A stretch of 64,000 nucleotides of DNA, from positions 34,285-98,284 of the forward strand of contig CAWIPS010000010.1 in the NCBI GenBank assembly GCA_963837995.1. The letters are read 5' to 3'. Below are positions 1 through 64,000 of this stretch, piece after piece (positions within the stretch are counted from its first letter, which is position 1; every line of letters starts with the position of its first letter). A program made the translations under genes and the position numbers. The notes under the pieces are model-generated. The model saw only the letters and a program-made list of their open reading frames with translations, was not told where the DNA came from and did not search any database. This stretch comes from an uncultured Actinomycetota bacterium. GTDB taxonomy: Bacteria > Actinomycetota > Actinomycetes > Propionibacteriales > Nocardioidaceae.

Positions 1-368
1 CCGGCGACGTCCATCCGCAGCTCTGCGAGACCGAACAGCCGAGCGACGAAGGGCTGCACGATGTCGATGCCTTGGATCCGGTCGACCCGGATCCTGCGGG
101 ACTGACGGGAGATGACACCGGTGTCCACACGCAGCTCGTCGGACTCGATCCAGTACTTCGTGCGCAGCCAGGACGTGAACCCGTAGACGCCTCCTGCGAC
201 CAGGATCAGGAGAAGCACCCAGGCGACCGGGCCGAGCCGACCACGCAGCAGGTCGTCCCAGGAGGAGACGAACACAGCAACGAGCAGGATCGCACCGCGC
301 ACCAGCGGAGTGAGCGGTGAGAGCCGTCGGTAGGGGTGCGGGGTCCCTGGCTCGGGGGCCGAGATCAC
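1..368 (-). CDS. PH-domain (bPH_2, YdbT-like) membrane protein, 3' part runs off the window
   Basis: Manual translation from GTG at 368 (GTGA overlap with upstream stop): MISAPEPGTPHPYRRLSPLTPLVRGAILL...WLRTKYWIESDELRVDTGVISRQSRRIRVDRIQGIDIVQPFVARLFGLAELRMDVAG, a typical YdbT pattern; paired with the YdbS-like gene. Confidence 0.8.
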   Translation of the reverse strand, partial: MISAPEPGTPHPYRRLSPLTPLVRGAILLVAVFVSSWDDLLRGRLGPVAWVLLLILVAGGVYGFTSWLRTKYWIESDELRVDTGVISRQSRRIRVDRIQGIDIVQPFVARLFGLAELRMDVA

Positions 369-856
369 AGCCCTGCTGCCTGCGCCTGACCCAGCGACGT
401 CAGCCGGTCCCTCAGCCGGGCCGCCTCGGCCGCCGGCAGGCCAGGTATCCGGGCGCTGGTGCCGGGGCTCGCGGTGTGCAGGTGGACGCTGGCAACCTTG
501 AACGCCTGCTCCAGCGGACCCGCGTGCACGTCGACGTACTGCATGCGCCCGTAGGGCACGACGACGAGGGTGCGGATGAGGGCACCGTGCTTGATGTAGA
601 GGTCCTCGTCGCGCTCGGCGTACCCCCACCATCGTGCGTTCCGGCCGATGACCCACCACCCGAAGACCGTCAGACCCAGCGTCAGGACGACGGCGCCCGT
701 CCAAGACCACACAGGCAGGGAGAACAGCAGCCCGGCCACCACCGCTGCCGCGACGACCACCAGTGCGACTCCGACCAGCTTGGTACGGCGCAGCCGGGCC
801 AGCGCCGGCGACACCGGCTGCCAGTCGCTGCCCGGCGGGGCGAAGAGGTCGTCCAC
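365..856 (-). CDS. PH-domain (bPH_2, YdbS-like) membrane protein
   Basis: Two TM segments followed by YAERDEDLYIKHGALIRTLVVVPYGRMQYVDVHAGPLEQAFKVASVHLHTAS, characteristic of YdbS. Confidence 0.85.
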   Translation of the reverse strand: MDDLFAPPGSDWQPVSPALARLRRTKLVGVALVVVAAAVVAGLLFSLPVWSWTGAVVLTLGLTVFGWWVIGRNARWWGYAERDEDLYIKHGALIRTLVVVPYGRMQYVDVHAGPLEQAFKVASVHLHTASPGTSARIPGLPAAEAARLRDRLTSLGQAQAAGL

Positions 857-1136
857 ACTCGTGAGGCTACGCGCAGCATCCGCAGCGGCTCAGGAGGTCG
901 ACCGCCTGACCTTGGCGAGCTCGTCCAGCACATCGACGTACTGGCGCCCGTGAGCGGGCCTCTTGCCTCCAACAGGGGCATCGGCGCTCCAATGCCATGT
1001 CCGAGCCCTCGGCGTGTGCTCGGAATGTCGACGTCCCGGCCCTGTATGTTGCTGCGGAAGATGGTCATTGATCGAATACGTCAACGTCGATAACTGGACT
1101 CCACGAAAAGCACCATCAGCTCGAAAGGATAATGGG

Positions 1137-2303
1137 GTGACGCTTGATCGCAGCGTCGTTACTCCGCGATCAGGAGTCATCTGGATCAGCGGGTTCTCAG
1201 GATCGGGCAAGACCACCGTTGCCCGCGAGGTAGAGAGTCTCCTTCGCCGTGGAGGCCAGCGAGTGATCCTTCTTGACGGCGACGATCTGCGGAGCATCTT
1301 CGCCGATCGGTGGGGATACGAGAGATCTGAGCGCGTCGAACTCGCCCGAGTCTACTTCCGACTCTGCAGCCACCTGGCCTCTCAGGGCTTCGTCGTAGTT
1401 ATCGCCGCCATCGCGATGTATGACGACGTTCGGGCCTGGGTACATACGAACGTTACTAACAGCACCGAGGTCTTTCTGGATGTTCCGCGTCAAGTCCGCT
1501 TGACGCGCGACGCGGGTACTAAGAAGGTCTACAGCTCCGGAGTTGACCTGGAAGCCATCTATGACCCTTCCGTGAGCCCCGACCTGCGCATAGAGAACTT
1601 CGGGGAGAAGTCGGCCGTCGATACGGCCAACCAGATTGTCGCGTTCTTCCTGGATCAGGATGCCACTGACGAGTCGGACCGGGGCAAGAGCGGCCACTGG
1701 AACACTTACTATGCCATCACAATCGGAGCATTGGACCCATCGCCGTTCGCCATTACCGCGGAGGAGCGAATGCCTGGCGCCTCCGTTGTTCTCGATGTGG
1801 GCTGCGGCAATGGTCGCGACACCTCCTACATCGACAACCGGGGTCACCGGGTCACCGGTCTCGACAGCTCAGCATCCGCCATCGCCCTATGCGAAAAGGT
1901 TCACGAGGCTTCCTCGGCCGACTTCGTCAGCGGGAGTGTGTCCGAATACGTCGACGCATGGACAGATCGGTTCGATGTTCTTTACAGCCGCTTTGTCCTT
2001 CATGCAATGACTGAGTCGGAGGAGCTGGGGCTTTGGCGAGACGCCCGCAAGATTCTCCGTCCGAGCGGGATTGTGATGGTGGAATGCCGGTCGATCAAGG
2101 ATCCTCTTGCACGACAAGGAGAAGTCCTGAGTCCTACTGAGCGAATCGCCGGCCACTACAGACGATTCATCGTCATCGGAGACCTGTGCCGCAGGCTCGA
2201 GGACCGAGGCTTTGTCATTGACTCGGCAACCGAGGCGAACGGTCTGGCCGTGCACGGCGATGAAGATCCTGTGGTCATCCGGGTATTCGCCCACAAGGGA
2301 TGA
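1137..2303 (+). CDS. Adenylyl-sulfate-kinase-like (CysC/PRK05541-type) domain fused to class I SAM-dependent methyltransferase
   Basis: N-domain IWISGFSGSGKTT (P-loop), LLDGDDLR, EVFLDVP...RD; C-domain VLDVGCGNGRD, GLDSS, YSRFVLHA. Start placed at GTG 1137 behind AAGGA rather than ORF-track 963. Confidence 0.85.
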   Translation: MTLDRSVVTPRSGVIWISGFSGSGKTTVAREVESLLRRGGQRVILLDGDDLRSIFADRWGYERSERVELARVYFRLCSHLASQGFVVVIAAIAMYDDVRAWVHTNVTNSTEVFLDVPRQVRLTRDAGTKKVYSSGVDLEAIYDPSVSPDLRIENFGEKSAVDTANQIVAFFLDQDATDESDRGKSGHWNTYYAITIGALDPSPFAITAEERMPGASVVLDVGCGNGRDTSYIDNRGHRVTGLDSSASAIALCEKVHEASSADFVSGSVSEYVDAWTDRFDVLYSRFVLHAMTESEELGLWRDARKILRPSGIVMVECRSIKDPLARQGEVLSPTERIAGHYRRFIVIGDLCRRLEDRGFVIDSATEANGLAVHGDEDPVVIRVFAHKG

Positions 2304-3463
2304 GCACGATGGAGAGCGAGCCAAGCAGTTATCGCGTGGAGGTGGGAGGGCTTGAGCACCTTCGAGGGTACGAGCGCAAGGTCGTGTTCCACGGCGTGAA
2401 TAAGAGCGGCTCCATGGTCATGACCCGGGTGCTCGACAACGCCTACCATAACGCCGGCCGCGGCCACCAGTTCTTCTCGACCTACCTCAAGGTTCCTCGA
2501 GACCACGACCGTCTGCTGGCGCTCATCGACCGCTCGAAGGGACACGCCTTTCTAGGAGCCCATTACCTGTACGGCGCGTTCACGCTCAGGCCCGGAGAGC
2601 ATCTCCTGGCGACTCAGTTCCGCAACCCCCTTCCGAGGGTGCTTTCGTGCTACCAGTGGCTCAAGAACAAGCGTGACGCGGTTGGCGAGCCCTACCCGTC
2701 CTTCGAGGAGTGGGTGCCCAAGACCCGAGGGGTCACCCATTCACAAGTCGAGCAGTTCGCTCTCGGGTTCTCGCCCGAGGGCCGGGCCAAGGTGTCGACC
2801 AGTCATGGGGACGAGCTTCTGGAGCAAGCCATGACGAACATCGAGACGGATGTCTCATGGTTCGGAATAGCTGAGTACTTCGAGGAGAGCGCTTTCGCGA
2901 TGGCCGCCATCTGCGGTCTCCCCACGCTCCCCGCCTGGCAACGGGACGATCGCAACGCCAACCGAGCGCTTGTCGAGGACTGGCCCGCTGGCCGCGTCGA
3001 TCTGGTGCGTGAGGTGTTCCGTTGGGACTTCCTCCTGTACGAGTGGGCGCTGGAACGATTCCGCAACAACCTGTCGCGACTGGAGTTCGGCTCGGACCTC
3101 GAGCGTTACAAGAGTGCGTGCGCCGACCAGTACAAAGATCGGCTCGACCCTGGAGGTCGACCTGTCGACGAGACCGGGATGGACCGAATCGCGGTCCACC
3201 TTGCGCCCGAAGCCTTTGTTCGCTTACGCGCTGAGCACACGGCTCAACAGGCCACGGTGGTGCGCTTGAAAGGTCGGATCCGTGCACTGGAGAAGTCGCA
3301 GGCTGCCAGCGCAGCCTCCGCCGATCGGGCGCAAGAGGCGTTGGCTAGTCTCGCCAAGGGCGAGGAGAATCGACTCTCGCCACCCGGTTCCCACCATTCG
3401 ACGCAGATCTCTCGCTCATGGAGTCGTCGTTTGGTCGGTCGTTTGCGTCGGTTGCTCCAGTAA
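2300..3463 (+). CDS. Sulfotransferase-fold protein (Sulfotransfer_2-like) with C-terminal coiled coil
   Basis: VVFHGVNKSGS (5'-PSB position), FRNPLPRVLSCYQW (3'-PB R-x-P-x-x-R-x-x-S-x-Y), FGIAEYFEES, DFLLYEWALERF; ATGA overlap with the upstream gene. Confidence 0.7.
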   Translation: MSTMESEPSSYRVEVGGLEHLRGYERKVVFHGVNKSGSMVMTRVLDNAYHNAGRGHQFFSTYLKVPRDHDRLLALIDRSKGHAFLGAHYLYGAFTLRPGEHLLATQFRNPLPRVLSCYQWLKNKRDAVGEPYPSFEEWVPKTRGVTHSQVEQFALGFSPEGRAKVSTSHGDELLEQAMTNIETDVSWFGIAEYFEESAFAMAAICGLPTLPAWQRDDRNANRALVEDWPAGRVDLVREVFRWDFLLYEWALERFRNNLSRLEFGSDLERYKSACADQYKDRLDPGGRPVDETGMDRIAVHLAPEAFVRLRAEHTAQQATVVRLKGRIRALEKSQAASAASADRAQEALASLAKGEENRLSPPGSHHSTQISRSWSRRLVGRLRRLLQ

Positions 3464-3605
3464 CCGCTGAAATGATGAATGCGTTTCCTTCCGCAAACCT
3501 TGGGTGAGGCACAGCACTGTCCTGATTGGTGCCTGCGCGGGTCGGGAGGTTCAACCCTGTCGCACGTCCTGGAGAGGCTTCACATGGCGGGACGAGGACG
3601 AGTTG

Positions 3606-6600
3606 CTAACCGAGAACGGTCTGGTGCCAAAGGGACACCGAGTCAGGAGTCAGCATCCTGTTTGCGACGACCCAATCCCTCGACAGCGTTGCGGGGCCGT
3701 GCTCGCGGCGCTCCACGATGACTTCCTCCAAGCGGTCCACCCACTCAGCGATGGTGTCCGCCGTGGTGGCGAGCTCCGGAGGGGGCGATGCGTACGGCCC
3801 CACCGGAGATGCCACCGTTCTCAGTTCCATTGCGCCGTACTCCAAGAGCTTGAGGTCGCTCTTAGCGAGGTTGAAGGTCGTTGCCGCGAGGGGCGCCACT
3901 GCCCCGTCCCAGCGACCGCGATTCTGACGCAGCCACGTGACGAAGGCCGGATACTCGGCACTCGAAGGAACCAAACGCCGCGCCCCCTCGGGGAGATCGA
4001 CGCTCGACACTCCGACGATCTCAAGAACCACTCGCTGTGCGAGACGGTCAGACAGCGCGGCGGGAAGCCCGTCGAGCAACGCCAGATCCTCCCCATGCGT
4101 CTTGCTACCCATGTACAACAGACGTGATTCTGTCGACTTCTGGAGTTTTGGCCCAGTCGTTGGGGTCACCGACGACAGCCACACGCGAGGGTCGAGCTCG
4201 TTTCGAATCTCGACAACGTCGCACTCGGGTCCGTCCAGACTCGAAACGGCTGCGGCAAGTGCCGAAGTACTGACGATGACGCGGTCAGCCTGCCCCAGCA
4301 CTGAACGGAAGGCCTCCAGCCTCTCGCGGTCATAACCTTGACCCAACAGCCGTTCCACCGCAGAGGCAGTGACCAGGTCGTCATCCATTTCGACGACGAG
4401 ACGAGTCTCGCTCTTCTTGACCCGTTCCAGAACGGGACTGGCCAAATGGTCCGGAATCGCATCCCGGATAACGAGCAGGACGTCGACGTCTCTGCAAGCG
4501 CCTGATGCATAGTCCCTGACATCAAGCCTTTCATAGTGTGCGAACGGGGAAGCAAAGCCATAGCGGATTCGCCGATATGCCCTGACGTCGGCTGAGGCAG
4601 GTGGCGCGACGCCCACGGCCTTGTCAAGCACACCCACAGAGACGCTGTCATGGCGTCGCTTGGACCGGACGTACAGACGGTTGTAGTCGTTTCCCATGCT
4701 TCGCAGACTTCGGACCGCATCGACTGGAGCAGCTCCGGTGGCCGAGGAGATCGTGGAAGGGGCACTTGCCAACTCCAGAATTGTTTGCGCAGCTTGCTCG
4801 GGATCGTCGTGCGGAAACGTGATCCCGCCACCGTGATGACGGATTCGGTCGGCCGGTGCCCCGAGGTCTGTGGCGATCACCGGCACGCCCATCGCCCACG
4901 CCTCGCTCACCGTGTGAGCATATGTCTCCGGCCAGATAGAGAATATGCCCACAAGATCGGGGTCGAGCTCGCGCGCGATTGCCGGGAGGTCGAGGCGAAG
5001 GTACTCGCCATGCACGACCGCGAAGTCGACCATGGATTCGCCAGCCGTTCCAAGGACGTGCCACTCGACGTTCGCACCGACGAGGCCCGCGATCTGGCGA
5101 AGCAGGGCCGTCCCTTTGTGCGGGCCCCATACGGCTGGCGCGAGCACCCGAAGCGGACCTGGGAGCCGGTCAGCACGACGCTGCCGGATCAGCTCGAAAC
5201 CGCTCAAGTCTCGTCCGTGCTCGATGATGTCGAGCTTGTCTGCCACGTTTGGGTAAGCGGCGAGCAACGTCTTGGCGGCCGAAGGCGTCGTGGCCACCAC
5301 CCTCTCTGCGGCATTCAAGACTCCCGCCATGCGCGACTGCCAGTCACGAATCCAGCCATTCTTGAGGGGCTGTTCGAACGCGAGTGCTGCTGGGCCGGTA
5401 AGGGTGCAGTTGGTCTGGCCGGGCGTGCAGACACCGCCACAGTAGTTCATCTTCTCGTCTAGCAAAGTCAACGTCGGGCAGACGGGATGGAAGTCATGCG
5501 TCGAGTAGATGAATGGGACAGAGAGGGTCTCACAAACAGTCGCGACAACTGACGTGGGAGTGTGGATCAGGTGGCGGATATGGACCGTTTCGACGTTCCA
5601 CTCTATGAGCACACTGATGAGATACTCGGCATAACGGTCATCCCAGTCGTCTTGTGGAAGGTACGCCGTCTCCGGTTCCCAAGAGTCAATCGAATGGATC
5701 TTTCCGTCCCGGAACTGACCAAGGCTGATGTTGTAGCCCTTGGTGCTCTCGAGAACCAGACTCTCCTGTTCTTCCGTCAGACTCTCCATGAGGTCAACAT
5801 TCGTCTGAGGGGTGCCACCTACCGACCGATGGACGATGTAAAGGCGACGCGGCAGAACCGCGCGCAAGGTCGAAAGCTTCTGCTGAGCACCTCGAGCCTG
5901 CTGACTGATAGATGCGAGTTCAGCGCCCCCCACCCAAGCCCTTACACGGCTCGTGTAGTGCGGCCAACGCGCGTCGACGGCCTGGCGCCCCGACCTGATA
6001 AGGCCTTCGCTCCTACTGCCGAAGGACTGGCTTCGTACGTGTCTGACGAAGACGTGAGGCGCATAGTAGTTCTTGTAGCCGAGGGCATCCGCACGAAGGG
6101 ACCAGTCGTTCTCTTCACCGTATCCTTGCGGGAAGAGCTCCTCGTCGAAGTACCCGACCTGGTTCAAAGCCCTCCGGAGGAGGTAGACGCAGAACCCGTG
6201 GGCCGTGGGAACACATTGAGCCCACACTCGCATGTCTCGCGAGAGTTGCCGACTGATCTCGGCAGAACTGAGCTGTGGCGCCCACTCGTTGGCTCGGCCC
6301 GGCACCGGAAGGGACATCGCGCCTGCATTGTCAGACGTCGGAGTCACCGACGCCACTCTCGGCGAGGAGTACGCAACCCACCGCAGTCGTTCGACGCATA
6401 GCGGGCCAACGACTGTGTCGCTGTTCAAGAGAACAACGTCATCGGCCCCAGCGATTGAGACGCCGTGATTCGCAGTGGCCGTATAGCCCAGATTCTTCTC
6501 GTGTACGACAAGCTCGAAGCCAAACTTCTCGACGCACTGCCGAATGACCGCCTGCGTTGTCACGTCGGTGCTCGCATCGTCAATCACGATCACACGCCAA

Positions 6601-6791
6601 TCCCCGACGTGCTGGCCGAGCGACTCCAGACAGTCCCGGACAGCCGAACCCCCGTTGAAGACTGGCACAATAACCGTTGTGGCCGGCGCGTCGACCAGTT
6701 GACGCATCATGCCCAGGTAGTCAACGCCCTCAGTCGCCGTGACCCCGGCGCACCGTTCGCTGTTGAAGGCGCGATATGGGCCCTCACTCAT
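3606..6791 (-). CDS. Three-domain glycosyltransferase (GT2 + GT4 + GT4-like)
   Basis: GT2: VIVPVFNG, VIVIDDAS, VLLNSDT, GYGEENDW; GT4: SIWPETYAHTVSEAWAMGVPVIATDLGA; third domain: VEMDDDL, FNLAKSDLKLLEYG. Confidence 0.9.
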   Translation of the reverse strand: MSEGPYRAFNSERCAGVTATEGVDYLGMMRQLVDAPATTVIVPVFNGGSAVRDCLESLGQHVGDWRVIVIDDASTDVTTQAVIRQCVEKFGFELVVHEKNLGYTATANHGVSIAGADDVVLLNSDTVVGPLCVERLRWVAYSSPRVASVTPTSDNAGAMSLPVPGRANEWAPQLSSAEISRQLSRDMRVWAQCVPTAHGFCVYLLRRALNQVGYFDEELFPQGYGEENDWSLRADALGYKNYYAPHVFVRHVRSQSFGSRSEGLIRSGRQAVDARWPHYTSRVRAWVGGAELASISQQARGAQQKLSTLRAVLPRRLYIVHRSVGGTPQTNVDLMESLTEEQESLVLESTKGYNISLGQFRDGKIHSIDSWEPETAYLPQDDWDDRYAEYLISVLIEWNVETVHIRHLIHTPTSVVATVCETLSVPFIYSTHDFHPVCPTLTLLDEKMNYCGGVCTPGQTNCTLTGPAALAFEQPLKNGWIRDWQSRMAGVLNAAERVVATTPSAAKTLLAAYPNVADKLDIIEHGRDLSGFELIRQRRADRLPGPLRVLAPAVWGPHKGTALLRQIAGLVGANVEWHVLGTAGESMVDFAVVHGEYLRLDLPAIARELDPDLVGIFSIWPETYAHTVSEAWAMGVPVIATDLGAPADRIRHHGGGITFPHDDPEQAAQTILELASAPSTISSATGAAPVDAVRSLRSMGNDYNRLYVRSKRRHDSVSVGVLDKAVGVAPPASADVRAYRRIRYGFASPFAHYERLDVRDYASGACRDVDVLLVIRDAIPDHLASPVLERVKKSETRLVVEMDDDLVTASAVERLLGQGYDRERLEAFRSVLGQADRVIVSTSALAAAVSSLDGPECDVVEIRNELDPRVWLSSVTPTTGPKLQKSTESRLLYMGSKTHGEDLALLDGLPAALSDRLAQRVVLEIVGVSSVDLPEGARRLVPSSAEYPAFVTWLRQNRGRWDGAVAPLAATTFNLAKSDLKLLEYGAMELRTVASPVGPYASPPPELATTADTIAEWVDRLEEVIVERREHGPATLSRDWVVANRMLTPDSVSLWHQTVLG

Positions 6792-7218
6792 TGGCGTCCC
6801 TGCGGGGCATCAATCTTCCACCGAACCTATCGGCGACATGCAGTGCAGCCCTGACGCTCTTGCGGCTCTCGAGCGCGACCTTCTCCTCCTCGAGGTGGCT
6901 CAACCTGTCGCGCAACCGTCTGACTCGAGCGCGCGCCAGACTGAGTTGGCCCTTTCGCTCAAGCGACCTACGCCCAGCAACTTGCATGCTGCGCCGCAAC
7001 CTGACCTGCTCACGCTGCAGACCTGCGACTCTCTCCCTCAGACTTCGGTTAGCGCGCTTGAGTCGGGCGATGTCACGAGCTAGTTCCGATATGCGAACAG
7101 CACGCTGAGCCGCCACGAGCCTGTACTCGCTGTCGAGCAGGGCCGACCGCTCGAGAATTGTTCGGATGCCCTCAAGTGTGTTTGCCAACTGTGGGCCAGG
7201 CGTTTCCCTCACGTCCAT
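6784..7218 (-). CDS. Small coiled-coil protein, translationally coupled to the three-domain GT
   Basis: 144 aa with heptad-like RISELARDIARLKRANRSLRERVAGLQREQVRLRR...LSHLEEEKVALES; its stop overlaps the GT start region. Confidence 0.55.
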   Translation of the reverse strand: MDVRETPGPQLANTLEGIRTILERSALLDSEYRLVAAQRAVRISELARDIARLKRANRSLRERVAGLQREQVRLRRSMQVAGRRSLERKGQLSLARARVRRLRDRLSHLEEEKVALESRKSVRAALHVADRFGGRLMPRRDANE

Positions 7219-7427
7219 GCATGTCAGTCTGCCACGCGTCGGGTTCCGATTTTCGTTGCGTCGACCTACCTACATCTCGGGCCGGACCACCAGAAGAGAC
7301 CTCCACGCCAAACAGCCGCCGCGGATATTGTCTGACCGGCCAGTTCCAGAGTCGAACTTGAACGAAAGACTGCTCTCGAACGGCGGGCGCTCCCTTGCGA
7401 GGTATGGAAGCTGTCGTTTTCCCAAGC

Positions 7428-10400
7428 TCAGAAGCTGGGTGCCGACCGGTGTCGCCGGAGCTCCAACGCAGTGTCAAGCAGTTGTATGGCCCGCCGCTCG
7501 AACGAGTGCTGCTGATGCACTCGACGAGCGACCCTGCGTCGCTCCTCGGCGGTGCCGAAGGTGTGGTCGAGCGGGTCGTCGCGGACGAGGCCGGCCAGCG
7601 ACGTCGCGTCGGTGGCCACCTGAACTGAACTGCCGAACATGCCCTCCAGACCCGCCACGTCGTCCGAGATCACCCGGGCGCCGCTGGCGACCGCGTCGAA
7701 GAGCCGGTTGGACAGGAAGCCCTCACGCCGCATGTCCTCCCAGTGGTCGTTGAGCACCACGCCTGCGGAGGCGTAGAGCGCCCCCAGCTCGCGGTTCGGG
7801 ACGAAGGTCGCCTTGATGAGGTGCCGGGGGATCAGGTCCTCCCAGTCCGACCCGTAGACCGACAGCGGAAGGCCGGAGGCGACCGAGTGCCTGACGATCT
7901 GCCGGTAGTGCTGTCGCGACCCACCGACGAAGACCACCGGCTCTCCGGCGTCGGTCCGGCCACGGTCCGGGTGGAACAGCTCGGGATCCGTCGCCTGCAG
8001 CAGCGGGTCGATCCGCAGCGACCAGTGCCGGGACATCTTCTCGGCCCAGGAGTGGCTCGCAGCGAACACCCGGTCGTAGCAGGCGGCCTCCCTCCGCGTC
8101 AGCAGCTCCGGATGGGAGATCACCCACGCCAGGTTGACCTGCCCGTAGGCCGGCTGGAACGCCTCGAGGCCGCGCAGCACCAGGACCACGTCGTCGTGGT
8201 GCCCCGAGTGCCGGTGGAAGTCCTCACGGTGGTCGACGACGACCTGCTGGTCGAGCCCGCGCAGCGCGTCCGCCAGGCTGCGCGCGAAGTGGGTGTCGCC
8301 CCAGAGCTCCCGTCGCTCCCCGGCCGGTGACGCGACCTTCAGGGCCCAGCGCAGCCGGGGCAGCGTTCTCGTGCACACTCACCCGGGCGCGGGACAACAC
8401 CGGCTGCGGTGCGCACAGCCGGCGTTCCACACCCTCGCTCGGCACGGTCGCATAGCCGTGCACGTCGAACCCACGACTGGCCCACAGCCGTCTGTCGTCG
8501 CGCGGGGAGCGAGCCTCCCACCGGTCCAGGAACAGCTCACGCTCCAGGGCGGGCACGGAGCCCGCCCCGCGTTCAGGGGTCTGTGCGGGCGGCGTCCGGC
8601 GACCCCCTCGTGAGCGGGCCGGTCGGCTCACCCGTGACTCCGGCGCCAGGACGAAGCGGCCGCGGCGCGTGTGCAGCAGCCGGAGGCAGAGGTCGACGTC
8701 CTCGAGGCCGCCCCGGAACAGCGGGTCGAACCCTTGCAGAGCCACCAGGTCGTCGTACCGCATCGCCGTCGCTGCCCGGCTCAGGGCCATCAGCGGTACG
8801 TCGTCCAGACCCGCCGCGTCGGCGGCAGGGAACCCCTGGAGGAACTCGTAGGGCAACCCGCCACAGCTGGGGAAGGCGAAGCCCGCACAGTCGATGGAGC
8901 CGCTGGCACCGGTCACCAGGGCCTGCGCTCCCAGCACGTCGGGGGACTCCAGTGCCCCGACCAGCGGATCCAGCCAGCGGGGCTGGACGCGCACGTCACC
9001 GGCGAGCCACACGACCACCGAGCCGTTCGCCTGCCGCAGGGCGAGGTTGCTGCTGAGCGCGGCGCCGACCGACGCGGGGATGTGGACGACGCGGACGTCG
9101 TCGAACCTGGCCTCCAGCGAGGACAGCACCACCGAGGTGAGGCTCTGCGACCCGTCGTCGACGACCAGGCACTCGCAGGACCGGCCTGCGGGCGCCCCGG
9201 CCGTGACCACCTGCCTGACGCAGGCCACCGCCTGGCGCCATCCCGCAGCGCTGACCACGACGGTGACCAGGTCCGTGCGCTGGTCACGACGCGACAGGGC
9301 GTCCCAGTCCACGGCGCACCGGTTGAACGCCACGTCGGCCCAGGTCGACACGCGGGCGTGGTCCAGCACGGACGGCTCGACCTCGGCGGCCAACGCCTCC
9401 ACGACCTCCTCGCGGCTCGTGCCCACCGCAGCCACCGACCGGACGGGGAACCGGGACGCCAGGCGGAGCACCAGGTCGGTCTCCCACGAGCCGGGCAGCT
9501 GCTCGTCGAAGCCGCCGACCGCCCAGAACGCGCTCCGGCGGACCACCAGGCGGGCCAGCTCGACGGTCACCGGGGACGCCGGCGGCCCCAGGGCCGCGGA
9601 TGCGGCGGCGTACACGTCGTGCGTGCCGGGCCGCACCACCCGCATCACGTCGGAGGCGGCGGGCGCGTCCTCCTCGGTGCAGACCGCCTGCAGCAGCCGG
9701 AGGCGTCCCGGGGCCCACACGTCCCCGGGGAGGGCCCAGGCGAGGAGGTCACCGGCGGCTCGCCGGGCGGCCCGGTTGAGACCCACCGACGGACGCTCGC
9801 CGGCGGTCCCGTCGTAGGACACGACCACCAGTGCCGCCTCCGGGAACCACCGCTCGAGCTCTCGCCTCAGCTCCACGCCGCGACGGGTCCCGTCGGCGAC
9901 GACGACGACCTCGCGGGCTGCCTGCTCCTGGTCGAGGACCGAGCGCACGGTGCGCTCGAGGGCCCTCGGGTCGGCTCCGGCGGGCACCACCACGGTGACC
10001 AGCGGCTCGCCCGGCCCGGGAGCCGATGACCCCGGAGCCGGCTCCGGCTGCGGTGGGTGCCTGGTCCGGGACCTGGGGACCCGGCTCCTGCGCTCCAGCC
10101 ACTCGCGGTGCCGGGCGGCCACCCAGTCGACCAGCCCCCGGGGCTCGCCCTCGTGCGGCTGGTACCAGTCGTTCGGCGCGAGCCGCTGGCGGGCCCCGAC
10201 CTCCAGGTAGTGGCCCAGCGGCCCGAGGGGATGGGCGGCGGCGGCCGGGCTCGCCGCCCGGTAGGCCTTGAGGTCGAACAGCGGGTGGGTGGCCACGTCG
10301 TAGCGCTGCTGCCGGATGTAGGTGGCCAGGGGGTTGCCGCCCTCGCCCAGTGAGGGGCAGGCGGCGACGACGTGCTCGGTGGCGAACAGCGGGTGCGGGT

Positions 10401-10644
10401 GCAGCCCTCGTCGGGCCCCACGCCGCAGGTAGTGCCGGGCGGCCGCCAGCGGGCGGCTGTCGCAACCGGCGGTCCCGGCATAGAAGACCGGGTCGAAGAA
10501 GGGGGATGCGGCCAGCAGCGCGGCGTCGTCCGCGTCCGGGCCGGGGACGTCCGGGGGCGGCGCGTCCCCCGGGGCGTCGGGTACGGCGACGTGGGAGCCG
10601 GGCGCGGGGTCGGCTCCCCTGCCCGCCCGGGCGCCGTGCTGCAC
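7428..10644 (-). CDS. Multi-domain glycosyltransferase (N-terminal repeats + two GT2-like domains + CgeB/Glyco_trans_1_2-like C-domain), one frameshift at ~8364
   Basis: ORFs 8224-10644 and 7428-8378 join at ...VSVHE/LPRLRWALKVASP...WGDTHFA; C-domain LNDHWEDMRREGFLSNRLFDAVASGARVISD. Start uncertain. Confidence 0.75.
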
Positions 10645-11272
10645 AGCCCTGGCGACGCGCCGCCACGCCCCGGTGTTCCCGGCTGGCGTCCCGGCTGGCT
10701 CACTGGCCGGTGTCCCGGCCGGCTCACGGCCGGCTCACTGGCCGATATCGTCATCGCTGACCCCAAGATGATGTTGCGCCCTCGGCGTGCTGCTCCCTCG
10801 CCCCGCGGATCCGTCCGCGACCGCACACGGGCCGCCCGGTTGCGGACGCGCCTGCGTGAGGCAGCGTGCCATCAATCGAACCATGATGCCTGGTGAACAG
10901 TAAAGGTCGCCGTCGTGACTCACCGAGTCGCCCCGTCTTGGGGCCCGGACCGTGCCGAGTCGGCCACCTGCAGGGTGCGGTTGGCGTCCAGATGTGCGAC
11001 AACGGCTGCCTTTTCGTCGGATCCGCAACCGTTCATATACATATGCGTGGAAACGGCTCTCCGGGTCGACCCTCGACCCCTGAGTCGCTCCTGCGGGGCG
11101 AGCCGCCGTACGGCGGGGTGCCTCGCCGTACGCCGCACTGTCGGGCCACGGCACCGCGCCCGCTCCCCATGGACCGCTGGCGCCTCCCATGGGCCCTGCC
11201 CCGCGGGAGGCGCCCAACGTCCTGGATCCCCCGGTAACTGGCGGGGCGGCCCCCGGTCTCAGACGCGGTCGC

Positions 11273-14200
11273 TCACCGCTTCAGCAGCCGGTCGTCACCG
11301 ACCCGTCGTCGAAGGGCGCGTACGTCGACCGGAGCTGCTCGCGGGCCGCGGCCCACTTGTCGTCCTCCTCGAGGGCCCCGAGCAGCTCCTCGGTGCTGCG
11401 GACGATGGGGCCCGCGGCCACCGACTCGAAGTCCAGGTAGAGGCCGCGGACCCGGTCGCGGTAGTCCTCGAGGTCGGGGGCCAGGAGGATACATCGGCTT
11501 GTCGGTGACCGCGAAGTCGAACATCGCCGCCGAGTAGTCGGTGACGAGCACGTCGGCGGCCAGGTAGAGCCGAGTGATGTCGGGGTAGGCGGTCACGTCG
11601 ACGACTCGCTCTGGGTCTTTACCCGTGACCGGTGCGCGGTGTTGGGGTGCCCGCGCACCAGCACGGTGACGTCCGGCCGGGCGGAGGTGACGGCCTCCGT
11701 GGTCCAGATGCAGCATCTTCTCCCAGGTGCCGCTCCGCGGCGGGCGTCGTCGCGCCAGGTCGGGGCGTACAGAAGCACCGTCTGGTCCTCGCCCACTCCC
11801 GAGCGCGGTCCCGCACCGCCTCCCGCAACCGGCCGGCCCCGGGGCCGAGGAGTACGTCGCTGCTCGGTCTGCCGATCTCGAGGACCCGGCCGGCGTACTC
11901 GAACGCCCGGCGGAAGATCTCGGTGGCAGAACGGCGTTCGGGGAGACGAGGTAGGTCCCAGGTCCGGGCCTGCGGAGAGCAGGAGCCGAAGGTAATGCTC
12001 GGTGGACATCCGCTGGTGCGGGATGTCGGTGCCGATCCGCTTCAGCGGCGTCCCGTGCCAGGTCTGGAGGTAGACCTGGCCGGGCCGCTTCCGGAAGAAC
12101 CAGGGGCAGGGTGTTGTTGGTGACGAGCAGCCGGGCCGACCCCATGGCGTCGTACCACTCCGGGGTGCCCCGCACCACGGCACGGGTGCCCTCGACGGGG
12201 GCCACGCTGAGGTCCTCGACGCTCCAGACCAGGTCGAGGTCGCTGCCGCTCGTCGAGGAGCCGGTCGCACACCGCGCGGGGAGCCTCGCCTGTGCCGGCG
12301 CCCTCGAAGCACTCGAAGACCACTCGCTGCTCGGGGCCCCGGGCCAGCGCACGGGCATAGCCGCCCGGACCGGAGCTGCTGCTGGCCTAGCGGCTCGCAG
12401 TGGCCGGGGCGCCCACCCGGCTGCGTCGCAGCAGCACCCGTCGGTCCGCGGCGATCTCGACCGACCAGCCGTCGAACGGCGACGGAGCGCTGGGTCGGTG
12501 GTAGAGGTGGCCCGCCAGCACCCGGACCGCCGGCTCGTGCTCGGGGTCGGTGTCCGTCTCGGCGACCAGCGTGTAGAGGTTCGGGGGCAGCTGCGGTCCG
12601 CGTCGTCCCCCATGGCGTGTGCCAGAGCGGCACCTCGACGTGCAGAAGGCGCCGTCCAGGACCTCCAGCGATCCCCGAGCCGGAGTCCGCCCGGGGCCAC
12701 GCAGGAGCAGGCGGCCGTCCGCGACCCGGTGTGCCCGCCCCGTCACGACCATCGAGCGGGTGCCGCGGCCGCACGTCGTCGACCAAGAGGCAGGGCTGGT
12801 CCGGTACTGCGGTCAGTCGGCCGTCGTTGCTGACCACCAGGCACGCCTGCTCGTGGCGGACCGAGGCGGGCTCGAGGTCGCCGACGACGGCCAGGGTCTG
12901 CCGGTCCGGGGTCTGCGCGGCGACCCGGACCCGGCCGGTGACCGGGCTGCCCGTGCGGGGCGCGGCCCGGCCAACCGGACCAGCCATCCCGCATTCCCGG
13001 CTCGTCGGCACGATGGTCGCAGGACACGGCATCCGGACCCACATGGACCTGAGTCAGCGCGACCAGGCCCGGCGCGCTGGCGTCGAGCTCGAACGCGTCC
13101 TGGTCCGCGACCACGCGGTGACCGCAGCGTAGTCCCGGTGCACCTCGATCAGGAGACCGCGGCGGTCCGACCAGCTCGTCGTCACCAGCGCGTCGCGCAC
13201 CCGCACCGTCCTCGGGACGACGGCGCTGCCGTGCTCGCTGCGGGACTCGAGACAGTTCTCGACGCGCATCTGCCCGAATGCCGCGTCGACGCGCAGCTCC
13301 CATCGGGCGACCCGTCTCGACCCGCTGGCGGTGACCAGTGCCTCGAGGTCGACCTCGGCGACCACGGTGGACCGCGAGTGGTTCTCGTGGGCGCGGCGGG
13401 CGGCCAGGTTGCCCCCGGGGTCGACCTCGACCCGCGTCGGGACGACCGGGTACGACGTGTCGGCAGGCCCGACCAGCGAGACCGAGGTCGTCACGTCATG
13501 GCGGTCGGGGTCGACGTAGGACAGTGCGGCCAGGAGGCGGACCGCCAGAACGCCGCTGGTGGACCAGTCCAACGAGTCCAGTCGGGTGGTCAGCCGCAGG
13601 TCCACATCCGCGGATCCTCAGGAGCTCGTCCGGGACCATCGGCGGGTGCGGCTCCAGGGCCGGGATCCGAGCGACGAGATGACCGTCTCGGACGGTCACG
13701 GGGAAGTCGGACCCTTCGAACCCCTCGTCGCGCACGAGCCGCCGCAGTGCGTCGCGATGTCCCTGACGACCCAGCCACACCGCGAGCCGGACCCGCAGCT
13801 CCAGCCCGTCGTCGAGGTCCTCGGGAGCCTGCTGGGCGATCGAGACGAGGTTGTCCTGCAGGACTGCCCAGTAGTCGTCCCCGGCGTCCGCCGCCACCTT
13901 GAGGTAGCCGAAGAAGTCCTGACGCAGCGCCTTGACGTACCAGCTTCGAAGCACCGCCTCCGAGGCTGCCTCGCGCAGGAAGCCGGCGAGCTCCCGCTGG
14001 GTGGCCACCCGGTCCAGGAGATCCTGCATCTCCGCCTTCTGCTGGCTGATCGAGCTCCGGTCATCGCGCTTGCGCCACCGGTAGACCACGTGGGGCAGCA
14101 CGTCGAAGGCGCGGGCCTCGAGGTAGGCGCGGGTGATCGGCACCTGGTCCTCATATCGCGTGCCCTCCGGGAACCGCAGTCCGATCCGGTCCACGAACTC

Positions 14201-14809
14201 GCGGCGGAACACCTTGGTGCAGGCCATCACGTTGGTGAGCATCGCCGGGACGTCGTCGATGGTGGTCGCCAGCCGGCGCCGCGCATGGGCCCGCCTGGCC
14301 CACGGCCGCATCCGCTCGACCCCGCCCTCGTCACGCACGAGGGCGCCGACGACGAAGTCCGAGCCGGACCTGCGCAGCGCGGCCACCATCAACCGGTAGG
14401 CATCGGTGGGGACGGTGTCGTCGGAGTCGGCGAAGGTGACCAGGTCGCCGGTGCTGCGGGCCAGGCCCGCGTTGCGCGCCGCCCCCAGACCCGCGTTCTC
14501 CTGACGGACGACGAGCACGCGAGGGTCTCGCTCGGCGTAGCCGCGGGCGATGTCGGCGCTGCGGTCCGTCGACCCGTCGTCGACGAGGATGACCTCGAGA
14601 TGTTCGTAGGTCTGGGTGAGCAACGAGTCCAGGCACTCGGCGAGATAGTCCTCCACCTGGTAGACGGGCACCACCACGCTCAGGAGTGGCTCCTCGGCCA
14701 GCGGCTCGCCCCGTGCCTCCTCAGCCGCCGGCTGACGGCCGCGGGCAACAGCACCGACAGGGGCGAGCCGCCTGAGCCGGTGGCGGACGCGGTCGGCGGC
14801 TCTGCCCAT
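11273..14809 (-). CDS. Bifunctional GT2 / CDP-glycerol glycerophosphotransferase (TagF-like), multiply frameshifted
   Basis: N-term LSVVVPVYQVEDYLAECLDSLL, ILVDDGSTD, TFADSDD; C-term pieces across frames: YLQTWHGTPLKRIG, LLYAPTWRDD, YPDITRLYLAADVLVTDYSAAMFDFAVTDKP. Several indels between 11300 and 13620. Confidence 0.8.
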
Positions 14810-14944
14810 GCGCCGTAAACCTACCGGTGGGGCAGGAGCGCACCAAGCACCCAGAGAAGAGTGGCGAGCCGCGCCCAAACCATCTTCAACCGGTAGATCC
14901 CGGATCACTCGGACCGGGGCACCGAACTGTCCTAACCTCGATAG

Positions 14945-16360
14945 ATGCCCCGAACCCGTGCCGCCCTGGTCCTCGCGCTGACGACCCTGCTGGTGGCCGG
15001 CATCTGCGCTGTGACCACCTCGCCCTCGCAGGCGACGGTCCGGACGAGGGCCTCGTTCCACCTCTCCTCGCAGCATCCCGTCGCCCGTGAGTTCTTCACG
15101 GCGTCCGGACGCGTGTCCACGCGCTTCCGGCGTCCGGTCCTGGTGCGGGCGCTGATCGGACGCAGCTGGCGGGTGGTCCGGCGCGCGAAGACCTCCCCCC
15201 GCGGGGTCTACCGGGTCACCCGGCTCGCGACCACGACTCGTCGCAGGTACTCCGTGATGGTGCCCGCGGTGCGCCGGTCCGGCCGGATCTTCACCGGGGT
15301 CGTCACCGGCGCCCGGATCGTGTCCCCCGTCCGACAGTCCGCCTCAATGGACGTGCTCCCCCCGATCGCCCAGCGCGGCTCGGCTGCCGCGGACTCATCC
15401 TCGGCGGAGAACTCGGTGGTCGCCCGGTTCTCGCCCGCTCGTCCGGGGCGTCCCGTCACGTTCCGCGAACGGAAGCCCGGCGGCCGCTCGGTGGTCCTCG
15501 GACGTGCCACCCGCCAGGGAGCCGACGGCACCGCCTACTTCTTCGGGGCTGCCGGGACCCGCGTGTTCCAGGCGACCACGGCGTCGCGCTCCGGCGCCCC
15601 GGCGGTGACCACCGGCGTCGCCGGCAGCACCTGGGTCCCCACGTTCGACGACGACTTCTCCGGCACGACCCTGGATCCGGCCAAGTGGACCTATCGCACC
15701 GGCCGGACGTCGTCACGCACCCACTCGACCAACGACAAGCGCTCGGTGTCGATGGGGTCCGGGACGCTGCGGTTGCAGGTCAGGCTCGACCCGTCGGCGC
15801 CCAACACCACCGCAGCCAACACCAGGTACCTCAACGGCCAGATCGGCACGCTCGGCACGTACGACTTCACCTACGGTGTCGCAGCGGCCCGGGTCAGGTT
15901 CTCCCCCGTCCGCGGTCAGCACGGGTCGTTCTGGCTGCAGTCCCCGACCTATGGCCGCGTCCCCGGCAACCCGGCAACCAGCGGCACGGAGATCGACGTC
16001 GCCGAGTTCTTCGGCAGTGGCTACCCGCAGGGCGGCTTGGCCAACTACGTCTACTACGCGGATCGGACCGGTCACAACGTCAAGATCGGTGGCGTGTGGC
16101 CACGAGCCGCCACGCTGGCCCCACGAGGAGACACCTGGTGGAACAGCTTTCATGTGTTCTCGGTGAAGTGGGGTCCGCGGGGCTATACCTTCTACGTCGA
16201 CGGACGCGTGCTGTACGCCACCACCCAGGCCGTCTCCAGGACCAAGCAGTACCTCATTCTCAGCCTGCTCACCTCTGACTGGGAGCTGCCGGACCTCCGA
16301 CGAGCCAGCCTGCCGACGTCGATGTCCGTGGACTGGGCGAGGGTGTGGCAAGCCGGATAG
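14945..16360 (+). CDS. Secreted glycoside hydrolase family 16 protein
   Basis: Signal peptide MPRTRAALVLALTTLLVAGICAV; TFDDDFSGTTLDPAKW, YGVAAARVRF, catalytic GTEIDVAE (ExDxxE), SFHVFSVKW, MSVDWARVW. Confidence 0.85.
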   Translation: MPRTRAALVLALTTLLVAGICAVTTSPSQATVRTRASFHLSSQHPVAREFFTASGRVSTRFRRPVLVRALIGRSWRVVRRAKTSPRGVYRVTRLATTTRRRYSVMVPAVRRSGRIFTGVVTGARIVSPVRQSASMDVLPPIAQRGSAAADSSSAENSVVARFSPARPGRPVTFRERKPGGRSVVLGRATRQGADGTAYFFGAAGTRVFQATTASRSGAPAVTTGVAGSTWVPTFDDDFSGTTLDPAKWTYRTGRTSSRTHSTNDKRSVSMGSGTLRLQVRLDPSAPNTTAANTRYLNGQIGTLGTYDFTYGVAAARVRFSPVRGQHGSFWLQSPTYGRVPGNPATSGTEIDVAEFFGSGYPQGGLANYVYYADRTGHNVKIGGVWPRAATLAPRGDTWWNSFHVFSVKWGPRGYTFYVDGRVLYATTQAVSRTKQYLILSLLTSDWELPDLRRASLPTSMSVDWARVWQAG

Positions 16361-16370
16361 GGTCCGCTGG

Positions 16371-18356
16371 GTGACCGCACCGACCGGCCGGTTGGCCGAG
16401 CTGCTCGACGGGGTCGATCGGCTCCTCGTCGTCCGCGGCCCCTCCGTCACCCGCACGGACATCCAGGGGATCTGTGACCGCCCGGAGCTCGATCTGGGGC
16501 TGACCGAGGTGGGGAGGCCCGACTGGGTGCCGGACGAGGCGCTGGACGGGGTGCTGCTGGTGGTGCGCGACCGGATGGAGCTGCGGCAGGTGGTCGGAGC
16601 CTGCCAGGGGCTGCCCGGCAGCCCACGGCTGGGGTGCGTCCTGCTCGACAGCGACCGGCCGCCCCTCACCTCCGGACGGCCACGTTGGCCCGCGGTGCTG
16701 GCGATGGTGGCCGGGTCCTCGCCCGTCTGCTTCACCTTCCTCGAGCTGGCCGGACCCCTCCTGATGGGGGAGCTCACCGCGGACCTCGCCCGGCGGTCCA
16801 CCCCGAGGCACCTGATGTCGCCCGGCTGGCCGGTGCTGGCCCTGGACCGCGAGGCACCGGAGCTGTGGACTCCCGGTGACCCGTTGTCGGTGGTCGGCCG
16901 ATCCGAGGAGATCCTCGACCTGTCCGGCGACTACCCGGCGGACGTGGTGGTGGGCACCCGGTCCGGCGGCGCCCGTGGTGCGAGCCAGGACCGGTCCGCG
17001 CAGGAACATCACGTTCTGGGGTCCCTGTCCCGCACCCTGTTCCTGGCTCCCCCGCTGACCTGGTCGGACTACCACGAGCTGGGCGCCGAGCGCAGCGACC
17101 GGCAGCTCGCCGCCGAGCAGGGGCTCGCGCTGGGCGGCGTCGACTCGCAGCTGGTCAACCCCCAGGGCTTCGTACGCCGCGCCGCCGGGCCGGTCCGCGT
17201 GCTGACCGCCGTACCGGAGGCTCCACATCTGTGCCGGCTGGACACCGATGAGGGCCCGGTCCTGGTGGACACCCGGCGAGGGCCCGGGGAACGCGACCTG
17301 GCGCGGCTGCGGACGCTGCGGGGGGTGCACGTGGACTGGCAGGGGGCGACCGGACCCCGCGACTACGCCCGGCTCGTGGTCGCGCTGGCGATGGCCGGGG
17401 TGCCGCTGACCAGCGACCCCGCCCCGACCTGGGCCCGGGCCCAGCTGCACCCGGACCTGCTGGCGGCGACAGCGGGCGCAAGCGACCTCGACGACCCCAT
17501 GGCTCGAGAGGTCCGCAGCATCCGTGCCCGGCGCGTGGCGCTGGCCCGGCACAGCTCCGATGCCTGGCGGCGCCGGGTGGCCGAGGCGACCGGCGCGGCG
17601 GCCCCGCCGACTCCGCGGGTCAGTGTCCTGCTGCCCACGCGCCGCCCCGACCTCCTCGCGTTCGCGCTGCGCCAGGTCACCCGACAGCGCGACGTGAAGC
17701 TGGAGCTGGTGCTGGCCACGCACGGCCACGACCCCGACCAGCGCCTCCTCGACGAGGTTCGCGAGAGCGCCTCGCTGCCCGTCACTGCGGTGAGCGCGCC
17801 GGCCGAGGCGCCGTTCGGATCCCTGCTCAACGTGGCGGCCGGAGCCGCGACCGGTGACCTGTTGCTGAAGATGGACGACGACGACTGGTACGGCCCGGAC
17901 TTCGTGGGCGACCTGCTCCTGGCCCGCCAGTACAGTGGCGCCGACGTCGTCGGCACCCCGCCGGAGTTCATGTACGTCGAGGCGCTGAACGTGACGGTGC
18001 GCCGCAAGGACGCGACCGAGTCGTTCCGCCCGGTGGTGGCCGGCGGCACCATGCTGATCTCTCGGGAATGCTTCACCGCGGTAGGGGGGTTCCGGCGGAT
18101 GCGCCGCTACGTCGACGCGGGTCTCCTCCAGGGCGTCCTGGCGGCCGGCGGGTCCGTCTACCGGACGCACGGTCACGGCTACCTGCTGCGCCGAGGGGAC
18201 CGGGGCACACCTGGGACCCGGGGCTCGGCTACTTCGTGAGCCGCTCGCGGACCGCGGAGCAGTGGCGAGGCTTCCGGCCCAGCGTGCTCCTCGATGCCGA
18301 CGACGCCGACCGTCCGGCGTCCCCCGAGCCGCGCCCGCGAGAGGTCCCCCAGATGA
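16371..18356 (+). CDS. GT2 family glycosyltransferase, frameshift at ~18203
   Basis: VSVLLPTRRP, LLKMDDDDWYG; continues after a missing G in a G-run as GHTWDPGLGYF...; probable ATGA junction at 18353-18356. Confidence 0.7.
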
Positions 18357-20070
18357 CCGCCGGGGCCTTCCTGCGGCGCACGGACCAGCCCGCGCGTGCC
18401 GGGCAACGACTGGCCCTCGCTGCGGCCCGACCCGCTCGGTGAGCTGGCGCCCACCCGGACGGTCACGTGGTGGTCCCTGCCTACCAGGCGTGGCGGACCC
18501 TGCCTTACACGCTGGCGGCACTGGCCCACCAGACCTACCCCGCGGAGCTGACCGAGGTGGTCATCGTCGACGACGGCAGCGACCCACCGCTGACGCTGCC
18601 CCGCGTGCGCCCGGCGCACACCAGGATCGTGACGACCGCCGGTCCTGGGGACGTGCGCATGCCTGCCACGTGGGGCCTGCGCGGCCGCGGGCGACGTGCT
18701 GCACTGGCTGGACGCGGACATGCTTCCGCATCGCGACGAGATCGAGGCGCAGATGCGCTGGCACCACCTGCTCGGACTACGCCGTCGTGCTCGGCACCAA
18801 GACGTTCGTCGACGTCGACCGACGGCCTGCCTGGCCTCGAGGACGTCGCCGGAGGCGGTGCGCGAGGGCCGGGCCGCCGAGCTGTTCGCGGGCCGGTGGA
18901 CCGCGCCGCACGAGTGGGTCGAGGAGCACCTCGAGCGCACCCACGGGCTCACCGCCAACCCGACCACGAGCTATCTCGTCCACGTCGGCGCGAGCGCATC
19001 CGTCGGCCGCGATCTCTACCTGGACTCCGGAGGGATGGACCCGGCGCTCAAGGCGGGCGAGGACATCGAGCTCGGCTACCGGCTCGCCCAGCAGGGCGCG
19101 GTCTGTTCGTGCCCGGACCGCGAGGCCCGGTCCTGGCACCTGGGCCGGTCGACGCTGATGGGGTGACCAGGAGGCAGTCAACGCCTACAACCGGCCCTTC
19201 GTCACCGACCGGGTGCCCGACCTGCGGCACTGGCGGACCAAGGGTCGCTCCTACACCGTCCCGTGGGTCGAGGTGGTGGTCGACGCGACCGACCACACCT
19301 TCGAGGAGGTCCGGCACTCCGTCACCGGCGTCCTGACCGGCAGCTCCCAGCGATGTCCGGGCCGTCGTCGTCGGTCCCTGGTCGCGGCTGACGGACGGAC
19401 GCCGGCCCCGCTGCTGGGGACCCGGACCTGAACCTGCGGATGGTCCGCGCGGAGCTGGTCGGCGACCCCCGCGTCCGGTTCGTCGAGGAGCTGCCCCGCA
19501 CGGCGTTCCCGGCGACGTTCCGGCTGCTTCTGCCGGCCGGCTGGGCACCGGGCCCGACACCCTCCGCCGGCTGGCCCGCGAGATGACCCACCGGGACCGT
19601 GGGCTGGTCTCGCTGGCACTGCCGGACGGCCGGGTGGCGCGTCTGGAGCGGACCTCCGCGTTCAACCGGGCGGCCCGCGTCGCAGCCAGCCGACCCGACG
19701 GCACCACGAGGATGGGCTCGACGAGGTGGTCGACCAGGTGTCGAGGGCCTGGTGGTTCGACGGCGCCGAGGAGGGGTTCCACCACCTCGCCGACGCGACG
19801 GCGCCGTCGGCTGGGGCCGCCTCAGCAGCCGGCCCGGCCACCTCGGCTCCGGCCACCGGGCCCGGCCACCCGCGGCCCCGGCGGAGGTCCGCAGCCAGGA
19901 GACGGAGGGCGGCCGCGGCCGCCCGGACCGGGGCGGCGCGGCGCTCGGACCTGCCCGCCACAGACGCCCCCGCGGACCCCGGTGCACCCGCCGACGCCGC
20001 GGAGCGCGGACCCGCCCGCAGGCTGCTCGGGCGGGCGGTCCGCCGCCGGCAGCAGCCCCCCGCTCGATGA
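18353..20070 (+). CDS. GT2 family glycosyltransferase, multiply frameshifted
   Basis: Fragments [55 protein letters not shown] in successive frames; ends ...QQPPAR-TGA overlapping the nuoD-like ATG. Confidence 0.65.
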
Positions 20071-21224
20071 GCGGGCTCACCCGGTCGACCGTCGGGGTGG
20101 GGGCCGCGGCCGGCGTGACCAGCCACGACCTGGTCCTCGACATGGGCCCCCACCACCCCTCCACGCACGGCATGCTGCGGCTGCGGCTGACGCTCGAGGG
20201 GGAGCACATCGTGGGCTGCGAGCCGGAGGTGGGGTTCCTGCACCGGGGGGTCGAGAAGCTCTTCGAGGTGCGGGACTACCGGCAGATCATCATGCTCGCC
20301 AACCGGCACGACTGGCTCTCGGCGTTCTCCTCCGAGCTGGGGGTCGTGCTCGCGGTGGAGCGGATGCTCGGCCTGGAGGTCCCGCAGCGGGCCACCTGGA
20401 CGCGCACCCTGCTCGCCGAGCTGAACAGGGTGCTGAGCCACCTGATGTTCCTCGGCGCCTGCCCCGTGGAGCCGGCGCCGTCGCCGATGCCGACGTTCCG
20501 CGAGCGGGAGGCGGTCCAGGCGGTGATGGAGGAGCTGTCCGGTGGCCGGATGCACTACATGTTCAACCGGGTCGGCGGCCTCCGGGAGGACCTCCCTGCG
20601 GGGTGGCCGGCCCGGGTCGCCCGGGTGGTGGCCCAGGTCCGCGCATCGCTCCCCCGCGTCGAGGAGGCGGTCCTCGGCAGGCCGGGCTTCGACTCCGCCA
20701 CCCGTGGCATCGGGGTGCTGGACCCCGCGCTGGTCGACGCGTACGGCGTCAGCGGCCCCCTCGCGCGGGCCTCCGGCGTCGACGTCGACCTGCGCCGCGA
20801 CGAGCCCTACCTCGCCTACGCCGACCTGCTCCGCGACGGGGTCCTCGAGGTGCCGGTGCGCCACGAGGGCGACTGCGCCGCGAGGTTCCGGCTGCTGCTG
20901 GACCAGGTGGGAGCGTCCCTGACCCTCGCCGAGGCGTGCCTCGAGCGGCTCGGGTCCCTCGGGACGGGGCCGGTCAACGTGCGCCTCCCGAAGATCCTGC
21001 GGCCGCCGGAGGGCTCGACGTACGCCTGGACGGAGAGCCCGCTGGGCATCAACGGCTACTACCTGGTGTCCCGCGCGGAGAGGACGCCGTGGCGGATGAA
21101 GGTGCGCACCGCGTCCTTCAACAACGTGGCGGTGCTGCCCGCCGTGCTGGAGGGCTGCCGGGTCTCCGACCTGGCGGTCGTCCTGGGGTCGCTGTTCTTC
21201 GTGGTGGGCGACATCGACAAATGA
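20067..21224 (+). CDS. nuoD: Stand-alone NADH-quinone oxidoreductase subunit D-like protein (49 kDa subunit family)
   Basis: [65 protein letters not shown], terminal VVGDIDK; no CxxC Ni ligands. Confidence 0.9.
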
Positions 21225-21306
21225 GACGTTCGGTATTGTCGCCTCGCAACCTCGCCCTCCCCGCCGCTTTCGCGCCCGCCCACCCCCGACCCAGGCCGGA
21301 GACCCC

Positions 21307-22419
21307 ATGCCGCCCGACGCCGACCCCGATCCGGGACAGGTGCTGCTCGTCGTCGTGACCGGGTCCGGGCGCAGCGGCACGAGCACGGTGGCCGGCACCC
21401 TGAAGATGCTCGGCAGCTATGTCCCGCAGCCCGAGATCGCGCCGAACGAGGCGAACCCCCGCGGCTACTTCGAGCCCAAGTGGACCGTCGCGTTCCACAA
21501 GAAGGTGCTGGCCGAGGCGGGCGTGCGCACCCTGGACGGCCGGCCCGTCGCCCGCGAGCTGATGGAGCCGGTGACCGGTCGCGAGGACCTGCTCGCCGAG
21601 CTCCGCGACTGGTTCGCGACCCAGCTCCAGGCCCCCCAGGTGGTGGTCAAGGACCCCCGCATCGTCTGGCTCCGCGACATGTGGTCCACGGTGGCCGGCG
21701 ACCTCGGCGCCGGCACCCGGTGGCTGACCATGCTGCGGCATCCCGCGGAGGTGGTCGGCTCCCGCGACCGGCACTACCTCGCGGGTGCCGACGACGTGCG
21801 CCGGTTGGCCCGCGAGACCGCCAACCTCGCCGGCTGGGTGAACGTCGGGCTGGTCAACGAGCGGGCCTCCCGGGGCGACCGGCGCGTCTTCGTGCACTAC
21901 ACGGACATGATCAGCGACTGGCGCTCTGCGATGGGGGTGGTGGCCGACCGGCTCGGTCTGACCTACGACGTCGACCTCGCCGACGGGGCGCACCACCCGG
22001 TCGACGACTTCATCGACGTCAGCCTTCGCCGGGTGCAGGTGACGCTCGACGACCTCGATGTGCCGGCCAACCTGCGGGAGATCGCCGAGACCGTGTGGAG
22101 CGGGCTCGCGGCACTGGCCCGGGACCCGGACGACGCGGCGGCCATGCGCAGCCTCGACGGTGCCCGCGAGGACTACGACCAGCTCTTCCGGCACTCCGCG
22201 GCCCTCGTGCAGGACGCCACCGACTTCGCCGTGCTCGACACCAGGCGGCGGGTGCGGCGCAACGTCACCCGCAGCCTGACCAAGGAGCTCCAGGCCCAGC
22301 AGACCGAGCAGGCCCAGCAGGCCCAGCAGGACGAGCAGGGGGGGCCGGCAGCGACGGGTGCGCTGCTGCGCCGGGCCGCCGCCAAGGCCCGGCGCGTGCT
22401 GAGCGAGCGCCGCGGATGA
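21307..22419 (+). CDS. Sulfotransferase-family protein
   Basis: VVVTGSGRSGTSTV, NEANPRGYFE, VVKDPR, MLRHPAEVVGS, VFVHYTDMISDW. Confidence 0.75.
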   Translation: MPPDADPDPGQVLLVVVTGSGRSGTSTVAGTLKMLGSYVPQPEIAPNEANPRGYFEPKWTVAFHKKVLAEAGVRTLDGRPVARELMEPVTGREDLLAELRDWFATQLQAPQVVVKDPRIVWLRDMWSTVAGDLGAGTRWLTMLRHPAEVVGSRDRHYLAGADDVRRLARETANLAGWVNVGLVNERASRGDRRVFVHYTDMISDWRSAMGVVADRLGLTYDVDLADGAHHPVDDFIDVSLRRVQVTLDDLDVPANLREIAETVWSGLAALARDPDDAAAMRSLDGAREDYDQLFRHSAALVQDATDFAVLDTRRRVRRNVTRSLTKELQAQQTEQAQQAQQDEQGGPAATGALLRRAAAKARRVLSERRG

Positions 22420-25082
22420 CCCCAGCCGAGCTCGTGTCGGCTGCCCGCCGCAGGCTCGCCGTGGGGACGCGGCTGCGCGCCGGCGAGGCCCAGGTCCTCG
22501 CGGCGCGCTACGCCCGGTGGCGCACCCAGCCGGTGCAGCCGCGCACGGTGCTCTACGAGGCGTTCTCCGGCAACGGCATGCTCGACAACCCCGAGGCGAT
22601 CTTCCGGCACCTGCTGACCCAGCCGGACATGGCCGACCTCAGGCATGTGTGGGTGCTCGACGACCTGGAGGCGCACCCGGAGGTGCGGGCCGAGTTCGCG
22701 GAGCACCCGCGGGTGCGGTTCGTCCAGATCCGCTCGGCGGCCTACTTCAAGGCGCTGGCCACCTCGACGTACCTCGTGAACAACGCGACCTTCCCGCAGG
22801 AGTTCGCGAAACGACCCGAGCAGGTCTACCTCAACACCTGGCACGGCGTGCCCCTCAAGCACATGGGCTTCGACATGCCCGAGGGCGGCCCGTTGTCGCG
22901 CAACGTGCTCCGCAACTTCCTGAACGCCGACTACCTGCTCAGCGCGTGCCCCTTCATGACCCGCACGATGTACCGCGACGCCTACCGGCTGCAGGGCATC
23001 TTCCGGGGCGCCGTGGTCGAGGAGGGCCAGCCCCGCACCGACCGGCAGGTCCAGGCGGCGTCCCGTCCCGAGGACGCCCGGCGTCTGCTCGCCGAGCGAG
23101 GGGTCGACATCGGCGACCGCCGGGTGGTGCTGTTCGCACCCACGTGGCGGGGTGACTCGTTCACGGATCCGCACGTCAACGCGGCCCAGCTCGTGTCCAC
23201 GGTCCGCGAGCTGCAGAAGGGGCTCGGTGACGAGCACGTCGTGCTGCTCAAGGTCCACCAGGCCGTCTTCGAGAGGGCCCAGAAGCGCGTCGGCCAGCAC
23301 AGCTTCCTGGTCCCCAACAGCATCCCCACCAACGTGGTGCTGGCGGTCGCGGACGTGCTGGTGACCGACTACTCCAGCATCTTCTTCGACTTCGCCGGCA
23401 CCGGGCGCCCGATCGTGCACTTCGTGCCGGACCTGTCGGCCTACAGCCGGGGCCGCGGGCTCTACCTCGAGGAGGCCGAGCTGCCCGGGCCGTTGTGCGC
23501 CACGGTCGAGGAGACGCTCCAGGAGGTCCGCGCCGGACTGTCTGCCGGTACGTCGCAGCGGGTGCAGGCCTTCGCCGAGACCTACGCCCCCCGCGACGAC
23601 GGCTCGGTGTGCGCGCGGGTGGTGGACCTGGTGTTCCGGGGGCGTGAGGAGTCCCCCTCCACCGTGCACCGCGACTTCGGCACGGACAAGGAGACCCTGC
23701 TGGTCTACCTGGGCAGCATGAAGTCCCAGGGCATCACCAGCTCGGCGCTGAACATGCTGCGCAACCTCGACTTCGACCGCTACGACGTCACCGCGTTCTT
23801 CCCCTGGACCCGCGGGCGGGACCGCTACAAGAACATCCTGCTCGTCGACGACCGGGTGCGGATCGTCCCCCGGGCGACGCTGTTCATCGGGTCCCCGCGC
23901 CGGGTGCGGGAGGAGACCCGGAACCTGATGACCAACGGCCTCCCGGCCGCCCTCGACGAGCGGCACACGAGGTTCTGGGCCGACGAGTGGCAGCGGATGT
24001 TCGGCCACGCCCGCTTCGACCACCTCATCGACTTCAGCGGCTACGGCTGCTACACGCCGTTCCTCTACAGCGTGACCCCGGCGAGCACCAAGTCGATCTG
24101 GCTGCACAACGACATGCACGCCGACATGCAGAGGGAGACCATCGGGGAGAAGCACCTCGAGGACCGGCTGCGGGCCGTCTTCTCGACCTACCGCTACTTC
24201 GACCACCTGGTGTCGGTCTCACCGTCCCTGGACCGGGTGAACCGCGAGAAGCTGTCCGGCTACGCGCGTCCGGACCAGTTCACCTACGCCGCGAACACCA
24301 TCGACGGTGACCGGGTGCTGCGGATGGCCGGCTTCTCCCCCGAGGAGTCCCCCGACGACGCGCGCGCCTCGGGCAGCGTGCGCAGGGCGGTGTCGGCGTC
24401 GGCCTCGGAGCGCTCCGCCACCTTCGACACCGAGAACCTCGCCGCTGCGGTCACCAGCCTGCTCCAGCACTACCAGCCGATGCCGGTGATCCGGGAGATC
24501 CGGAGCCGGCTGCACTTCGTGCGGGCGGAGGTCGGTGACGACGAGGCGGTGTTCGTGACCGTGGGCAGGCTCTCGCCGGAGAAGAACCACGCACGGCTGG
24601 TCCGGGCGTTCGCGGAGGTCCACGAGGAGCAGCCGGCCACCAGGCTGGTCATCATCGGCGGCGGGAAGCTGGAGTTCGAGCTCGACGACCTGGTGCACAG
24701 CCTGGGGCTGGAGTCCGCGGTGACGCTGACCCGCCAGGTGGACAACCCCTACGCGATCATGGCCGAGTCGCACTGCTTCGTGCTCTCCAGCGACTACGAG
24801 GGCCAGCCCATGGTGATCCTGGAGGCCCGGGTGCTGGGGCTGCCGGTGGTCACCACGGCGTTCTCCTCGGTCGGCGACTCGGTCCCCGCCGGGGCCGGGC
24901 TCGTGGTCCCGCAGACCGTCGCGGGCGTCGCCGACGGGATGCGCCAGTTCCTGGCCGGCAAGGTGCCCTCCTCGACCCTGGACGCGCACGCCTACAACCG
25001 GGCTGCGATGGAGCAGTTCGACCGTGCCGTGCACGGTCTCTCACCAGAGCTCGAGCAGCCGGTCGACGGTCTGGGCGGCTGA
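22416..25082 (+). CDS. CDP-glycerol glycerophosphotransferase (TagF-like) fused to GT4 glycosyltransferase
   Basis: NTWHGVPLKHMG, FAPTWRG, VLVTDYSSIFFDF; C-term FVTVGRLSPEKNH, LSSDYEGQPMVILEA. Real start ATG 22416 (ATGA overlap), not ORF-track 21480. Confidence 0.9.
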   Translation: MTPAELVSAARRRLAVGTRLRAGEAQVLAARYARWRTQPVQPRTVLYEAFSGNGMLDNPEAIFRHLLTQPDMADLRHVWVLDDLEAHPEVRAEFAEHPRVRFVQIRSAAYFKALATSTYLVNNATFPQEFAKRPEQVYLNTWHGVPLKHMGFDMPEGGPLSRNVLRNFLNADYLLSACPFMTRTMYRDAYRLQGIFRGAVVEEGQPRTDRQVQAASRPEDARRLLAERGVDIGDRRVVLFAPTWRGDSFTDPHVNAAQLVSTVRELQKGLGDEHVVLLKVHQAVFERAQKRVGQHSFLVPNSIPTNVVLAVADVLVTDYSSIFFDFAGTGRPIVHFVPDLSAYSRGRGLYLEEAELPGPLCATVEETLQEVRAGLSAGTSQRVQAFAETYAPRDDGSVCARVVDLVFRGREESPSTVHRDFGTDKETLLVYLGSMKSQGITSSALNMLRNLDFDRYDVTAFFPWTRGRDRYKNILLVDDRVRIVPRATLFIGSPRRVREETRNLMTNGLPAALDERHTRFWADEWQRMFGHARFDHLIDFSGYGCYTPFLYSVTPASTKSIWLHNDMHADMQRETIGEKHLEDRLRAVFSTYRYFDHLVSVSPSLDRVNREKLSGYARPDQFTYAANTIDGDRVLRMAGFSPEESPDDARASGSVRRAVSASASERSATFDTENLAAAVTSLLQHYQPMPVIREIRSRLHFVRAEVGDDEAVFVTVGRLSPEKNHARLVRAFAEVHEEQPATRLVIIGGGKLEFELDDLVHSLGLESAVTLTRQVDNPYAIMAESHCFVLSSDYEGQPMVILEARVLGLPVVTTAFSSVGDSVPAGAGLVVPQTVAGVADGMRQFLAGKVPSSTLDAHAYNRAAMEQFDRAVHGLSPELEQPVDGLGG

Positions 25083-27956
25083 CCGGCCGCTCTCCAGCGG
25101 GCAGAACCGGGCCCGGAACCGGGCCCGCCGTGCGGCGTCGCCGTCCTCACTTCGCAGCGCCTCCACCACCCCGGCGGTGGACCGGGTCATCGGGCCCGGG
25201 GCGTGCTTCTCGAGGTCGAAGTAGAAGCCCCGCTCCACCTCGCGGTACTGCTCGAGGTCCGGAGTCAGCAGCACGATCGGCCTGTCGGTGAGCACGAAGT
25301 CGAACATCACCGAGGAGTAGTCGGTCACCAGCACGTCCGCCGCGAGGTACAGCTCCGCGATGTCCGGGTAGCGGGTGACGTCGTGGATCCTCGGCCGGTC
25401 GCCGTACGCCTCGGGCTCGGTGGTGGCGGTGTAGTGACCGCGCACCAGCACCACGACGTCCGGGCACGCCCGGATCACCTCGTCCGCGTCGAGGAGCAGC
25501 GGCTTGGACTCCCGCTCCCCGAGGTGGCTGCGCCAGGTGGGTGCGTAGAGCAGCGCCCGGTCCTCGGGCCGCAGGCCGAGCCGGCGGCGCACCCGGGCCC
25601 GGACCTCGCCCGCGTCGTCCGCGAGCAGCAGGTCGTTGCGCGGGTAGCCCACCTCCCACAGCGGGCCCTCGTAGCGGAAGGCACTGCGGAAGATGTCGGA
25701 GGTCTCGGGGCCCGGTGAGAGCAGCGCGTCCCACCGCGCCGCCTGGGCGTTGATCCGGCGCCGGTGTCGCCAGGTCGCGAAGTCGCCGGGGCCGCGGTCT
25801 TCCCCGATGTGCTTGAGGGGGGTGCCGTGCCAGGTCTGCAGGTGGATCTGCCCGGGCCGCTTCTCGAACCAGTACGGCGCCCCGGCGTTCGCGACGTAGG
25901 CGTGGGCGTGCCCCAGGGCGTCGTACCACTCCTGCGAGCGGCGTACGACGGCCCGGGTGCCCGTCGGCACGACCACCCCCGGGTCGTCGACGACCCAGGC
26001 CAGGTCGAGTGCCAGGTCGCGGGCGAGCAGCTCCCGGCAGATCGCACCCGGGTTGTCAGCGACGCTCCGGCCGCGGAAGCTCTCCAGCAGGACCGTCCGG
26101 TCGTAGGACGGCGCGTCGGGCGACGCCGGGGCCGCGTAGACCCGGGAGAGCAGCTGCTGCTGGGCGAAGGGCCCGCGCTCGTGGGCCCGCAGCGGCGCTC
26201 GGACCCGCAGCGCGAGGACCTGGTCGTCACCGGCGAGCGTCACCCGCTGACGGTCGTCGACCAGCTCGGGTGGCCGGTCGAGGAGCCCGGCCGACCAGCG
26301 CGCCGACACCTCCGACCCGTCCCGGCCCGTCAGCCGCAGCTCGTAGCGCCCGGCCCGCAGCCGCACCGGCTCGCCGAGCTGCAGGCTGCTGAGCCGGACC
26401 GCGCCGGTGAACCGCCCGTCCCGGACCTCCAGCACCGCCGGTGACGAGCTGGCGTGGACGCCGGTGAGGTTCGCACCGAGCTCCGTCTCGCTGCTGCGAC
26501 CGGCCAGGGTCAGGACACCCGCTGCCAGGGAGAGGGAGTCCACCTCGGCTCGAGCCGGCGGCTGTGGAGCGGGCGGGCCGGCGACCTCGTGACGGGTGGT
26601 CCGCCCCGCCGCGTCCACCTCGACGGTCCAGTGGGTGCCCGGGCGACCCGCCAGCACCGACGCGTCGAACCACGCCGTCCAGCCGGCGTCCGACCTGTCC
26701 TCGAAGGCGCGCGCGGCCCACTCGTCGGTGCGCTGGTCGCGGCGGAGCTCGACGTGCAGCGGCACCGGGCCGTCCGGGCCGAGCAGCGTCACCTCGGGCA
26801 GCGGCATCTCCTCGACGTACTCGGTGAACGTCGCCCCCTCGACCCGGCACCGTCTCCCCACCACGGCCGTCCGCCCGGACACCCAGACCCGTGGCCTGCG
26901 GTCCACCTCCTGAACGGCCCGCCACTGCAGGGGTACGTCGACCGACAGGCTGTCGGGGACCGGCGCGACCCCGTCCCGGACCGGGAGCCCGTGCGGATGG
27001 TCGGCCAGCAGGTCCTGGACCAACGCGACGTCCTGCAGCGTGCCGTGCCGCACCGGCCACGCGCCGAGCCGGGCCGCCAGCGGGACCCGTCGGGGGTCCA
27101 TCGCGTCGAGGAGGGCGGCACTTCCCTCGGCGAGGACCGTGAGGTAGGGCTCTGCGCCGCCGACCGCGTCGACGTACAACGGGGGCAGGAGGTGGGTGGC
27201 GACCAGGTCGCACCAGCCCGGCGGGGCGGTGGGAAGGGCCCGGCGGAGCGCGCCGAGCCGGGTGGCCAGCACCTGCGGCTGGAACCGCGGCTGCTCGCGC
27301 ACCGGGAGCCACCTGCTGTCCTGCGTCGACTCGGCCACCACCCGAGCCAGGACGTCGAAGGAGCCGGCCGCCGAGTAGGCCGCGAGCACCGCTGCCGGAC
27401 CGGCCTCGGCGACACCTCCCGGTCGCAGCCGCAGCCCGGCGCTGCGCCAGCAGTCGAGCCGGAACATCTTGTTGCTCACCGAGAGGTCCACGAGCGCCAG
27501 CGGGCAGGAGGCGGTGCTCTGCCGCAGCCGCCGTCGGCTGAACAGCTCCTCCGACCAGCCACGAGGAGCGGGGTCGCGGAGGTCCCCCACGACCAGGTCC
27601 GAGCCGGTCTCGTCCAGGACGGCCGCCATCGCCGCCCAGGCGTCCGGCACCAGCGTCTCGCCGCGGGCGAGCACGACGAGGTAGTCCCCGCCGGCGGCGC
27701 CCACCGCACCGTCCAGGGTGGTCGACCGGGAGACCGTCAGGTCGGCGACGGCGCCCGGCAGGTCCACGTCCGGCTCACAGACGACCACGAGCTCCAGGTC
27801 GGGTGCTCCACCGGCGGGCAGCCGCCGTGACAGCAGGTCAAGGGAATCGACGCCCTCGAGGACCACCGAGACCCGCCGCCGCGCCGTCCGTCGTCCGGCC
27901 GTCCTGGACCTGAGGCCGCGGGCCAGCCGCCGAGCGGTCCCGCCCAGTCGTCTCAC
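25041..27956 (-). CDS. CDP-glycerol glycerophosphotransferase (TagF-like) with degenerate N-terminal GT2-like domain
   Basis: LQTWHGTPLKHIG, LYAPTWRS, DVLVTDYSSVMFDF; start GTG 27956 overlaps the GNAT stop (GTGA). Confidence 0.85.
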   Translation of the reverse strand: MRRLGGTARRLARGLRSRTAGRRTARRRVSVVLEGVDSLDLLSRRLPAGGAPDLELVVVCEPDVDLPGAVADLTVSRSTTLDGAVGAAGGDYLVVLARGETLVPDAWAAMAAVLDETGSDLVVGDLRDPAPRGWSEELFSRRRLRQSTASCPLALVDLSVSNKMFRLDCWRSAGLRLRPGGVAEAGPAAVLAAYSAAGSFDVLARVVAESTQDSRWLPVREQPRFQPQVLATRLGALRRALPTAPPGWCDLVATHLLPPLYVDAVGGAEPYLTVLAEGSAALLDAMDPRRVPLAARLGAWPVRHGTLQDVALVQDLLADHPHGLPVRDGVAPVPDSLSVDVPLQWRAVQEVDRRPRVWVSGRTAVVGRRCRVEGATFTEYVEEMPLPEVTLLGPDGPVPLHVELRRDQRTDEWAARAFEDRSDAGWTAWFDASVLAGRPGTHWTVEVDAAGRTTRHEVAGPPAPQPPARAEVDSLSLAAGVLTLAGRSSETELGANLTGVHASSSPAVLEVRDGRFTGAVRLSSLQLGEPVRLRAGRYELRLTGRDGSEVSARWSAGLLDRPPELVDDRQRVTLAGDDQVLALRVRAPLRAHERGPFAQQQLLSRVYAAPASPDAPSYDRTVLLESFRGRSVADNPGAICRELLARDLALDLAWVVDDPGVVVPTGTRAVVRRSQEWYDALGHAHAYVANAGAPYWFEKRPGQIHLQTWHGTPLKHIGEDRGPGDFATWRHRRRINAQAARWDALLSPGPETSDIFRSAFRYEGPLWEVGYPRNDLLLADDAGEVRARVRRRLGLRPEDRALLYAPTWRSHLGERESKPLLLDADEVIRACPDVVVLVRGHYTATTEPEAYGDRPRIHDVTRYPDIAELYLAADVLVTDYSSVMFDFVLTDRPIVLLTPDLEQYREVERGFYFDLEKHAPGPMTRSTAGVVEALRSEDGDAARRARFRARFCPLESGRSAAQTVDRLLELW

Positions 27957-29038
27957 GGTCCCGCGTCGTCCGGCATGTCCACGTGCACGTCCTTGTGCCA
28001 GGACTGGGTCATGTAGGTCGTGGTCCACCCCATCGACGTGTACAGCCCGTCGGCGCCGGTCGGGGAGTCGGCGTCCACCTCCAGGCCCACCCGGTCGCGC
28101 CCGTTGGCCGCCGCGTGCGCGATGATCGTCCGCAGCAGGGACTTGGCGACGCCGCGGCCCCGTGCGTTGGGCAGCACGCCCAGGTAGGACACGTAGCTCC
28201 CGTCGGGCTGCCCGGCGGCGCCCTCGGAGACCGAGCCGACGAGCACACCGGCCGGCTCGGGGGACGGACCGTCCACGAGCTCGGCCACCCACCAGTGGTC
28301 CCAGCGGTGCCCGGGATCCTCGCGGAGCCGGTAGACGAACTCGTCGAAGGTCTCCGCATGGCTGTTGAAGTGGTCGGCGAACGCAAGCTCCAGCACGTCG
28401 TGCACGGTGCGCAGGTCGACCTCGTCGGGCATCCCGGTGCCCTGGCGGACGACCCCCCGGATCCGCACCCCCGGCCCCGTCCCGGCACCGAGGTCCGCCT
28501 CGTCCGCGGAGACCGGCCGGGTCATCTGCCACCACGTGCGGACCTGCTCGAACCCGGCCCGCTCCAGCCACCGCTGCTGCCGGACGTCGCCGTCGAACGC
28601 ACCCGTGTCCACCTGCTGGGTCTCGAGCCATCGCTGGCGGCCGACCCGCTCGGCGGCCTCGTCCGCCCAGCCGAGCAGTGCGGCCGCCGCCTGGTCGGCG
28701 AGCCCGTCGGCGAGCCGCCAGTCGACCACCAGCGTGAGGAGCATCCGCCCGGCCGCCCGGTCGTGCGCACTCGCCCAGCCGCGCAGCTCGCCCTCCGCGT
28801 CGCGGAGCACCAGGTTGTCCCTCGTGCGGGGACCGCCCATGGACCCGGAGCCGGACAGCTCGACGTGCACGTCGGCCTCCGAGGCGCCGCTCCAGCCGCG
28901 GGCGTGCTCCTCGTGGCGCCTCAGCAGCGCGGTGAGCTCGACGACGTCGGCCTCGTCCGGCTTGGCGCTGGACCAGCCGGTCGGGAGGCCTGGTGCGGAT
29001 GCGGCGGAGGGGGAGGTCACCGTTCCATCCTTGCGCAT
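27953..29038 (-). CDS. Tandem GNAT N-acetyltransferase
   Basis: VSYLGVLPNARGRGVAKSLL (acetyl-CoA motif A), VGLEVDADSPTGADGLYTSMGW. Confidence 0.85.
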   Translation of the reverse strand: MRKDGTVTSPSAASAPGLPTGWSSAKPDEADVVELTALLRRHEEHARGWSGASEADVHVELSGSGSMGGPRTRDNLVLRDAEGELRGWASAHDRAAGRMLLTLVVDWRLADGLADQAAAALLGWADEAAERVGRQRWLETQQVDTGAFDGDVRQQRWLERAGFEQVRTWWQMTRPVSADEADLGAGTGPGVRIRGVVRQGTGMPDEVDLRTVHDVLELAFADHFNSHAETFDEFVYRLREDPGHRWDHWWVAELVDGPSPEPAGVLVGSVSEGAAGQPDGSYVSYLGVLPNARGRGVAKSLLRTIIAHAAANGRDRVGLEVDADSPTGADGLYTSMGWTTTYMTQSWHKDVHVDMPDDAGP

Positions 29039-29093
29039 GCCGGCCCGGCCCCGTCGCCCAGCCGGACCTGGTCCTGCGTCCGGCCGCCCCGGC

Positions 29094-29726
29094 TCAGGCG
29101 TGCGCCGCGGCCTCGGACGCGGGCGTGGTTGCGACCGGGGTCGCAGGCGGGGTTGCGGGCTGGGTCGCGGGCCGGGTCGCGGGCCGGGTGCCGGCCTCCA
29201 GCTCGGCGACCCGGGCGGAGAGCCGCTGCACCTGGTCCTGTGCCTCACCCACCCGGCGTGCCTCGCGCTGCACCCGGGTCTCCGCCTCCGCCGCCCGCCG
29301 CTCGGCCTCGAGGGCACGCTGCTCGGCGCCGGCGGTGCTCCTGCCCAGCTCGGCGACCTCGCGGTCGCGACGGGTGAGCCGGGCCGTCATCGCGGCGGTG
29401 AACTCGAGGTGCTCGGCGGCACGGGCGGCGAACACCGAGCGGTAGGCCTCGGCCTGCGCGGCCCGGTCGGCGGCAGCCTCCCGCCGGCTCTGCACGAGCT
29501 CGGAGTAGACGATCCGGGCTGCCGCCCAGCCGCACAGCAGGGCGAACACGGAGGAGATGCTGAGCCACACCGGGGACTGCGTCGGGAGGGCCAGCAGCAC
29601 CACCACCGTGGCGACGGCGAGCAGGCCGACCGACACGGTCACCCGCACGCTGCGCTGCCGGCGCCGCCCGGGGCGGGAGGCTCCGCTGGTCACGACCGTG
29701 GGGAGGGCAGAGCCAAGGACAGCCAT
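29094..29726 (-). CDS. Hypothetical membrane protein with coiled coil and PAT-repeat tail
   Basis: Two hydrophobic segments, then ELVQSRREAAADRAAQAEAY... coiled coil; tail TRPATRPATQPATPPAT. Confidence 0.65.
   Translation of the reverse strand: MAVLGSALPTVVTSGASRPGRRRQRSVRVTVSVGLLAVATVVVLLALPTQSPVWLSISSVFALLCGWAAARIVYSELVQSRREAAADRAAQAEAYRSVFAARAAEHLEFTAAMTARLTRRDREVAELGRSTAGAEQRALEAERRAAEAETRVQREARRVGEAQDQVQRLSARVAELEAGTRPATRPATQPATPPATPVATTPASEAAAHA
29138..29189. repeat. Imperfect 12-bp tandem repeat (GGGTCGCGGGCC x4)
   Basis: Units at 29138, 29150, 29162, 29174. Confidence 0.8.
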
Positions 29727-29743
29727 GACCCCAGGGTAGGAGG

Positions 29744-30322
29744 CTAGCGCTGGTCCTTGCTGACCCGACACGCACGTTCGAGAAGCAGCGAGCCGACCAC
29801 CAGCAGCACGCCGGCCACCCCGGCGAGCAGCGAGTGCGTCATCCGCTGACGTGCCAGCACACCCTCGGTCAGCCCCAGCCAGCTGATCGCATAGCCGAAG
29901 TAGCCCCCGGCGACCAGTGACCCGGCCAGCGCGCAGGACTTGGCGAGCACCAGCCGGTTCACCGCATGGTGCGGCGCGAGCCGCTGGTGGCGACGGTGGA
30001 GGAGCCGGTACGTCGACCAGGCGACCGAGCCCACCACGAGCGCGACGAACAGCAGCGCGAGGACGGGGAGCCAGCCCACGGTGGGCGCCGCCCCGGAGGT
30101 CGCGACGCTGACCGGCCGCACCAGCCAGCCCAGCACCAGGCCGACGAGCGCCGCACCGACCACCGTGCCGGGGGTGGTCGTCCCGAGCCGCCCCCGGCCC
30201 GGCCCACCATCCGGGTCACCGGACGGCCCGGTGGGCGAGCCGTCCGGGCCACCGGCCTCAGGTGGCTCCTCACGGTCCCGGCGGTCCGGGCGGTGCCGGT
30301 CCGGGTCGTGGGCCCCGGTCAC
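29744..30322 (-). CDS. DUF3180-like membrane protein
   Basis: HHAVNRLVLAKSCALAGSLVAGGYFG, LLLERACRV; usual position downstream of folK in actinobacteria. Confidence 0.75.
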   Translation of the reverse strand: MTGAHDPDRHRPDRRDREEPPEAGGPDGSPTGPSGDPDGGPGRGRLGTTTPGTVVGAALVGLVLGWLVRPVSVATSGAAPTVGWLPVLALLFVALVVGSVAWSTYRLLHRRHQRLAPHHAVNRLVLAKSCALAGSLVAGGYFGYAISWLGLTEGVLARQRMTHSLLAGVAGVLLVVGSLLLERACRVSKDQR

Positions 30323-30341
30323 GGACGGACCCCGCGCATCC

Positions 30342-30911
30342 TCATGTGAAGGTGAGGCTCAGGTCGTCGCGGAGGCTCACCGCCTGGTCCGACGTGCTCT
30401 CCAGCAGGTCCGCGACCGGCCCGACTCCGGGCAGGGCGGCCTCGGGGTCCAGGTCGTGCCACGGGGCGAGGACGAACGCCCGCTCGTGCGCCTTGGGATG
30501 GGGCAGGACCAGGTGGTCGTCGTCGGCGCGCCGGTCCCCGACGACGATGAGGTCCACGTCGAGGGTGCGTGGTGACCCGTGGTCGCTGGTGCGCTCACGC
30601 CCGTAGGCGTCCTCGATGGCGAGCGCACGGTCCAGCAGCGTCCGGGCGGCCAGCGTCGTGTCGAGGAGCACCACCGCGTTGAGGAACTCCTCGGAGCCGG
30701 CCGGCGCGTCGACCGGGTCGGTGGCATAGACCGGCGAGACGGCGGTCAGCCACACCTCGGGGGTGTCGGCGAGCGCGTCGATCGCGCCCTGCAGGTTGTT
30801 CAGCCGGTCGCCGAGGTTCGACCCGATGGACAGCACGCACCGGCGGATCGGGTGCATCTCCCCGGTCAGCGTGTCGGTGTCCACGATGTTCGGGTTGGGG
30901 GTCTCAGTCAT
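30342..30911 (-). CDS. folK: 2-amino-4-hydroxy-6-hydroxymethyldihydropteridine diphosphokinase
   Basis: LSIGSNLGDR, FLNAVV, PRTLDVDLI, LPHPKAHERAFVLAPW. Confidence 0.95.
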   Translation of the reverse strand: MTETPNPNIVDTDTLTGEMHPIRRCVLSIGSNLGDRLNNLQGAIDALADTPEVWLTAVSPVYATDPVDAPAGSEEFLNAVVLLDTTLAARTLLDRALAIEDAYGRERTSDHGSPRTLDVDLIVVGDRRADDDHLVLPHPKAHERAFVLAPWHDLDPEAALPGVGPVADLLESTSDQAVSLRDDLSLTFT

Positions 30912-31398
30912 GGTCGTCTCCGATGGTGTCTCCGGTGCGAGATCCGGTGCGGTGGCTGGGGTGGTGGCTGGGGTGGTGGCTGGGATGCTGGCTGGGGTGG
31001 GGGCTGGTGCGAGTGATCGTGAGGGTCACGTCGGTGAACGTCGCCCGGACGGGGGCCCCCGGCTTGTGCACGGTCACCTCTGCCCGGCGTACCCGAGGGT
31101 CCTCCAGGCAGATGTCGGCGACGCGCTGGGCCAGCGTCTCGATCAGGTCGACGGGGTCCGACTCGATCGCCTGCGTGACCTTGAGCCCGAGCGTTCCGTA
31201 ATCCACGGTGTCCTGCAAGTCGTCGGTGCGGGCGGCGACCCGGGTGTCGAGACCCAGCACGACGTCCACGCTGAACAGCTGGCCGTCGCGGCGCTCGGCG
31301 GCCAGCACCCCGTGGTGGCCGAACGCCTCGATCCCGGTGACGCTCAGCCGGTCGAGGACCTGCTCGGCCCCGGGGACCCCGGTGATGCCCTCACCCAC
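30904..31398 (-). CDS. folB: Dihydroneopterin aldolase with His/Pro-rich C-terminal extension
   Basis: GIEAFGHHGV...ERRDGQLFSVD, TVDYG, LIETLA, VTVHKPGAP; start uncertain. Confidence 0.93.
   Translation of the reverse strand: MGEGITGVPGAEQVLDRLSVTGIEAFGHHGVLAAERRDGQLFSVDVVLGLDTRVAARTDDLQDTVDYGTLGLKVTQAIESDPVDLIETLAQRVADICLEDPRVRRAEVTVHKPGAPVRATFTDVTLTITRTSPHPSQHPSHHPSHHPSHRTGSRTGDTIGDDHD
30951..30998. repeat. 12-bp tandem repeat (GGTGGCTGGGGT x4) in folB 3' end
   Basis: Units at 30951, 30963, 30975, 30987; encodes HPSQ/HPSH on the minus strand. Confidence 0.85.
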
Positions 31399-31813
31399 CG
31401 TCAGGACCCGACGTGAGGACCGGGGAGGCGTGGTGCAGCCAGAGCCGCCAGCCCTCCGGGGTGTCGACGAACACGTTGGTGGCGACCGCGCGGCCGCCGC
31501 CGAAGGCGTCCGGCCCGGTGCGGTCGTCACCGGTGAGCACGTTCTCGGTGCAGGTCACCGTCGCGGTGGTGCCGTGCACGGCGATCCCCACGTCGGTCAG
31601 GAAGAACTGGATGTAGGGGGTGTGCGCCATCACCAGGGCCCACGAGCGGCTGACCGCCCGGGCCCCGCGCACCGGCAGCGCACCCGGGTGCACGCACACG
31701 GTGCCCGGGTCGTCGAGCCACAGGTCCCGCATCGTGTCCAGGTCGGCGCTCTCGATGGCCTCGTAGAATGCGGTGTTGAGCGCCTCGACCTGCCGGTGCG
31801 CGGTGTCAGGCAC
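31391..31813 (-). CDS. NTF2/SnoaL-like protein
   Basis: NTAFYEAIESADLDTMRDLW, CVHPG, ATNVF, WRLWLHHASP; usual position between folP and folB. Confidence 0.85.
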   Translation of the reverse strand: MPDTAHRQVEALNTAFYEAIESADLDTMRDLWLDDPGTVCVHPGALPVRGARAVSRSWALVMAHTPYIQFFLTDVGIAVHGTTATVTCTENVLTGDDRTGPDAFGGGRAVATNVFVDTPEGWRLWLHHASPVLTSGPDGG

Positions 31814-32688
31814 GCGTGACCTCCGCCCGGTCCGGAGTCGCCGCCCAGCGCACCGCGACCCGGACCGCGTCCAGGGTGGGACGCACGGAGTGCGCGCGGA
31901 TGCACCAGGCCCCGGCGGAGGCGGCCAGCGCCGCCGTCGCCGTGCTCGCGTCCTCCCGCTGGTCCGGCGGTCTCGGTGCCCCCGTCGGGTCGGCGAGGAG
32001 CGCGCCGAGGAACCGCTTGCGGCTGGTCGCGATCAGCAGTGGCTGCCCGAGCTCGTGCAGCCGCTCCATCCCGGCGAGCACGTCCCAGTTCTGCTCCGCG
32101 GTCTTGGAGAAGCCGATGCCGGGGTCGACGGCGATCCGGCTCCGCGTCGACGCCCGCGGCCACCGCTGCCTCGAGCCGCCGGCCCAGCTCCTCGATCACG
32201 TCGCCCACCACGTCGCCGTACGCCGTGTGGCGGTGCATGTCGCGCGAGTGGCCCCGCCAGTGCATCACGACGTACGGCGTCCCGGACCGGGCGACCACCG
32301 AGAGCATCTCCTCGTCGGCCAGCCCACCGGAGACGTCGTTGACGAGCGCCGCCCCGGCCAGCACGGCCTCCCGGGCCACCGAGGCCCGCATGGTGTCCAC
32401 CGAGACGCGCACGCCCTCGCGGGCCAGGCCGGTGACCACCGGCAGCACCCGGTCCGCCTCCTCCTGGGGGCTGGGCCGGTCGGCACCGGGCCGGGTCGAC
32501 TCCCCGCCCACGTCGACGAGGTCGGCGCCCTGCGCGACGAGCCGGCGACCGTGCTCGAGGGCTGCGGCCGGGTCGAGGTAGCAGCCACCGTCGGAGAAGG
32601 AGTCCGGGGTCACGTTCAGGACGCCCATCACCAGGGGACGCCCCGGGCGCGGCAGCCCGTCGACGTAGCGGGGCGGGCCGGCGAACAT
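31806..32688 (-). CDS. folP: Dihydropteroate synthase, one extra base at ~32140 (likely consensus error)
   Basis: VMGVLNVTPDSFSDGG, DVGGESTRPGA, SVDT, VNDVSGG; after removing one base continues RIAVDPGIGFSKT...ATSRKRFLG. Confidence 0.92.
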
Positions 32689-32817
32689 GGCCCGACCCTA
32701 CCGCCCGGGTCGGCACCGTCGGGGGCGCTACCATCGCCCCCGACCCTGTCCTGCCCCGGTCCCGACACGACCCGGCGCACACTGCTTCAGACTTCTTCCC
32801 AGACTTTGGAGACCACG

Positions 32818-33327
32818 ATGAGCCAAGAGGCCCAGCCGGGCGGCGAGCTCGCCCTCGAGCTGTCCGCCAGCTATGCGCACCGGACGGGTGAGGACCTGCA
32901 CATCGTCCTCGGGCTGGTCGACCAGGACGCACCCGCACCCAGCCAGCTCGAGCTGCGAGCCGGCAAGAAGGTGGTCAGGGTGCCGGTGACCCCCCAGGAC
33001 GGCACCCTGGACGCGCGGGTCCCGTCGGCGCGTCTGCGCCCGGGTCTGTGGCGGCTGTCCCTGGCCGGTGCGGACGGCGGCACGAGGCCGGTGCAGGCCC
33101 GGCTGCTGAACAGCCGCAAGCAGCCGGTCGCGCTGCTCCCCGGCCCGGTCCCGAGCACGCAGCTGGCGCCGCCGCAGCCGGCGCCCCCGGCGTCGCGGTC
33201 CCCGAAGGCCCGTGCCTACCGGGCCGCCGCTCGGGTCGCGAACAAGGGTCTGGCCCTGCTGCCCGAGCAGCAGTCCACCAAGGCTCGCGGTGTGCTCCGG
33301 AAGGCGGGCCGCCGGGTCCTCGGCTGA
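32818..33327 (+). CDS. Hypothetical protein (beta-rich N-domain, basic C-tail)
   Basis: ATG 32818 after GGAG; high GC3 codons; MSQEAQPGGELALELSASYAHRTGEDLHIVLGL... Confidence 0.65.
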   Translation: MSQEAQPGGELALELSASYAHRTGEDLHIVLGLVDQDAPAPSQLELRAGKKVVRVPVTPQDGTLDARVPSARLRPGLWRLSLAGADGGTRPVQARLLNSRKQPVALLPGPVPSTQLAPPQPAPPASRSPKARAYRAAARVANKGLALLPEQQSTKARGVLRKAGRRVLG

Positions 33328-33350
33328 TCCCCGGCCGGCCCGGGCAGGCA

Positions 33351-33502
33351 CGTCGACCCGGCGCATCTGCAGGCCGAGAACCCGTCCGTACGGCGGGCAG
33401 CCACCGCCAGACCCGCCGGGTCGAGGGGGTAGCGGCCGCCAGACGCGCCGGGTCGAGGGGGTAGCCGCAGCCGGCACGCCAGACCCGCCGGGTCGAGGGG
33501 GT
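33351..33502. repeat. REP/BIME-like cluster: one inverted plus three direct copies of CAGAC(C/G)CGCCGGGTCGA
   Basis: Inverted copy 33351-33376; direct copies ~33405-33430, 33437-33462, 33477-33502; lies between convergent stop codons. Confidence 0.8.
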
Positions 33503-33510
33503 GGCGACGC

Positions 33511-34281
33511 TCAGCCGACCGGGGCGCCCTGGCGCTCCAGCAGCCCGGCGTCCTGGACCAGCCGCCGGATCTCGGCCCGGGCCCGGGCGTCCGGTGCGGT
33601 CCGCAACGACCGGACGGCGTCCCAGACGGGTGCCTGCACGACCTCTCGGGGCTGGACGGCCCGGGTCCGCTCGAGGGTCGCCTCCGGAACCACCTGCGGG
33701 TCGGGGACCACGAACTCGCCGACCAGCCGGTCGTAGGCGTCGGGCAGCGCCGTGGACGTCGGGTCCGGCGTCATCAGCACCGCCGTGCCGGTCGGTCGGG
33801 TGTCCACCTCGAGACAGATCAGGTCCGGACGCAGCTCACGGAAGGCATCGACCATCTTGTAGACGTCCCCGGCCCAGTGCCCGTGCGCGGCCGCTCCGCG
33901 CCGGGTGCGCCCGGCCTCCTCGATGCCGCGGGGCAGCATGTCGTCGATCACGATGACGCTGGCCGCGTGGCAGTAGCGCTCCACGTTGATCACGTCGCGC
34001 AGGGCGTACTCGGACAGGTGCATCCCGTCGATGAACGCGAGGTCCACGACCGGCTCGTCGAAGTGCGCCAGCGGATGACGCCGGGCGAAGAACTCGTCGC
34101 TGGTGGTCCGCACCAGGTGCAGGTCGCAGAGGATCTCCCGCTCGATCTCGTAGAACGGGTCGACCGCGACAGTCCTGGCCCGGGACAGGGCGAGGCTGGC
34201 GCCCTTGCGGACCCCGATCTCCAGGTAGTTGCGCGGCTGCACCAGCCGGTGCAGGTGCTTGAGCAGTTCGTGGCGGAACAC
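33511..34281 (-). CDS. Class I SAM-dependent methyltransferase (Methyltransf_24-like)
   Basis: YLEIGVRKGAS, VAVDP, DLAFIDGMHLSEYALRD, IVIDD. Confidence 0.85.
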   Translation of the reverse strand: MFRHELLKHLHRLVQPRNYLEIGVRKGASLALSRARTVAVDPFYEIEREILCDLHLVRTTSDEFFARRHPLAHFDEPVVDLAFIDGMHLSEYALRDVINVERYCHAASVIVIDDMLPRGIEEAGRTRRGAAAHGHWAGDVYKMVDAFRELRPDLICLEVDTRPTGTAVLMTPDPTSTALPDAYDRLVGEFVVPDPQVVPEATLERTRAVQPREVVQAPVWDAVRSLRTAPDARARAEIRRLVQDAGLLERQGAPVG

Positions 34282-34349
34282 GGTGGAGCCTCTCGGTCAC
34301 GGGCTGGGCGGGGACACGGACAGTATCAACCGGGCCGGCTCCGGGAGGC

Positions 34350-34961
34350 TCAACGGCTGGCCATGATCAGGCTCATGGCCTCGGCACGGGTGGCCGCCCG
34401 GTGCATCGTGCCCCGCACCGCCGAGGTGACCGTCTTCGAGCCGGGCTTGCGCACCCCGCGCATGGTCATGCACAGGTGCTCCGCCTCGATGACCACGATG
34501 GCGCCGCTGGCCTGCAGGATCTCCATCATCGAGTCCGCGATCTGGGTGGTCAGCCGCTCCTGGACCTGCGGGCGCTTGGCGTAGACGTCCACCAGACGCG
34601 CGAGCTTGGACAGACCGGTGATCCGACCGCTGGGGTTGGGGATGTAGCCGACGTGCGCCACCCCGGTGAACGGCACCAGGTGATGCTCGCACATCGACCA
34701 CAGCTCGATGTCGCGCACCAGGATCATCTCCTCGTGGCCGGCGTCGAACGTGGTGGTCAGCACGTCCTCCGCCGAGAGCCGCATCCCGCCGAGCAGCTCG
34801 GCGTAGGCGCGCGCCACCCGCGCCGGGGTCTGCTGGAGCCCCTCGCGGTCCGGGTCCTCCCCGACCGCGATCAGGAGCTCGCGGACGGCGGCCTCGGCTC
34901 GAGCCTGGTCGAAGGGCGGGATGTTCGCCAGCGGCTCCTGGGCGATCGGGTCGACGGCCAT
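34350..34961 (-). CDS. folE: GTP cyclohydrolase I
   Basis: [50 protein letters not shown]. Confidence 0.97.
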
Positions 34962-34995
34962 GTCAGCGAGCCTCTCGGGAGTCGGGCGGTGCGGG

Positions 34996-37014
34996 TCAGC
35001 TCTCGGGCCGGTCCTCGGAGGTGCGCACCGCCGGGTCCCCGTGCACGTCGCCGCCACCACCGGGCGGCGTCAGGATGACCGCGCCCTGCGACTCGGGCGC
35101 GTAGCCGTTCGACGAGGCCTGGGGAACGGGCACCGGCGGGATGCTGGAGGGCTCCCGCGTCGGCGACCCCGTCCAGGCCGGGCGGGCGGGCCGCCGCCGC
35201 AGCGGCTCGAAGACCTTGGCGATCTGCGCCTTGTCGAGGGTCTCCTTCTCCAGCAGCTGGGTGACCAGGTCGTCGAGCACGTCACGGTTCTCGACCAGGA
35301 TGTCGAACGCCTCCTGGTGGGCGTTCGCGAGCAGCTGCTTGGTCTCGGCGTCGACCACCGCCGCGACGTCCTCGGAGTAGTTGCGCTGATGACCGAGGTC
35401 GCGGCCCAGGAACGGCTCGGAGTTGTTGTCGCCGAGCTTGATGGCGCCGAGCCGCTCGGTCATGCCGTACTCGGTGACCATCGCCCGGGCCACCGACGTC
35501 GCCTTGTCGATGTCGTTGCCGGCACCGGTGGTCGGGTCGTGGAAGACCATCTCCTCGGCGGCGCGTCCACCGAGCATGTAGGCCAGCTTGTCCAGCAGCT
35601 CGGAGCGGGTCTGGGAGTACTTGTCCTCGTCGGGCAGCACCATCGTGTAGCCCAGGGCCCGACCGCGCGGCAGGATCGTCACCTTGTGCACCGGGTCGGT
35701 GCCCGGCAGCGCCGCCGCGACCAGGGCGTGGCCGCCCTCGTGGTAGGCGGTGATGAGCTTCTCCTTCTCGCTCATCAGCCGGCTGCTGCGCTGCGGTCCG
35801 GCGATGACCCGGTCGATGGCCTCGTCGAGCACCTCGTTGTCGACCAGCTTGAGGTTCTTGCGGGCCGTGAGCAGCGCCGCCTCGTTGAGCACGTTCGCCA
35901 GGTCCGCACCGGTGAACCCGGGGGTGCGGCGGGCGACACTCATCAGGTCCACGCCGGTGGCCATCGGCTTGCCACGCGAGTGCACCTGGAGGATCTTGTG
36001 ACGTCCGGCGAGGTCGGGGGCGTCGACGCCGATCTGCCGGTCGAAGCGTCCGGGCCGCAGCAGCGCCGGGTCGAGGATGTCGGGGCGGTTGGTCGCGGCG
36101 ATCAGGATGACGCCGCCGCGGACGTCGAAGCCGTCCATCTCCACGAGCAGCTGGTTGAGGGTCTGCTCACGCTCGTCGTGGCCGCCTCCCATGCCCGCGC
36201 CACGGTGCCGGCCGACGGCGTCGATCTCGTCGATGAACACGATGGCGGGGGCGTTCTCCTTGGCCTGCTCGAACAGGTCGCGCACCCGGGAGGCGCCGAC
36301 GCCGACGAACATCTCCACGAAGTCCGAGCCGGAGATGGAGTAGAACGGCACCCCGGCCTCACCGGCGACCGCACGGGCCAGCAGGGTCTTGCCGGTGCCG
36401 GGAGGCCCGTAGAGCAGCACGCCCTTGGGGATCTTCGCGCCGACCGCCTGGAACTTGGCGGGCTCCTGGAGGAACTCCTTGATCTCGCCGAGCTCCTCGA
36501 TCGCCTCCTGGACGCCGGCCACGTCCGCGAAGGTGGTCTTGGGCATGTCCTTGCTGATCAGCTTGGCCTTGGACTTGGCGAACTGCATGACCTTGCCGCC
36601 ACCGCCCTGCACCTGGTTCATCAGGAACAGGAACAGCACCACGATGATGATGAAGGGGAGCAGGGTGGCGAGGATCTGGCCGAGCAGGCTCGGCTTGGCC
36701 ACCTTGACGTTGTAGTCGACGATGTCGCCCTTGGCGACGCCCGCCTGGGCCTTGGCCACCAGCCCGCGCTGCTGGCCCTGCACCCACGAGGCGGTCACCT
36801 TCTTGCCGTTGTCGAGCTCGGCCTGGATCACCTGGTCCCGGTCCACGAAGGTGACCGTCTTCACGGTGCCGTCCGAGATGTAGGTGCTCATCGTCGAGGT
36901 GTTGATCTCCTTGTAGCCGCCGTTGGGCGCAAGGAACTGGAGGGCGAGGAGCACGCCCACCACAGCCACGACGATCCACACCCACGGACCGCGGAAGATA
37001 CGCTTAACGTCCAT
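34996..37014 (-). CDS. ftsH: ATP-dependent zinc metalloprotease FtsH
   Basis: Two TMs, [36 protein letters not shown]. Confidence 0.98.
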
Positions 37015-37254
37015 TACCCGGGGCGTCCGCCCCGACCTCCTGCCAGCTCAAACCGACGACAAATCGACGGTACACGCGGATTCCAACGAAGGAGACCACC
37101 TTCTTCGTTCCCCTAGTGTCCCCCGTCACGCGCCGATGCGGCTCGGCGGCCCGGGTCGCGGGCACGCGCCCGGGGTCCCCGGCGGGAGTCCCTGGTTCGG
37201 CTAGTGTGTCGCACTGTGCAGTCCACGACAGGTCTGGGTGCCGGAGCGCGGCGG

Positions 37255-38160
37255 ATGGCTGGCCAGGCACGCCGCCGGCTCGCGCGCAAGGGCGGCCAGC
37301 CGAGCCCGGCCCCGAGCCGGGAGCCGAAGCGACCCAAGCCCCCCCGCACCGCCATCCTGGTGGTCAACGGGTTCGACCGGCGCGGCCGGTGGGGCGACTT
37401 CAACGCCGACGAGGCGCGGGAGTTCCCCTGGATCGACCTGTGCCTCAAGCAGATCGAGAGGCACTCGCGCGGCTCCTCCTACGAGGTCCTGGTGTGGGAC
37501 AACACCTGGCTGCCCGAGCACCGCGAGCTGATCGAGAACAACCCCAAGGTGCGCCGGTTCGAGCCGAGCGAGCCGGGCACCGACGTCCGCCACGGCGCCT
37601 CCCTGGACCAGCTCGTGCGGCAGGTGCGGCCCCGCACCAAGTTCATCATCACCCTGGACACCGACTCGTTCCCGATCCGGGACGGCTGGATCGAGAACCT
37701 CACCGGGCGGCTCACCGACGACGTGCTGGTCGCCGGCGTCTGGCGTGACGAGATGCTGCCCCGCAAGCCCGCCTTCATCCACCCCTGCTGCCTGGCGATC
37801 CGGAAGCGGACCCTGCATGAGCTGGGCGCGAAGTTCATGGTCGGCAGCGGTGCCGACGTGGCCCACAACGTCACCCTCGCGGTGCAGGAGGCCGGCGCCC
37901 GGGCCAGCAAGCTCCGCCGCAGCAACCACTTCAGCCCGCACTTCCTGATGGGCGCCGTCTACGGTGACCTGATCTACCACCAGGGCGCAGGCAGCCGGGC
38001 GCCCACCTTCAGCGCCAGGACGGACTCCGACCACGACGAGGCGGTTCGGCTGGCGCTGCGAGACGCCGCGTTCCGGGACCTGGACTCGCTGGTGGAGGCG
38101 CTCGCCGGCAACCTGGACCCGGCGACGGTGCCGGGCCTGGTCGCCCCGGCGGAGGTGTAG
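37255..38160 (+). CDS. Putative GT-A fold glycosyltransferase-like protein
   Basis: YEVLVWDN, FIITLDTDSFP (DxD), LIYHQGAGSR; strongly GC3-biased codons in this frame. Confidence 0.65.
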   Translation: MAGQARRRLARKGGQPSPAPSREPKRPKPPRTAILVVNGFDRRGRWGDFNADEAREFPWIDLCLKQIERHSRGSSYEVLVWDNTWLPEHRELIENNPKVRRFEPSEPGTDVRHGASLDQLVRQVRPRTKFIITLDTDSFPIRDGWIENLTGRLTDDVLVAGVWRDEMLPRKPAFIHPCCLAIRKRTLHELGAKFMVGSGADVAHNVTLAVQEAGARASKLRRSNHFSPHFLMGAVYGDLIYHQGAGSRAPTFSARTDSDHDEAVRLALRDAAFRDLDSLVEALAGNLDPATVPGLVAPAEV

Positions 38161-38163
38161 CCC

Positions 38164-38715
38164 TCAGGTGTAGACGTGCGGGGCCAGCGTGCCGATGCAG
38201 CGCAGGTTGCGGTAGCGCTCGGCGTAGTCGAGGCCGTAGCCGACCACGAACTCGTTGGGGATGTCGTAGCCGACGTACCGGACGGCGACCGACATCTGCA
38301 GCGCCTCCGGCTTGCGCAGCAACGTGCAGATCTCCACCGAGGCCGGTCCGCGGGACGTCAGGTTCGAGACCAGCCAGGACAGCGTCAGCCCGGTGTCGAT
38401 GATGTCCTCGACCACCAGGACGTGCCGGTTGCTGATGTCCGTGTCGAGGTCCTTGAGGATCCGCACCACACCCGAGGACTTGGTGCCCGAGCCGTAGGAC
38501 GAGATCGCCATCCAGTCCATCTCCACGTGCCTGTGGAAGTGCCGGGCGAGGTCGGCCATCACCATCACGGCTCCCCGCAGCACCCCGACCAGCAGGATGT
38601 CCTTGCCCTCGTAGTCCTTCTCGATCTCGGCGGCGAGCTCGCACAGCCGGTCCTGGAGCTGCTCCTCGCTGAAGAGGATGTCGACCAGGTCGCCCTCGAC
38701 GTCGGCTTCGTCCAT
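38164..38715 (-). CDS. hpt: Hypoxanthine phosphoribosyltransferase
   Basis: VGVLRGA, ISSYGSGTKSSG, LVVEDIIDTGLTL, FVVGYGLDYAERYRNL. Confidence 0.97.
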   Translation of the reverse strand: MDEADVEGDLVDILFSEEQLQDRLCELAAEIEKDYEGKDILLVGVLRGAVMVMADLARHFHRHVEMDWMAISSYGSGTKSSGVVRILKDLDTDISNRHVLVVEDIIDTGLTLSWLVSNLTSRGPASVEICTLLRKPEALQMSVAVRYVGYDIPNEFVVGYGLDYAERYRNLRCIGTLAPHVYT

Positions 38716-38720
38716 GGCCG

Positions 38721-39755
38721 TCAGCCTGCCACAGGGGCCTGCCCGGTCGGGGGCCGGCCCGAGCGGTCGGGCGGGGGCTCGGGTGGGCTGCGTCGCAGGT
38801 GCAGCTCCCCCTCGACGCGCACCCCGCTCACGTGCCCCGGCAGGTCCACGCACCGCTGCCCGCGCCAGCCGGTGACCAGCTCGTCGAGAGCCAGCACGTG
38901 GGAGCGGAACAGCTGGGCCGGTGGGCTGCCGGCGTCGACCGCCGCCAGCCTGAGCACCCGACGTCGTACGGCGGTGGGCAGCCGGCCGAGCAGCACCACG
39001 TCGAGCCCGCCCCGGGCACCGCGCACCGAGGGGGCGGCCGCGACCGACAGCTCGTCGAGCGCCTCCGCGTCCTCGCGGAGCTGCTCGGCGGTGCGGGCCA
39101 GCGAGGCCGTGATCCCCGGACCGAGCTCGGCCTCGAGGACCGGCAGGACGCGGTGCCGGACCCGCGAGCGGGTGTAGCGGGGGTCGCAGTTGTGCGGGTC
39201 GGTCCAGAACTCGACGTCCTGGGCGCGGCAGGCGGCCTCGGTCTGGGCCCGGGAGACCTCGAGCAGCGGCCGCCGGTAGACCTCGAACCGGCGACGCATG
39301 CCGGCCAGGGCCCGGCCGCCCGAACCCCGGGTCAGGCCGAGCAGGACGGTCTCCGCCTGGTCGTCGAGGGTGTGGCCGAGCAGCACGACCGGGGCACCGA
39401 AGCGGGCGGCCATCTCGGCCAGCACGGCGTAGCGCGCCTCCCGGGCGGCTGCCTCAGGTCCCTGACCGCTCCCGGTCACCTGCACACGGGCCGACGCCGT
39501 CTCGTCCACGCCGAGGCGGCCCATCGTCCGGACCACCTCGCGTGCCCGGTCCGCGGACCCGGGCTGCAGGCCGTGGTCGACGGTGACCCCGACGACGCGC
39601 CATGCCTGCCGGCGTGCCTCGAACACGGTCGCCGCCACCAGCGCGAGGGAGTCCGCACCGCCGGAGCAGGCCACCAGCACCGGCTGGTCCTGGAGGTCGG
39701 CCAGCTCACGGCGTACGGCGAGCCGGACCGCAGCCACCGCGGGGTCGAGCCTCAT
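38721..39755 (-). CDS. tilS: tRNA(Ile)-lysidine synthetase
   Basis: VACSGGADSLAL, VDHGLQ, EAAAREARY, GHTLDDQAET, DPHN...RSRVRH. Confidence 0.96.
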   Translation of the reverse strand: MRLDPAVAAVRLAVRRELADLQDQPVLVACSGGADSLALVAATVFEARRQAWRVVGVTVDHGLQPGSADRAREVVRTMGRLGVDETASARVQVTGSGQGPEAAAREARYAVLAEMAARFGAPVVLLGHTLDDQAETVLLGLTRGSGGRALAGMRRRFEVYRRPLLEVSRAQTEAACRAQDVEFWTDPHNCDPRYTRSRVRHRVLPVLEAELGPGITASLARTAEQLREDAEALDELSVAAAPSVRGARGGLDVVLLGRLPTAVRRRVLRLAAVDAGSPPAQLFRSHVLALDELVTGWRGQRCVDLPGHVSGVRVEGELHLRRSPPEPPPDRSGRPPTGQAPVAG

Positions 39756-39777
39756 CGGGCTGGTCCGCCGTCCGGGG

Positions 39778-40893
39778 TCAGCCGTGCACGCGGCGCACCC
39801 ACGCGGCCGGATCGGTGATCTCGTCCTTGGACGGCAGGTTCTGCGGGCCGGCCCACACGGCGTTGAAGTCACTCATCCCGACCTTGTCGACGACGGCGCG
39901 GACGAAGGCGGCACCGTCGCGGTACTGCGCCATCTTGGCCTCCAGGCCGAGCAGCCGGCGCAGCACGCGGTCGAAGGCGCCAGCACCCTTGCGGCGCTGG
40001 TTGAACCGGGCGCGGATCCGCTCCACGCTCGGGATGACCGTGGGGCCGACCCCGTCCATCACCACGTCGGCGTGTCCCTCGAGCAGCGACATCACCCCGG
40101 TCAGCCGGTCCATCACCTCCTGCTGCTCGGGGGTGCTGAACACGTCCAGAAGGCTGATCCCGTCGTCGCCACGGACCACCTCGCCGATGCGGCGCACACC
40201 CTCGCCCAGCATCGCCGCGAGCCGCGACGGGTCGGGGTCGACCGCCCCGACGATCTGAGCGATCTCGGCGTGGATGTGGTCGCGCATCCAGGGGACGGCG
40301 GTGAACTGGACCCGGTGGGTCTCCTCGTGCAGGCACACCCACAGCCGGAAGTCGCGGGGGTCGACACCGAGCTCGTTCTCGACGTGCACGATGTTCGGCG
40401 CCACGAGCAGCAGCCGCCCTGCCGACGGCCGGGCCAACCCGTTCTCCGTCTGGATGTCGGCCCGGTCGTCGGCGGGCCCGGAGTAGAACGGGTCGAACTG
40501 CCCCAGCACCTTCGAGGACATGAAGCCGAGCAGCCCCCCGACCTCGAGGCCGGTGACCTTGGACCCGACCGCGTCGGTCAGCCCGCTGGCCGCCGACCCG
40601 CTGTGCGACCGCTTCGCGCGGAGCTTCTCGATCAGCGGGCTGATCACCTCGGCGAAGCCGTCGGCGTTCGCCTGGATCCAGCCGGTGCGGTCCACGACCA
40701 GCACCGGAGCTGTGCGCTCCTGAGCCTCCAGGCCGGTGAAGTCACGCACGAGCGAGGTGGAGCGGTTGGCTCCGGCGCGGAGCTCGGCGACGGTCGCCTC
40801 GGCGTCGGTCCGGCTGATGAGGGGACCGGGACCGGCCACCCGTGAGGCGGTCGCGACCGCGAGGTCCCAGTCGATCATGGCGGGTGCTGGCAT
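39778..40893 (-). CDS. Zinc-dependent metalloprotease, DUF2342 family
   Basis: IDWDLAV, LGQFDPF, WVCLHEETHRVQF (HExxH), MSLLEGHADVVMD; conserved between dacB and tilS. Confidence 0.9.
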   Translation of the reverse strand: MPAPAMIDWDLAVATASRVAGPGPLISRTDAEATVAELRAGANRSTSLVRDFTGLEAQERTAPVLVVDRTGWIQANADGFAEVISPLIEKLRAKRSHSGSAASGLTDAVGSKVTGLEVGGLLGFMSSKVLGQFDPFYSGPADDRADIQTENGLARPSAGRLLLVAPNIVHVENELGVDPRDFRLWVCLHEETHRVQFTAVPWMRDHIHAEIAQIVGAVDPDPSRLAAMLGEGVRRIGEVVRGDDGISLLDVFSTPEQQEVMDRLTGVMSLLEGHADVVMDGVGPTVIPSVERIRARFNQRRKGAGAFDRVLRRLLGLEAKMAQYRDGAAFVRAVVDKVGMSDFNAVWAGPQNLPSKDEITDPAAWVRRVHG

Positions 40894-40946
40894 GCTCCGA
40901 CCTTACGGGGGCGGGCCAGGTCCGACCGGCGGGGACGAGCCCCGGG

Positions 40947-42543
40947 TCAGCGGCCGGCGCAGGTGCAGCCGCCCAGGGCGGCGGCCATCCGGTCCACCAG
41001 GGCGCGGGCGGCCAGGGTGTTGACCGGCTTGACCCGGTCCGCGACGGCCACGAAGCTCATCACCACTCCGTCCTTCGAGGTGGCGATGCCCGCCAGGGCG
41101 TGCACGCCGGTCAGCGTCCCGGTCTTGGCTCGCACGGTCCCGAGCCCCGCCCGGCTGCCGGTCGTGAACCGGTGGGCCAGGGATCCGGTGAAGCCCGCCA
41201 CCGGAAGGTTCGCGACGGCGCTGCGCAGGTCCGGGTGCCGGTCGTCGGCCGCTGTGCCGATGACGGCGAGGAGGGTCGTCGGCGCCAGCCGGTCCTGGCG
41301 CGACAGGCCGCTCCCGTCGTACATCCGGGCGCCGTGCAGGCTGATCCCGAGGCCTCGCAGCTCCGCGCGGACCGCGCGCACGGCCCCGGCGAAGGAGGCC
41401 GGCTCGCCCCGGGCGACCGCGACCTGACGGGCCAGCACCTCGGCGCCCTCGTTGTCGCTGACCTCCAGGACGTGCTGCACCACCTCGGCGAGCGGGGCGC
41501 TGTGCACCTCGGCGATGGTCCGGCCGCCGGTCGAGGCCGGCGGCGCCACGGCGGGGGTGGGCGTGCCCACGACCGTGATGTGCTGCTTCTCCAGCGCGTG
41601 CGCGAACACGTCCGCCGCCGCGGCTCCCGGTGCGGGGGCGCGCTGGGAGAGGCCACTGCGCTCACGCCCCTCGTCGACCCACAGTGCCGAGATGGGGCTG
41701 ACCACGTTGTCGGGCACGTAGGACGGCTCCCAGTGCGGGTTGACCGCCGGTCCGCTGAACAGGGAGGTGTCGTAGCCCAGCCGGGCCCGGTGCCGACCGG
41801 CCTTCCGCAGGGCGGTGGCGGTGGCGCGGGCCAGGCCCACCAGGTCCGCCCGCGCGGGGTAGGTGCCCTGGGGAGCCCGCCCGCGCGCCAGGAGCGGGTC
41901 GCCACCCCCGACCAGCACGATCCGCCCGGACCGGCGCGTGCTGACCACCGAGGTCGTGAAGCGATGGCCGGGGCCGAGGGCCCGCAGGGCGGCGACGGCG
42001 GTCAGCAGCTTCATCGTCGACGCCGGCGTGACCGGCCCGCTCCCGTGCCGGTAGACGACCCGGCCGTCGGACAGCCGCGCCACGTCCACGACGACGTGGC
42101 GACCGAGCTTCGGCGAGCCCAGGAACGGTGCGACGGCCCGCCGCACCGCGGCTCCGCTCACGGCACCTCCGGGCGTGGTGCCGGCGACCGGGGCCACCGA
42201 CGGGAGGCCCGGGAGCGCGAGGCCGGCGGGGGGGCGCACCTCCGCCGGCTCGCTCACCGGGGAGGGGAAGTCGTTGCCGAACCACCGGGCCCCCAGGTCG
42301 AGCCGGTAGGTCACGGCGGCCGCCACGAGCACCAGGACCACCAGCCCCGCCGTCGTACGACGCAGCCACCGGCCGTCGCGACGACGGGTCGGCTCGGGTG
42401 TCGGCTCGGGTGTCGGCTCGGGTGTCTGGCTCGGGTGTCGACTGGGAGGCGTTCTCCTCGGCCGGGTCCGGCGCGGGTCCCGAGGGCTCCTGAGCGTCCT
42501 TCGTGGTGTGCGGGGGGACGTCGCCCGCGTCACCTGGGCGCAC
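40947..42543 (-). CDS. dacB: D-alanyl-D-alanine carboxypeptidase/endopeptidase (PBP4 family), one extra base at 42427
   Basis: PASTMK (SxxK), SDN, AKTGTL. AGGAGG then GTG 42543 gives MRPGDAGD...STPEP, which joins the main frame if the T at 42427 in a 12-bp repeat is removed. Confidence 0.92.
42388..42441. repeat. 12-bp tandem repeat (GTCGGCTCGGGT x4+) encoding TPEP
   Basis: Visible period-12 repeat with a single inserted T at 42427. Confidence 0.85.
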
Positions 42544-42650
42544 GTCGAGCCTCCTGGTCCACATAAGGTGTCGTTGTGCGGGAGACTAGCCGAAGCGCCG
42601 GTGCGAACCCGGTGCGGGCAGGCCGCCGACGGCCCTGAATCGGAGGAACA

Positions 42651-43145
42651 GTGGAGTTCGACGTACTGGTAGAGATCCCCAAGGGACAGCGCAACAAGTA
42701 CGAGGTGGACCACGACTCAGGTCGCATCCGTCTGGACCGCACCTTGTTCACCTCCACGCAGTATCCAGCCGACTACGGGTTCATCGAGGACACCCTGGGG
42801 CTGGACGGCGACCCGCTGGACGCGCTGGTGCTTCTCCAGGAGCCGACGTTCCCGGGGTGTCTCATCAAGTGCCGGGCCATCGGGATGTTCCGGATGACCG
42901 ACGAGTCCGGCGGCGACGACAAGGTCCTGTGCGTGCCGGCACACGACCCTCGCCTGGAGCACCTGCGCGACATCAACCACGTGTCGAAGTTCGACCGGCT
43001 GGAGATCCAGCACTTCTTCGAGGTCTACAAGGAGCTCGAGCCGGGCAAGTCCGTCGAGGGCGCGAACTGGGTGGGGCGGCACGAGGCGGAGGCCGAGGTC
43101 ACCGCCTCCTTCAAGCGGGCCGTCGACGAGACCGCGGCACACTGA
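42651..43145 (+). CDS. ppa: Inorganic pyrophosphatase (family I)
   Basis: [34 protein letters not shown]; RBS GGAGG. Confidence 0.97.
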
Positions 43146-43216
43146 CCGTCCCGGAGTGACCACCCCGAACTGACCGCCCCGGACCGCGGCCGGGAGACGG
43201 CGGGACCCGCAAGACG

Positions 43217-44731
43217 TCAGACCCGCACGAAGAAGGTCGGCGGTATCCAGTAGTACAGGTCGTCGATCTCCACCGGGCGACCGGTCCGCGGCGCGTGGAT
43301 GATCTGCCCACCGCCGATGTAGAGCGCGACGTGGTGGATGCCGCTCGGCCTGCCGTTGGAGCTCCAGAACACCAGGTCCCCGGGCTGCAGGTCCGTCACC
43401 GAGATCGGCACCCCGGAGGAGTACTGGGCGACCGAGTAGTGCGGCAGCGAGACCCCCGCCGATCCCCAGGCGCCCATGGTGAGGCCCGAGCAGTCCCACG
43501 ACCCGGGTCCCGCGGCCCCCCACTGGTAGGGCTCACCGAGCTGTGCCTCCGCGAACCGGATGGCCTGTTGCGCTCCACCCGCGGGCGTGGGCGCTGGGAC
43601 GGGAGCCGGGGTGGGACCTGGGACGGGGTCGCGCGTCGGCCTCGGTGCCGCGGCGGGTGCGGGCGACGCCGTGGGTGCCACCGTGGGTGCCGGAGCCGCC
43701 GCGGGTGCCGGCGACGAGCCCGGGGAGTGGCTGGACGGGGCGTGGCCGGCACCGACGGCCCGCTTGCCGCCATCGTGCCTCCGGCGTGCCTCGGCGTGCC
43801 CCGCCTTCCCCTGCGCAGCCTTCCCCTGCGCAGCCTTCTCCCGGGCGGCCTTCTCCCGGGCAGCCTTCTCCTGGGCGGCCTCCAGCGCGGCTCGCCGGGC
43901 CCGCTGCTCGGCTCGCCGGCGAGCGATCTGTGCCAGCGCAGCCTCTCGCTGGCCGGCGAGCGCCACGGAGATGTGCTGAGCCCGGGCCAGCTGGCCGAGC
44001 AGGGTGGTCTTCTCGGCCGCAACCGCCGACGCCTCGCCCTGGGCCGCCTGCGCGGCCGCGGCTGCGGCCGACTGGGCCGCCCGGGCAGCGGCGGCCATCC
44101 GCTCCTGCCTGGCCCTGGCCGCTCGGGCCTGGCTCTCGAACACCCCGGCCAGCGAGTCGGTCGCTGCGTAGCGCTGGTAGTCGGCCTGCAACGAGGTGGA
44201 GGCGCCCTGGAAGGCGGCGTACTGGTCGAGGACCCCGTCGGCCCCCTTCGCGCCGACCATCGCGGTCAGCGCCGAGAGGTCGCCGCCGTTCTGGTAGGAC
44301 TGGGCGACCAGCGCCCCCATCCGGTCACGCTGGACCGCCACCGTACGACGGGCGCGGTCGGCGACCCTCCGTGCGGCACGGTAGGCGACCCGAGCCTGCT
44401 GCAGCCTCCACATCGCCCCGTTGTAGGCCTCGGAGGCCTGCTCTGCCCGCACGTCCGCAGCCTCCAGGCGCTGGTCGGCGAGCAGCAGCCGGGTGGAGAT
44501 CGCGCTGACGTCCTCCGCCTTGCGGACGGCTCGGGCCCGTGCGTCGTCGACCTGGGCCCGGCTCGGGAACGCCCGGCCGCCCTGGGTCTGGGGCGTGGGC
44601 GGCGACGGGTCCGCGACCGCGAGCGGCGGCGACGACAGCTCACAGACCGCGCAGAGCAGCAGCGCGGCAAGCAGCGGAGCCGCGCGACGAGTACCCGGCA
44701 TTCGGCCCTTCCCTGTGCTCGTGGCGGTCAT
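43217..44731 (-). CDS. Secreted coiled-coil NlpC/P60 peptidoglycan endopeptidase
   Basis: Signal peptide, long Ala/Gln coiled coil, PA-rich linker, PYQWGAAGPGSWDCSGL, HHVALYIGGGQIIHAP. Confidence 0.93.
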   Translation of the reverse strand: MTATSTGKGRMPGTRRAAPLLAALLLCAVCELSSPPLAVADPSPPTPQTQGGRAFPSRAQVDDARARAVRKAEDVSAISTRLLLADQRLEAADVRAEQASEAYNGAMWRLQQARVAYRAARRVADRARRTVAVQRDRMGALVAQSYQNGGDLSALTAMVGAKGADGVLDQYAAFQGASTSLQADYQRYAATDSLAGVFESQARAARARQERMAAAARAAQSAAAAAAQAAQGEASAVAAEKTTLLGQLARAQHISVALAGQREAALAQIARRRAEQRARRAALEAAQEKAAREKAAREKAAQGKAAQGKAGHAEARRRHDGGKRAVGAGHAPSSHSPGSSPAPAAAPAPTVAPTASPAPAAAPRPTRDPVPGPTPAPVPAPTPAGGAQQAIRFAEAQLGEPYQWGAAGPGSWDCSGLTMGAWGSAGVSLPHYSVAQYSSGVPISVTDLQPGDLVFWSSNGRPSGIHHVALYIGGGQIIHAPRTGRPVEIDDLYYWIPPTFFVRV

Positions 44732-44920
44732 GTCGAGCTGTCGGTGCGGGTCACGTCGAGCCGCGTCCCCTCGGCCCGAGGCTCCCGGTGGAAGGGGCCC
44801 TGTCCGACTCCTCAGGCACGCTAGTGCTCATCAGTCACAGTCGTCACGGGAACACCAAAGAAACCTTTGGTGACACGGTGTGTCGCCTTGACAAACTACA
44901 TCCGTGTAAGTTTCGCCGTC

Positions 44921-44979
44921 GTTCCGGCCCTGCAGACGCGCCGGGTCGACGGGTTCCGGCCCTGCAGACGCGCCGGGTC
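44921..44979. repeat. Two tandem copies of REP-like GTTCCGGCCCTGCAGACGCGCCGGGTC
   Basis: Units at 44921 and 44953; same core as the 33351-33502 cluster; abuts the PAP2 stop codon. Confidence 0.8.
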
Positions 44980-46051
44980 AGCGGGTCGCAGGTTCCTGCG
45001 AGGCGTCGCGGCCTTCCTCGGTCATGTCCGGTCCCGACGTACCGTGTCGCGGGCGCAGCCAGTGGCGGTCGAACGTGTGCCCGGTGGCCCGGCCGCCGAG
45101 CCACACCGACACGACGGCGATCGCCGCACCGGCGACGTCGTCGGCGATGTAGTGCCACCCGAAGTACAGCGTCGACACGACGGTGAGGGCGAAGTACAGC
45201 CAGGTGCTCCGGCGGATCCAGGCGTGCCGCACGGTGAAGTGGGTGACCAGCGTCAGGGTCAGGACGATCCCCACGTGCAGTGAGGCGAAGCCGGCCACAC
45301 TCTGGATGGAGTCGGTGTGCAGCGGGTTGAACCGCACCTCGCCGCGGGAGTAGTAGAGCGACTCCTGCATCGCGGCGACGCTCGTCTGGTCGAGGTCCTT
45401 GTAGAGCCAGACGTAGGCGAAGTTCGGGCCCAGGGTGGGCAGCAGGTAGTAGCTGACCGTGCCGAGTGCCCACGCCAGGCACTGGGCCGTGGCGTACCAG
45501 TAGCCGATGCTCACGTCGCGGGCCCAGACCAGGTAGACGATCAGGGACAGCGGGGAGATGGGCAGGAAGAGCAGGTAGACGAAGGCGAGCACGTGCGCGG
45601 AGTAGGTCTCGCCCAGCAGCTGGTGGAGCAGCACCGCCGGCTCGTGACCGAACATCAGCGCCTTGTCGATGGCGTGCAGCTGGGCGTCGTGCAGCGTGTG
45701 GTTGACCTGGGGCAGGAAGTTCTTGAGGTTCCGGTAGCTGACGTAGGTCACGTAGAAGGTGACCAGGCCGACGACGACCAGCGTGATCCGCGGGCGCGTC
45801 CAGTGCTCGCGGATGATGCGCCGGACCTGGCTCCCGAACGTGAGCGGGCTCCTGCGGGCCCGCCACAGCGAGCGCGGGAGAACGTCGACCACGAAGGCAC
45901 CGAGCAGCATCATCGGCAGCCGGAACCAGGACGGGCCGAGCGAGCCGTCGGGGTCCTTGAGTCCCTCACCGAGGGCCAGACTGGTGAGGATCGCGGCGAC
46001 GCCCATGACGACGGCGACGCCGACGAGGAGGGCATAGGGGCGTTGTCTCAC
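44978..46051 (-). CDS. PAP2/Aur1-like membrane phosphatase or phosphotransferase
   Basis: Multi-TM; YYLLPTLGP, VAGFASLHVG, STLYFGWHYIADDVAG. Start GTG 46051 or 46075. Confidence 0.85.
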   Translation of the reverse strand: MRQRPYALLVGVAVVMGVAAILTSLALGEGLKDPDGSLGPSWFRLPMMLLGAFVVDVLPRSLWRARRSPLTFGSQVRRIIREHWTRPRITLVVVGLVTFYVTYVSYRNLKNFLPQVNHTLHDAQLHAIDKALMFGHEPAVLLHQLLGETYSAHVLAFVYLLFLPISPLSLIVYLVWARDVSIGYWYATAQCLAWALGTVSYYLLPTLGPNFAYVWLYKDLDQTSVAAMQESLYYSRGEVRFNPLHTDSIQSVAGFASLHVGIVLTLTLVTHFTVRHAWIRRSTWLYFALTVVSTLYFGWHYIADDVAGAAIAVVSVWLGGRATGHTFDRHWLRPRHGTSGPDMTEEGRDASQEPATR

Positions 46052-46061
46052 CCGGGACAGT

Positions 46062-47099
46062 CTAAGGTGTCCCACCCCCGCTTCCCGAGCCGAGGAGACG
46101 TGCGGCCCGCGTGAGGTCGAGCACCAGGTGTACGTCGCTCCCGACCGTCGGCACGTCGGCGTCGAGATCGCCCACGGCGTGCACCTCCCCCACCCCGTCG
46201 ACCGCCACCGTCAGCCGGACCGCGTCCGGGGTGAGGCGGGCCATGAGCACCCGGCCCCGCAGGGAGCCCCCCGGTGCCACCCGCAGCGCGGACCTCCGCA
46301 TCGCCAGCACCGGGTCCTCCTCCCGGTCGTTCCGACCGACACCCGCCTCCGAGAGCAGCCGATGTGCCGCGTGGCCCTCCAGCACGGTCGCATAGCCCAG
46401 GAACCGCGCCGCCTCGGGGTCCACCGGGGCCCGCCACACCTCGTCCACGGTGCCCTCCTGGACCAGGCGTCCCGCCCGCATCAGCGCCATCCGGTCCGCG
46501 ACCGCGAACGCCTCCTCCTGGTCATGGGTCACCAGCAGCGCCGTGGTGCCGGCCGCGACCAGGATCTCCCTCAGGTCGTGGGCGAGCCGCTCGCGGAGCC
46601 CCCGGTCGAGTGCGGACAGCGGCTCGTCGAGCAGCAGCAGCCGCGGCTCCACCGCCAGCGCCCGGGCCAGCGCCACCCGTTGGCGCTCGCCGCCGGACAG
46701 GCTGGTGGTGCGGCGTGGACCGAAGCCCGGGAGCCCGACCAGGTCGAGGAGCTCCTCGACACGCCCGGCAGCCGCCCCCGACCGGATCCCCCGCAGCCGC
46801 AGGGCGTATCCCACGTTGCCCGCGACCGTGTGGTGCGGGAACAGCTGGCCGTCCTGGAACATCAGCGCGAAGCCCCGCCGGTGGGTGGGTACGGCGGTCA
46901 GGTCCTGTTCGTCGTAGCACACCGTTCCCGACCGCAGCCGTTCCAGCCCGGCCACCGCCCGCAGCAGCGTCGACTTGCCCGAGCCGGACGGCCCGAGGAC
47001 CGCCAGCACCTTGCCCGTGGGCAGGTCGAGGCTGACCCGGTCGACCGCCGGGGCGTCGGCGTCGTCGAACCGGACCGTCAGCTCCCGGACCGCCAGCAT
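46062..47099 (-). CDS. thiQ: Thiamine ABC transporter ATP-binding subunit
   Basis: GPSGSGKST, LSGGERQRVALARAL, LLLDEP; downstream of thiBP. Confidence 0.88.
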   Translation of the reverse strand: MLAVRELTVRFDDADAPAVDRVSLDLPTGKVLAVLGPSGSGKSTLLRAVAGLERLRSGTVCYDEQDLTAVPTHRRGFALMFQDGQLFPHHTVAGNVGYALRLRGIRSGAAAGRVEELLDLVGLPGFGPRRTTSLSGGERQRVALARALAVEPRLLLLDEPLSALDRGLRERLAHDLREILVAAGTTALLVTHDQEEAFAVADRMALMRAGRLVQEGTVDEVWRAPVDPEAARFLGYATVLEGHAAHRLLSEAGVGRNDREEDPVLAMRRSALRVAPGGSLRGRVLMARLTPDAVRLTVAVDGVGEVHAVGDLDADVPTVGSDVHLVLDLTRAARLLGSGSGGGTP

Positions 47100-47118
47100 C
47101 TCCAGACCGCCCCCCGGC

Positions 47119-48774
47119 TCAGAACGTGCCGAGCGAGCCGAGCCGCGCGCGCTCCACGAGACTCATCACGCCCACCGTCAGCAGCCCCAGCACGACGGAC
47201 GCGGCCATCGCCATGCCGAAGTTCTGCTCACCGGGCCTCGACACGAGCTGGTAGATCACCACCGGGAGCGTGGGGCGCTCCGGGCGGGCCAGGAAGCTCG
47301 TCGCCCCGAACTCGCCGAGCGACACCGCGAACGCGAAGCCGGTCGCCGCGAGCAGCGGCCGCCACAGCGCCGGCAGGTCGACGGTGGCCAGCACCCGCAG
47401 CGGCGAGGCACCCAGCGAGGCGGCCGCCTGCCGCTGCCGGGGGTCCACCGAGCGGAGCACCGGCGCCAGGGTGCGGACCACGAGCGGCAGCGCCACCATC
47501 GCCTGGGCGATCGGCACCAGCAGCACGGAGCTGCGCAGGTCCAGCGGCGGACGGTCCAAGGTGATCAGGAAGCCGAAGCCGAGGGTCACCGCCGACACGC
47601 CCAGCGGCAGCATGAACACGGCGTCCAGCACCGCCAGGGCGCGACGCTCGACCCGGGCGCGCGGGCGCTGGGACACCACGACCGCGACGAGGACCCCGAG
47701 CACCATGGCCAGCAGCGTCGCGTCGACGGCCACCCGCCAGGAGTTCGCCAGTGCCTGGGAGACCGGGACCAGCAGCGCGCCGCCCTCGCCCCGGGTGGCC
47801 AGCGCCCGGTAGCTGTCCAGGCTCCAGCTCCCGTCGACGTGCAGCGACCTCGCGACGAGGGTCCCGAGCGGGGCGACGACGAGGGCCAGCACCAGCCCGG
47901 TGACGAGCAGCACCGGCGCGTCGCCGGCTCGCGGGGCCCGGGTCGTCTCCCGGTGTCCGGCCCGGTCCAGCGCCTGTCCGGTGCCCCGGGTCCGGCCGGC
48001 GACGTACAGGAGCGCGCACACCACGACCAGCTGGAGGACCGAGAGGGCGGAGGCGGCGCGGAGGTCGAGGAACTGGGTGGTGAGCAGGTAGATCTCGGTC
48101 TCGACCGTGGAGTAGCGCAGCCCACCGAGGGTCAGCACCACCCCGAACGAGGAGGCGCAGAACAGGAACACCACGCTGGCCGCCGACACCACCCCCGGCA
48201 TCAGCGCGGGCAGCGTCACCGTCCGCAGCACCTGCAGGGGTGAGGCGCCGAGCGCCGCGGCGGCCTCCTCGCGGCGCCGGTCCAGCCCCTCCCACAGCGC
48301 CCCCACGGTCCGCACGACCACCGCCAGGTTGAAGAACACCATCGCGGCCAGGATCGCGACCGGGGTGCCGTCGAGCCGCAGGGCCCCCAGCGGGCCCGAG
48401 GACGCGATCAGCGTCCGGAACGCGACCCCGACGACGACCGTGGGCATCACGAACGGCACCAGCACCAGCATCCGCACCACGCCGCGGCCGCGGAACCTGA
48501 GCCGGTGCAGCACGAACGTCACCGGCAGCCCCAGCGCGAGGGTGCATGCGGTCGCGACCGTCGAGGACCACAGCGTGAACCACAGCACCCGGTGCACCCG
48601 TGACCGGCCGAGGATCTCCAGGACCCCGACCGGGTCGAAGGACCCGGAGGTGAAGAACCCACGGCCCACCATCCCGGCCACCGGCAGCACGAAGAACACC
48701 GCGAGGACCGCGAGCGGGGCGGCCGCGAGCGCGCCGACGCCTGCCAGCCTGCGCGCGCTCGAGCGACGGCTCAT
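47119..48774 (-). CDS. thiP: Thiamine ABC transporter permease
   Basis: Duplicated permease with EEAAAALGA and QAAASLGA EAA loops; ATGA overlap with thiB. Confidence 0.88.
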   Translation of the reverse strand: MSRRSSARRLAGVGALAAAPLAVLAVFFVLPVAGMVGRGFFTSGSFDPVGVLEILGRSRVHRVLWFTLWSSTVATACTLALGLPVTFVLHRLRFRGRGVVRMLVLVPFVMPTVVVGVAFRTLIASSGPLGALRLDGTPVAILAAMVFFNLAVVVRTVGALWEGLDRRREEAAAALGASPLQVLRTVTLPALMPGVVSAASVVFLFCASSFGVVLTLGGLRYSTVETEIYLLTTQFLDLRAASALSVLQLVVVCALLYVAGRTRGTGQALDRAGHRETTRAPRAGDAPVLLVTGLVLALVVAPLGTLVARSLHVDGSWSLDSYRALATRGEGGALLVPVSQALANSWRVAVDATLLAMVLGVLVAVVVSQRPRARVERRALAVLDAVFMLPLGVSAVTLGFGFLITLDRPPLDLRSSVLLVPIAQAMVALPLVVRTLAPVLRSVDPRQRQAAASLGASPLRVLATVDLPALWRPLLAATGFAFAVSLGEFGATSFLARPERPTLPVVIYQLVSRPGEQNFGMAMAASVVLGLLTVGVMSLVERARLGSLGTF

Positions 48775-49850
48775 CGGCTGGTGACGTTCCGCCACTCGCG
48801 CAGCCAGACGTCGCGGTTCTTGGCGATCTCGGCCGGTGGGAGCGTGAACGGCTTCGACGGCGTCCGGGCGAACTTCGCCCAGTCAGGCGGCAGGGGGGCC
48901 TGCCGGTCGACGGGGAAGACGTACATGTTCTCGGGCAGCGCGCGCTGGAACGCCCGCTGGGTCATGAAGTGGACGAACGCCTTCGCGCCTGCGGGGTTGC
49001 TCGCGCCGGCCAGCACGCCGGCGTACTCCACCTGCCGGAAGCAGGTGTTCAGGAGGGCGCTGGTGGTGGGCCGGCGAGCTCCCTTGGGGATGGTGAACGG
49101 CGGCGACGAGTCGTAGGACACCACCAGCGGCCGGTCGCCGTGGCCGCCACCGGCGGTGAAGTCCACCTCGTAGGCGTCCGACCAGCCCGAGGTCAGCTTC
49201 GTGCCGTTGGCCATCAGCTTCTTCCAGTAGCCCGGCCAGCCGTCGCCGTACTTCGCGATGGTGGCGAGGAGGAACGCGAGGCCCGGGGAGCTGCTGCTCG
49301 CACCGGGGGTGACGAACAGGTCGCGGTAGGCGGGTCGGACCAGGTCGCCGAGGTTCCGCGGCGGCGCGAGGTGGTGCCGGGCGAACCAGACGTCGTCGAC
49401 GTTGACGCAGACGTCACCGAAGTCGATGGGGGTCAGCCGCGCGGCCTCGGCAGGGTCCTCGAGCGCGTAGTCGGAGGCGGACGCCGCCTGGTCCTCGGGT
49501 GTGTAGGCGGCCAGCACTCCCTGGTCGACGGCACGCGAGGCGAAGGTGTTGTCGATGCCGTAGGCCGCGTCGGCGATCGGTGACTGCTTGGTGAGCACCA
49601 GCTTGTTGGTCAGCTGGCCGGCGTCTCCGTTCGGCTCGATCTTGACGCTGTAGCCGGTCTGCTTCGTGAACCGGCGCATCACGTCAGCCGACATCGCCCA
49701 CGAGTCGTGCGTGGCGACGACCACGGTCTTGTCGGCCGCGGTGGTCGACTCCTCGCCACCACCGAGAGAGCAGGAGGCCAGCAGGCACAGGGCGAGCGCG
49801 GCGATGACGGCCGCACGGAGGTGGGCGGTCAGGAATCGTGGATGTGGCAT
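48771..49850 (-). CDS. thiB: Thiamine ABC transporter substrate-binding lipoprotein
   Basis: Lipobox LLASC, VATHDSW, GDAG, GIDNTF, IDFGDVCVN, SSSPGLAF, GWSDAY, VVSYDSSP. Confidence 0.92.
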   Translation of the reverse strand: MPHPRFLTAHLRAAVIAALALCLLASCSLGGGEESTTAADKTVVVATHDSWAMSADVMRRFTKQTGYSVKIEPNGDAGQLTNKLVLTKQSPIADAAYGIDNTFASRAVDQGVLAAYTPEDQAASASDYALEDPAEAARLTPIDFGDVCVNVDDVWFARHHLAPPRNLGDLVRPAYRDLFVTPGASSSSPGLAFLLATIAKYGDGWPGYWKKLMANGTKLTSGWSDAYEVDFTAGGGHGDRPLVVSYDSSPPFTIPKGARRPTTSALLNTCFRQVEYAGVLAGASNPAGAKAFVHFMTQRAFQRALPENMYVFPVDRQAPLPPDWAKFARTPSKPFTLPPAEIAKNRDVWLREWRNVTSR

Positions 49851-49899
49851 GGTCGTCTCCCGTTGGCTCTGGGAGGGGACCGCTGTGAAGCGGTCGAGA

Positions 49900-49992
49900 C
49901 TCGACTTCCTTCGTCGGTGCTAACCGAATCAGGTTCGAGGGTCTGCGGCGAGTCCCGCACTCTCAGCGCCCGGCGGCGCTCCCCTGTCGTTC
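49900..49992 (-). ncRNA. TPP (THI-box) riboswitch
   Basis: Minus strand ACAGGGGAGCGCC...GGGCGCTGAGAGTGCGG...CCGCAGACCCTCGAACCTGATTCGGTTAGCACCGACGAAGGAAGTC matches the TPP consensus (CTGAGA, ACCC-GAACCTGAT, GAAGG); directly upstream of thiB. Confidence 0.95.
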
Positions 49993-50151
49993 GCCGAGAC
50001 CCTACACCCGCAGCCCAACCGGGGTCCGGCCCGGTCAGAGGACCTCCTCGACATCCTCCGATCAGCGAGCCCCGGGTGTGGCGCAAAGCACAGAGGTATG
50101 GCATAACGGAGCCGGACAACGCCAACTCTTCCCCCGGACAGGAGACGTATC

Positions 50152-50997
50152 TTGCGCAACAACCTCGTCGGCGAGCTGTGTGCAGAGTTCGCCGGCACCA
50201 TGATCCTCATCCTGTTCGGGACCGCGGTCGTGGCGCAGGTGGTCACCACCTCCGGCACCGACGCGCCGGCCGGGGGACACGACGCCATCACCTGGGCCTG
50301 GGGCATCGGGGTGACCCTCGGCGTCTACACGGCCGCCCGGCTGAGCGGAGCGCACATCAACCCCGCCGTGACGCTGGCGCTGGCCGCGTTCAAGGGCTTC
50401 TCGTGGGGCAAGGTGGCGCCGTACATGCTGGCGCAGCTGGTCGGCGCGTTCGCCGGCGCCCTCATCGTCCGGTTCACCTACTCGGACCTGATCAACTCCG
50501 TCGACCCGAAGCACACCATCGCCACCCAGGGCATCTTCTCCACGCTGCCCGGCAACGGCGCCTACGAGGTCAGCGTCACGAACGCGTTCTTCGACCAGGT
50601 GGTCGGCACCGCGATCCTGGTGTTCGTGGTCTTCGCGCTGACCACGGCCAACAACAACCCCCCGCTGGCCAACTTCGGCCCGGTGGTGATCGGTCTGCTC
50701 GTCGTCGCGATCGGGATGGCCTGGGGTGTGAACGCGGGCTACGCCATCAACCCGGCGAGGGACTTCGGGCCCCGGCTCGCGACCATGCTCACCGGCTACG
50801 GCAACACGCTCGAGGACCAGAACGGCTATCTCTACTTCTGGGTGCCGATCGTCGGGCCGCTGCTCGGCGGCCTGGTCGGCGGTGGCCTGTTCAAGCTGCT
50901 CATCGAGAGCAACCTGCCCAAGGACGAGAGCGAGGAGTACGGCGACCCCACGGTCGGCGAGCCCGAGCACGACGCGGCCCACGACCGGCTCGCCTGA
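50152..50997 (+). CDS. glpF: Glycerol uptake facilitator (MIP)
   Basis: Two NPA motifs (HINPAVT, AINPARDFGPR); TTG start after AGGAG. Confidence 0.95.
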   Translation: MRNNLVGELCAEFAGTMILILFGTAVVAQVVTTSGTDAPAGGHDAITWAWGIGVTLGVYTAARLSGAHINPAVTLALAAFKGFSWGKVAPYMLAQLVGAFAGALIVRFTYSDLINSVDPKHTIATQGIFSTLPGNGAYEVSVTNAFFDQVVGTAILVFVVFALTTANNNPPLANFGPVVIGLLVVAIGMAWGVNAGYAINPARDFGPRLATMLTGYGNTLEDQNGYLYFWVPIVGPLLGGLVGGGLFKLLIESNLPKDESEEYGDPTVGEPEHDAAHDRLA

Positions 50998-51061
50998 GTC
51001 GAGCAGCACCCGCAGCACCTGACCCGCAGCAGACGACACCGAAACTCGAGGAGCCAACCCC

Positions 51062-52579
51062 ATGCCGGACTACGTCGGCGCAGTCGACCAGGGCACCACC
51101 AGCACCCGCTTCATGATCTTCGACCACGGCGGCAACGAGGTCGCACGTCACCAGGTCGAGCACGAGCAGATCCTTCCCCAGTCCGGCTGGGTGGAGCACA
51201 ACCCGGTGGAGATCTGGGAGAACACCAAGGAGGTCATCTCCAAGGGTCTGGAGAACGCCGGCCTGACGCACACCGACCTCGTCGCGCTCGGCATCACGAA
51301 CCAGCGCGAGACGACCGTCGTGTGGAACAAGAAGACCGGCGAGCCCTACTACAACGCGATCGTCTGGCAGGACACCCGCACCGACAAGATCGCCTCCAAG
51401 CTCGAGCGGGACGGGCACGCCGACACGATCAAGCACAAGGCGGGCATCCCACCGGCGACGTACTTCTCCGGCGGCAAGATCAAGTGGATCCTCGACAACG
51501 TCGACGGGGTCCGGGAGGCGGCGGAGAAGGGCGACGCCGTGTTCGGCAACACCGACTCCTGGGTGGTCTGGCACCTGACCGGCGGCAAGGACGGAGGCGT
51601 GCACATCACCGAGCCGACCAACGCCTCCCGCACCATGCTGATGGACCTGGAGACGCTGCAGTGGGACGACGAGCTGCTCGAGATCTTCGACATCCCGCGG
51701 GCGATGCTGCCGGAGATCAAGCCGTCCTCCTTCGCCGACGGCTACGGCAAGACCCTCGCGGACGGACCGCTCGGCGGGGAGGTGCCGCTGACCGGGATCC
51801 TCGGCGACCAGCAGGCGGCCACGGTGGGCCAGGTCTGCTTCGCGCCGGGTGAGGCGAAGAACACCTACGGCACCGGCAACTTCATGCTGCTGAACACGGG
51901 CACCGAGATCGTCCGCTCGAAGTCGGGACTGCTGACCACCGTCGGCTACAAGTTCGGCGACGAGGACACCGTCTACTGCCTCGAGGGCTCGATCGCGGTG
52001 ACCGGCTCGGCGGTGCAGTGGCTGCGTGACCAGCTGGGCATCATCGCCGACGCCTCGGAGTCCGAGACGCTGGCCCGTGAGGTCGAGGACAACGGCGACA
52101 TGTACTTCGTGCCCGCGTTCTCGGGGCTCTTCGCGCCGTACTGGCGGTCCGACGCCCGCGGCGTGATCGTCGGGCTGTCCCGCTTCAACACCAAGTCCCA
52201 CCTCGCGCGGGCCACCCTGGAGAGCATCTGCTGGCAGAGCCGGGACGTCGCCGAGGCCATGGAGAAGGACTCCGGGGTCAAGCTGGAGGTGCTCAAGGTC
52301 GACGGCGGGGTCACCGCCAACGAGCTGTGCATGCAGATCCAGGCAGACGTGCTGGGCGTGTCCGTGAGCCGGCCGGTGGTCGCCGAGACGACCGCCCTCG
52401 GTGCGGCGTACGCCGCCGGGCTGGCCGTCGGCTTCTGGAAGGACACCGACGAGCTGCGCGAGAACTGGAACGAGGCCAAGCGGTGGGAGCCGGCCTGGGA
52501 CGACAAGCAGCGTGAGACCGGCTTCGCCAAGTGGAAGAAGGCGGTCAACAAGACGCTGGACTGGGTGGATGTGGACTGA
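51062..52579 (+). CDS. glpK: Glycerol kinase
   Basis: [47 protein letters not shown]. Confidence 0.98.
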
Positions 52580-52622
52580 GTCGTAGCCTGGCCCCGTCCC
52601 AACCCACGACCGGAGGAACAAC

Positions 52623-54344
52623 ATGAAGTCCGTGGCCTTGTCGCCGCAGCAACGTGAAGCAGCACTCGACGCGATGGAGTCCCAGCAGCTCGACGTCCTC
52701 GTCGTCGGTGCCGGCGTCGTGGGGTCCGGGGCCGCCCTCGACGCCGCCACCCGCGGCCTGGAGGTCGGCCTGGTCGAGGCCCGTGACTTCGCGTCGGGGA
52801 CCTCGAGCCGGTCCAGCAAGCTGATCCACGGTGGCCTGCGCTACCTGGAGATGCTGGACTTCCGCCTGGTGGCCGAGGCCCTGCAGGAGCGCGGCCTGCT
52901 GATCCAGAAGCTGGCCCCGCACCTGGTCCGCCCGGTCCCGTTCGTCTACCCGCTGCACGGGCGGGTCTGGGAGCGGCTGTACGCCGGCGCCGGCGTGGCG
53001 CTCTACGACTCGCTCGGCCTGCTCTCGGGCACCGCGCGCGGGGTGCCGCACCACCGGCACCTGTCGCGTCGCAAGGCGCTGCAGATCGTGCCGGGGATGC
53101 GCAAGGACTCGCTGATCGGTGCGCTGCAGTACTACGACGCGCAGGTCGACGACGCCCGGCACACGATGTTCATCGCCCGCACGGCGGCCGCCTACGGCGC
53201 GCACGTGGCCAGCCGCGCCCGGGTGGTGGAGTTCCTCAAGGAGGGCGAGCGGGTCTGCGGCGCCGTCGTACAGGACCTGGAGAGCGGGCGCACCATCAAC
53301 GTGCAGGCCCGGCAGGTGGTGAACTCGACGGGCGTGTGGACCGACGACACCCAGTCGCTGGTCGGTGAGCGCGGCCAGTTCCACGTGCGGGCGTCCAAGG
53401 GCATCCACCTCGTGGTCCCGAGGGACCGGATCCGTTCGGACTCCGGGCTCATCCTGCGCACCGAGAAGTCGGTGCTGTTCGTCATCCCGTGGGGACACCA
53501 CTGGATCGTCGGCACCACCGACACGGACTGGGAGCTGGACAAGGCGCACCCGGCCGCGAGCTCCAACGACATCGACTACCTGCTCCAGCACGTCAACGAG
53601 GTCCTGGAGATCCCGCTGACCCGGGGGGACGTCGAAGGGGTCTACGCCGGCCTGCGCCCGCTGCTGAAGGGCGAGACCGAGGCCACCTCGAAGCTGTCCC
53701 GCGAGCACGCCGTCGCCCACACGGTGCCCGGCCTGGTGGTGGTGGCCGGTGGCAAGTACACGACGTACCGCGTGATGGCCAAGGACGCCGTGGACGAGGC
53801 CGTGCACGGCCTGGAGCGGTCCATGGACCGCCGGGTCCCCCAGTCGACCACCAAGGACGTGCCCCTGCTCGGTGCCGAGGGCTACGCGGCGTTGTGGAAC
53901 TCGCGGCACCGGCTGTCGGCGAGCAGCGGCCTGCACCTGGTGCGGATCGAGCACCTGCTGCAGCGCTACGGGACGCTGGTCGAGGAGATCCTCGAGCTGG
54001 TCGCCGAGGACCGCACCCTCGGCGAGCCGCTGGAGGGCACCGACGACTACCTGCGGGCTGAGGTCGTCTACGCGGTGACCCACGAGGGCGCACGACACCT
54101 CGACGACGTGCTGACCCGGCGCACCCGCATCTCGATCGAGACCTTCCACCGCGGCACGGCCTCGGCGCAGGACACTGCGGTGCTGATGGCCGGTGCCCTG
54201 GGTTGGAGCGACGAGCAGCGCGACCGGGAGGTCGAGCACTACCTGCAGCGGGTCGCGGCGGAGCGGGAGAGCCAGGAGATGCCGGACGACCAGACCGCCG
54301 ACGCGGCACGCCTGGGGGCACCGGATGTCGTTCCCCTGGCGTGA
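52623..54344 (+). CDS. glpD: FAD-dependent glycerol-3-phosphate dehydrogenase
   Basis: VVGAGVVG, GTSSRSSKLIHGGLRYLE, AGLRPL, GGKYTTYR. Confidence 0.96.
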   Translation: MKSVALSPQQREAALDAMESQQLDVLVVGAGVVGSGAALDAATRGLEVGLVEARDFASGTSSRSSKLIHGGLRYLEMLDFRLVAEALQERGLLIQKLAPHLVRPVPFVYPLHGRVWERLYAGAGVALYDSLGLLSGTARGVPHHRHLSRRKALQIVPGMRKDSLIGALQYYDAQVDDARHTMFIARTAAAYGAHVASRARVVEFLKEGERVCGAVVQDLESGRTINVQARQVVNSTGVWTDDTQSLVGERGQFHVRASKGIHLVVPRDRIRSDSGLILRTEKSVLFVIPWGHHWIVGTTDTDWELDKAHPAASSNDIDYLLQHVNEVLEIPLTRGDVEGVYAGLRPLLKGETEATSKLSREHAVAHTVPGLVVVAGGKYTTYRVMAKDAVDEAVHGLERSMDRRVPQSTTKDVPLLGAEGYAALWNSRHRLSASSGLHLVRIEHLLQRYGTLVEEILELVAEDRTLGEPLEGTDDYLRAEVVYAVTHEGARHLDDVLTRRTRISIETFHRGTASAQDTAVLMAGALGWSDEQRDREVEHYLQRVAAERESQEMPDDQTADAARLGAPDVVPLA

Positions 54345-54787
54345 CCCCCTCCGACGTCGAGGGTGACGTCCACGTCGAGGCGTTCGACGAGCTCGACGCC
54401 CGCACCGCCTATCTCCTCTGGCAGCTGCGGGTGTCGGTGTTCGTGGTGGAGCAGCAGTGCCCCTACCAGGAGCTCGACGGGCGCGACCTGGAGCCCGGGA
54501 CGAGGCACGTCTGGGTCGGCCCTCCGGACGCCCCGGTCGGCTATCTGAGGGTGCTCGAGGACGGCGAGCAGCTGAAGATCGGCCGGGTCGTGGTCGCCCG
54601 GTCGCACCGGGGACGCGGGATCTCCGGACTGTTGATGCGGGCGGCTCTGCAGGTCATCGGCGACCGCCCGTCCACCCTGGACGCCCAGTCACCGCTCGCA
54701 CCCTGGTACGCCGGCTACGGCTACGCGCAAGCCGGTGCGGAGTTCGTCGAGGACGGCATCCCGCACGTGCCGATGCGGCGCGGCTGA
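54341..54787 (+). CDS. GNAT acetyltransferase, ElaA-like
   Basis: LRVSVFVVEQQCPYQELDG, IGRVVV...RGRG, AQSPL, EDGIPHVPM; GTGA overlap with glpD. Confidence 0.9.
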   Translation: MTPSDVEGDVHVEAFDELDARTAYLLWQLRVSVFVVEQQCPYQELDGRDLEPGTRHVWVGPPDAPVGYLRVLEDGEQLKIGRVVVARSHRGRGISGLLMRAALQVIGDRPSTLDAQSPLAPWYAGYGYAQAGAEFVEDGIPHVPMRRG

Positions 54788-54795
54788 GCGTTCTC

Positions 54796-54817
54796 CGCCA
54801 GACCCGCCGGGTCGACG
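54796..54817. repeat. Single REP-like copy CGCCAGACCCGCCGGGTCGACG
   Basis: Same core; located between convergent genes. Confidence 0.7.
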
Positions 54818-54928
54818 CCGCCCGGGCCGCCAGGCGTGCCGAAGGACAGGAGACTCTCCCGTGAAACCGGCCCAACGTGGCCCCGGAGCGAGAGCCTCCT
54901 GTTCTCCGGCACGTCGGCAGCCAGGCGG

Positions 54929-55960
54929 CTACTGGGGGACCGGCGCGAAGACCAGGACCCCGTCGACCTCGCTGCGCGTGACCCGGCCCTGGGCCGCCAG
55001 CAGCTCCAGGTGCGCGAGCGTCTCCATCGACGCGAGAGCCGTGTTGAACACGTCGAGGTCCACGAGCCGGCGCGCGCGCCGCGTCCAGGGCAGGTCGGTG
55101 GCGACGTCGTACGCGGTCCGCCGGCCGGCCCGCACGGACTCCAGGCACAGCCGCAGCCGCTCCTCGTGGTGGGCGACCAGCTCGTCCACGCGGTCGTGGA
55201 CCGACGCGGTGACCGGCCCGTGCGCGGGCAGCAGCCGTAGGTCCGGCATCGCCCGGACCTTGGCCAGCGAGGCGAGGAAGTCACCGAGCGGGTGGGTGGC
55301 CGCCGCGAGCTCGAAGCCGATGGACGGCGTGATGGAGGGCAGCACGTGGTCGCCCGCGAACAGCAGCCCCGCCTCCAGGTCCGCGAAGACGAAGTGCCCC
55401 CGGGTGTGCCCGGGTGTCGAGACGGCGTCGATCGTCCGGGTGCCGACGCCGAGCCGGTGGTCGCCCTCCAGCCACGCGTCGGGGAGCTCCCACATCGAGG
55501 GCGTCGGCCCGTCCTCGGTGAGGCGGTGGGCCTCCCACGAGCGGGCCGTCCGGTGGGCGCCGGCCCGGTCCAGCAGCCGCGGGAAGGTGTCGTGCTCCAC
55601 GTCCGGGTCGAGGATCATCTCGAGCGTGGCGCGCTCCCCGATGCCGAGGCTCACGTGCGACCCGACCTCGCGGCGTACGGCGACCGCCTGCGTGTAGTGG
55701 TCACGGTGCGCGTGCGTCACCAGGAACCGGGTGACGTCCCGCACCCGGTGACCGATGCTGGCCAGCGACCGGTCGAGCTGCGAGCGGGACTCCTGCAGCG
55801 CCCAGCCCCCGTCGATGAGGGTGAGTCCCTCCTCGGTCTCGATCGAGTAGACGTTGACCGCGCGCAGCCCGTCCATCGGCAACGGCAACGGGATGCGGTG
55901 GATGCCGTCGGCGACCGGGTAGGCGCCCGGCTCGGTCCAGTCGGGCTGGTCGCTGCTCAC
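54929..55960 (-). CDS. MBL-fold metallo-hydrolase
   Basis: IHRIPLPL, LIDGG, THAHRDH (HxHxDH), TPGHTRGH, FAGDHVLP, LPAHG; start GTG 55960. Confidence 0.92.
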   Translation of the reverse strand: MSSDQPDWTEPGAYPVADGIHRIPLPLPMDGLRAVNVYSIETEEGLTLIDGGWALQESRSQLDRSLASIGHRVRDVTRFLVTHAHRDHYTQAVAVRREVGSHVSLGIGERATLEMILDPDVEHDTFPRLLDRAGAHRTARSWEAHRLTEDGPTPSMWELPDAWLEGDHRLGVGTRTIDAVSTPGHTRGHFVFADLEAGLLFAGDHVLPSITPSIGFELAAATHPLGDFLASLAKVRAMPDLRLLPAHGPVTASVHDRVDELVAHHEERLRLCLESVRAGRRTAYDVATDLPWTRRARRLVDLDVFNTALASMETLAHLELLAAQGRVTRSEVDGVLVFAPVPQ

Positions 55961-56048
55961 CGGACCAGTCTCCCAGCCCGGCCGCTCGGGTGTCGGGTCG
56001 GGCACCTCTCGTTGTAGCGGGCCGGGGCCACTCGTAGCCTGGGCCGTC

Positions 56049-57287
56049 ATGACCAGCAAGCGGACGACCGGCGGGGTGACTCCCGGCGGGCGGACGGCCG
56101 GCGGGCTCCTCTCGGGGAGCCGCGAGCTGCGCCGGCTCAACCTGGCCATGCTGTTCGCGGCGCTGGCGGCGTTCGGGATGCTGTACTCCACCCAGGCCCT
56201 GCTGCCCGCCATCGGCGCCGCGTTCGACGTCGGGCCGACCGCTGCCAGCCTGACCGTCTCGGCGTCCACCGGCGCACTGGCCCTGGCGATCCTCCCGCTG
56301 TCCTCGGCCGCGGAGTCCTTCGGGCGGGTGCCGGTGATGCGGGTCGGACTGCTGACGGCGTGCCTGTGCACCTTCGTGGTCGCCGCGGCGCCGGTGTTCT
56401 GGCTGCTGCTGGTGGCCCGGGCCCTGGTGGGCGTGGCACTGGCCGCGGTCGTCGCGGTGGCGGTTGCGCACCTCGGCGACGAGGTGCACCCGGCCGAGCT
56501 GGGCACCGCGATCGGGGTCTACGTGGCGGGCAACACCCTCGGCGGGATCATGGGACGGCTGGTCCCGGGCCTCGTGGAGGAGAGCAGCTCGTGGCGGGCC
56601 GGGGTGGCCCTGCTGGGTGCGGTGGCCCTGGCCGCCTCGGTCGCCTTCGTGCGGATGCTCCCGCGGGCCGGCAGGCAGCGGTCGGTCGCATCCAGCCCCC
56701 GCGAGCACCTGCACGCGGTGCGGGAGCTCGCCCGCGACCCGGGCATCGCGCGGCTGTGCCTGCTCGCGTTCCTGCTGATGGGCGGGTTCGTCGCCTGCTA
56801 CAACTACCTCACGTTCCGGCTCGAGGGCTCGCCGCTGCGCCTGAGCACGACGGTCACCTCCCTGCTGTTCCTGGCCTACCTGGCCGGCACGCTCAGCTCG
56901 CCGCTGGCCGGGCGGCTCTCGGACCGGTTCGGCCGCAGGCGCCTGGCCCTGCTGGGGATCCTCACCTCCCTGGCCGGGCTGGCACTCATGCTGCCGGACC
57001 GGCTGGCGTTCATCACCGTGGGGCTGCTGGTGTTCACGTTCGGCTTCTTCGCCACCCACTCGGTGGCGAGCTCCTGGGTGTCCTCGCGCGCCGAGGGACG
57101 CCGCGGCCAGGCCGCGGCGATGTACCTGCTGGCCTACTACCTCGGCTCCAGCACCTTCGGGGCCCTGATCGGGCTGGCCTACCAGTACGACGGGTGGCCG
57201 GCCGCCGCGGCCGGCATCGCGCTGCTGTTCGTGCTGGGCGCCCTCACCGTGTCCGGGGTGCGGGAGCCCCGGCGCCCTGCGACCTGA
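56049..57287 (+). CDS. MFS transporter (YnfM-like)
   Basis: LYSTQALLP, GRVPVM, GVYVAGNTLGG, FVACYNYLTFRL, FFATHSVASSWV, YYLGSS. Confidence 0.92.
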   Translation: MTSKRTTGGVTPGGRTAGGLLSGSRELRRLNLAMLFAALAAFGMLYSTQALLPAIGAAFDVGPTAASLTVSASTGALALAILPLSSAAESFGRVPVMRVGLLTACLCTFVVAAAPVFWLLLVARALVGVALAAVVAVAVAHLGDEVHPAELGTAIGVYVAGNTLGGIMGRLVPGLVEESSSWRAGVALLGAVALAASVAFVRMLPRAGRQRSVASSPREHLHAVRELARDPGIARLCLLAFLLMGGFVACYNYLTFRLEGSPLRLSTTVTSLLFLAYLAGTLSSPLAGRLSDRFGRRRLALLGILTSLAGLALMLPDRLAFITVGLLVFTFGFFATHSVASSWVSSRAEGRRGQAAAMYLLAYYLGSSTFGALIGLAYQYDGWPAAAAGIALLFVLGALTVSGVREPRRPAT

Positions 57288-57630
57288 CCCGTTGTACGAC
57301 GAGCAGGACCGCCACCGCGCACACGGCCGCACCGGGAAGGGCCAGCAGGCCGGGACGCGTGCCGAACATGAGGAACGCCCACACGGCGGTCGTCGGCGGG
57401 GTCAGGAACAGCAGGGTGCTGACCCGCGTGGCACCGCTGCGTCGGAGCACGAGGAGATAGCTGCCGTAGCCGCCGAACGTGGACAGCCCGACCACCCAGA
57501 GCACCGAGGACCAGAACCGCGGGTCGGCGGGTGGGGCGAGGTGGTGGTCCAGGGTCGCCACCACCGCGAAGAACACCGTGGCCGTCAGCGTCTGCACGGT
57601 CAGCGACTCCAGGAGTTCGCCGAGCTCGGC
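57244..57630 (-). pseudogene. 3' remnant of an EamA/DMT transporter
   Basis: LLESLTVQ...LSTFGGYGSYLLVLRRSGATRVSTLLFLTPPTTAVWAFLMFG is a second EamA repeat; no 5' half. Confidence 0.8.
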
Positions 57631-57852
57631 GGCACCGAGCACGTCGCGCTGCCCGTCGTACGCACGGAGAAGGCGTGGATGCGGCAGCTGTTCACGGCGC
57701 TCGTCGAGGAGGCGGGGTACGACGACCCGCCGACGCTCGGCGCGCAGCTGCACCTGCTCTACGAGGGTGCGACCGTGGCGCTGACCGCGGGAGACCTCGA
57801 CGACGCCCTGGTGCTGGCCCGCCGGGCGGGGGCCCGGCTGCTGGACACCTGA
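57619..57852 (+). pseudogene. 3' remnant of a TetR-family regulator
   Basis: AELGGTEHVALPVVRTEKAWMRQLF...DPPTLGAQLHLLYEGA is a TetR C-terminal pattern; HTH absent. Confidence 0.7.
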
Positions 57853-57916
57853 GCCGGCTCAACCGCGGGCGGCGGCCGACCCGGCCCAGGTGCCTCGGCA
57901 GCCAGGGCCCCTCGGC

Positions 57917-60325
57917 TCAGGCGGCCGCCGGGTGCGCCCCGGCGGCACCTGCCGTGTCGGACGCCTCGGTGGTGCCGGGCGCCTGCAGGGCCCCCGCCAC
58001 CACGTCCAGCACGTCCGCGACCAGGTGCACCTGCACGGCCTCCAGCACGTCGGCCGGCACGTCGTCCAGGTCCGGCTCGTTGCGCTGCGGCAGGAACACC
58101 TCGGTGAGCCCGGCGCGCTGGGCCGCCATCAGCTTCTGCTTCGCGCCGCCGATCGGCAGCACCCGGCCGTTCAGGGTCACCTCGCCGGTCATCCCGACCT
58201 CGGAGCGGACCGGGCGCCCGGTGGCCAGCGAGACGAGTGCCGTCACCATGGTCACCCCGGCCGAGGGACCGTCCTTGGGGACCGCACCGGCGGGGACGTG
58301 CACGTGGATGCTGCGGTCCAGCACCGCCGGGTCAACGCCCAGCCGGTCGGCGTGCGAGCGGACGAAGGACAGCGCGATCTGCGCGGACTCCTTCATCACG
58401 TCGCCGAGCTGTCCGGTGAGGGTCAGCCGCGGCTCGCCGTCGCTGGCCGGGTCGCTCGCGGCCTCGATGAACAGCACGTCACCGCCGAGACCGGTGACCG
58501 CGAGGCCGGTGGCGACGCCGGGGACCGACGTGCGCTCGTGCGCCTCGGGGGTGAAGCGCGGCCGGCCCAGGAACTCCTTGAGGTCCGGCTCGTCGATGAC
58601 GATCGAGCCCTCGTCCCCTGTGAGCCCGTGGCTGAGCCCGGTGAGCCCGGCGAGCCTGGTGGCCGCCTTGCGCAGCGCCTTGGCGATCAGCCGCTCCATC
58701 TGCCGCACACCCGCCTCGCGGGTGTAGTCGGCGGCGATCTCCCGCAGCGCGGCGTCGGTCAGCTGCACCTCCTCGGGGGTCAGCGCTGCCCGCTCCAGCT
58801 GGCGCGGGAGCAGGAAGTCGCGCGCGATGGCGACCTTGTCGTCCTCGGTGTAGCCGTCCAGGGTCACCAGCTCCATCCGGTCCAGCAGCGCGGACGGGAT
58901 CTGCTCGATGACGTTGGCGGTGGCGATGAACAGCACGTCGGAGAGGTCGAGGTCGAGCTCGAGGTAGTGGTCGCGGAACGTGTGGTTCTGCGCCGGGTCG
59001 AGCACCTCGAGCAGCGCGGCGGCCGGGTCGCCGCGGTAGTCCGCGCCGACCTTGTCCACCTCGTCGAGCAGCACGACCGGGTTCATCGAGCCGGCCTCCT
59101 TGATCGCCCGCACGATGCGGCCGGGGAGCGCGCCGACGTAGGTCCGCCGGTGGCCACGGATCTCGGCCTCGTCGCGGACGCCGCCGAGGGCGACGCGGAC
59201 GAACTTCCGACCGAGGGCTCGCGCGACGCTCTCGCCGAGGGAGGTCTTGCCGACCCCGGGAGGACCGGCGAGCAGGATCACGGCGCCGGAGCCGCGGCCG
59301 CCGATGACCTGCAGCCCGCGCTGGGCGCGCCGGGCGCGGACCGCGAGGTACTCCACGATCCGCTCCTTGACCTCGTCGAGGCCGTGGTGGTCGGCGTCGA
59401 GGACCTCGCGCGCCGCCTTCACGTCGTCGATGTCCTCGGTGGTGACGCTCCACGGCAGCTCCAGGACGGTGTCCAGCCAGGTGCGGATCCACGCGGTCTC
59501 GGGGCTCTGGTCGCTGGAGCGCTCGAGCTTGCCGACCTCGCGCAGCAGCGCCTCACGGACCGGGTCGGGCACGTCGGCGGCCTCGACGCGGGCGCGGTAG
59601 TCCTCCGAGCCCTCAGGCTCTCCCTCTCCTAATTCTTTCCGGATGGCGTTGAGCTGCTGGCGGAGCAGGAACTCGCGCTGGCTCTTCTCCATGCCCTCGC
59701 GGACGTCCTCGCCGATCTTGTCCGCGACGTCGACCTCGGCGAGGTGCTCGCGGGTCCAGCCGATGACGGTCTCGAGCCGCTTCTCGACGTCGGGGGTCTC
59801 GAGCAGCTCGCGCTTGCGCTCGATGGAGAGGTACGGCGCGTAGCCGGCCGCGTCGGCGATGGCGGACGGGTCGGTCATCTGGTGCACCGAGTCGATCAGC
59901 TGCCAGGCCTCCCGGCGCTGCAGCACGGCCACCACCAGGTGCTTGTAGTCCTCTGCCAGCTCACGGGCCCGCTCGGTGACGGTCCCGGGGTCGTAGGGGA
60001 CGGGCTCCACCTCGACCCAGAGCGCCGCACCGGGGCCGGAGACGCCGTTGCCGATCCGGCCGCGGTGCTCGGCCTTCAGCACGGCCGCGGCGCCGCCACC
60101 GCTGAACCGGCCGACGCGCTCGACGGTCGCCACCACGCCGTACGTCGGGTAGCGGTCCTCGGGTCCGCTGAACCGGGGCGCGACCAGCAGCCGGCCCTCG
60201 CTGCTGCTGCGCGCGGCGTCGATCGCGGCCCGGGCGGGCTCGTCGAGCTCGATGGGGACGACCATGCCGGGCAGCACGACGAGGTCGGAGACGAAGAGGA
60301 CGGGAAGGTTCGTGGTGGAAGGCAT
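57917..60325 (-). CDS. lon: ATP-dependent protease La
   Basis: [23 protein letters not shown] (catalytic Ser), PIGGAKQK. Confidence 0.98.
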
Positions 60326-60345
60326 GCGGTGCCCACCTTTCTGGA

Positions 60346-60366
60346 CGTGAGCGATACCGACTCAAC
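60346..60366. promoter_or_regulatory. HAIR-like HspR operator upstream of lon
   Basis: CGTGAGC-N7-ACTCAAC versus consensus CTTGAGT-N7-ACTCAAG, 21 bp upstream of the lon ATG; lon is an HspR target in Streptomyces. Confidence 0.7.
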
Positions 60367-60414
60367 CTGCCGTCTCGAACAGGTGTTCCGCTGTTCGTCC
60401 AGGGCGAACAGCGC

Positions 60415-60462
60415 CAGCCGGCCGGTCAGCCGGCCGGTCAGCCGGCCGGTCAACCGGCCGGG
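60415..60462. repeat. 12-bp tandem repeat (CAGCCGGCCGGT x4) straddling the LysR stop
   Basis: Units at 60415, 60427, 60439, 60451. Confidence 0.85.
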
Positions 60463-61340
60463 GCGGCGCCGAGCAGGCGGAGGACCAGGGCCAGGGGTGG
60501 CCAGTCCTCGCGGCCGCGCCGGGTGACGGCGTAGGACCGCAGCACCACGTCGGGGTCGCCGAGCGGACGCAGGGACACGCCCCGCACCGTGGGCTCACCG
60601 GCGGGGAGCAGCCCGACCCCGAGGCCGGCGACGATCAGGTCCTGGACCAGGTCCAGGCTGTCGGCGCGATGGGCGATGCGGGGCATGAAGCCGGCGAGCG
60701 AGGCGACGGTGCGGACGACGTCCTCGTCGGCGGTGTTGCGGGAGTTCACGATCCAGTCGTGGTCCCGGAACCGGTCGAAGACGGCCAGTGCGTCCCCCCG
60801 CACCCGGCCGGACCTCGCCGGCACGCCGAGGCTCCAGGCGGTGCTCCACAGCGGCACGGCGCGCACCGACGCGTCGAACGTCGCCGGAGCGAGGTTGTAG
60901 TCGTAGGTCAGCACCAGGTCGACGTCGTCGGCGACCAGCAGCGAGAGCGCCTCCGCCGGCTCGTGCTCGTGGACCAGCACCCGCACGTCGGGGTGGCTGT
61001 CCCTGACCCGGTGCACGACAGGCAGCAGGGAGCGGCGCACCGCCGTGGCGAAGGCCGCGACCCGCAGCGTCCCGGCCGGGGTGGCCAGCGGGTCCAGGTC
61101 GACGCGCGCCGCCTCGACGGCGGCCAGGATGGTCACGGCGTGCTCGGCGAGCCTCCTCCCGGCCGGTGTCAGCCGCACCCGGCGACCCTCCGGCTCCACC
61201 AGCGGCGTGCCGACCTCGCGGGCCAGGGCCGCGAGCTGCTGGGAGACCGTCGAGGTGGTCACGTGCAGGACCTCGGCCACCGCCCGCATCGAGCCCTGGC
61301 GCGAGAGCTCGAGCAGCAGCGCGAGGCGTCGAAGGTCCAT
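60450..61340 (-). CDS. LysR-family transcriptional regulator
   Basis: MDLRRL...SMRAVAEVLHVTTSTVSQQLAALAREVG...RRVRLTPAG, GTLRVAAF. Confidence 0.95.
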   Translation of the reverse strand: MDLRRLALLLELSRQGSMRAVAEVLHVTTSTVSQQLAALAREVGTPLVEPEGRRVRLTPAGRRLAEHAVTILAAVEAARVDLDPLATPAGTLRVAAFATAVRRSLLPVVHRVRDSHPDVRVLVHEHEPAEALSLLVADDVDLVLTYDYNLAPATFDASVRAVPLWSTAWSLGVPARSGRVRGDALAVFDRFRDHDWIVNSRNTADEDVVRTVASLAGFMPRIAHRADSLDLVQDLIVAGLGVGLLPAGEPTVRGVSLRPLGDPDVVLRSYAVTRRGREDWPPLALVLRLLGAAPAG

Positions 61341-61357
61341 GGCGACCATTGTTCACC

Positions 61358-61380
61358 ATCGTTCATGATTCCCGAACGAT
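61358..61380. promoter_or_regulatory. LysR-type operator (inverted repeat containing T-N11-A)
   Basis: ATCGTTC-N9-GAACGAT perfect inverted repeat in the divergent lysR/eamA intergenic region. Confidence 0.7.
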
Positions 61381-61434
61381 ATGGCCAGGAAGTTCACGTG
61401 GACATGAACGGCCCGTCCCGCGTCTACTGGGGCC

Positions 61435-62334
61435 ATGACCAGCGCACGCACCGGCACCGGCCTCGCCGTCACCTCGATGCTCTGTGTGCAGCTCGGTCTG
61501 GCCGCCTCCGTCGGCCTGTTCGACCGGGTCGGACCCGAGGGCGCGGCCTTCCTGCGGCTGGCCTGGGCGGGCGTCATCCTGCTTCTCGTGGTCCGGCCCC
61601 GCCTGCGCGACTACGACCGGAGCAGCCTGCTGGCCTGCGCGGCGCTGGGAGTGGTCACCGCCGGCCTGACCATGCTGTTCATGGCCGCGGTCGACCACCT
61701 GCCGCTGGGCACGGCGAGTGCCCTGGAGTTCCTGGGCCCGCTAGGCGTGGCGGTGACCCGCAGCCGGGGACGCCGGCTGCTGGTGTGGCCCCTGCTCGCG
61801 GCCGCCGGGGTGGTGCTCCTGACCGAGCCCTGGCAGGGCGGGGTGGACCTGGTGGGGGTCGGGTTCGCGCTCGGCGCAGCCGCCTGCTGGGCGGCCTACA
61901 TCCTGCTCACCCAGCACGTGGGCGACGAGCTGACCGGTCTGCGGGGGCTGGCCGTGTCCCTGCCGGTGGCCGGGCTGGTGGCCACCTGCGTGGCCGGCCC
62001 AGCCACCTTCGGCCGCCTCGACCTCCAGGTGCTGCTGCTCGGCGTCGGGCTGGCGGTCCTGCTTCCCGTCGTGCCGTTCAGCCTGGAGCTGCTGGCCCTG
62101 CGCCGGCTCACGACCGCCGCGTTCGGCACGCTGATGAGCCTCGAGCCGGCCATCGCCCTGGTGATCGGCTTCCTGGTGCTCGGTCAGGTCCCCGGGCTGT
62201 GGCCGGTGGCCGGCGTCGCCTTCGTGGTCGCCGCCGGGGTGGGGGCCGAGCGCACCGGCGCCCGGGTGCACCAGCCCGACGCCGTACGACGTGCCGAGCC
62301 GGAACCGCGGACCCGCGGCGCGCTCACCCCGTGA
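61435..62334 (+). CDS. EamA/RhtA-like exporter
   Basis: [38 protein letters not shown]...[12 protein letters not shown]. Confidence 0.92.
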
Positions 62335-62353
62335 CCCGCGGAGCGGCGGGTGC

Positions 62354-62950
62354 TCAGCCGACCGGTCGGCGCTGCTGAGGGATGTCGAGGTCACCCTTGC
62401 GGAGCCGGAACACCTGCAGGCGCAGGTGGTAGTACTTGTCGGTCTCCCCGACCCACTCCATCCCGACGCGCCGTGCGGTGGCTGCTCCCCGGCCGTTCTG
62501 CTCACGCACGACCGCGAAGACCTCCTCGACACCCGAGGTGAACGCATGGTGCGCGACCGCGTGCCCGGCCTCGGCGGCGATCCCCTGCCCCCAGAACTGC
62601 GGGGCCAGCTGCCAGCCGACCTCGAGGTCCTCGCCGTCGGGAGGCAGGGGAAGCACCGCGACCCCGCCGACGAGCTCACCGGAGTCCGCGAGCTCGACGG
62701 CCCACCGGCCCTCCGGAGAGGTCAGCTGCTGGTTGGACCAGCCTTCGAGCAGCTCGCGCATGGCCGTGGCGTCCGGGACGCGGTCCATGGCGGGACTCAG
62801 CCAGCGGGCGACGTCCTGCTCCCCGTAGATCCTCAGCGCCCACTCGGCGTCGTCGACCGACCACGGCCGCAGCCTCAGCCGCGGGGTCCGGATGACGGCT
62901 CCCTCGTCGGTGCGCTCGACTGTCACCGTGTGCGCGCCCTCAGACGACAT
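62354..62950 (-). CDS. RimJ/RimL-type GNAT acetyltransferase
   Basis: IRTPRLRLRPW, LEVGWQLAPQFWGQGIAAEA, NGRGAATARRVGM; probable start ATG 62950. Confidence 0.88.
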   Translation of the reverse strand: MSSEGAHTVTVERTDEGAVIRTPRLRLRPWSVDDAEWALRIYGEQDVARWLSPAMDRVPDATAMRELLEGWSNQQLTSPEGRWAVELADSGELVGGVAVLPLPPDGEDLEVGWQLAPQFWGQGIAAEAGHAVAHHAFTSGVEEVFAVVREQNGRGAATARRVGMEWVGETDKYYHLRLQVFRLRKGDLDIPQQRRPVG

Positions 62951-63318
62951 CGTGCACCGCGATCGCGTCGATCCGGTCTGCGTAGAACGCCACGTGGTCC
63001 GTGATCGCGGCAACCGCCTTGTGCGGCGCGAGATAGGTCCAGACCGCGTCCGGATCACCTCGTCGCCGACCTTGACGTGGTAGTAGGTGGCCTTCCCCTT
63101 GAACGGGCACCACGTCGTGTGGCTGCTCGGCTGGAGGACGTCCGGGGCGACGCCGTCGAGCGGGACGTACTGGACGGGGGGATGGCTCGCCTCCCGGAGC
63201 GTCAGCGCATGACGGGTCGCGACCGCGGCCGCCCTGCTCGACGGTGACGCGGGAACGGCTCTGGTCGATGCTCGATCGGGTGGCCCGGCCCGGGAACGAG
63301 GACCTTCATGTCCTTCAT
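62940..63318 (-). CDS. DUF427 family protein, frameshifted
   Basis: Pieces PGPGHPI / ALTLREASHPPVQYVP...TWCPFKGKATYY / AVWTY...ITDHVAFYADRIDAI lie in different frames; about 3 indels. Confidence 0.75.
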
Positions 63319-63394
63319 GCGAGATCCAACGCACCGGCCCGGACAAGGATTCCGCCGCGGGCCGGATCGGCTCACCACCGCCGGGACACCTATC

Positions 63395-64000
63395 TCAGTG
63401 CAGCCCCCCGGCCGGCCCCCAGGGCAGCCGCAGCCTCTGCCTCGGGGCCGCCGAGGGCGCCTTCGGGTCGGGCTGCGGGACCGGCGGACACCTCAGGTCC
63501 GAGCGGTTCCCGGCCCGGCGCGTCGGCACCGTGCCGTCGCTCAGGTAGCGGCCGATGGCGTCGTCGGTGCACGCGACCCCGCTCAGCGAGCCGGAGTGCG
63601 TCGTACCCCTCACCCCCTCGATCAGGGAGGCGGTCGGGAACCGGCGACGGACCTCCAGGGCGCCGGGGTACGGCGTCGCCGGGTCCAGGGTCTCGTTGAC
63701 GAGCAGGATGCTGGCGTGCACGCGGGCTCCCGTGACGTGCACCGCCCGGCCGGGCCTCGCCGGCCAGAACGAGCAGGGACCGTTGAACCAGGCGTTGTTC
63801 CAGGTCAGGAACGGAGCCACCCGGTGCAGCCGCCAGTCGTCGCGGCGGATCCTCCTCCAGCTCCTGGGCCACCGGGTGTCCGAGCACTGCGTCGCGAGGT
63901 ACATCGCGTAGCCGTTGTCGCCGCCGGCCGTGGTCGGGTTGGCCTCCCGGTAGCGCCTCTTGATGCCCTGGTACCTCCCCCGGTGGACGAGCGCCGCGTA
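63395..64000 (-). CDS. TAP-like alpha/beta hydrolase (secreted peptidase), C-terminal part
   Basis: YLATQCSDTRWP, WFNGPCSFWP, LLVNETLDPATPY, THSGSLSGVACTD; open from the window edge. Confidence 0.85.
   Translation of the reverse strand, partial: YAALVHRGRYQGIKRRYREANPTTAGGDNGYAMYLATQCSDTRWPRSWRRIRRDDWRLHRVAPFLTWNNAWFNGPCSFWPARPGRAVHVTGARVHASILLVNETLDPATPYPGALEVRRRFPTASLIEGVRGTTHSGSLSGVACTDDAIGRYLSDGTVPTRRAGNRSDLRCPPVPQPDPKAPSAAPRQRLRLPWGPAGGLH

What the first reader, a model, noticed from the sequence alone, without database searches (positions are those of the whole stretch)
960..7540. Low-GC island encoding a candidate sulfate/methyl glycan capping and chain-length module
Seen: four genes with foreign codon usage, namely a nucleotide-kinase/methyltransferase fusion, a sulfotransferase-fold protein with a coiled-coil tail, a free coiled-coil protein, and a three-domain GT2-GT4-GT4 enzyme. 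Established: in E. coli O9a, WbdD (kinase + methyltransferase + coiled-coil ruler) caps and measures the chain made by the multi-domain polymerase WbdA. Inference: this is an analogous actinobacterial terminator system split differently. The kinase would make a 3'-phospho-nucleotide donor, the sulfotransferase-fold protein and MTase would install a (methylated) acidic cap, and the coiled coils would act as the ruler. I do not know of such a system being described in this group.
Basis: partly seen in the sequence, partly recalled or inferred. Interest (0 to 1): 0.82.

Follow-up and report, generated by a model that had tools for sequence, protein, structure and literature searches.

The report
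Acquired glycan polymerase and sulfation-methylation island
A horizontally acquired four-gene island in a high-GC bacterium's cell-wall sugar locus encodes a large sugar-chain polymerase, its small helical partner, and a rare enzyme trio conserved across phyla (sulfotransferase, APS-kinase-like enzyme, methyltransferase) that probably sulfates and methylates the chain, possibly as a length-setting end cap.

Summary
Window ~871-7456 is a low-GC, four-gene insertion. A same-genus relative has the two flanks 1.26 kb apart, and 40 relatives searched lack the sulfotransferase.

The genes are as described, with refinements:
- P0001 is an APS-kinase-like/SAM-methyltransferase fusion, probably starting at 1133.
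- P0002 has an HS2ST-like sulfotransferase fold, a long helix and a basic amphipathic end, but no heptad signal.
- P0003 is a GT2 + GT4 + unassigned GT-B-like polymerase.
- P0004 is a small Arg-rich helical protein.

The WbdD/WbdA analogy is partly supported. Kinase, methyltransferase and sulfotransferase form a strict triad (24/24 loci, several phyla). P0003 relatives sit beside Wzm/Wzt exporters. Many are fused N-terminally to a sulfotransferase or methyltransferase plus coiled coil, the published terminator-ruler-polymerase layout. P0004 matches the end of that coiled coil.

Against it: the fused sulfotransferases are Sulfotransfer_3-type (like host gene 21307-22419), not P0002-type. P0004 homologues also occur without the triad. 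This contig has no exporter and the genome no Wzt cap-binding module. The kinase lacks canonical APS-binding residues.

The scan has noted sulfotransferase-coiled-coil-GT fusions on other DNA. I found no paper describing sulfate terminators.

The parts
871..7456 (.). Horizontally acquired low-GC island of four genes
   Evidence: GC and GC3 drop. Same-genus genome G056 matches window 1-871 and 7456-9981 with only 1,258 bp of normal-GC DNA between them and no island homologue. P0002 was not found in 24 same-genus and 16 same-order genomes.
1133..2303 (+). P0001: APS-kinase-like domain fused to a class I SAM methyltransferase (longest ORF starts at 963; ATG 1133 is the likely start)
   Evidence: Pfam and NCBIfam hits. 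PDB hits to compact APS kinases and small-molecule methyltransferases. The kinase subfamily keeps the P-loop, LDGDxLR, an aromatic residue and DR, but has EL for EN, A(V/I)AM for ISP and a shorter lid without FTG. Start inferred from sequence and homologue lengths.
2300..3463 (+). P0002: HS2ST-like sulfotransferase-fold enzyme (residues 1-290), long helix (303-358) and basic amphipathic C-terminal helix (370-386); 4-nt ATGA overlap with P0001
   Evidence: Invariant H31, N34-K35-S36-G37, H88, R108, P110, R113, S116. Profile hit to HS2ST. AF2 model and Foldseek. Amphipathicity muH 0.59 and charge +6. The family has 65 representatives at E<=1e-30 among 1.84 billion.
3606..6791 (-). P0003: three-module glycosyltransferase (GT2, GT4, unassigned GT-B-like C-terminal domain); polymerase-type enzyme
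   Evidence: Pfam. Full-length family of 338 proteins (E <= 0.001), often named 'O-antigen biosynthesis protein'. Conserved C-terminal motifs. AF2 pLDDT 88, pTM 0.89. Neighbours Wzm/Wzt in Galbitalea and Leifsonia. Fusions to terminator-like domains.
6784..7218 (-). P0004: small Arg-rich helical protein, 8-nt overlap with P0003; probable detached ruler-end/membrane-anchor segment of the polymerase complex
   Evidence: Small ORFs in the same position before P0003-family genes in L023, L049 and L048 share the motifs Y..A..R...I(T/S)EL and (K/W)(A/S)VR. An HMM of the coiled-coil end of 13 fused relatives finds P0004's ORF as the top hit among 37,908 genomic ORFs, E=0.016.
7428..8378 (-). P0005: host-encoded Glyco_trans_1_2 protein flanking the island; upstream of P0004-P0003 on the same strand
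   Evidence: Pfam. GC3 0.91. 84% identical orthologue in G056. Homologues at 32-53% identity lie near the triad in six other loci.
21307..22419 (+). P0164: second, host-GC sulfotransferase (Sulfotransfer_3-like) with a helical/basic tail; same family as the sulfotransferase heads fused to P0003-type polymerases
   Evidence: Weak Pfam hit. 36% identity, E=1e-54, to the Nocardioides tailed sulfotransferase. 25-32% identity to the N-terminal domains of P0077, P0082, P0083, P0096, P0098, P0119 and P0127.

Best explanation
The island is a mobile glycan 'build and finish' cassette inserted at the edge of a hypervariable wall-glycopolymer locus.

P0003 is a three-module polymerase. It would extend a polyprenol-linked glycan on the cytoplasmic face of the membrane. 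P0004 is translationally coupled to it. It is the free-standing equivalent of the coiled-coil end and basic helix that, in fused relatives, joins a terminating enzyme to the same polymerase.

The divergently oriented pair P0001-P0002 is one copy of a strictly conserved triad. P0002 is a PAPS-type sulfotransferase, held at the membrane by its helical spacer and amphipathic end, and it sulfates the glycan. The methyltransferase domain of P0001 O-methylates the glycan. The APS-kinase-like domain most likely supplies the 3'-phospho donor (PAPS from APS).

The modification most probably sits at the non-reducing end. There it would stop elongation, as WbdD does for WbdA. Export would use the genome's single distal, CBM-less Wzm/Wzt pair.

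Shown: the folds, the conservation, the gene linkage, the fusions and the insertion. Inferred: the acceptor, the donor, terminal versus internal placement, and any ruler function.
For: - Island and empty site.
- Sulfotransferase fold with intact 5'-PSB and 3'-PB motifs and a His aligned to the HGH segment of HS2ST.
- Triad present in 24/24 loci with overlapping stop/start codons, and the only universal families in an unbiased ORF clustering.
- Triad lies 9-25 kb from cysNC in three genomes and directly beside cysH/I/J/D in Luteimonas.
- P0003 family next to Wzm/Wzt.
- Eight of 24 long P0003 homologues begin with a GMHRSGTS sulfotransferase head (a coiled-coil-like stretch detected in seven) and then the whole polymerase. 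Others carry methyltransferase or Sulfotransfer_4 heads..
- In Oceanococcus such a fusion starts 82 bp after the triad.
- P0004 matches the conserved motif at the coiled-coil end.
- P0183 is a P0002-type sulfotransferase with a real coiled-coil tail, and P0190 fuses both sulfotransferase families.
- PMC11231755 states that a coiled coil carrying the terminator marks this assembly strategy.
- The genome has one Wzm/Wzt pair, at C7:575,440-576,991.
Against: - No chemistry is known for any member.
- The sulfotransferase heads fused to P0003-type polymerases are P0164-like, not P0002-like.
- Most P0002 homologues lack any tail. The tail of the closest homologue is not basic.
- P0002's tail shows no heptad periodicity, and P0004 is marginal.
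- P0004-like proteins occur with the polymerase where no triad is present. P0004 need not serve the sulfotransferase.
- There is no Wzm on the 217-kb contig and no Wzt_C anywhere in a 98% complete genome. Wzm is more than 250 kb from the triad in Sphingomonas and Aminobacter.
- The kinase has Leu for the canonical Asn, AAM for ISP, and a shortened lid. It falls below NCBIfam cut-offs.
- Ten of 11 triad genomes already have a canonical APS kinase, against 62.5% background in the phylum.
- The P0004 match has only E=0.016.
Confidence: 0.45

Rival explanations
1. Decoration, not termination. P0003 and P0004 make a wall glycan, and the triad sulfates and methylates residues along the chain (charge and antigenic variation, phage evasion) with no role in chain length. 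P0004 is only a membrane tether or oligomerisation partner of the polymerase.
For: - The triad combines with many unrelated GT sets, and in L025 and L050 no glycosyltransferase gene was seen nearby.
- Most P0002 homologues have no tail.
- P0004-like ORFs occur without any triad.
- There is no Wzt cap-binding module.
- There is no heptad signal in P0002's tail.
Against: - P0003 relatives are repeatedly fused to sulfotransferase or methyltransferase heads on coiled coils. That layout is known only from terminators.
- P0004 matches the end of that coiled coil.
- Some P0002-type enzymes carry true coiled coils (P0183).
Confidence: 0.3
2. The kinase does not make PAPS. Either P0001 is a WbdD-like kinase-methyltransferase built on an APS-kinase scaffold that phosphorylates and then methylates the glycan end, while P0002 uses PAPS from the cell's own CysC. 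Or the kinase makes a different 3'-phosphonucleotide donor, as Cj1415 does, and the sulfotransferase-fold enzyme transfers a group other than sulfate.
For: - Systematic loss of canonical APS-contact residues in all triad kinases, and scores below NCBIfam cut-offs.
- A canonical APS kinase is present in 10 of 11 triad genomes, and directly adjacent in Luteimonas.
- Kinase-methyltransferase fusion is the hallmark of the two known methyl-phosphate terminators, whose kinases are unrelated in fold.
- In L016 a short-chain dehydrogenase is fused as well.
Against: - The kinase keeps the catalytic LDGD, both Arg residues and the stacking aromatic residue of nucleotide-binding APS kinases. It passes the Pfam threshold. 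Its closest structures are active compact APS kinases.
- No glutamine kinase, cytidylyltransferase or amidohydrolase genes recur in the 22 clustered loci. Any donor must therefore be one kinase step from a common metabolite.
- Enrichment of canonical CysC over background is weak (P about 0.04, genomes not independent).
Confidence: 0.18
3. The triad acts on a non-glycan target (a lipid, a small metabolite or a protein), and its position next to P0003 here is incidental.
For: L025 and L050 show the pair among unrelated genes. The methyltransferase resembles small-molecule methyltransferases.
Against: Most loci hold glycosyltransferases, sugar-nucleotide genes or Stealth/GT2 genes beside the triad. 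The best structural match is a carbohydrate sulfotransferase. There are fusions to Sulfotransfer_3 and to coiled coils.
Confidence: 0.07

Closest known systems
WbdD-WbdA of E. coli O9a / K. pneumoniae O3 (PMC3482155, PMC11231755)
   Same: A multi-module polymerase, plus a separate terminating enzyme set that includes a kinase-type domain fused to a methyltransferase. It also has a helical spacer and a C-terminal amphipathic membrane helix.
   Different: Here the kinase has the APS-kinase fold, not the protein-kinase fold. A sulfotransferase is added. The coiled-coil segment is a free protein coupled to the polymerase. The wzm/wzt genes are not in the locus and there is no Wzt cap-binding module. 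No chemistry is known.
WbbB (K. pneumoniae O12) and ORF6 of K. pneumoniae O7: terminator - coiled coil - GT modules in one protein (PMC11231755)
   Same: Long relatives of P0003 have exactly this order, with a sulfotransferase or methyltransferase head.
   Different: P0003 itself lacks the head and the coiled coil. The heads of its fused relatives are Sulfotransfer_3-type. Sulfate has not been reported as a terminator in the papers I could search.
PAPS-dependent carbohydrate sulfotransferases of the Sulfotransfer_2 / HS2ST type (PDB 4ndz, 3f5f)
   Same: The fold, the 5'-PSB Lys/Ser loop, the 3'-PB Arg/Ser, and an aligned His.
   Different: About 15% identity and below every Pfam threshold. The bacterial family is small and always linked to a kinase and a methyltransferase.
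C. jejuni O-methyl phosphoramidate pathway (Cj1415 kinase, Cj1419/1420 methyltransferases, Cj1421/1422 transferases; PMC11800397)
   Same: An APS-kinase homologue, methyltransferase(s) and a transferase working on a surface glycan. It is a precedent for an APS-kinase homologue with a non-APS substrate.
   Different: The donor-building genes (Cj1416-1418 equivalents) are absent from the island and do not recur in the triad loci.
Actinoplanes missouriensis wps-1 cluster (PMC13390465)
   Same: An actinobacterial polysaccharide cluster with two sulfotransferases of different families, a SAM methyltransferase and a kinase-like protein. Sulfation is predicted, not shown.
   Different: It uses the Wzx/Wzy pathway, has a protein-kinase-like rather than an APS-kinase-like domain, and shows no polymerase-ruler architecture.

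Membership tests
Polymerase-terminator-ruler glycan assembly (WbdD/WbdA, WbbB type) | Multi-module cytoplasmic polymerase used with a Wzm/Wzt exporter | tested here: met
   P0003 has three GT modules. Family members lie beside ABC2_membrane + ABC_tran genes in Galbitalea and Leifsonia.
Polymerase-terminator-ruler glycan assembly (WbdD/WbdA, WbbB type) | Terminating enzyme carried at the distal end of an extended coiled coil | tested here: inconclusive
   Met in fused relatives. In the window, P0002 has a 56-residue helix with no heptad signal, and the coiled-coil-like protein P0004 carries no enzyme.
Polymerase-terminator-ruler glycan assembly (WbdD/WbdA, WbbB type) | wzm/wzt in the locus, and a Wzt carbohydrate-binding module that reads the cap | tested here: not met
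   No ABC2_membrane on contig C10. No PF14524 in the genome. The only Wzm/Wzt-like pair is on contig C7.
Polymerase-terminator-ruler glycan assembly (WbdD/WbdA, WbbB type) | A non-reducing-end modification that stops elongation and sets chain length | not testable with these tools
   Needs glycan chemistry and mutants.
PAPS-dependent sulfotransferase | Sulfotransferase fold with 5'-PSB (Lys, Ser/Thr loop) and 3'-PB (Arg, Ser) motifs and a catalytic base | tested here: met
   Invariant K35-S36-G37, R108, S116, H88. HS2ST profile hit. Foldseek hits are all sulfotransferases.
PAPS-dependent sulfotransferase | Match above the curated threshold of a sulfotransferase family model | tested here: not met
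   No Pfam or NCBIfam hit for P0002.
Adenylyl-sulfate kinase (CysC) | P-loop, catalytic LDGD, Pfam PF01583 threshold | tested here: met
   77.6 bits against a cut-off of 21.1. Motifs conserved in the alignment.
Adenylyl-sulfate kinase (CysC) | Equivalog-level score and canonical APS-contact residues (EN Asn, ISP, lid FTG) | tested here: not met
   TIGR00455 83.4 bits against 138.7, and NF004041 115 against 127. EL, A(V/I)AM and a lid 5 residues shorter in all triad kinases.
MeOPN (phosphoramidate) pathway | Glutamine kinase, cytidylyltransferase and amidohydrolase genes accompanying the 3'-kinase | tested here: not met
   The island has four genes only. Nothing beyond the kinase-methyltransferase and sulfotransferase ORFs is universal in 22 loci.

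The most novel reading that the evidence does not exclude
The strictly conserved APS-kinase-like / methyltransferase / sulfotransferase-fold triad is not a plain PAPS sulfation kit. Its divergent kinase would either phosphorylate the glycan end itself, which would be a third, independent invention of the kinase-methyltransferase terminator, this time on an APS-kinase scaffold. Or it would make a 3'-phosphonucleotide donor other than PAPS, so that the sulfotransferase-fold enzyme installs a new kind of (methylated) acidic cap on bacterial surface glycans.
Probability: 0.2. Interest if true: 0.85.

Novelty: new variant of a known kind. Interest (0 to 1): 0.6.

Why it matters
Chain-length control by a terminator on a coiled-coil ruler is established for methyl, methyl-phosphate and Kdo caps in a few Gram-negative O antigens. 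This locus and its relatives suggest that sulfate (with methyl) is a further cap, used from Actinomycetota to Proteobacteria. They also suggest that the ruler can be a separate small protein.

One 2026 paper says sulfated bacterial polysaccharides have been reported only in cyanobacteria (PMC13390465). Verified sulfated wall glycans in actinobacteria would therefore be new chemistry, with consequences for phage receptors, antigenicity and biopolymer engineering.

The triad itself is an uncharacterised three-enzyme module whose kinase has an open substrate question. A few standard enzyme assays would settle it.

Tried and rejected
- Single-sequence search of P0002 against the PDB found nothing useful. 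Only the family profile worked.
- Pfam finds nothing in P0002, in its tail, or in P0003 residues 690-1061, even at E=10. The A2 profile finds no PDB chain for the C-terminal domain. hhalign of A2 against P0005 is insignificant. Foldseek on the whole P0003 model returns GT-A and GT-B enzymes but cannot be assigned to the third domain.
- BLASTP of P0004 against P0162 is insignificant (E=12). An HMM of the four small proteins does not significantly hit the fusion linkers. The reverse HMM does find P0004.
- The crude heptad test does not support a canonical coiled coil in P0002's tail.
- I considered the MeOPN reading and set it aside as the main explanation because the donor genes are missing.
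- The CysC-redundancy argument turned out weak against a 62.5% background.
- The promoter/terminator scan gave nothing above chance.
- A 17-nt inverted repeat brackets the island, but it is no longer than other pairs in the region.
- The Cj1415 paper and the 2019 survey of terminator chemistries (Mann, Kimber, Whitfield, Glycobiology 29:822) are not held. I therefore cannot exclude that sulfotransferase terminators were predicted there.
- Naming the organism through cluster members failed.


Full report
**Observation.** The window lies at C10:34285-98284 of a 4.34-Mb, 71% GC genome. Between about 1000 and 7500 the GC content falls to 0.58-0.65, against 0.69-0.77 on both sides. The four ORFs in this stretch have GC3 of 0.66-0.74, while host genes have about 0.9.

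A DNA search of 30 same-genus genomes shows that the left flank (1-871) and the right flank (from 7456) are conserved at 66-79% identity. In genome G056 the two flanks lie 1,258 bp apart, separated by normal-GC DNA with no homologue of any island protein. Its P0005 orthologue is 84% identical. P0002 was not found in 24 same-genus and 16 same-order genomes. The island (~871-7456) is therefore a real, recent insertion or replacement.

The surroundings are a hypervariable wall-glycopolymer locus of about 29 kb containing TagF-like, GT2 and GT4 genes, a GH16 gene and a second sulfotransferase. Conserved housekeeping genes bound it: bPH_2, and upstream radA, disA, clpC, lysS and coaX on one side; DUF3180, folK, folP, folE, ftsH and tilS on the other. 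High GC, this gene order and named Actinomycetota among the closest P0003 relatives fit it.

**The genes.**

- **P0001** joins an APS-kinase-like domain (PF01583, 77.6 bits) to a class I SAM methyltransferase. It falls below the NCBIfam cut-offs for adenylyl-sulfate kinase. Its likely start is ATG 1133, behind a GAAAGGA.
- **P0002** overlaps P0001's stop by ATGA. It has no family hit. A 27-member alignment shows invariant H31, N34-K35-S36-G37, H88, R108, P110, R113 and S116. These correspond to the two PAPS-binding motifs and a candidate catalytic His. The family profile matches heparan sulfate 2-O-sulfotransferase across the whole domain (E=1.2e-5). The AF2 model (pLDDT 88) returns only sulfotransferases at the top of a Foldseek search. 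After the catalytic domain come a 56-residue helix and a terminal helix, QISRSWSRRLVGRLRRLLQ (+6, amphipathic).
- **P0003** has GT2 and GT4 modules. Its strongly conserved C-terminal domain gets no Pfam or PDB sequence hit. In a confident model (pLDDT 88, pTM 0.89) this domain consists of two beta/alpha halves, which is GT-B-like.
- **P0004** overlaps P0003's start by 8 nt. It is a 144-aa protein with 35 Arg/Lys and only weak coiled-coil family hits.

**The co-occurrence test.** I examined neighbourhoods of P0002 homologues from metagenomes and from 14 species-representative genomes. A tblastn survey of 24 such loci finds the kinase, the methyltransferase and the sulfotransferase in every one. 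They are adjacent and almost always in that order. The first two are usually fused, and stop/start codons usually overlap. The hosts include Actinomycetota, Alpha- and Gammaproteobacteria, Myxococcota and Verrucomicrobia.

An unbiased all-against-all clustering of all ORFs in 22 loci confirms that only the kinase-methyltransferase and sulfotransferase ORFs are universal. The sulfotransferase family is rare. It occurs in 14 of about 185,000 species genomes by pattern scan and has 65 representatives at E<=1e-30 among 1.84 billion clusters.

The full P0003 architecture travels with the triad in only one other distinct locus (L023/L024). There it is again preceded by a small overlapping helical ORF. 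Elsewhere the triad sits beside other large multi-GT enzymes. In L025 and L050 it sits among genes with no glycosyltransferase hit.

**The polymerase and its partner.** P0003's full-length family has hundreds of members, often labelled 'O-antigen biosynthesis protein'. In Galbitalea soli and a Leifsonia strain it lies beside a Wzm (PF01061) and a short Wzt, so it belongs to ABC-transporter-dependent assembly.

Of 24 longer homologues, eight begin with a GMHRSGTS sulfotransferase head; seven of them show a coiled-coil-like stretch, mostly at residues 270-435, and the complete GT2-GT4-GT-B unit follows in all eight. Most of the others carry an N-terminal extension of about 290-750 residues. Where a domain is on record it is Methyltransf_24, a SAM methyltransferase or Sulfotransfer_4. 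In an Oceanococcus MAG such a fusion starts 82 bp after the triad's sulfotransferase. In Luteimonas a sulfotransferase with about 300 residues of coiled coil overlaps the start of a 1305-aa multi-GT4 enzyme in the same cluster as the triad.

This is the terminator-coiled coil-polymerase layout that PMC11231755 describes as the characteristic marker of polymerase-terminator systems. That paper never mentions sulfate. I also found no paper combining sulfotransferase, coiled coil and WbdD.

At the end of the coiled coil the fusions share a motif, L(R/K)xRRSVRxALxxAxxxRPLFRxxRR. P0004 ends LESRKSVRAALHVADRFGGRLMPRR. An HMM built only from 13 fusions and searched against all 37,908 six-frame ORFs of this genome returns P0004's ORF as the top hit (E=0.016). 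The small ORFs of L023 and Galbitalea appear among the next hits. Small ORFs in the same position in L023, Leifsonia and Galbitalea share two short motifs with P0004. P0004 is thus best read as a detached ruler-end/anchor segment of the polymerase complex. The statistical support is modest.

**Limits of the WbdD analogy.**

- The sulfotransferase heads fused to P0003-type polymerases are homologous to P0164, the host-GC Sulfotransfer_3-like gene at 21307-22419 of this window. They are not homologous to P0002.
- The two sulfotransferase families do cooperate. They co-occur in nine of 22 loci counting this window. They are fused in P0190, and P0183 is a P0002-type enzyme with a true coiled-coil tail.
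- Most P0002 homologues have no tail. The tail of the closest homologue is different. P0002's own tail has no heptad periodicity above shuffles.
- P0004-like proteins occur where no triad was seen.
- This contig has no Wzm. The genome has no Wzt_C cap-binding module. Its only Wzm/Wzt-like pair is on contig C7.

**The kinase question.** All triad kinases keep the P-loop, LDGDxLR, a stacking aromatic residue and the DR Arg. All of them also replace the canonical EN with EL and ISP with A(V/I)AM, and shorten the lid, losing FTG. Their nearest structures are compact, active APS kinases.

Ten of 11 triad genomes also have a canonical APS kinase, 9-25 kb away in three of them. The background in the phylum is 75 of 120 genomes. 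The enrichment is therefore weak.

The precedent for an APS-kinase homologue with another substrate is Cj1415. Its partner donor-building genes are absent here. I therefore keep PAPS supply as the most likely role. I give about one chance in five that the kinase acts on the glycan or makes a different donor.

**Verdict.** The island encodes a polymerase, its detached ruler-end partner and a conserved sulfation/methylation triad. A chain-terminating cap is the best-supported reading but remains inferred.

The system is a new variant of the known polymerase-terminator kind. The scan has noted sulfotransferase-coiled coil-GT fusions on other genomes, and a similar kinase-methyltransferase plus sulfotransferase-like cassette next to a flagellin gene. 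Those are unchecked notes, which I did not use as evidence. An Actinoplanes cluster with two sulfotransferases, a methyltransferase and a kinase-like protein is the nearest published actinobacterial case, also without chemistry.

Noticed in passing
window 21307-22419 (+): A host-GC Sulfotransfer_3-like gene (P0164) has a Gln/Glu-rich helix and a basic end, and sits between an orphan NuoD-like gene and a TagF/GT4 gene. It is homologous to the sulfotransferase heads fused to P0003-type polymerases and to tailed sulfotransferases near the triad in eight other loci. The host may already make a sulfated wall polymer.
   Followed up: partly
window 801-817 and 7446-7462: A 17-nt inverted repeat (94% complementary) brackets the island almost exactly. 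It is no longer than other pairs in the region, so it may be chance.
   Followed up: no
window 19599-21224 (+): An orphan respiratory-complex-I 49-kDa (NuoD)-like ORF lies inside the glycosyltransferase operon, with no other nuo genes seen among the window ORFs that I scanned.
   Followed up: no
L035 287-2362 and L019 368-6339 (Luteimonas wenzhouensis): A 691-aa protein has a sulfotransferase domain, about 300 residues of coiled coil and NPLxHYLxxGxxEGR repeats. It overlaps the start of a 1305-aa multi-GT4 enzyme, with the triad and cysH/I/J/D/NC just downstream. This is a WbdD/WbdA-like pair with a sulfotransferase head.
   Followed up: partly
P0190 (711 aa): One polypeptide joins a P0002-type sulfotransferase (2-285) to a Sulfotransfer_3 domain (343-532). 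This implies that the two families act on the same substrate.
   Followed up: no
L016 7825-10008: A triple fusion of short-chain dehydrogenase, APS-kinase-like domain and methyltransferase (727 aa) lies upstream of the sulfotransferase, with an ABC transporter pair 1.4 kb downstream.
   Followed up: no
L015, L018, L028, L029 (Nocardioides): The triad sits directly after a GT2 / Pterin_bind / unknown / RibD_C gene row and near two GH16 genes. It is 20-24 kb from the canonical APS kinase. GH16 also occurs in this window's locus (14945-16360).
   Followed up: no
window ~900-29700 compared with G052:C3 and G019:C6: The space between the bPH_2 gene and the P0005 orthologue is 12-16 kb in two same-genus genomes, 1.26 kb in G056 and 6.6 kb here. 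This is a hot spot for swapping glycan cassettes.
   Followed up: no

What the first reader, a model, noticed from the sequence alone, without database searches (positions are those of the whole stretch)
1137..2303. APS-kinase-like domain fused to a SAM methyltransferase; kinase looks like the non-canonical PRK05541/Cj1415 type
Seen: the kinase has AAIAMY where canonical CysC has FISP, and lacks the RDPKGLY...FTG..PYE signature. Established: Campylobacter Cj1415, annotated as CysC, is actually a cytidine-diphosphoramidate 3'-kinase that works with SAM methyltransferases in MeOPN capsule modification. Inference: the fusion either makes PAPS for the coupled sulfotransferase, or makes and methylates another 3'-phospho-nucleotide donor. 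No Cj1416-1418 homologues or ATP sulfurylase are visible in the window, so PAPS supply is the simpler reading.
Basis: partly seen in the sequence, partly recalled or inferred. Interest (0 to 1): 0.75.

Follow-up and report, generated by a model that had tools for sequence, protein, structure and literature searches.

The report
Cj1415-type kinase–methyltransferase glycan-decoration module
This gene, labelled in databases as a sulfate-activating kinase, is instead a relative of the Campylobacter phosphoramidate-pathway kinase fused to a methyltransferase, and it belongs to a widespread, unstudied two-gene kit (kinase-methyltransferase plus a swappable group-transferring enzyme) that most likely puts a small, charged, methylated group on cell-surface sugars.

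Summary
Window 1137-2303 (+) encodes a 388-aa fusion of an APS-kinase-fold domain and a class I SAM methyltransferase, with AAIAMY in place of the canonical ISP motif and a shortened lid.

In maximum-likelihood trees the kinase domain is split from canonical CysC with 100/100 support. It nests among Cj1415/PRK05541-type kinases of MeOPN-type loci. It still misses the PRK05541 cut-off, and no Cj1416-1418 homologues lie in any of 42 fusion loci or in this genome. The genome already has CysD, CysN and a canonical CysC.

The downstream gene has no Pfam hit but folds like heparan sulfate 2-O-sulfotransferase and keeps both PAPS-type motifs.

The fusion is common, with more than 760 protein clusters in at least 7 phyla, and no paper on it was found. 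It is absent from 40 relatives and sits on a low-GC island.

In other genomes the same fusion pairs with TagF-like, CDP-alcohol phosphotransferase, soluble sulfatase-family or unknown transferases. Its methyltransferase family is repeatedly fused to LicD.

Plain PAPS supply is therefore not the best family-wide reading. A PAPS-like donor or decoration that gets methylated is favoured, but unproven. The scan noted a similar fusion on other DNA before.

The parts
1137..2303 (+). Kinase-methyltransferase fusion gene (388 aa). Kinase domain is about residues 1-178 (nt 1137-1670); methyltransferase domain is about residues 180-388 (nt 1674-2300).
   Evidence: ORF and translation. Pfam and NCBIfam hits. 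Family alignment A1 with invariant residues in both domains. AF2 model with pLDDT 84. Kinase part resembles A. fulgidus APS kinase 7yq1 (TM 0.85) and the MT part resembles 6mro.
2300..3463 (+). Sulfotransferase-fold transferase ('ORF2', 387 aa; may start at 2309). Core is residues ~25-290; helical, probably coiled-coil, tail is residues ~303-386.
   Evidence: No Pfam, NCBIfam or PDB sequence hit. AF2 pLDDT 84.5. Foldseek top hits are heparan sulfate 2-O-sulfotransferase 4ndz/3f5f (E 1.5e-6), then 6-OST and SULTs. Invariant HxxNKSGS and RxPxxRxxS motifs. Start overlaps the fusion's stop codon.
3606..6791 (-). 1061-aa multidomain glycosyltransferase (GT2 N-terminal, GT4/GT1 central, unassigned C-terminal third).
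   Evidence: Pfam PF00535, PF13439, PF13692 and PF00534.
6784..7218 (-). 144-aa Arg/Leu/Glu-rich ORF with no family hit. It may be a coiled-coil partner, but it is not shown to be a gene.
   Evidence: ORF list; no Pfam hit. It lies inside the low-GC island.
900..7500 (.). Low-GC island (58-65% GC, against 69-77% in the flanks and 71% genome-wide) that carries the four ORFs above.
   Evidence: Composition profiles and contig GC. The full-length fusion is absent from 40 relatives, including 24 of the same genus.
7428..8378 (-). Glyco_trans_1_2 family glycosyltransferase at the island edge.
   Evidence: Pfam PF13524, 60.6 bits.

Best explanation
The gene is not a CysC. It encodes the kinase-methyltransferase core of a widespread, uncharacterised two-gene glycan-decoration module that this actinobacterium acquired horizontally.

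Shown here: the kinase domain belongs to the Cj1415 (cytidine diphosphoramidate 3'-kinase) clade. It keeps the P-loop, the DGD catalytic motif and the two arginines that hold the 5'-phospho-anhydride of the nucleotide substrate in APS kinases. The gene is translationally coupled to a heparan-2-O-sulfotransferase-like enzyme that keeps both the 5'-phosphosulfate-type and the 3'-phosphate-type binding motifs.

Inferred: the kinase 3'-phosphorylates a nucleoside 5'-phospho-X compound, making a PAPS-like donor that need not be PAPS. The sulfotransferase-fold enzyme transfers the terminal anionic group X to a cell-wall glycan built by the neighbouring glycosyltransferases. The fused TehB/TPMT-like methyltransferase methylates that anionic group or its nucleotide-bound precursor. 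The result would be a methylated charged decoration, analogous in logic to O-methyl phosphoramidate but made without the glutamine-derived amidate steps.
For: Kinase placement:
- Canonical CysC versus (Cj1415-type + fusion) splits at 100/100 (IQ-TREE) and 100 (FastTree, 83 rows).
- Shared signature columns are DGD[DE]LR, G-Y, Asn->Leu/Met and [AS]-M-[YF].
- The true Cj1415 orthologue scores 290.6 bits on NF004041 and fails TIGR00455. The genome's own CysC does the reverse.
- R52, R66, D47 and D49 are invariant across the fusion family.

Partner gene: ORF2 has a sulfotransferase fold with invariant PAPS-type motifs. ORF2-family genes lie directly beside the fusion in 18 of 42 genome loci plus L115 and L116.

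PAPS supply is not needed from this gene: the genome has CysD, CysN and a canonical CysC elsewhere.

The same fusion, at 45-60% identity with the same invariant residues, sits beside other enzymes:
- TagF-like PF04464 (7 loci),
- CDP-OH_P_transf PF01066 (4-5 loci),
- soluble Sulfatase-family proteins (3 loci),
- an unknown family, c10 (6 loci).
By established enzymology the first two families transfer a group from the beta position of an NDP-X donor. Partner type changes at least 15 times on the fusion tree.

The methyltransferase family scores over the TehB cut-off. It is fused to LicD in at least 7 representatives and to a TagF-like domain in one. That ties it to phospho-group transfer rather than to generic sugar O-methylation.
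Against: - No enzyme of this family has been assayed, so the substrate is inferred.
- Every sulfotransferase-fold enzyme with a proven function uses PAPS.
- A canonical CysC is present in 16 of 18 genomes with the sulfotransferase-fold partner, against 13 of 22 with other partners. This hints that ORF2 may simply use ordinary PAPS.
- TagF-like, LicD and CDP-alcohol phosphotransferases are not known to need a 3'-phosphate on their donor.
- The roughly 13-residue lid deletion, unique to the fusion clade, could mean a substrate larger than a nucleotide.
- The methyltransferase is not specifically related to Cj1419/Cj1420 (27 bits, background level).
- hhalign gives no support for homology between ORF2 and the MeOPN transferase fragment (probability 0.16).
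Confidence: 0.35

Rival explanations
1. Plain sulfation cassette. The kinase domain is a divergent APS kinase that makes PAPS for the adjacent sulfotransferase. The fused methyltransferase independently O-methylates a sugar of the same glycan.
For: - ORF2 has a sulfotransferase fold with PAPS-type motifs.
- APS is available from CysDN.
- The two genes are translationally coupled.
- One genome with an ORF2 partner (G052) has CysD but no canonical CysC, so there the fusion would be the only APS-kinase-like gene.
- Horizontally moved cassettes often carry their own cofactor supply.
Against: - The kinase is separated from canonical CysC at 100/100 and nests in the clade whose one characterised member is cytidine diphosphoramidate kinase (function cited from PMC11800397).
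- It fails the apsK equivalog cut-off.
- It lacks the lid segment that carries the FTG motif. That this Phe stacks on the adenine of APS is from my own knowledge of APS kinase structures.
- A canonical CysC is already present here and in 29 of 40 fusion-bearing genomes.
- More than half of fusion loci have no sulfotransferase-fold neighbour. Four of five such genomes searched have no Sulfotransfer_3 gene anywhere.
- The methyltransferase family tracks LicD and TagF-like phosphotransferases.
Confidence: 0.25
2. WbdD-like capping enzyme acting on the glycan itself. The partner transferase first installs an anionic group (here sulfate, from ordinary PAPS made by canonical CysC). The kinase, its lid cut back, recognises that anionic handle with its conserved arginines and phosphorylates a neighbouring sugar hydroxyl. 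The methyltransferase then methylates the phosphate. The result is a methyl-phosphate cap that could end chain growth.
For: - Kinase plus methyltransferase in one polypeptide matches the logic of WbdD (PMC3482155, listed).
- The fusion-specific lid deletion opens the active site.
- Canonical CysC is enriched in genomes with the sulfotransferase-fold partner (16/18 against 13/22).
- Related loci carry giant multidomain polymerase-type GTs, one with a weak coiled-coil match (L116), and an ABC-2 exporter (L115).
- ORF2 here has a helical tail, and the island has a 1061-aa GT2-GT4 enzyme.
- The same idea was raised in scan note e1-5267979.
Against: - No sequence or fold match to WbdD appears among the PDB hits, and the kinase fold differs from WbdD's protein-kinase fold.
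- Residues that bind a nucleotide 5'-phospho-anhydride in APS kinases are invariant. This is more simply read as a nucleotide substrate.
- No ABC-2 transporter gene lies on this contig.
- Many family methyltransferases stand alone or are fused to LicD with no kinase.
Confidence: 0.2
3. Head-group methylation. The module installs a phosphodiester-linked amino alcohol or amino acid, and the methyltransferase N-methylates that head group, as in phosphocholine or phospho-N-methyl-threonine decorations. The kinase makes the phosphorylated head group.
For: - The methyltransferase family is fused to LicD (the phosphocholine / CDP-alcohol transferase family) in at least 7 representatives.
- Partners include CDP-OH_P_transf and TagF-like enzymes.
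- Plant and Plasmodium phosphoethanolamine N-methyltransferases are among the PDB hits (E 3e-8 to 5e-4).
- From my own knowledge: the C. difficile flagellin type A glycan pairs a TagF-like enzyme with a methyltransferase to make phospho-N-methyl-threonine.
Against: - No cytidylyltransferase gene lies next to the fusion in L113, L114 or this window.
- A sulfotransferase-fold partner does not fit this chemistry.
- An APS-kinase-fold enzyme that keeps the nucleotide-binding arginines is an unlikely amino-alcohol kinase.
Confidence: 0.08

Closest known systems
Cj1415 cytidine diphosphoramidate 3'-kinase and the C. jejuni MeOPN pathway (Cj1415-Cj1422)
   Same: The kinase domain lies in the same clade and shares its signature residues. 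A methyltransferase gene lies directly next to the kinase in many MeOPN-type loci, in the same kinase-then-methyltransferase order as in the fusion (coordinates). The overall logic of 3'-kinase + methyltransferase + group transferase decorating a surface glycan is shared.
   Different: - No Cj1416, Cj1417 or Cj1418 homologues occur in 42 fusion loci or in this genome, while 21-29 of the stand-alone kinase loci have each.
- The fusion scores below the NF004041 cut-off and lacks about 13 lid residues.
- The methyltransferase is not Cj1419/1420-like.
- The transferase is not of the NF058596 MeOPN-transferase family.
Canonical adenylyl-sulfate kinase CysC (EC 2.7.1.25; TIGR00455, PF01583)
   Same: Same P-loop kinase fold (TM 0.85 to A. 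fulgidus APS kinase 7yq1). The P-loop, DGD motif and two substrate arginines are present.
   Different: Fails the equivalog cut-off (83.7 against 138.7). Separated at 100/100 in the tree. The ISP motif, the Asn of the DRxxN motif and the KGLY...FTG lid are changed or deleted. A true CysC exists elsewhere in the genome.
WbdD of E. coli O9a (bifunctional kinase/methyltransferase chain terminator)
   Same: Kinase and SAM methyltransferase lie in one polypeptide in a polysaccharide locus with multidomain polymerising GTs. A helical tail is present in the module, here on ORF2.
   Different: WbdD's kinase has a protein-kinase-like fold and its domain order is methyltransferase-then-kinase (own knowledge; PMC3482155 is listed). 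WbdD does not appear among the sequence or fold hits.
Heparan sulfate 2-O- and 6-O-sulfotransferases (for the coupled ORF2)
   Same: Best structural matches are 4ndz/3f5f (E 1.5e-6, probability 1.0) and 5t03. A Lys-bearing loop and the Arg...Ser 3'-phosphate motif are conserved.
   Different: Only 15-17% identity. No Pfam sulfotransferase family hit even at E = 10. It is bacterial and carries a helical tail in this lineage.
LicD / TagF-like / CDP-alcohol phosphotransferase decoration systems
   Same: These families are the alternative partners, or fusion partners, of the same kinase-methyltransferase or methyltransferase family.
   Different: In this window the partner is sulfotransferase-fold. 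No CDP-alcohol-forming cytidylyltransferase lies next to the fusion in the loci inspected.

Membership tests
Canonical APS kinase CysC (TIGR00455 / PF01583) | Scores above the TIGR00455 equivalog-domain cut-off (138.7 bits) | tested here: not met
   83.7 bits. The genome's own CysC scores 183.1.
Canonical APS kinase CysC (TIGR00455 / PF01583) | P-loop, DGD motif and substrate arginines | tested here: met
   GFSGSGKT, LDGDDLR and R66 are present; D47, D49, R52 and R66 are invariant in the family.
Canonical APS kinase CysC (TIGR00455 / PF01583) | I-S/A-P motif and full lid (RDxKGLYxKAxxGxIxxFTG..PYE) | tested here: not met
   AAIAMY replaces the motif, and about 13 lid residues are absent.
Canonical APS kinase CysC (TIGR00455 / PF01583) | Groups with canonical CysC in a phylogeny | tested here: not met
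   The canonical group is split off at 100/100 and at 100.
Canonical APS kinase CysC (TIGR00455 / PF01583) | Phosphorylates APS to PAPS | not testable with these tools
   Needs an enzyme assay.
Cj1415-type cytidine diphosphoramidate kinase (NF004041 PRK05541) | Scores above the NF004041 cut-off (127 bits) over the full profile | tested here: not met
   115.4 bits over profile positions 5-126 of 176. The C. jejuni orthologue scores 290.6 bits over positions 4-171.
Cj1415-type cytidine diphosphoramidate kinase (NF004041 PRK05541) | Lies in the same clade as Cj1415 and shares its signature columns | tested here: met
   Trees; DGD[DE]LR, G-Y, Asn->Leu/Met and [AS]M[YF].
Cj1415-type cytidine diphosphoramidate kinase (NF004041 PRK05541) | Genomic association with the amidate-building enzymes Cj1416, Cj1417 and Cj1418 | tested here: not met
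   None in the fusion loci within +/-10 kb, and none in the own genome. By contrast 21-29 stand-alone kinase loci have each of them.
Cj1415-type cytidine diphosphoramidate kinase (NF004041 PRK05541) | 3'-phosphorylates cytidine diphosphoramidate | not testable with these tools
   Needs an enzyme assay.
Class I SAM-dependent methyltransferase (TehB/TPMT-like) | Rossmann SAM-binding motifs and Pfam cut-offs | tested here: met
   Methyltransf_25 56.6 bits, Methyltransf_11 53.5 bits, TehB 30.8 bits (cut-off 20.4). Fold matches 6mro with TM 0.82.
WbdD-type kinase/methyltransferase chain terminator | Protein-kinase-fold kinase, methyltransferase and C-terminal coiled coil in one protein | tested here: not met
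   The kinase has an APS-kinase fold. WbdD is not among the PDB sequence or fold hits. The helical tail is on ORF2, not on the fusion.
PAPS-dependent carbohydrate sulfotransferase (for ORF2) | Sulfotransferase fold with 5'-PSB and 3'-PB motifs | tested here: met
   Foldseek to 4ndz/3f5f, E 1.5e-6. Invariant NKSGS and RxPxxRxxS motifs.
PAPS-dependent carbohydrate sulfotransferase (for ORF2) | Membership of a curated sulfotransferase sequence family | tested here: not met
   No Pfam or NCBIfam hit. Relatives are named 'hypothetical protein' almost throughout.
PAPS-dependent carbohydrate sulfotransferase (for ORF2) | Uses PAPS and transfers sulfate | not testable with these tools
   Needs an enzyme assay.

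The most novel reading that the evidence does not exclude
The fusion builds a third kind of PAPS-type donor. The methyltransferase methylates the terminal phosphate of a common nucleoside diphosphate such as CDP or ADP. This turns it into a singly charged, sulfate-like methyl-phosphate group, in effect a 'CDP-methanol'. The Cj1415-type kinase then adds the 3'-phosphate. The swappable partners all transfer the beta group of NDP-X donors: sulfotransferase-fold, TagF-like, CDP-alcohol phosphotransferase, LicD and soluble sulfatase-family enzymes. They would place O-methyl phosphate on glycans. This route would need no dedicated precursor genes and would explain every partner type at once.
Probability: 0.15. 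Interest if true: 0.85.

Novelty: new variant of a known kind. Interest (0 to 1): 0.66.

Why it matters
Hundreds of proteins across at least seven phyla are annotated 'adenylyl-sulfate kinase' or 'CysN/CysC' although they are not CysC by tree, model cut-off or motifs. Sulfur-metabolism inferences drawn from those labels are therefore wrong.

The family links the only characterised non-sulfate member of the APS-kinase fold (Cj1415) to a much larger set of surface-glycan decoration modules that lack the phosphoramidate-building genes. Working out its substrate could reveal a new nucleotide-activated donor or a new methylated anionic glycan decoration. It could also clarify where methylation enters the MeOPN pathway; Cj1419 and Cj1420 still have no assigned function according to PMC11800397.

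The two-gene module is small and soluble, and it relies on common metabolites. It is therefore directly testable in vitro.

Tried and rejected
1. Cj1419/Cj1420 ancestry of the methyltransferase domain. A profile of the fusion methyltransferase scores MeOPN-locus methyltransferases at 20-27 bits, no better than unrelated methyltransferases of the own genome. Rejected.
2. Homology of ORF2 to the MeOPN transferase family. BLAST found nothing, hhalign gave probability 0.16, and there is no NF058596 hit. Not supported.
3. A TehB-like His/Arg oxyanion site in the C-terminal ECRSxxDP...GHYRRF motif. Searching the C-terminal 110 residues against PDB sequences gave nothing useful. Untestable here.
4. 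Absence of sulfate activation in fusion genomes as an argument against APS. G060 and G057 lack CysD, Sat and CysC hits. But G057 has 12 Sulfotransfer_3 genes, so gaps in the MAGs are likely. The argument is kept only as weak.
5. Sulfate-activation genes next to the fusion. Only 1 of 42 loci (L038) has CysD-CysNC within 10 kb.
6. Identity of partner family c10. No Pfam, NCBIfam or PDB profile hit.
7. The Cj1415 paper itself (PMC5938747) is not held. Its substrate data are cited only through PMC11800397 and from memory.
8. Promoter and terminator scans of 800-3700 found nothing.
9. An ABC-2 exporter beside the island. None lies on this contig.
10. The first full treekit run on 83 rows timed out. 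It was replaced by FastTree and a 39-row IQ-TREE run (rows left out: L104 and L108 as long branches, and most near-duplicates).
Full report
**The observation**

Window 1137-2303 (+) is an open frame of 388 aa. It starts at GTG 1137, 7 nt downstream of GAAAGGA. Pfam places an APS_kinase domain on residues 12-133, covering only profile positions 2-124 of 152. It places class I SAM methyltransferase domains on residues ~216-315. The best NCBIfam model is NF004041 (PRK05541) at 115.4 bits, under its cut-off of 127. The apsK equivalog model TIGR00455 gives 83.7 bits against a cut-off of 138.7.

P-loop, DGD and SAM-binding motifs are intact and conserved in a 24-sequence family alignment with invariant residues in both halves. 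The deposited protein for this gene starts 42 residues too late and removes the P-loop.

**Which kinase it is**

I recovered a C. jejuni locus (L082) with clear orthologues of Cj1415-Cj1420 and part of a MeOPN transferase.
- The Cj1415 orthologue scores 290.6 bits on NF004041 and fails TIGR00455.
- The genome's own canonical CysC does the reverse.
- So PRK05541 really is the Cj1415 type.

A FastTree of 83 kinase domains was built from 38 fusions, 36 stand-alone relatives and 9 canonical CysC. A 39-row IQ-TREE (LG+C20 PMSF) was run as well. Both split canonical CysC from everything else with full support (100; 100/100). Both place the fusion kinases among the stand-alone Cj1415-type kinases. 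The main fusion clade has support 99/96; a single origin of all fusions has only 65/81.

Group consensus columns show that the fusion shares these features with the Cj1415 type: DGD[DE]LR, Gly-Tyr for Gly-Phe, Leu/Met for the Asn of DRxxN, and [AS]-Met-[Tyr/Phe] for Ser/Ala-Pro-[Tyr/Phe]. The fusion alone has lost about 13 lid residues. It is therefore a derived offshoot of the Cj1415 clade. It is neither a CysC nor a bona fide Cj1415 orthologue.

**Pathway context**

According to PMC11800397, Cj1415-Cj1418 together make CDP-phosphoramidate 3'-phosphate, and Cj1419 and Cj1420 have no assigned function.
- Among the stand-alone kinase loci, 21-29 carry homologues of each of Cj1416, Cj1417 and Cj1418.
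- None of the fusion loci does within +/-10 kb.
- This genome has no Cj1418 or convincing Cj1417 homologue.

On the sulfate side the genome has these genes:

| Gene | Position |
|---|---|
| CysD | C10:215064 |
| CysN | C10:215888 |
| Canonical CysC (TIGR00455 179-183 bits) | C10:206536 |
| CysH-type gene | C5 |
| Sat-type sulfurylase | none found |

PAPS can therefore be made without the fusion.

**The coupled gene**

ORF2 (2300/2309-3463) overlaps the fusion's stop codon. It has no Pfam, NCBIfam or PDB sequence match. An AlphaFold model built on 13 family members (pLDDT 84.5) matches heparan sulfate 2-O-sulfotransferase best (E 1.5e-6, probability 1.0). The 6-O-sulfotransferase and cytosolic sulfotransferases follow.

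The family keeps an invariant HxxNKSGS loop and an RxPxxRxxS motif. These are the 5'-phosphosulfate and 3'-phosphate binding signatures of sulfotransferases; the motif assignment comes from established knowledge of the fold. Residues ~303-386 form long helices found only in the Nocardioides-like versions. Database relatives are almost all 'hypothetical protein'.

**Distribution**

The fusion architecture is common. It has 767 clusters at E <= 0.001 among the candidates scored, named 'adenylyl-sulfate kinase' or 'CysN/CysC' where named at all. It is found in species genomes of Actinomycetota, Pseudomonadota, Verrucomicrobiota, Gemmatimonadota, Thermodesulfobacteriota and others.

In this lineage it is foreign.
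- None of 40 relatives, including 24 of the same genus, has a full-length copy.
- The gene lies on a block of ~6.6 kb at 58-65% GC, in a 71% GC genome.
- The block also carries ORF2, a 1061-aa GT2-GT4 enzyme and a small unassigned ORF.
- The block abuts a native cluster of TagF-like and GT2 genes, that is, a teichoic-acid-type glycopolymer locus.

**A swappable partner**

The fusion is almost always directly adjacent to one transferase, and the family of that transferase varies:

| Partner next to the fusion | Loci |
|---|---|
| ORF2 family (sulfotransferase fold) | 18 of 42, plus L115 and L116 |
| TagF-like PF04464 | 7 |
| Unknown family c10 | 6 |
| CDP-alcohol phosphatidyltransferase PF01066 | 4-5 |
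| Soluble Sulfatase-family protein without TM helices | 3 |

On a tree of the fusion proteins the partner type changes at least 15 times. Sister taxa with different partners are supported by starred branches.

An unfused version occurs in L070: a c10-like gene, then a Cj1415-type kinase, then a Cj1419-like methyltransferase, with no Cj1416-1418 within 7-8 kb. Related ORF2-type loci carry large polymerising GTs, one of 1896 aa with a weak coiled-coil match. One of these loci has an ABC-2 exporter. No ABC-2 gene lies on this genome's contig.

**The methyltransferase**

Its C-terminal half carries a family-specific, arginine-rich motif (ECRSxxDP...TER..GHYRRF) with no PDB counterpart. It passes the TehB model cut-off.

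A profile of the domain finds 1148 cluster representatives at E <= 1e-30. Of the best 150:
- 96 are stand-alone;
- 34 carry the kinase;
- at least 7 are fused to LicD (66-114 bits, in both domain orders, once together with a GT8);
- one is fused to a TagF-like domain;
- one is fused to a GT2.

Relatives of this genome, and this genome itself (contig C4), have LicD-like-methyltransferase paralogues. The domain is not specifically related to Cj1419/Cj1420. So the methyltransferase travels with enzymes that install phospho- or sulfo-groups from activated donors. It does not travel with glycosyltransferases in general.

**Mechanism**

What is shown:
- the clade of the kinase;
- intact catalytic and anion-binding residues;
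- the sulfotransferase fold and motifs of the coupled enzyme;
- horizontal origin;
- partner swapping;
- the methyltransferase's association with phospho-group transferases.

What is inferred: TagF-like, LicD, CDP-alcohol phosphotransferase and sulfotransferase-fold enzymes share one chemistry. In each, an acceptor hydroxyl attacks the beta group of a nucleoside 5'-diphospho-X or phosphosulfate donor, and a nucleoside monophosphate leaves.

I therefore favour this reading at about 0.35. The fusion prepares or modifies such a donor by 3'-phosphorylation, with methylation of the anionic group or its precursor. ORF2 transfers the group to the cell-wall glycan.

The sharpest version needs no extra genes: methylation of the terminal phosphate of CDP or ADP followed by 3'-phosphorylation, giving a methyl-phosphate donor. 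I rate it at about 0.15.

Evidence against this reading:
- TagF-like, LicD and CDP-alcohol phosphotransferases are not known to need a 3'-phosphate.
- The lid deletion might signal a bulky substrate.
- A canonical CysC is present in 16 of 18 genomes with the sulfotransferase-fold partner, against 13 of 22 with other partners. The genomes are related and so not independent, and many are MAGs. Even so, this suggests ORF2 may simply use ordinary PAPS.

That last point feeds the two main rivals:
- a plain sulfation cassette with an independent O-methyltransferase (0.25);
- a WbdD-like enzyme that phosphorylates and methylates the glycan next to the group installed by the partner (0.2).

A head-group N-methylation scheme is a minor rival (0.08).

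**Comparison with known systems and novelty**

The closest known system is the C. jejuni MeOPN pathway. The kinase clade and the trio of kinase, methyltransferase and transferase are shared. The amidate-building genes, the methyltransferase family and the transferase family are not.

It works like a PAPS-type or MeOPN-type donor system, but it fails membership tests for both CysC and Cj1415 proper. Four literature searches found no paper describing an APS-kinase-methyltransferase fusion.

Two notes from this scan bear on the finding. One, on this same window, proposes a WbdD-like capping module. The other, on another genome, reports a similar fusion with a sulfotransferase-like partner. I used both as leads only.

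I class the finding as a new variant of a known kind, with interest 0.66. The fusion is common and consistently mislabelled, its substrate is unknown, and it is easy to test.

Noticed in passing
window 11273-13044 (-): A TagF-like (PF04464) gene appears split over two overlapping reading frames. Profile positions 247-290 fall in one frame and 91-122 in the other. This suggests a frameshifted pseudogene or a sequencing error in the native teichoic-acid-type cluster.
   Followed up: partly
window 21480-25082 (+) and 25041-28631 (-): Two very large (~1200 aa) TagF-like proteins, one with a C-terminal GT1 domain, converge here. They are probably the native poly(polyol phosphate) polymerases that the island's products might decorate.
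   Followed up: no
own genome C4, about 86.0-87.6 kb (outside the window): A paralogue in which a LicD-like N-terminal domain (PF04991, 24.9 bits) is fused to a methyltransferase of the same special family (72 bits to the family profile). Relatives G012 and G035 have closer versions (105-109 bits).
   Followed up: partly
own genome C10:206536-207057 and C10:215064-217114 (outside the window): The canonical CysC lies inside a 916-923-aa open frame about 9 kb upstream of CysD-CysN, which run to the contig end. What flanks CysC in that long frame was not resolved.
   Followed up: no
L070:7195-9667: An unfused three-gene version in a Pseudomonas MAG: a c10-like transferase, a Cj1415-type kinase and a Cj1419-like methyltransferase. 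No Cj1416-1418 homologues lie within 7-8 kb. This may be an intermediate between MeOPN loci and the fusion module.
   Followed up: partly
L014:about 4660-5210 and 14636-15046: One proteobacterial MAG has a second, very divergent stand-alone APS-kinase-like gene 5 kb upstream of its fusion. A Cj1416-like nucleotidyltransferase lies 3.5 kb downstream.
   Followed up: no
G057 (genome of L033), contig C4: This genome has twelve Sulfotransfer_3 genes, several of them in tandem at 263-273 kb. Yet no CysC, CysD or Sat was detected. Either the MAG has gaps or its PAPS source is unusual.
   Followed up: no
L074, L078, L081 (Pelagibacteraceae single-cell genomes): Cj1415-clade stand-alone kinases occur in Pelagibacteraceae. 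From my own knowledge this group lacks assimilatory sulfate activation, so these kinases are probably not APS kinases either. Their neighbours were not examined.
   Followed up: no
window 3-856 (-): Two bacterial PH-domain (bPH_2) genes lie just upstream of the island at native GC. They mark the island's left boundary.
   Followed up: no
window 1137-1262: The deposited gene model for the fusion (346 aa) starts at Val43 and omits the P-loop. Homologues and a good ribosome-binding site support the start at 1137.
   Followed up: yes

Follow-up and report, generated by a model that had tools for sequence, protein, structure and literature searches.

A predicted sulfotransferase gene overlapping a TagF-type polymerase gene points to a candidate sulfated teichoic-acid-type polymer in a soil actinobacterium

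Introduction

Does a row of six co-oriented genes in a soil actinobacterium of the Nocardioidaceae direct the synthesis of a sulfated teichoic-acid-type polymer, as a first-pass annotation had proposed? In Gram-positive bacteria, teichoic-acid-type polymers determine the charge of the wall, its binding of cations, recognition by phages, and the control of autolysins. To our knowledge, their substituents comprise D-alanine, sugars, and acetyl, succinyl, lysyl, and pyruvate groups, sulfate not being among them, and the literature that we searched contained nothing on sulfate as a teichoic acid substituent. Our literature search also returned no published description of the sulfotransferase-TagF pairing or of its sulfated wall polymer. 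Here, we analyzed the whole 64,000-nucleotide stretch of DNA that carries the row (hereafter, the window), together with its host genome and related loci.

Results

Six co-oriented coding regions, backed by Pfam domains, span positions 14945-25082 on the plus strand. The first (14945..16360) encodes a GH16 glycoside hydrolase of 471 aa (PF00722, 1.2e-12), whose orthologue in the closely related locus L107 has 477 aa. As sequence inspection revealed a signal peptide along with the catalytic motif EIDVAE at residue 349, the enzyme is probably exported and would not take part in cytoplasmic synthesis. It is followed by a first GT2-like gene (16371..18356; orthologue 660 aa), a second GT2 gene (18353..20070; orthologue 532 aa), an orphan NuoD-like gene (20067..21224), a gene for a PAPS-type sulfotransferase (21307..22419), and one for a bifunctional TagF-GT4 protein (22416..25082). 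The ATGA overlaps reported at 18353, 20067, and 22416 are all present, and the remaining gaps are indeed short, measuring 10 nt between the GH16 and GT2 genes and 82 nt between the NuoD-like and sulfotransferase genes. No terminator-like sites above chance were found in the intergenic gaps of the row. Gene calling in L107 and L108, the closest relatives, and also in L034 gives all six genes as intact, again with these three overlaps; in L107, for example, the first GT2-like gene occupies 5178-7160 and shares the ATGA overlap with the next gene. Thus, the arrangement is conserved and not a product of chance.

Two more TagF-type genes lie on the minus strand. One is a GT2-TagF fusion (10735..15076; orthologue 1185 aa), with an intact counterpart at 40-3597 of L107. 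The other (25041..28000) is convergent with the six-gene row; a Glyphos_transf match of 297.8 bits lies at its C terminus, its N-terminal part has no Pfam match, and its coding phase shifts at 27960. Because the orthologue (L107, 13732-16692) has 986 aa, the true start is probably near 28000. With these, the wall-glycopolymer locus accounts for every TagF-type gene of the genome, three in all.

The six coding regions had been described as intact genes, a description that fails for the two GT2 frames, where the stop at 18237 had been overlooked along with numerous frameshifts. Single-base indels form two patches, 11295-13117 and 18197-19699, which hit the second GT2 gene, the end of the first, and the GT2-TagF fusion. 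Relative to L107, the first GT2-like gene carries a 1-nt deletion near 18197 that causes an early stop, so that its frame ends at TGA 18237-18239 and not at 18356; the frame is regained near 18331. Its Pfam GT2 match is weak (26.1 bits over 16371-18239). The second GT2 gene was examined by MAFFT alignment with five intact orthologues, by frameshift-aware alignment, and by an indel list against L107. It has no open frame, carries ~12-20 isolated indels of 1-2 nt compared with intact orthologues, and shows GC3 phase flips along the region. The fusion gene has an open frame across its N-terminal GT2 half (13496-15076), and the patch at 11295-13117 disrupts its C-terminal Glyphos_transf half; ~28 isolated indels separate the gene from L107, and its Glyphos_transf domain was recovered as pieces in two frames by one Pfam search and as four pieces by another.

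Such damage could be real, in which case the second GT2 gene and the fusion would be pseudogenes of a decaying locus where the NuoD-like, sulfotransferase, and TagF-GT4 genes alone still work. This scenario fits the restriction of the indels to two sharp patches, with ~8 kb of neighboring genes indel-free against L107, as well as the genome completeness of 98.4% and the high variability of the locus among species. However, the divergence of both patches from L107 (14.4-15.4%) and their position-3 share of substitutions (0.51-0.60) equal the values of intact genes; this share is 0.60 in the second GT2 gene, and the substitutions in the fusion remain biased toward position 3 as in intact genes. 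Moreover, the frameshift-aware alignment of the second GT2 gene, which is 70% identical to L034, contains no in-frame stop despite 12-14 frameshifts. One patch also runs from one GT2 gene into the other, and further genes in the assembly are likewise split across frames. We therefore consider genuine decay unlikely. The substitution patterns suggest that the indels are assembly errors, and since this is the most likely origin of the frameshifts in the second GT2 gene and the fusion, the cell probably has an intact pathway.

The 370-aa product of 21307..22419 resembles sulfotransferases of the TPST/CurM type. Its match to PF13469 (Sulfotransfer_3; 2.8e-4) remains below the gathering score (21.6 bits versus a cut-off of 27), and many close homologues carry a precomputed PF13469 assignment. 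The protein contains a 5'-PSB motif, GSGRSGTS (residues 19-26), a 3'-PB motif, RHPAEVVGS (residues 144-152), and residues E56 and K115; G19, G21, R22, S23, G24, T25, S26, R144, P146, E148, V149, and S152 are invariant in 42 homologues. A profile search matched 4gox, and the 3'-PB motif aligns to this OLS sulfotransferase domain. When an AlphaFold2 model of the protein (pLDDT 91.6) was compared with the PDB by Foldseek, the best 15 matches were all sulfotransferases (E 9e-6 to 1.4e-3, probability 1.0), with TM-scores of 0.35-0.50 that are low because the model has extra helices. Weaker matches included PFKFB kinase domains and zeta/PezT toxins (E 4e-3 to 2e-2), which would be in line with phosphorylation of the polymer by a P-loop kinase or phosphotransferase. 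We regard this as highly improbable, because the GSGRSGTS loop has no Walker-A lysine, the sulfotransferase-specific RHPxxVxxS motif is invariant in the homologues, and kinases are absent from those best structural matches. The fold, the GRSGTS loop, and the 3'-PB motif all agree with TPST/CurM-type enzymes and bear out the original identification of the RSGTS protein as a sulfotransferase, in terms of predicted activity.

The TagF-GT4 protein (888 aa) combines a Glyphos_transf domain at residues 34-407 with a GT4 domain at residues 707-849 (Glycos_transf_1, 4.9e-29, 101 bits). The former matches PF04464 at 6.8e-83, scoring 279.1 bits (cut-off, 22.1) over profile positions 5-366 of 367. H143 (TWHGVPLK) and H281 (LLKVHQ) align to H444 and H584 of Staphylococcus epidermidis TagF (3l7i), which we take to be the catalytic His pair of that enzyme. 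The full-length domain match and the retention of both residues support the earlier call of a putative TagF-type polymerase. Its best solved relative is Cps3D (8qoy, 6.6e-86), residues 23-639 matching chain residues 367-963. Cps3D-type polymerases make poly(glycosylpolyol phosphate) (PMC5974469), and the product of the family, poly(glycosylglycerol phosphate), is wall-teichoic-acid-like (PMC5974469, PMC8262930).

The stop codon of the sulfotransferase gene overlaps the start codon of the TagF-GT4 gene at ATGA 22416-22419, and the overlap is kept in L107, L108, and L109. The two genes are thus predicted to be translationally coupled, as had been proposed. The pair occurs in 6 of the 12 loci of the genus and also in another genus (L133). 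Because half of the genus loci have no sulfotransferase gene, and two of these (L018 and L026) retain TagF-GT4, sulfation would be optional. Among 42 sampled loci from other genera, a TagF-like or GT4-Stealth phosphotransferase polymerase lies within 3 kb of the sulfotransferase homologue in 27, and in the other 15 neither a TagF-like nor a Stealth gene was detected that close; these counts overstate independence since the sampled loci are phylogenetically related. A Segeticoccus MAG contains a compact TagD/sulfotransferase/GT2-TagF module in a non-envelope context. Outside the genus, then, the sulfotransferase family is linked non-randomly to TagF-like or Stealth polymerases.

Alternatively, the acceptor of the sulfotransferase could have nothing to do with the TagF product and be, for instance, a glycolipid, a small metabolite, or a tyrosine residue of a protein; the gene would then adjoin polymerase genes only because variable envelope loci accumulate genes of this kind. 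Among the folds nearest to that of the enzyme are tyrosylprotein sulfotransferases, PKS sulfotransferase domains, and mycobacterial Stf1, and some paralogues adjoin unrelated genes (SMC, desaturase, GH1). We nevertheless hold a separate acceptor to be improbable, given the conservation of the stop/start overlap in several genomes, the non-envelope setting of the Segeticoccus module, and the recurrence of the family beside two different kinds of phosphotransferase polymerase.

A further alternative concerns the placement of the sulfate. As a chain terminator, the enzyme would put a single sulfate on the growing end, stopping TagF-GT4 and setting chain length; the WbdD kinase-methyltransferase terminates O9a mannan chains in Escherichia coli. 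The AlphaFold2 model ends in a 67-residue helix (277-343) and a basic amphipathic end (LLRRAAAKARRVLSERRG), which in a terminator would serve as a spacer or dock the enzyme to the membrane or the polymerase, and the tight coupling of the two genes also fits this role. However, we know of no precedent for a sulfate cap. In addition, the C-terminal tail is poorly conserved beyond close relatives, with matches in other families spanning only residues ~10-305, and the present genomic data do not distinguish terminal from repeat-unit modification. We give chain termination only a small chance of being correct.

The first-pass annotation had also counted the NuoD-like gene as a pathway member. Its 385-aa product matches PF00346 (Complex1_49kDa; 4.9e-56). 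We rejected its identification as the complex I subunit NuoD, since a canonical nuoD is found at C8:497828 (360 bits) and the copy in the row, which scores 126+65 bits, is solitary, outside any nuo operon, with no partner nuo genes around it. Proteins 63-80% identical to it are encoded in Kribbella, Streptomyces, and Actinomadura. Across Actinomycetes, the gene adjoins a DUF3180-folK-folB-folP-folE-ftsH block, and a MidA-like methyltransferase gene lies within 10 kb of it in 70 of 76 loci. It therefore appears to be an ancestral neighbor of the fol/ftsH genes and a bystander, around which the wall-polymer genes are predicted to have been inserted. The locus would have grown around an ancestral block of the MidA-like methyltransferase gene, the NuoD-like gene, and then the fol/ftsH genes. 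The NuoD-like gene is best studied alongside its MidA-like neighbor and not with the glycan genes.

Substrates could be supplied from outside the cluster. A TagD-like glycerol-3-phosphate cytidylyltransferase is encoded at C7:459240-459716, so the genome should be able to make CDP-glycerol; likewise, a genuine APS kinase (194 bits) at C10:206539-207000 would allow it to make PAPS. A low-GC island, previously suggested as the PAPS source, is thus not needed. APS kinase is near-universal in the family (75 of 81 genomes), and its presence does not follow that of the sulfotransferase. The cluster itself lacks genes for an exporter, for TagD, and for LCP proteins. Elsewhere in the genome, and in every case outside the window, there are two PF00953 genes, a single WecG/TagA-like gene, four LCP genes, and 13 ABC-2 permease genes; a dedicated TagGH pair was not identified in the genome.

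Discussion

Because a TagF-like or Stealth polymerase lies so close to the sulfotransferase homologue in the majority of sampled loci, a sulfated teichoic-acid-type polymer is, on genomic grounds, the best reading of the locus. As a joint reading, in which a variable wall-glycopolymer locus makes a sulfated polymer, the NuoD-like gene is a bystander, and the frameshifts are assembly errors, we judge it, on balance, probable. Judging from homology, TagF-GT4 would alternate glycerol phosphate (from CDP-glycerol) and sugar in a Cps3D-like manner, and the resulting poly(glycosyl-glycerol phosphate) chain would grow from a lipid-linked primer on the cytoplasmic side of the membrane. Gene linkage suggests that the sulfotransferase would add sulfate to the polymer before export, using cytoplasmic PAPS provided through the housekeeping APS kinase. 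Genes elsewhere in the genome would then serve to export the polymer and, through LCP enzymes, to attach it to peptidoglycan.

A broader proposal is that one sulfotransferase family has co-evolved with TagF-like and Stealth polymerases across several actinobacterial families, yielding widespread and chemically undescribed sulfated phosphate-containing wall polymers, "sulfo-teichoic acids," that would be sulfated in the cytoplasm on a lipid-linked chain. We put this forward tentatively, as a serious possibility that stops somewhat short of probable. If true, a sulfated polymer would extend known bacterial wall chemistry, and its sulfate ester would provide a permanent charge independent of phosphate, which could matter under phosphate limitation in abundant soil actinobacteria. 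As the sulfotransferase-polymerase pair is small enough to be expressed and supplied in vitro with CDP-glycerol, a nucleotide sugar, and PAPS, the prediction lends itself to a direct test.

The wps-1 cluster of Actinoplanes missouriensis (PMC13390465), predicted to direct a sulfated exopolysaccharide, is a glycan cluster of an actinomycete that likewise has sulfotransferase genes within it, and its sulfation too was inferred only from genes. In contrast to the present locus, it is Wzx/Wzy-dependent, has no TagF-type or phosphodiester polymerase, and carries sulfotransferases from different families.

With the wall teichoic acid pathway of S. epidermidis and Bacillus subtilis (TagF 3l7i; TagD, TagA, TagO, TagGH, and LCP), the locus shares the catalytic His pair, and the genome has TagD, TagA-like, PF00953, and LCP genes. 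The polymerases here are, however, fused to glycosyltransferase domains, and the accessory genes are scattered and not clustered.

Cps3D of Actinobacillus pleuropneumoniae serotype 3 also joins a TagF-like glycerol-phosphate transferase and a GT-B glycosyltransferase in a single chain. Its order is GT-TagF-TPR, whereas here TagF is N-terminal, GT4 is C-terminal, and there is no Pfam TPR match. Cps3D belongs to a group 2 capsule context, while our host is a Gram-positive actinobacterium without group 2 capsule machinery, and the coupling of a sulfotransferase gene to the polymerase gene is not described for Cps3D. TagF-GT4 is thus predicted to work like the Cps3D/Cps7D-type family, yet we do not class it as a capsule polymerase.

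Last, the sulfotransferase has the fold, the Arg-containing 5'-PSB loop (xRSGTx), and the 3'-PB motif of the TPST and CurM-OLS sulfotransferases (PF13469; 4gox, 4gbm, 3ap1), and its conserved Glu and Lys stand at positions consistent with a catalytic pair. Identity to these enzymes is only 12-18%, and the protein is extended at its C terminus by an additional long helical region. Its genomic partner is a glycopolymer polymerase, in place of a PKS or a protein substrate of the secretory pathway.

Layout of the gene row

The host genome comprises 4.34 Mb in 13 contigs (98.4% complete), with the window located on contig C10. Codon-position GC and Pfam searches placed, all on the plus strand, a GH16 gene at 14945-16360, a weakly matching first GT2 at 16371-18239, a NuoD-like gene at 20067-21224, a Sulfotransfer_3-like gene at 21307-22419, and a fusion of Glyphos_transf and GT4 domains (TagF-GT4) at 22416-25082. 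The first-pass annotation had reported six plus-strand genes joined in part by ATGA overlaps at 18353, 20067, and 22416. All three overlaps are found in the sequence, and the five genes are coding, but 18240-20070, assigned to a second GT2, has no open frame. Thus, the described row was partly confirmed. In the two closest relatives (L107, GCA_025935715.1, and L108, GCA_025927785.1; 84-85% nucleotide identity), all genes are intact, and ATGA occurs at the same three junctions. The called lengths there are 477 aa for GH16, 660 and 532 aa for the first and second GT2, 388 aa for NuoD-like, 369 aa for the sulfotransferase, and 888 aa for TagF-GT4, with 1185 aa for the minus-strand GT2-TagF fusion upstream and 986 aa for a third TagF-like gene downstream.

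GH16, which carries a signal peptide and an EIDVAE catalytic motif, is an exported hydrolase rather than a cytoplasmic synthesis step; its role is possibly the remodeling of a wall glycan. Downstream of the row, the longest-ORF calls at 25041-28631 and 27953-29771 (1196, 454, and 225 aa) overlap heavily. Frameshifts were considered here and rejected, as the region holds three intact genes whose first-start ORFs are over-long: by orthologues and coding phase, these are the third TagF-like gene (~986 aa), a GNAT gene (~365 aa), and a 205-aa protein that matched no Pfam family. Because the GNAT gene (27953-29317) is also present in L029 and L030, relatives without the TagF insertion, it belongs to the chromosomal backbone and not to the cluster.

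Interrupted frames are very probably assembly errors

Within 18240-20070, the GC3 phase switches every few hundred bases, and the GT2 signal is spread over frames. Alignment with five intact orthologues, and then with the closest relatives, located 12-20 isolated indels of 1-2 nt at 18197-19699. The first of them throws the end of the first GT2 out of frame and so accounts for the stop at 18237; the frame is restored near 18331, and therefore the ATGA at 18353 corresponds to the junction of the homologous genes. When the frames are followed, the second GT2 shows 70% identity to the orthologue in L034, a locus with an intact row, and contains zero in-frame stops. In the minus-strand GT2-TagF fusion, the TagF half is disrupted by a second patch, with ~28 indels, at 11295-13117.

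Such patches could reflect either gene decay or faulty assembly. Alongside twenty neutral indels, many neutral substitutions would be expected, but there is no sign of them: both the divergence from L107 within the patches (14.4-15.4%) and the share of substitutions at codon position 3 (51-60%) equal those of the intact flanking genes. Moreover, uncompensated indels are absent from ~8 kb of neighboring genes, one patch spans a gene boundary, and two further genes of the assembly are split across frames, namely an ABC-2 permease (C8:539018-539469) and a MidA-like methyltransferase (C10:32355-33270). Thus, the patches at 11295-13117 and 18197-19699 are read as local assembly errors, which we consider very probable from these comparisons. 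In all, four otherwise conserved genes of this assembly are divided among frames by sharp patches of single-base indels, and its gene calls warrant caution. A codon-position GC HMM, applied genome-wide as a means of counting frameshift patches, was too crude for this purpose, as it labeled 21.6% of the genome non-coding; it flagged about two dozen dense frame-switch stretches, which are candidates only.

The sulfotransferase carries both PAPS-binding motifs of its fold

The Pfam score of the sulfotransferase (21.6 bits) lies below the cut-off of 27. The protein's family numbers more than 750 homologues; across 42 that were aligned, the 5'-PSB loop (G19, G21, R22, S23, G24, T25, and S26), the 3'-PB motif (R144, P146, E148, V149, and S152), and the residues E56 and K115 are invariant. 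The xRSGTx form of the loop is that of tyrosylprotein and CurM-type sulfotransferases. As a plain phmmer search of the PDB returned only a chance P-loop match, profile and fold searches were needed. The profile search recovered the olefin-synthase sulfotransferase domain 4gox with an alignment spanning the 3'-PB motif, and the best 15 Foldseek PDB matches of an AlphaFold2 model (pLDDT 91.6) were sulfotransferases throughout, including OLS and CurM domains, TPST1/2, and Stf1 of M. tuberculosis. A kinase is unlikely because the P-loop is without the Walker lysine. Beyond the catalytic core lie a helix of 67 residues and then a basic tail.

Polymerase and substrate supply

TagF-GT4 (888 aa) matches Glyphos_transf along the whole profile and bears its GT4 domain at the C terminus. 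Among proteins of solved structure, the best match is Cps3D, a TagF-like capsule polymerase (8qoy, 6.6e-86), with S. epidermidis TagF behind, and H143 and H281 align to H444 and H584 of TagF. In Cps3D-type enzymes, a glycosyltransferase is joined to a polyol-phosphate transferase, and the product is poly(glycosylpolyol phosphate), a wall teichoic acid-like polymer (PMC5974469). We infer a product of this type for TagF-GT4.

The window contains every Glyphos_transf gene of the genome. Elsewhere, the genome holds a clear TagD orthologue (C7:459240-459716), one TagA-like gene, four LCP genes, and two PF00953 genes. It also encodes a genuine APS kinase (C10:206539-207000, 194 bits), so that the low-GC island, initially proposed as a candidate PAPS source, is not required. 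APS kinase was found in 75 of 81 Nocardioidaceae genomes, with or without the sulfotransferase; being near-universal, it rendered a phyletic correlation of the two genes across these genomes uninformative, and it implies that PAPS supply is not limiting and is independent of the island. At C10:205387-208158, the kinase domain is preceded by an N-terminal region resembling a degenerate ATP-sulfurylase/PUA domain, in which no QxRNPxH-type motif was seen by eye; the arrangement resembles that of APS kinases bearing an inactive sulfurylase-like domain.

The sulfotransferase is linked to two kinds of polymerase

The sulfotransferase lies directly upstream of TagF-GT4 in 6 of 12 genus loci; two have TagF-GT4 without the sulfotransferase, and four have neither gene adjacent. 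In a Segeticoccus MAG, TagD, a sulfotransferase, and a GT2-TagF fusion form an isolated three-gene module amid unrelated metabolic genes; at other loci the sulfotransferase is paired with a GT4-Stealth fusion, a hexose-1-phosphate transferase polymerase. Two samples were taken, one of 22 loci and one of 20: in 27 of the 42, no more than 3 kb separates the sulfotransferase homologue from a TagF-like or Stealth gene. At the remaining loci, the homologue neighbors additional sulfotransferases, glycosyltransferases (GT2 or GT4), or unrelated genes. Family members are encoded by 29 of 81 genomes in the Nocardioidaceae, representing 20 of 45 genera; among 401 sampled genomes of Actinomycetes, 27 have one. 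These counts are not independent because the genomes are interrelated. Nevertheless, as there are few such genes per genome, chance does not readily explain why the family adjoins phosphodiester polymerases of two kinds. In this window, the sulfotransferase has a clean polymerase partner, TagF-GT4.

In several Nocardioides-type genomes (L112 at 8001-12875, and L113-L116), one or two sulfotransferase homologues adjoin a GT4-Stealth fusion of ~900 aa. From their gene content, such pairs are predicted to produce a poly(glycosyl phosphate) that carries sulfate and differs from the TagF-type polymer.

The NuoD-like gene is a bystander

With the canonical nuoD located on another contig, the NuoD-like gene represents a full-length paralogue. 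Kribbella, Aeromicrobium, Actinomadura, Streptosporangium, and many Streptomyces encode proteins with 63-80% identity to its product; in these genomes, the gene lies tail-to-tail with DUF3180-folK-folB-folP-folE-ftsH and no glycan genes are found nearby. In 70 of 76 loci (from L027-L106), a methyltransferase of PF02636, the MidA/NDUFAF7 family, is encoded no farther than 10 kb away, and in 18 its gene is the co-oriented direct upstream neighbor; in this genome, it is the MidA-like gene just ahead of the window. In mitochondria, NDUFAF7 methylates NDUFS2, the homologue of NuoD. This suggests that the MidA-like and NuoD-like proteins act as methyltransferase and substrate on their own, apart from complex I.

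The conserved fol/ftsH and methyltransferase neighborhood indicates that the NuoD-like gene is ancestral here and that insertions of wall-polymer genes have come to flank it. A role as redox supplier to the pathway was also considered but rejected, because genera that lack these glycan genes show the same synteny. Accordingly, the NuoD-like gene, previously counted in the pathway, is a bystander; a stop/start overlap with the upstream GT2 is insufficient to make it a pathway enzyme. In Aeromicrobium panaciterrae (L048), the protein encoded directly upstream of the NuoD-like gene (8154-10004, 616 aa) contains a polysaccharide pyruvyl transferase domain, and TagF and GT2 genes stand farther upstream; thus, the wall-polymer decoration genes at this one chromosomal site differ between genera.

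Comparison with known systems

The first-pass proposal of a sulfated teichoic-acid-type pathway holds for the identities of the sulfotransferase and the TagF-type polymerase and for their linkage, but not for the membership of the NuoD-like gene or the need for island-derived PAPS. On the sequence evidence, we lean toward a Cps3D-like poly(glycosyl-glycerol phosphate) polymerase working with a coupled PAPS sulfotransferase. A literature search for sulfated teichoic acids and sulfotransferase-TagF clusters, which left the Russian structural work on actinomycete wall polymers largely uncovered, found no description of either, and one paper from 2026 continues to regard sulfated polysaccharides of actinomycetes as unverified (PMC13390465). 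The machinery itself is of a known kind, that of teichoic-acid and TagF-like polymerases; the new element is the coupled sulfotransferase.

Follow-up and report, generated by a model that had tools for sequence, protein, structure and literature searches.

NuoD2 of a Nocardioidaceae genome, a stand-alone paralogue of complex I subunit D that co-occurs with a MidA/NDUFAF7-type methyltransferase and a second set of nuo genes

A single gene for a homologue of the 49-kDa subunit of complex I lies among glycopolymer genes in a 64-kb stretch of DNA (the window) of a Nocardioidaceae metagenome-assembled genome, and the question that it raises is what such a protein does so far from the other subunits of the enzyme. 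The original prediction noted the isolation of the gene and its coupling to a glycosyltransferase gene, and both observations are correct: when the 64 kb are searched by tblastn, using as queries nuo1 proteins from this genome and nuo2 proteins from a relative, no other nuo gene is found, and the gene overlaps its upstream neighbor by an ATGA that is also present in the closest relative, L014. The features of the locus are as follows.

C10:32304-33276: MidA-like methyltransferase gene, just outside the window, 70% identical to its L005 orthologue
3..871, minus strand: bPH_2 gene pair, the small gene complete and the large one running off the window (tblastn, 70–74% identity to the L006 pair)
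900..7400, no strand: low-GC (~60%) coding island with glycan-modifying genes (composition, Pfam)
14945..16360, plus strand: GH16-domain protein, first gene of the co-oriented glycopolymer cluster (PF00722; 56% identical to the L006 orthologue)
16371..18301, plus strand: GT2a glycosyltransferase, with a frame break near 18203 (tblastn, Pfam)
18467..20070, plus strand: GT2b glycosyltransferase, split over three frames in the assembly, a lineage-specific neighbor (tblastn, frame plot)
20067..20070, plus strand: ATGA overlap of the GT2b stop and the nuoD2 start
20067..21224, plus strand: nuoD2, of the RHDW clade of the complex I 49-kDa/NuoD family (translation, composition, PF00346, Nqo4 match)
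21307..22419, plus strand: sulfotransferase-like gene 3′ of nuoD2 (PF13469, 21.6 bits, under the cut-off of 27)
22416..25082, plus strand: TagF-type glycerophosphotransferase fused to a GT4 domain (PF04464, 278 bits; PF00534, 101 bits)
29744..31530, minus strand: DUF3180-folK-folB, the ancestral right-hand flank (Pfam)

The frame at 20067–21224 is free of stops and encodes 385 amino acid residues, and we consider it a real gene because the third-codon-position GC is 0.94–1.00 along most of its length in a frame plot. The product matches PF00346 (Complex1_49kDa) with 190 bits against a cut-off of 24, and its best solved relatives are T. thermophilus Nqo4 (2fug_4, E 1e-66) and then NdhH (6hum_H, E 2e-66); an exact-sequence look-up (P0001) gave no match. 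The top 50 Foldseek matches of an AlphaFold model are all 49-kDa/NuoD/NdhH chains with TM ~0.7, and the model is used for fold assignment only, because its pLDDT is a moderate 66.6 and falls below 50 around R60, W83 and residues 309–350. The protein stays below every NCBIfam NuoD equivalog cut-off (TIGR01962, 312 against 459; NF004739, 317 against 360; NF008974, 320 against 522), and the FpoD model aligns with it end to end at 244 bits, where the cut-off is 600. That it is no NiFe hydrogenase had been argued from its lack of Cys ligands, and this holds: neither RxCGxC nor DPCxxC is present, the positions reading GPHHPSTHG near the N-terminus and VVGDIDK near the C-terminus, and PF00374 (the [NiFe]-hydrogenase large subunit) scores 18.8, under its cut-off of 25.8.

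Orthologues across actinomycete orders share 65–86% identity. The nearest relatives are 78–86% identical to the protein of the window, the Streptomyces-locus orthologues 65–67%, and those of Streptomyces, Kribbella and Actinomadura together 65–69%; Nocardioidaceae proteins compared to those of Streptomyces, Actinomadura and Streptosporangium give 65–73%. By comparison, identity to the canonical NuoD of the same genome is only 33%. A tree places the window's sequence inside a monophyletic clade marked by RHDW, with an SH-like support of 0.998 and 78 tips, these being 50%-identity cluster representatives and a few orthologues from the related loci. The traits of the clade are all present here, namely RHDW, HRG[AV]EK, a C-terminal GDxD[KR], and a short form in which 13–16 residues stand where the canonical NuoD of this genome has ~57; a segment of ~41 residues with SMEALIHHFK is missing by comparison to that NuoD, and relative to Nqo4 ~20 residues (315–334) are missing. 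On these sequence grounds we assign the open reading frame as actinobacterial NuoD2, a paralogue of complex I subunit D that is widespread, old and highly conserved, which agrees with the earlier suggestion of a stand-alone NuoD of the Streptomyces nuoD2 kind in an ftsH-fol region. Four segments within the gene are of particular interest.

20154..20171, plus strand: HPSTHG, the beta1-beta2 loop with H30 and H34 (Nqo4 His34 and His38; ungapped Nqo4 alignment)
20241..20258, plus strand: HRGVEK (HRGxE motif) with R60 (offset to the bovine precursor chain 7qsd_D)
20304..20315, plus strand: RHDW, with Trp83 replacing the quinone-ligating Tyr (Nqo4 Tyr87; ungapped Nqo4 alignment)
20454..20498, plus strand: variable loop of 15 residues after HLMFLG, counterpart of the Nqo4 Asp139 loop (Nqo4 alignment)

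The retention of HPSTHG and the replacement of RxDY by RHDW had both been read from the sequence; both are confirmed, and RHDW lies exactly where it was placed. The ungapped alignment pairs W83 with Tyr87, H34 with His38 and R80 with Arg84, such that the His of the quinone-ligand pair is kept and the Tyr is not; the equivalents of Nqo4 His38, Arg84 and His169 are all retained, and Asp139 is replaced by Glu135. H30, H34, R60 and Trp83 are each invariant in 82/82 orthologues. R60 aligns with residue 118 of 7qsd_D (query 21 being residue 79), which we take to be Arg85 of mature bovine NDUFS2, assuming a presequence of 33 residues. The 23-residue spacing of R60 and W83 is the same as that of Arg85 and Tyr108, and by alignment R60 corresponds to the dimethylated Arg85 of bovine and human NDUFS2 (R121 of Yarrowia). 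The canonical NuoD of this genome has Thr at this position (LHTGIEK).

The segment after HLMFLG was originally described as shortened or divergent and suspected of hiding compensating indels. It is indeed divergent, and 2 residues shorter than its Nqo4 counterpart, but compensating frameshifts are ruled out, because P0003, a relative from an independent metagenome (86% identical), has a nearly identical loop; the divergence is therefore genuine. Within a sample of 8 genomes compared for loop sequence and nuo2 content, the loop reads GSYP[LI]E[LIV]GAITP[VI]FYAF in all 5 of those that have the full nuo2 operon, and it varies in length and sequence among the closest relatives of the window.

The genomic context of nuoD2 differs substantially among its relatives. 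GT or TagF genes adjoin it in only 12/82 related loci, all of them in Nocardioidaceae MAGs of one subclade, and 70/82 loci have no GT neighbor. The GH16-GT2-GT2-nuoD2-sulfotransferase-TagF order recurs in a few of these (the window, L013 and L014), GT2a-GT2b-nuoD2 is also found in L011 and L018, and orthologues of the sulfotransferase-like gene come after nuoD2 in L013, L014 and L033. Outside this subclade nuoD2 is accompanied by a bPH_2 gene pair, which in 46–48 of the 82 loci lies immediately upstream in divergent orientation, and by a gene for a PF02636 methyltransferase. DUF3180-folK-folB lies 1–10 kb from nuoD2 in most loci, and the earlier statement that Streptomyces nuoD2 is close to ftsH-fol genes proves accurate, the Streptomyces genes being no more than ~10 kb from folB, folK and folE.

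The position of nuoD2 in the window matches that of its clade, between pan/nad/coaX and fol/ftsH genes and beside the bPH_2 pair, with the overall order CoaX-PanC-DUF2520-MidA-bPH2-bPH2-(insert)-NuoD2-(insert)-GNAT-DUF3180-FolK-FolB. On the left, nuoD2 is separated from the bPH_2 pair by an insert of glycopolymer genes ~19 kb long, including the 60% GC island, which encodes an APS_kinase with a methyltransferase and GT2 with GT4 proteins (Pfam); a further 7 kb separates nuoD2 from the GNAT-DUF3180-folK genes. The ~6.7-kb stretch without a third-position GC signal (about 900–7600) was also considered as an rRNA operon, but none was found there by Rfam or ARAGORN, and the stretch is the low-GC coding island. 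GT2b is matched in frames 3, 2 and 1 by an intact 528-aa orthologue from L006 (tblastn) and is whole in L014. We note that panC and the MidA gene of this genome are split too, like GT2a and GT2b, and that the GT genes of L014 are intact.

We conclude that nuoD2 ancestrally lay between the pan and fol operons, next to the bPH_2 pair and the MidA/NDUFAF7-type methyltransferase gene (PF02636), and that the glycopolymer genes that surround it here were inserted locally and are not functional partners; insertion of a wall-glycopolymer cluster on both sides of nuoD2 would also have produced the ATGA overlap. The proposal that a 49-kDa fold has been repurposed to act with the neighboring glycosyltransferases in making an envelope polymer is for these reasons the least probable of the accounts considered here, and we give it very little credence. 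It draws on the overlap with GT2b here and in L014 and on the recurrence of the gene order, such that the adjacency is not unique to this genome, yet that recurrence is confined to one subclade; the 65–69% identical orthologues of Streptomyces, Kribbella and Actinomadura adjoin MidA and bPH_2 genes instead, the glycopolymer genes sit in inserted DNA, and nuoD2 co-occurs with MidA and nuo2. The glycosylation context offers no basis for inferring the function of NuoD2.

The most conserved neighbor of nuoD2 is the PF02636 gene, found in 71/82 loci. It is upstream on the same strand with no intervening marker gene in 29 loci, and in 19 of these its stop lies −13 to +116 nt from the nuoD2 start, the two genes of L048 and of L075 overlapping by 4 nt; 8 loci have it directly downstream in convergent orientation. 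In the window's genome it is 21 kb from nuoD2, beyond the inserted cluster. The association extends to gene content, and among 401 genomes of the class, 195 of which encode NuoD2, PF02636 is present in 190/195 with NuoD2 and 6/183 without it, although these counts rest on related genomes and overstate independence. Where NuoD2 and PF02636 are patchily distributed within families, the two patterns agree genome for genome (10/22 in f4, 5/22 in f13, and 0/20 in f1). The methyltransferase is ~324 aa long and matches the COG1565/MidA structure 4f3n (E 1e-10); NCBIfam has no model for either the MidA-like or the bPH_2 proteins. The HRGxE motif and methylation of its Arg have been described (PMC8042128, PMC3829151), with dimethylation found in mammals, yeasts and Paracoccus and NDUFAF7 as the enzyme (PMC3750175, PMC3829151, PMC8042128). 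Of the features expected of an enzyme and its substrate, a PF02636 gene linked to nuoD2 and an invariant putative target Arg, R60, are present.

NuoD2 also co-occurs with a second set of complex I genes. The nuo2 operons of three families have the order A2-B2-C2-H2-I2-K2-L2-M2-N2; no NuoD-like gene was found in nuo2 loci, and D is the only gene missing from intact nuo2 operons. NuoI2 is encoded in 178/195 genomes with NuoD2 and in 8/183 without it, two apparent exceptions carrying an I2 slightly under threshold. A total of 175 genomes have NuoD2, PF02636 and NuoI2 together; where NuoD2 is absent, PF02636 and NuoI2 are nearly always absent too, and a second NuoH (~330 bits) is found in 8/10 complete genomes with NuoD2 and 0/5 complete genomes without it. 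Streptomyces nuoD2 is encoded apart from the nuo2 operon and has been listed as a member of a second nuo set (PMC8388888, PMC3765725); the NuoC-type gene of the nuo2 operon, C2, is absent from those lists. Our search of the literature on nuoD2, nuo2 and bacterial NDUFAF7 found gene lists, no functional study and no link to MidA. The earlier description as a stand-alone protein of unknown function is therefore right in its first part, and its second can be narrowed through co-occurrence with the methyltransferase and the nuo2 genes.

The window's genome departs from this pattern in that the full nuo2 operon is absent and only B2-C2-I2 is present (C8:465260-466616), with all N2 and NuoI Cys motifs intact; no ~330-bit NuoH2 is found in the assembly (98.4% complete, 13 contigs). 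The genome shares with G271 and G051 the presence of NuoD2 and MidA without a standard NuoH2 or membrane arm, and G168 (100% complete) and G138 retain NuoD2 and MidA without NuoI2, from which it appears that the NuoD2-MidA pair outlives the rest of Nuo2. In sister lineages of the same family NuoD2, MidA and I2 have all been lost (20/20 sampled). A canonical NuoD is nearly always present beside NuoD2, and families without any NuoD also lack the NuoD2-MidA pair. A nuo-like cluster on contig 5 was considered as a source of the membrane partner of NuoD2 and rejected, since its NuoH-like protein is sporadic, occurring in 30/401 genomes, 8 of them without NuoD2, and the cluster is thus not obligatory for NuoD2.

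The reading that we favor, with a probability of roughly 0.6, is that NuoD2 belongs to a second complex-I-like enzyme as its D subunit, with its HRGxE Arg probably methylated by the MidA homologue and its Trp altering the acceptor pocket. NuoD2 would provide the D (49-kDa) subunit of an enzyme without an NADH-oxidising module, the remaining genes of which would be those of the nuo2 operon (A2-B2-C2-H2-I2-J2-K2-L2-M2-N2), lacking only that for D. We infer that it assembles with the Nuo2 subunits, and its place may be on NuoB2, next to the terminal Fe-S cluster, where it would make up the acceptor pocket; R60 would probably be methylated by the co-inherited MidA/NDUFAF7-type enzyme, as NDUFAF7 does to mitochondrial NDUFS2. 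Since the quinone-ligating Tyr is replaced by an invariant Trp, the pocket should be unable to work as in canonical complex I; its acceptor geometry may differ, or it may be closed. Replacing the quinone Tyr in Yarrowia complex I reportedly largely abolished quinone reductase activity, which counts against this reading, as do the genomes that keep NuoD2 and MidA without a membrane arm (this genome, G271 and G051) or without NuoI2 (G168 and G138). In the window's genome nuo2 would have been cut down to B2-C2-I2, with the methyltransferase gene displaced by 21 kb. We speculate, with considerable doubt, that in lineages like this one, where MidA also stays intact, B2, C2, I2 and NuoD2 make up a methyl-arginine-dependent Fe-S redox module with a Trp-closed pocket and no membrane arm, or are docked on another membrane partner, such as the canonical arm or the contig 5 cluster; if true, this would represent a novel type of complex I derivative and not a relic.

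Other accounts of the NuoD2-MidA association must be weighed against that of a Nuo2 subunit. A tentative and rather improbable one is that NuoD2 and the MidA-like methyltransferase are an autonomous two-protein module outside Nuo2, for example a soluble methyl-arginine protein that helps in assembly or that acts on canonical complex I as a decoy or regulator. No other unit is as persistent as the pair (190/195 genomes), which is often a two-gene operon, occurs without a nuo2 membrane arm in this genome, G271 and G051 and even without NuoI2 in G168 and G138, and nearly always has canonical NuoD beside it, families without any NuoD lacking the pair; the relaxed Q-cavity loop of the window's subclade is also consistent with it. 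However, D is exactly the gene that the nuo2 operon lacks, NuoI2 accompanies NuoD2 in 178/195 genomes, the residues that a working subunit has facing N2 and in the loop are retained in NuoD2, and canonical NuoD has no Arg to methylate, so that it is hard to see how NuoD2 would help in methylation.

Two further possibilities invoke the canonical enzyme or the decay of Nuo2. It is unlikely that NuoD2 is an alternative isoform swapped into canonical complex I under some conditions, with the quinone site altered or blocked; such swapping is known for cyanobacterial NDH-1 (PMC3765725), and NuoD2 nearly always coexists with a canonical nuo operon and persists in some genomes without its own membrane arm, but the 33% identity to the genome's own NuoD and the missing SMEALIHHFK segment of ~41 residues argue against it, as does a phyletic pattern that tracks B2/C2/I2 and not Nuo1. 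Very unlikely, in our view, is that nuoD2 in this genome is a relic heading for loss since the membrane arm went, as could be supposed from the reduction of nuo2 to B2-C2-I2, the shortened and divergent Q-cavity loop, and the loss of NuoD2, MidA and I2 from the 20/20 sampled sister lineages. The frame is intact with a third-codon-position GC of ~1.0, identity to the nearest relatives is 78–86%, and B2, C2 and I2 are intact including their Cys motifs; the columns invariant across 26 orthologues hold here too, but by construction, the window's sequence being the alignment reference.

Should NuoD2 be a methylated D subunit of Nuo2, genetically tractable bacteria such as Streptomyces could serve as models of one step in mitochondrial complex I assembly, the NDUFAF7-dependent Arg methylation beside cluster N2, whose purpose is unsettled (PMC8042128). 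There would also be a second respiratory-type enzyme widespread in actinomycetes, with a Trp-modified acceptor site. We note that the annotation 'NADH-quinone oxidoreductase subunit D' is given to NuoD2 despite the failed equivalog cut-offs and the missing quinone Tyr.

Comparison with known systems shows several relationships. One is to Streptomyces nuoD2, an orthologous gene with 65–67% identity in the same chromosomal region near fol and pan genes, from which the window differs in having only B2-C2-I2 of nuo2 and in the embedding of nuoD2 in a glycopolymer cluster. Like NDUFS2 with NDUFAF7/MidA, and like Paracoccus Nqo4 with its dimethyl-Arg, the system combines PF00346 and PF02636 proteins with an invariant HRGxE Arg, and its two genes are linked and co-inherited (PMC3829151, PMC3750175, PMC8042128); however, the presumed substrate is a Trp-bearing paralogue, the canonical subunit here having Thr for the Arg, and the bacterial methyltransferase is shorter (~324 aa) and bears only a distant similarity to 4f3n (E 1e-10). 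With canonical NuoD/Nqo4 (2fug/4hea chain 4) NuoD2 shares the fold, the C-terminal GDxD[RK] and the counterparts of His38, Arg84 and His169, and departs from it in the change of Tyr87 to Trp, the ~20 missing residues (Nqo4 315–334), the scores below NCBIfam cut-offs and the location outside any nuo operon. Nuo2 and NuoD2 together would comprise A, B, C, D, H, I, J, K, L, M and N without E, F and G, as in cyanobacterial and chloroplast NDH-1 (NdhH) and archaeal Fpo (FpoD), although the likeness of NuoD2 to FpoD is far under the cut-off (244 bits against 600), its gene lies apart from the operon and is linked with that of a methyltransferase, and it carries Trp at the acceptor site. Lastly, the Ehr/Hyc-type group-4-hydrogenase-like large subunits belong to the same superfamily and also lack the NiFe Cys, and one such Cys-less subunit is encoded in this genome in its own gene cluster (C8:459909-460940); these are NuoC-D fusions in their own operon with only 27% identity to NuoD2, which falls clearly on the complex I side.

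The gene under study is nuoD2 as already annotated and named in Streptomyces, and we found no functional study in the literature on it, nor any paper on a link to MidA. It and its residues of interest lie in the window as follows:

20067–21224, + strand: nuoD2, 385 open codons
20154–20171, + strand: HPSTHG, with His34 and His38 of Nqo4 retained (ungapped N-terminal alignment)
20304–20315, + strand: RHDW, with Trp83 on Tyr87 and Arg80 on Arg84 (ungapped Nqo4 alignment)
20454–20498, + strand: loop after HLMFLG, divergent and 2 residues shorter than that of Nqo4

The frame plot gives a third-codon-position GC of 0.94–1.00 over most of nuoD2, and nothing else in the region shows as clear a coding signal. 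The protein matches Pfam Complex1_49kDa with 190 bits, and its best solved relative is T. thermophilus Nqo4 (E 1e-66); its scores fall under the cut-offs of all NCBIfam NuoD equivalog models and of PF00374. GPHHPSTHG and VVGDIDK occupy the hydrogenase motif positions, the cysteine motifs are absent, and a search of the 64-kb window found no other nuo-type genes. The sequence statements of the original prediction on this frame were all borne out. Close relatives number in the thousands in a sequence search, with 65–73% identical orthologues in Nocardioidaceae MAGs, Kribbella, Aeromicrobium, Streptomyces, Actinomadura, Streptosporangium and others, and among 1.8 billion cluster representatives searched there is a broad set of 370–400-residue proteins with xRHDWxxx, HRG[AV]EK and GDxD[KR]. 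In a tree the RHDW proteins form a single clade (78 tips, support 0.998) apart from the DRxDY forms.

W83, R60, H30, H34, R80 and D82 are invariant in 82 orthologues, and alignment with Nqo4 shows the His169 equivalent retained and Asp139 replaced by Glu135. The invariance of the tryptophan across an old clade argues that it is functional. In canonical complex I the tyrosine hydroxyl ligates and protonates quinone; because tryptophan takes this hydroxyl away, the acceptor site of NuoD2 would have to differ or be closed. In complex I the counterpart of the loop at 20454–20498 forms part of the lining of the quinone cavity. In NuoD2 this loop had been described as shortened or divergent, which holds, and suspected of hiding compensating indels, which does not, since an independent metagenomic relative (P0003, 86% identical) has a nearly identical loop that is therefore not an artefact.

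The window corresponds to the conserved actinobacterial ftsH-folE-folB-folK-DUF3180 region. When marker proteins were mapped on 82 nuoD2 loci, the recurrent neighbors were a PF02636 methyltransferase (71), DUF2520 and PanC (58–61), a bPH_2 gene pair (46–48) and FolB/FolK (45–47). In the window's genome the order to the left of nuoD2 is CoaX-PanC-DUF2520-MidA(+)-bPH2(-)-bPH2(-) and then glycan genes over about 19 kb, with an island of 60% GC among them; to the right, sulfotransferase and TagF genes fill 7 kb before GNAT-DUF3180-folK. With the conserved neighbors found elsewhere and glycan DNA here, the glyco genes are an insertion around an old resident nuoD2. The predicted ATGA coupling to the upstream GT2 gene (GT2b) is present, also in the locus of the closest relative (L014), and this operon-like arrangement is derived and common only to close relatives. 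The low-GC (~60%) island (window 900–7400), beside the bPH_2 pair, encodes an APS-kinase-like/methyltransferase fusion and a 1061-aa GT2+GT4 protein; a TPP riboswitch (RF00059, 61.7 bits, 49889–49995, - strand) lies upstream of a minus-strand gene.

Several conserved genes are broken in frame: GT2a near 18203 and GT2b over three frames (window 16371–20070), two genes immediately beyond the window, panC and the MidA-like one (C10:30361–33276), and a nuoM-like gene on contig 5 (C5:4275–5593). Because panC is essential, and both GT2 genes are intact with the same ATGA overlap in L014, these are probably assembly errors, with indel errors being many.

The methyltransferase belongs to PF02636, the family of MidA and NDUFAF7: the actinobacterial protein scores 68 bits against it and also matches the COG1565 structure 4f3n. 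Its gene lies upstream on the nuoD2 strand with no intervening marker gene in 29 loci, in 19 of which its stop is -13 to +116 nt from the nuoD2 start (two ATGA overlaps); the bPH_2 pair alone intervenes in about 30 loci, and the gene is convergent just downstream in 8. Among 401 genomes of the class, which are related and not independent events, 195 have NuoD2 (E < 1e-100) and 206 have PF02636; 190 have both, 177 neither, 5 NuoD2 without PF02636 and 6 the reverse, the single occurrences being mostly in incomplete genomes. Patchy presence coincides genome by genome (10/22 in family f4, 5/22 in f13, and 0/20 for both in the window's own family), and that the two are kept or missing together, time and again inside families, speaks for a functional link.

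The second nuo set of Streptomyces is listed as A2, B2 and H2-N2, with nuoD2 encoded elsewhere (PMC8388888, PMC3765725). In three families (L089, L090, L091) we find the operon A2-B2-C2-H2-I2-(J2)-K2-L2-M2-N2, with no NuoD-like gene in any of the three, so that D is the sole core subunit absent. The relevant features are:

L089:5576–7315, L090:6483–7007 and L091:10452–10946: NuoC-type gene of nuo2 (PF00329, 113 bits), omitted in published gene lists
C8:465260–466616, - strand: B2-C2-I2 of the window's genome, three genes side by side, intact and with every cysteine motif of N2 and NuoI present
C5:3000–10800, - strand: nuo-like membrane cluster, with A-like, H-, K-, L-, M- and N-like genes and a small protein at the place of B

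In a Streptomyces-like genome the NuoC-type protein has a ~330-residue tail of Pro/Ala/Asp-rich repeats. NuoI2 (E < 1e-35) occurs in 192 of the 401 genomes, 178/195 with NuoD2 and 8/183 without, and 175 genomes have all three of D2, MidA and I2; in 2 of 5 apparent exceptions checked, I2 falls just under threshold. A second NuoH (~330 bits) is found in 8/10 complete genomes with NuoD2 and 0/5 without. No H2 or nuo2-type membrane arm was found in the window's genome, and its Nuo2 enzyme is at best a Q-module. Genomes G271 and G051 are likewise cut to adjacent B2-C2-I2 with intact Fe-S motifs, G051 having a 44-residue H2 remnant, and G168 and G138 keep NuoD2 and MidA only; these sets have the look of gene loss in successive steps, or of a Q module lacking a membrane arm. 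The NuoD2 loop is strictly conserved in 5/5 genomes with a full nuo2 operon, altered in those without H2, and hypervariable, in its length as in its sequence, in the nearest relatives of the window, which in this small sample hints at relaxed constraint. The contig 5 cluster is ruled out as an obligatory partner, being sporadic (30/401 genomes) and independent of NuoD2 (8 of the 30 lack it).

We consider NuoD2 to be the D subunit of Nuo2, with R60 methylated by the MidA homologue, at a probability of about 60%. That NuoD2 and MidA form an autonomous module is rather doubtful; the persistence of the pair without Nuo2 speaks for it, the company of NuoI2 in most genomes against it. An isoform for canonical complex I is improbable: the genome's canonical NuoD (C8:497828–499072) is 33% identical to NuoD2 and has some 41 residues more, SMEALIHHFK among them. 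This canonical protein reads TRMDY and LHTGIEK. The divergent loop might suit a relic, a reading we regard as very improbable beside the intact frame and its coding signal. The proposed link to envelope polymer synthesis fares worst, and a glycopolymer role is hardly credible, since GT, TagF or sulfotransferase genes adjoin nuoD2 in only 12/82 loci, all in Nocardioidaceae-type MAGs, and the glyco genes are seen as an insertion. The genome's third NuoD-type gene is Cys-less, NuoCD-like and within an Ehr/Hyc-type cluster (C8:453000–461000, + strand) of NuoB-like, antiporter-like and NuoH-like genes; this NuoC-D fusion also has HRGVEK, and the cluster is 4 kb from B2-C2-I2.

New here are the three-way co-occurrence of NuoD2, MidA and NuoI2, the C gene inside nuo2 with D alone absent, the graded loss from full nuo2 through B2-C2-I2 and D2 plus MidA to nothing, and the explanation of the glycosylation context by insertion. 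As a subunit of Nuo2, NuoD2 would complete an 11-subunit-type enzyme without NADH module and take a place next to NuoB2's N2-type cluster; the MidA homologue would methylate R60 as the enzyme is assembled, with mitochondria as precedent. There NDUFAF7 dimethylates the HRGxE arginine (Arg85) of NDUFS2, a modification present in Paracoccus Nqo4 and absent in E. coli, with T. thermophilus having Thr at this position (PMC3829151, PMC3750175, PMC8042128). The canonical NuoD of the window's genome also has Thr; the invariant R60 of NuoD2 is the HRGxE arginine, which it thus has in common with mitochondrial NDUFS2.
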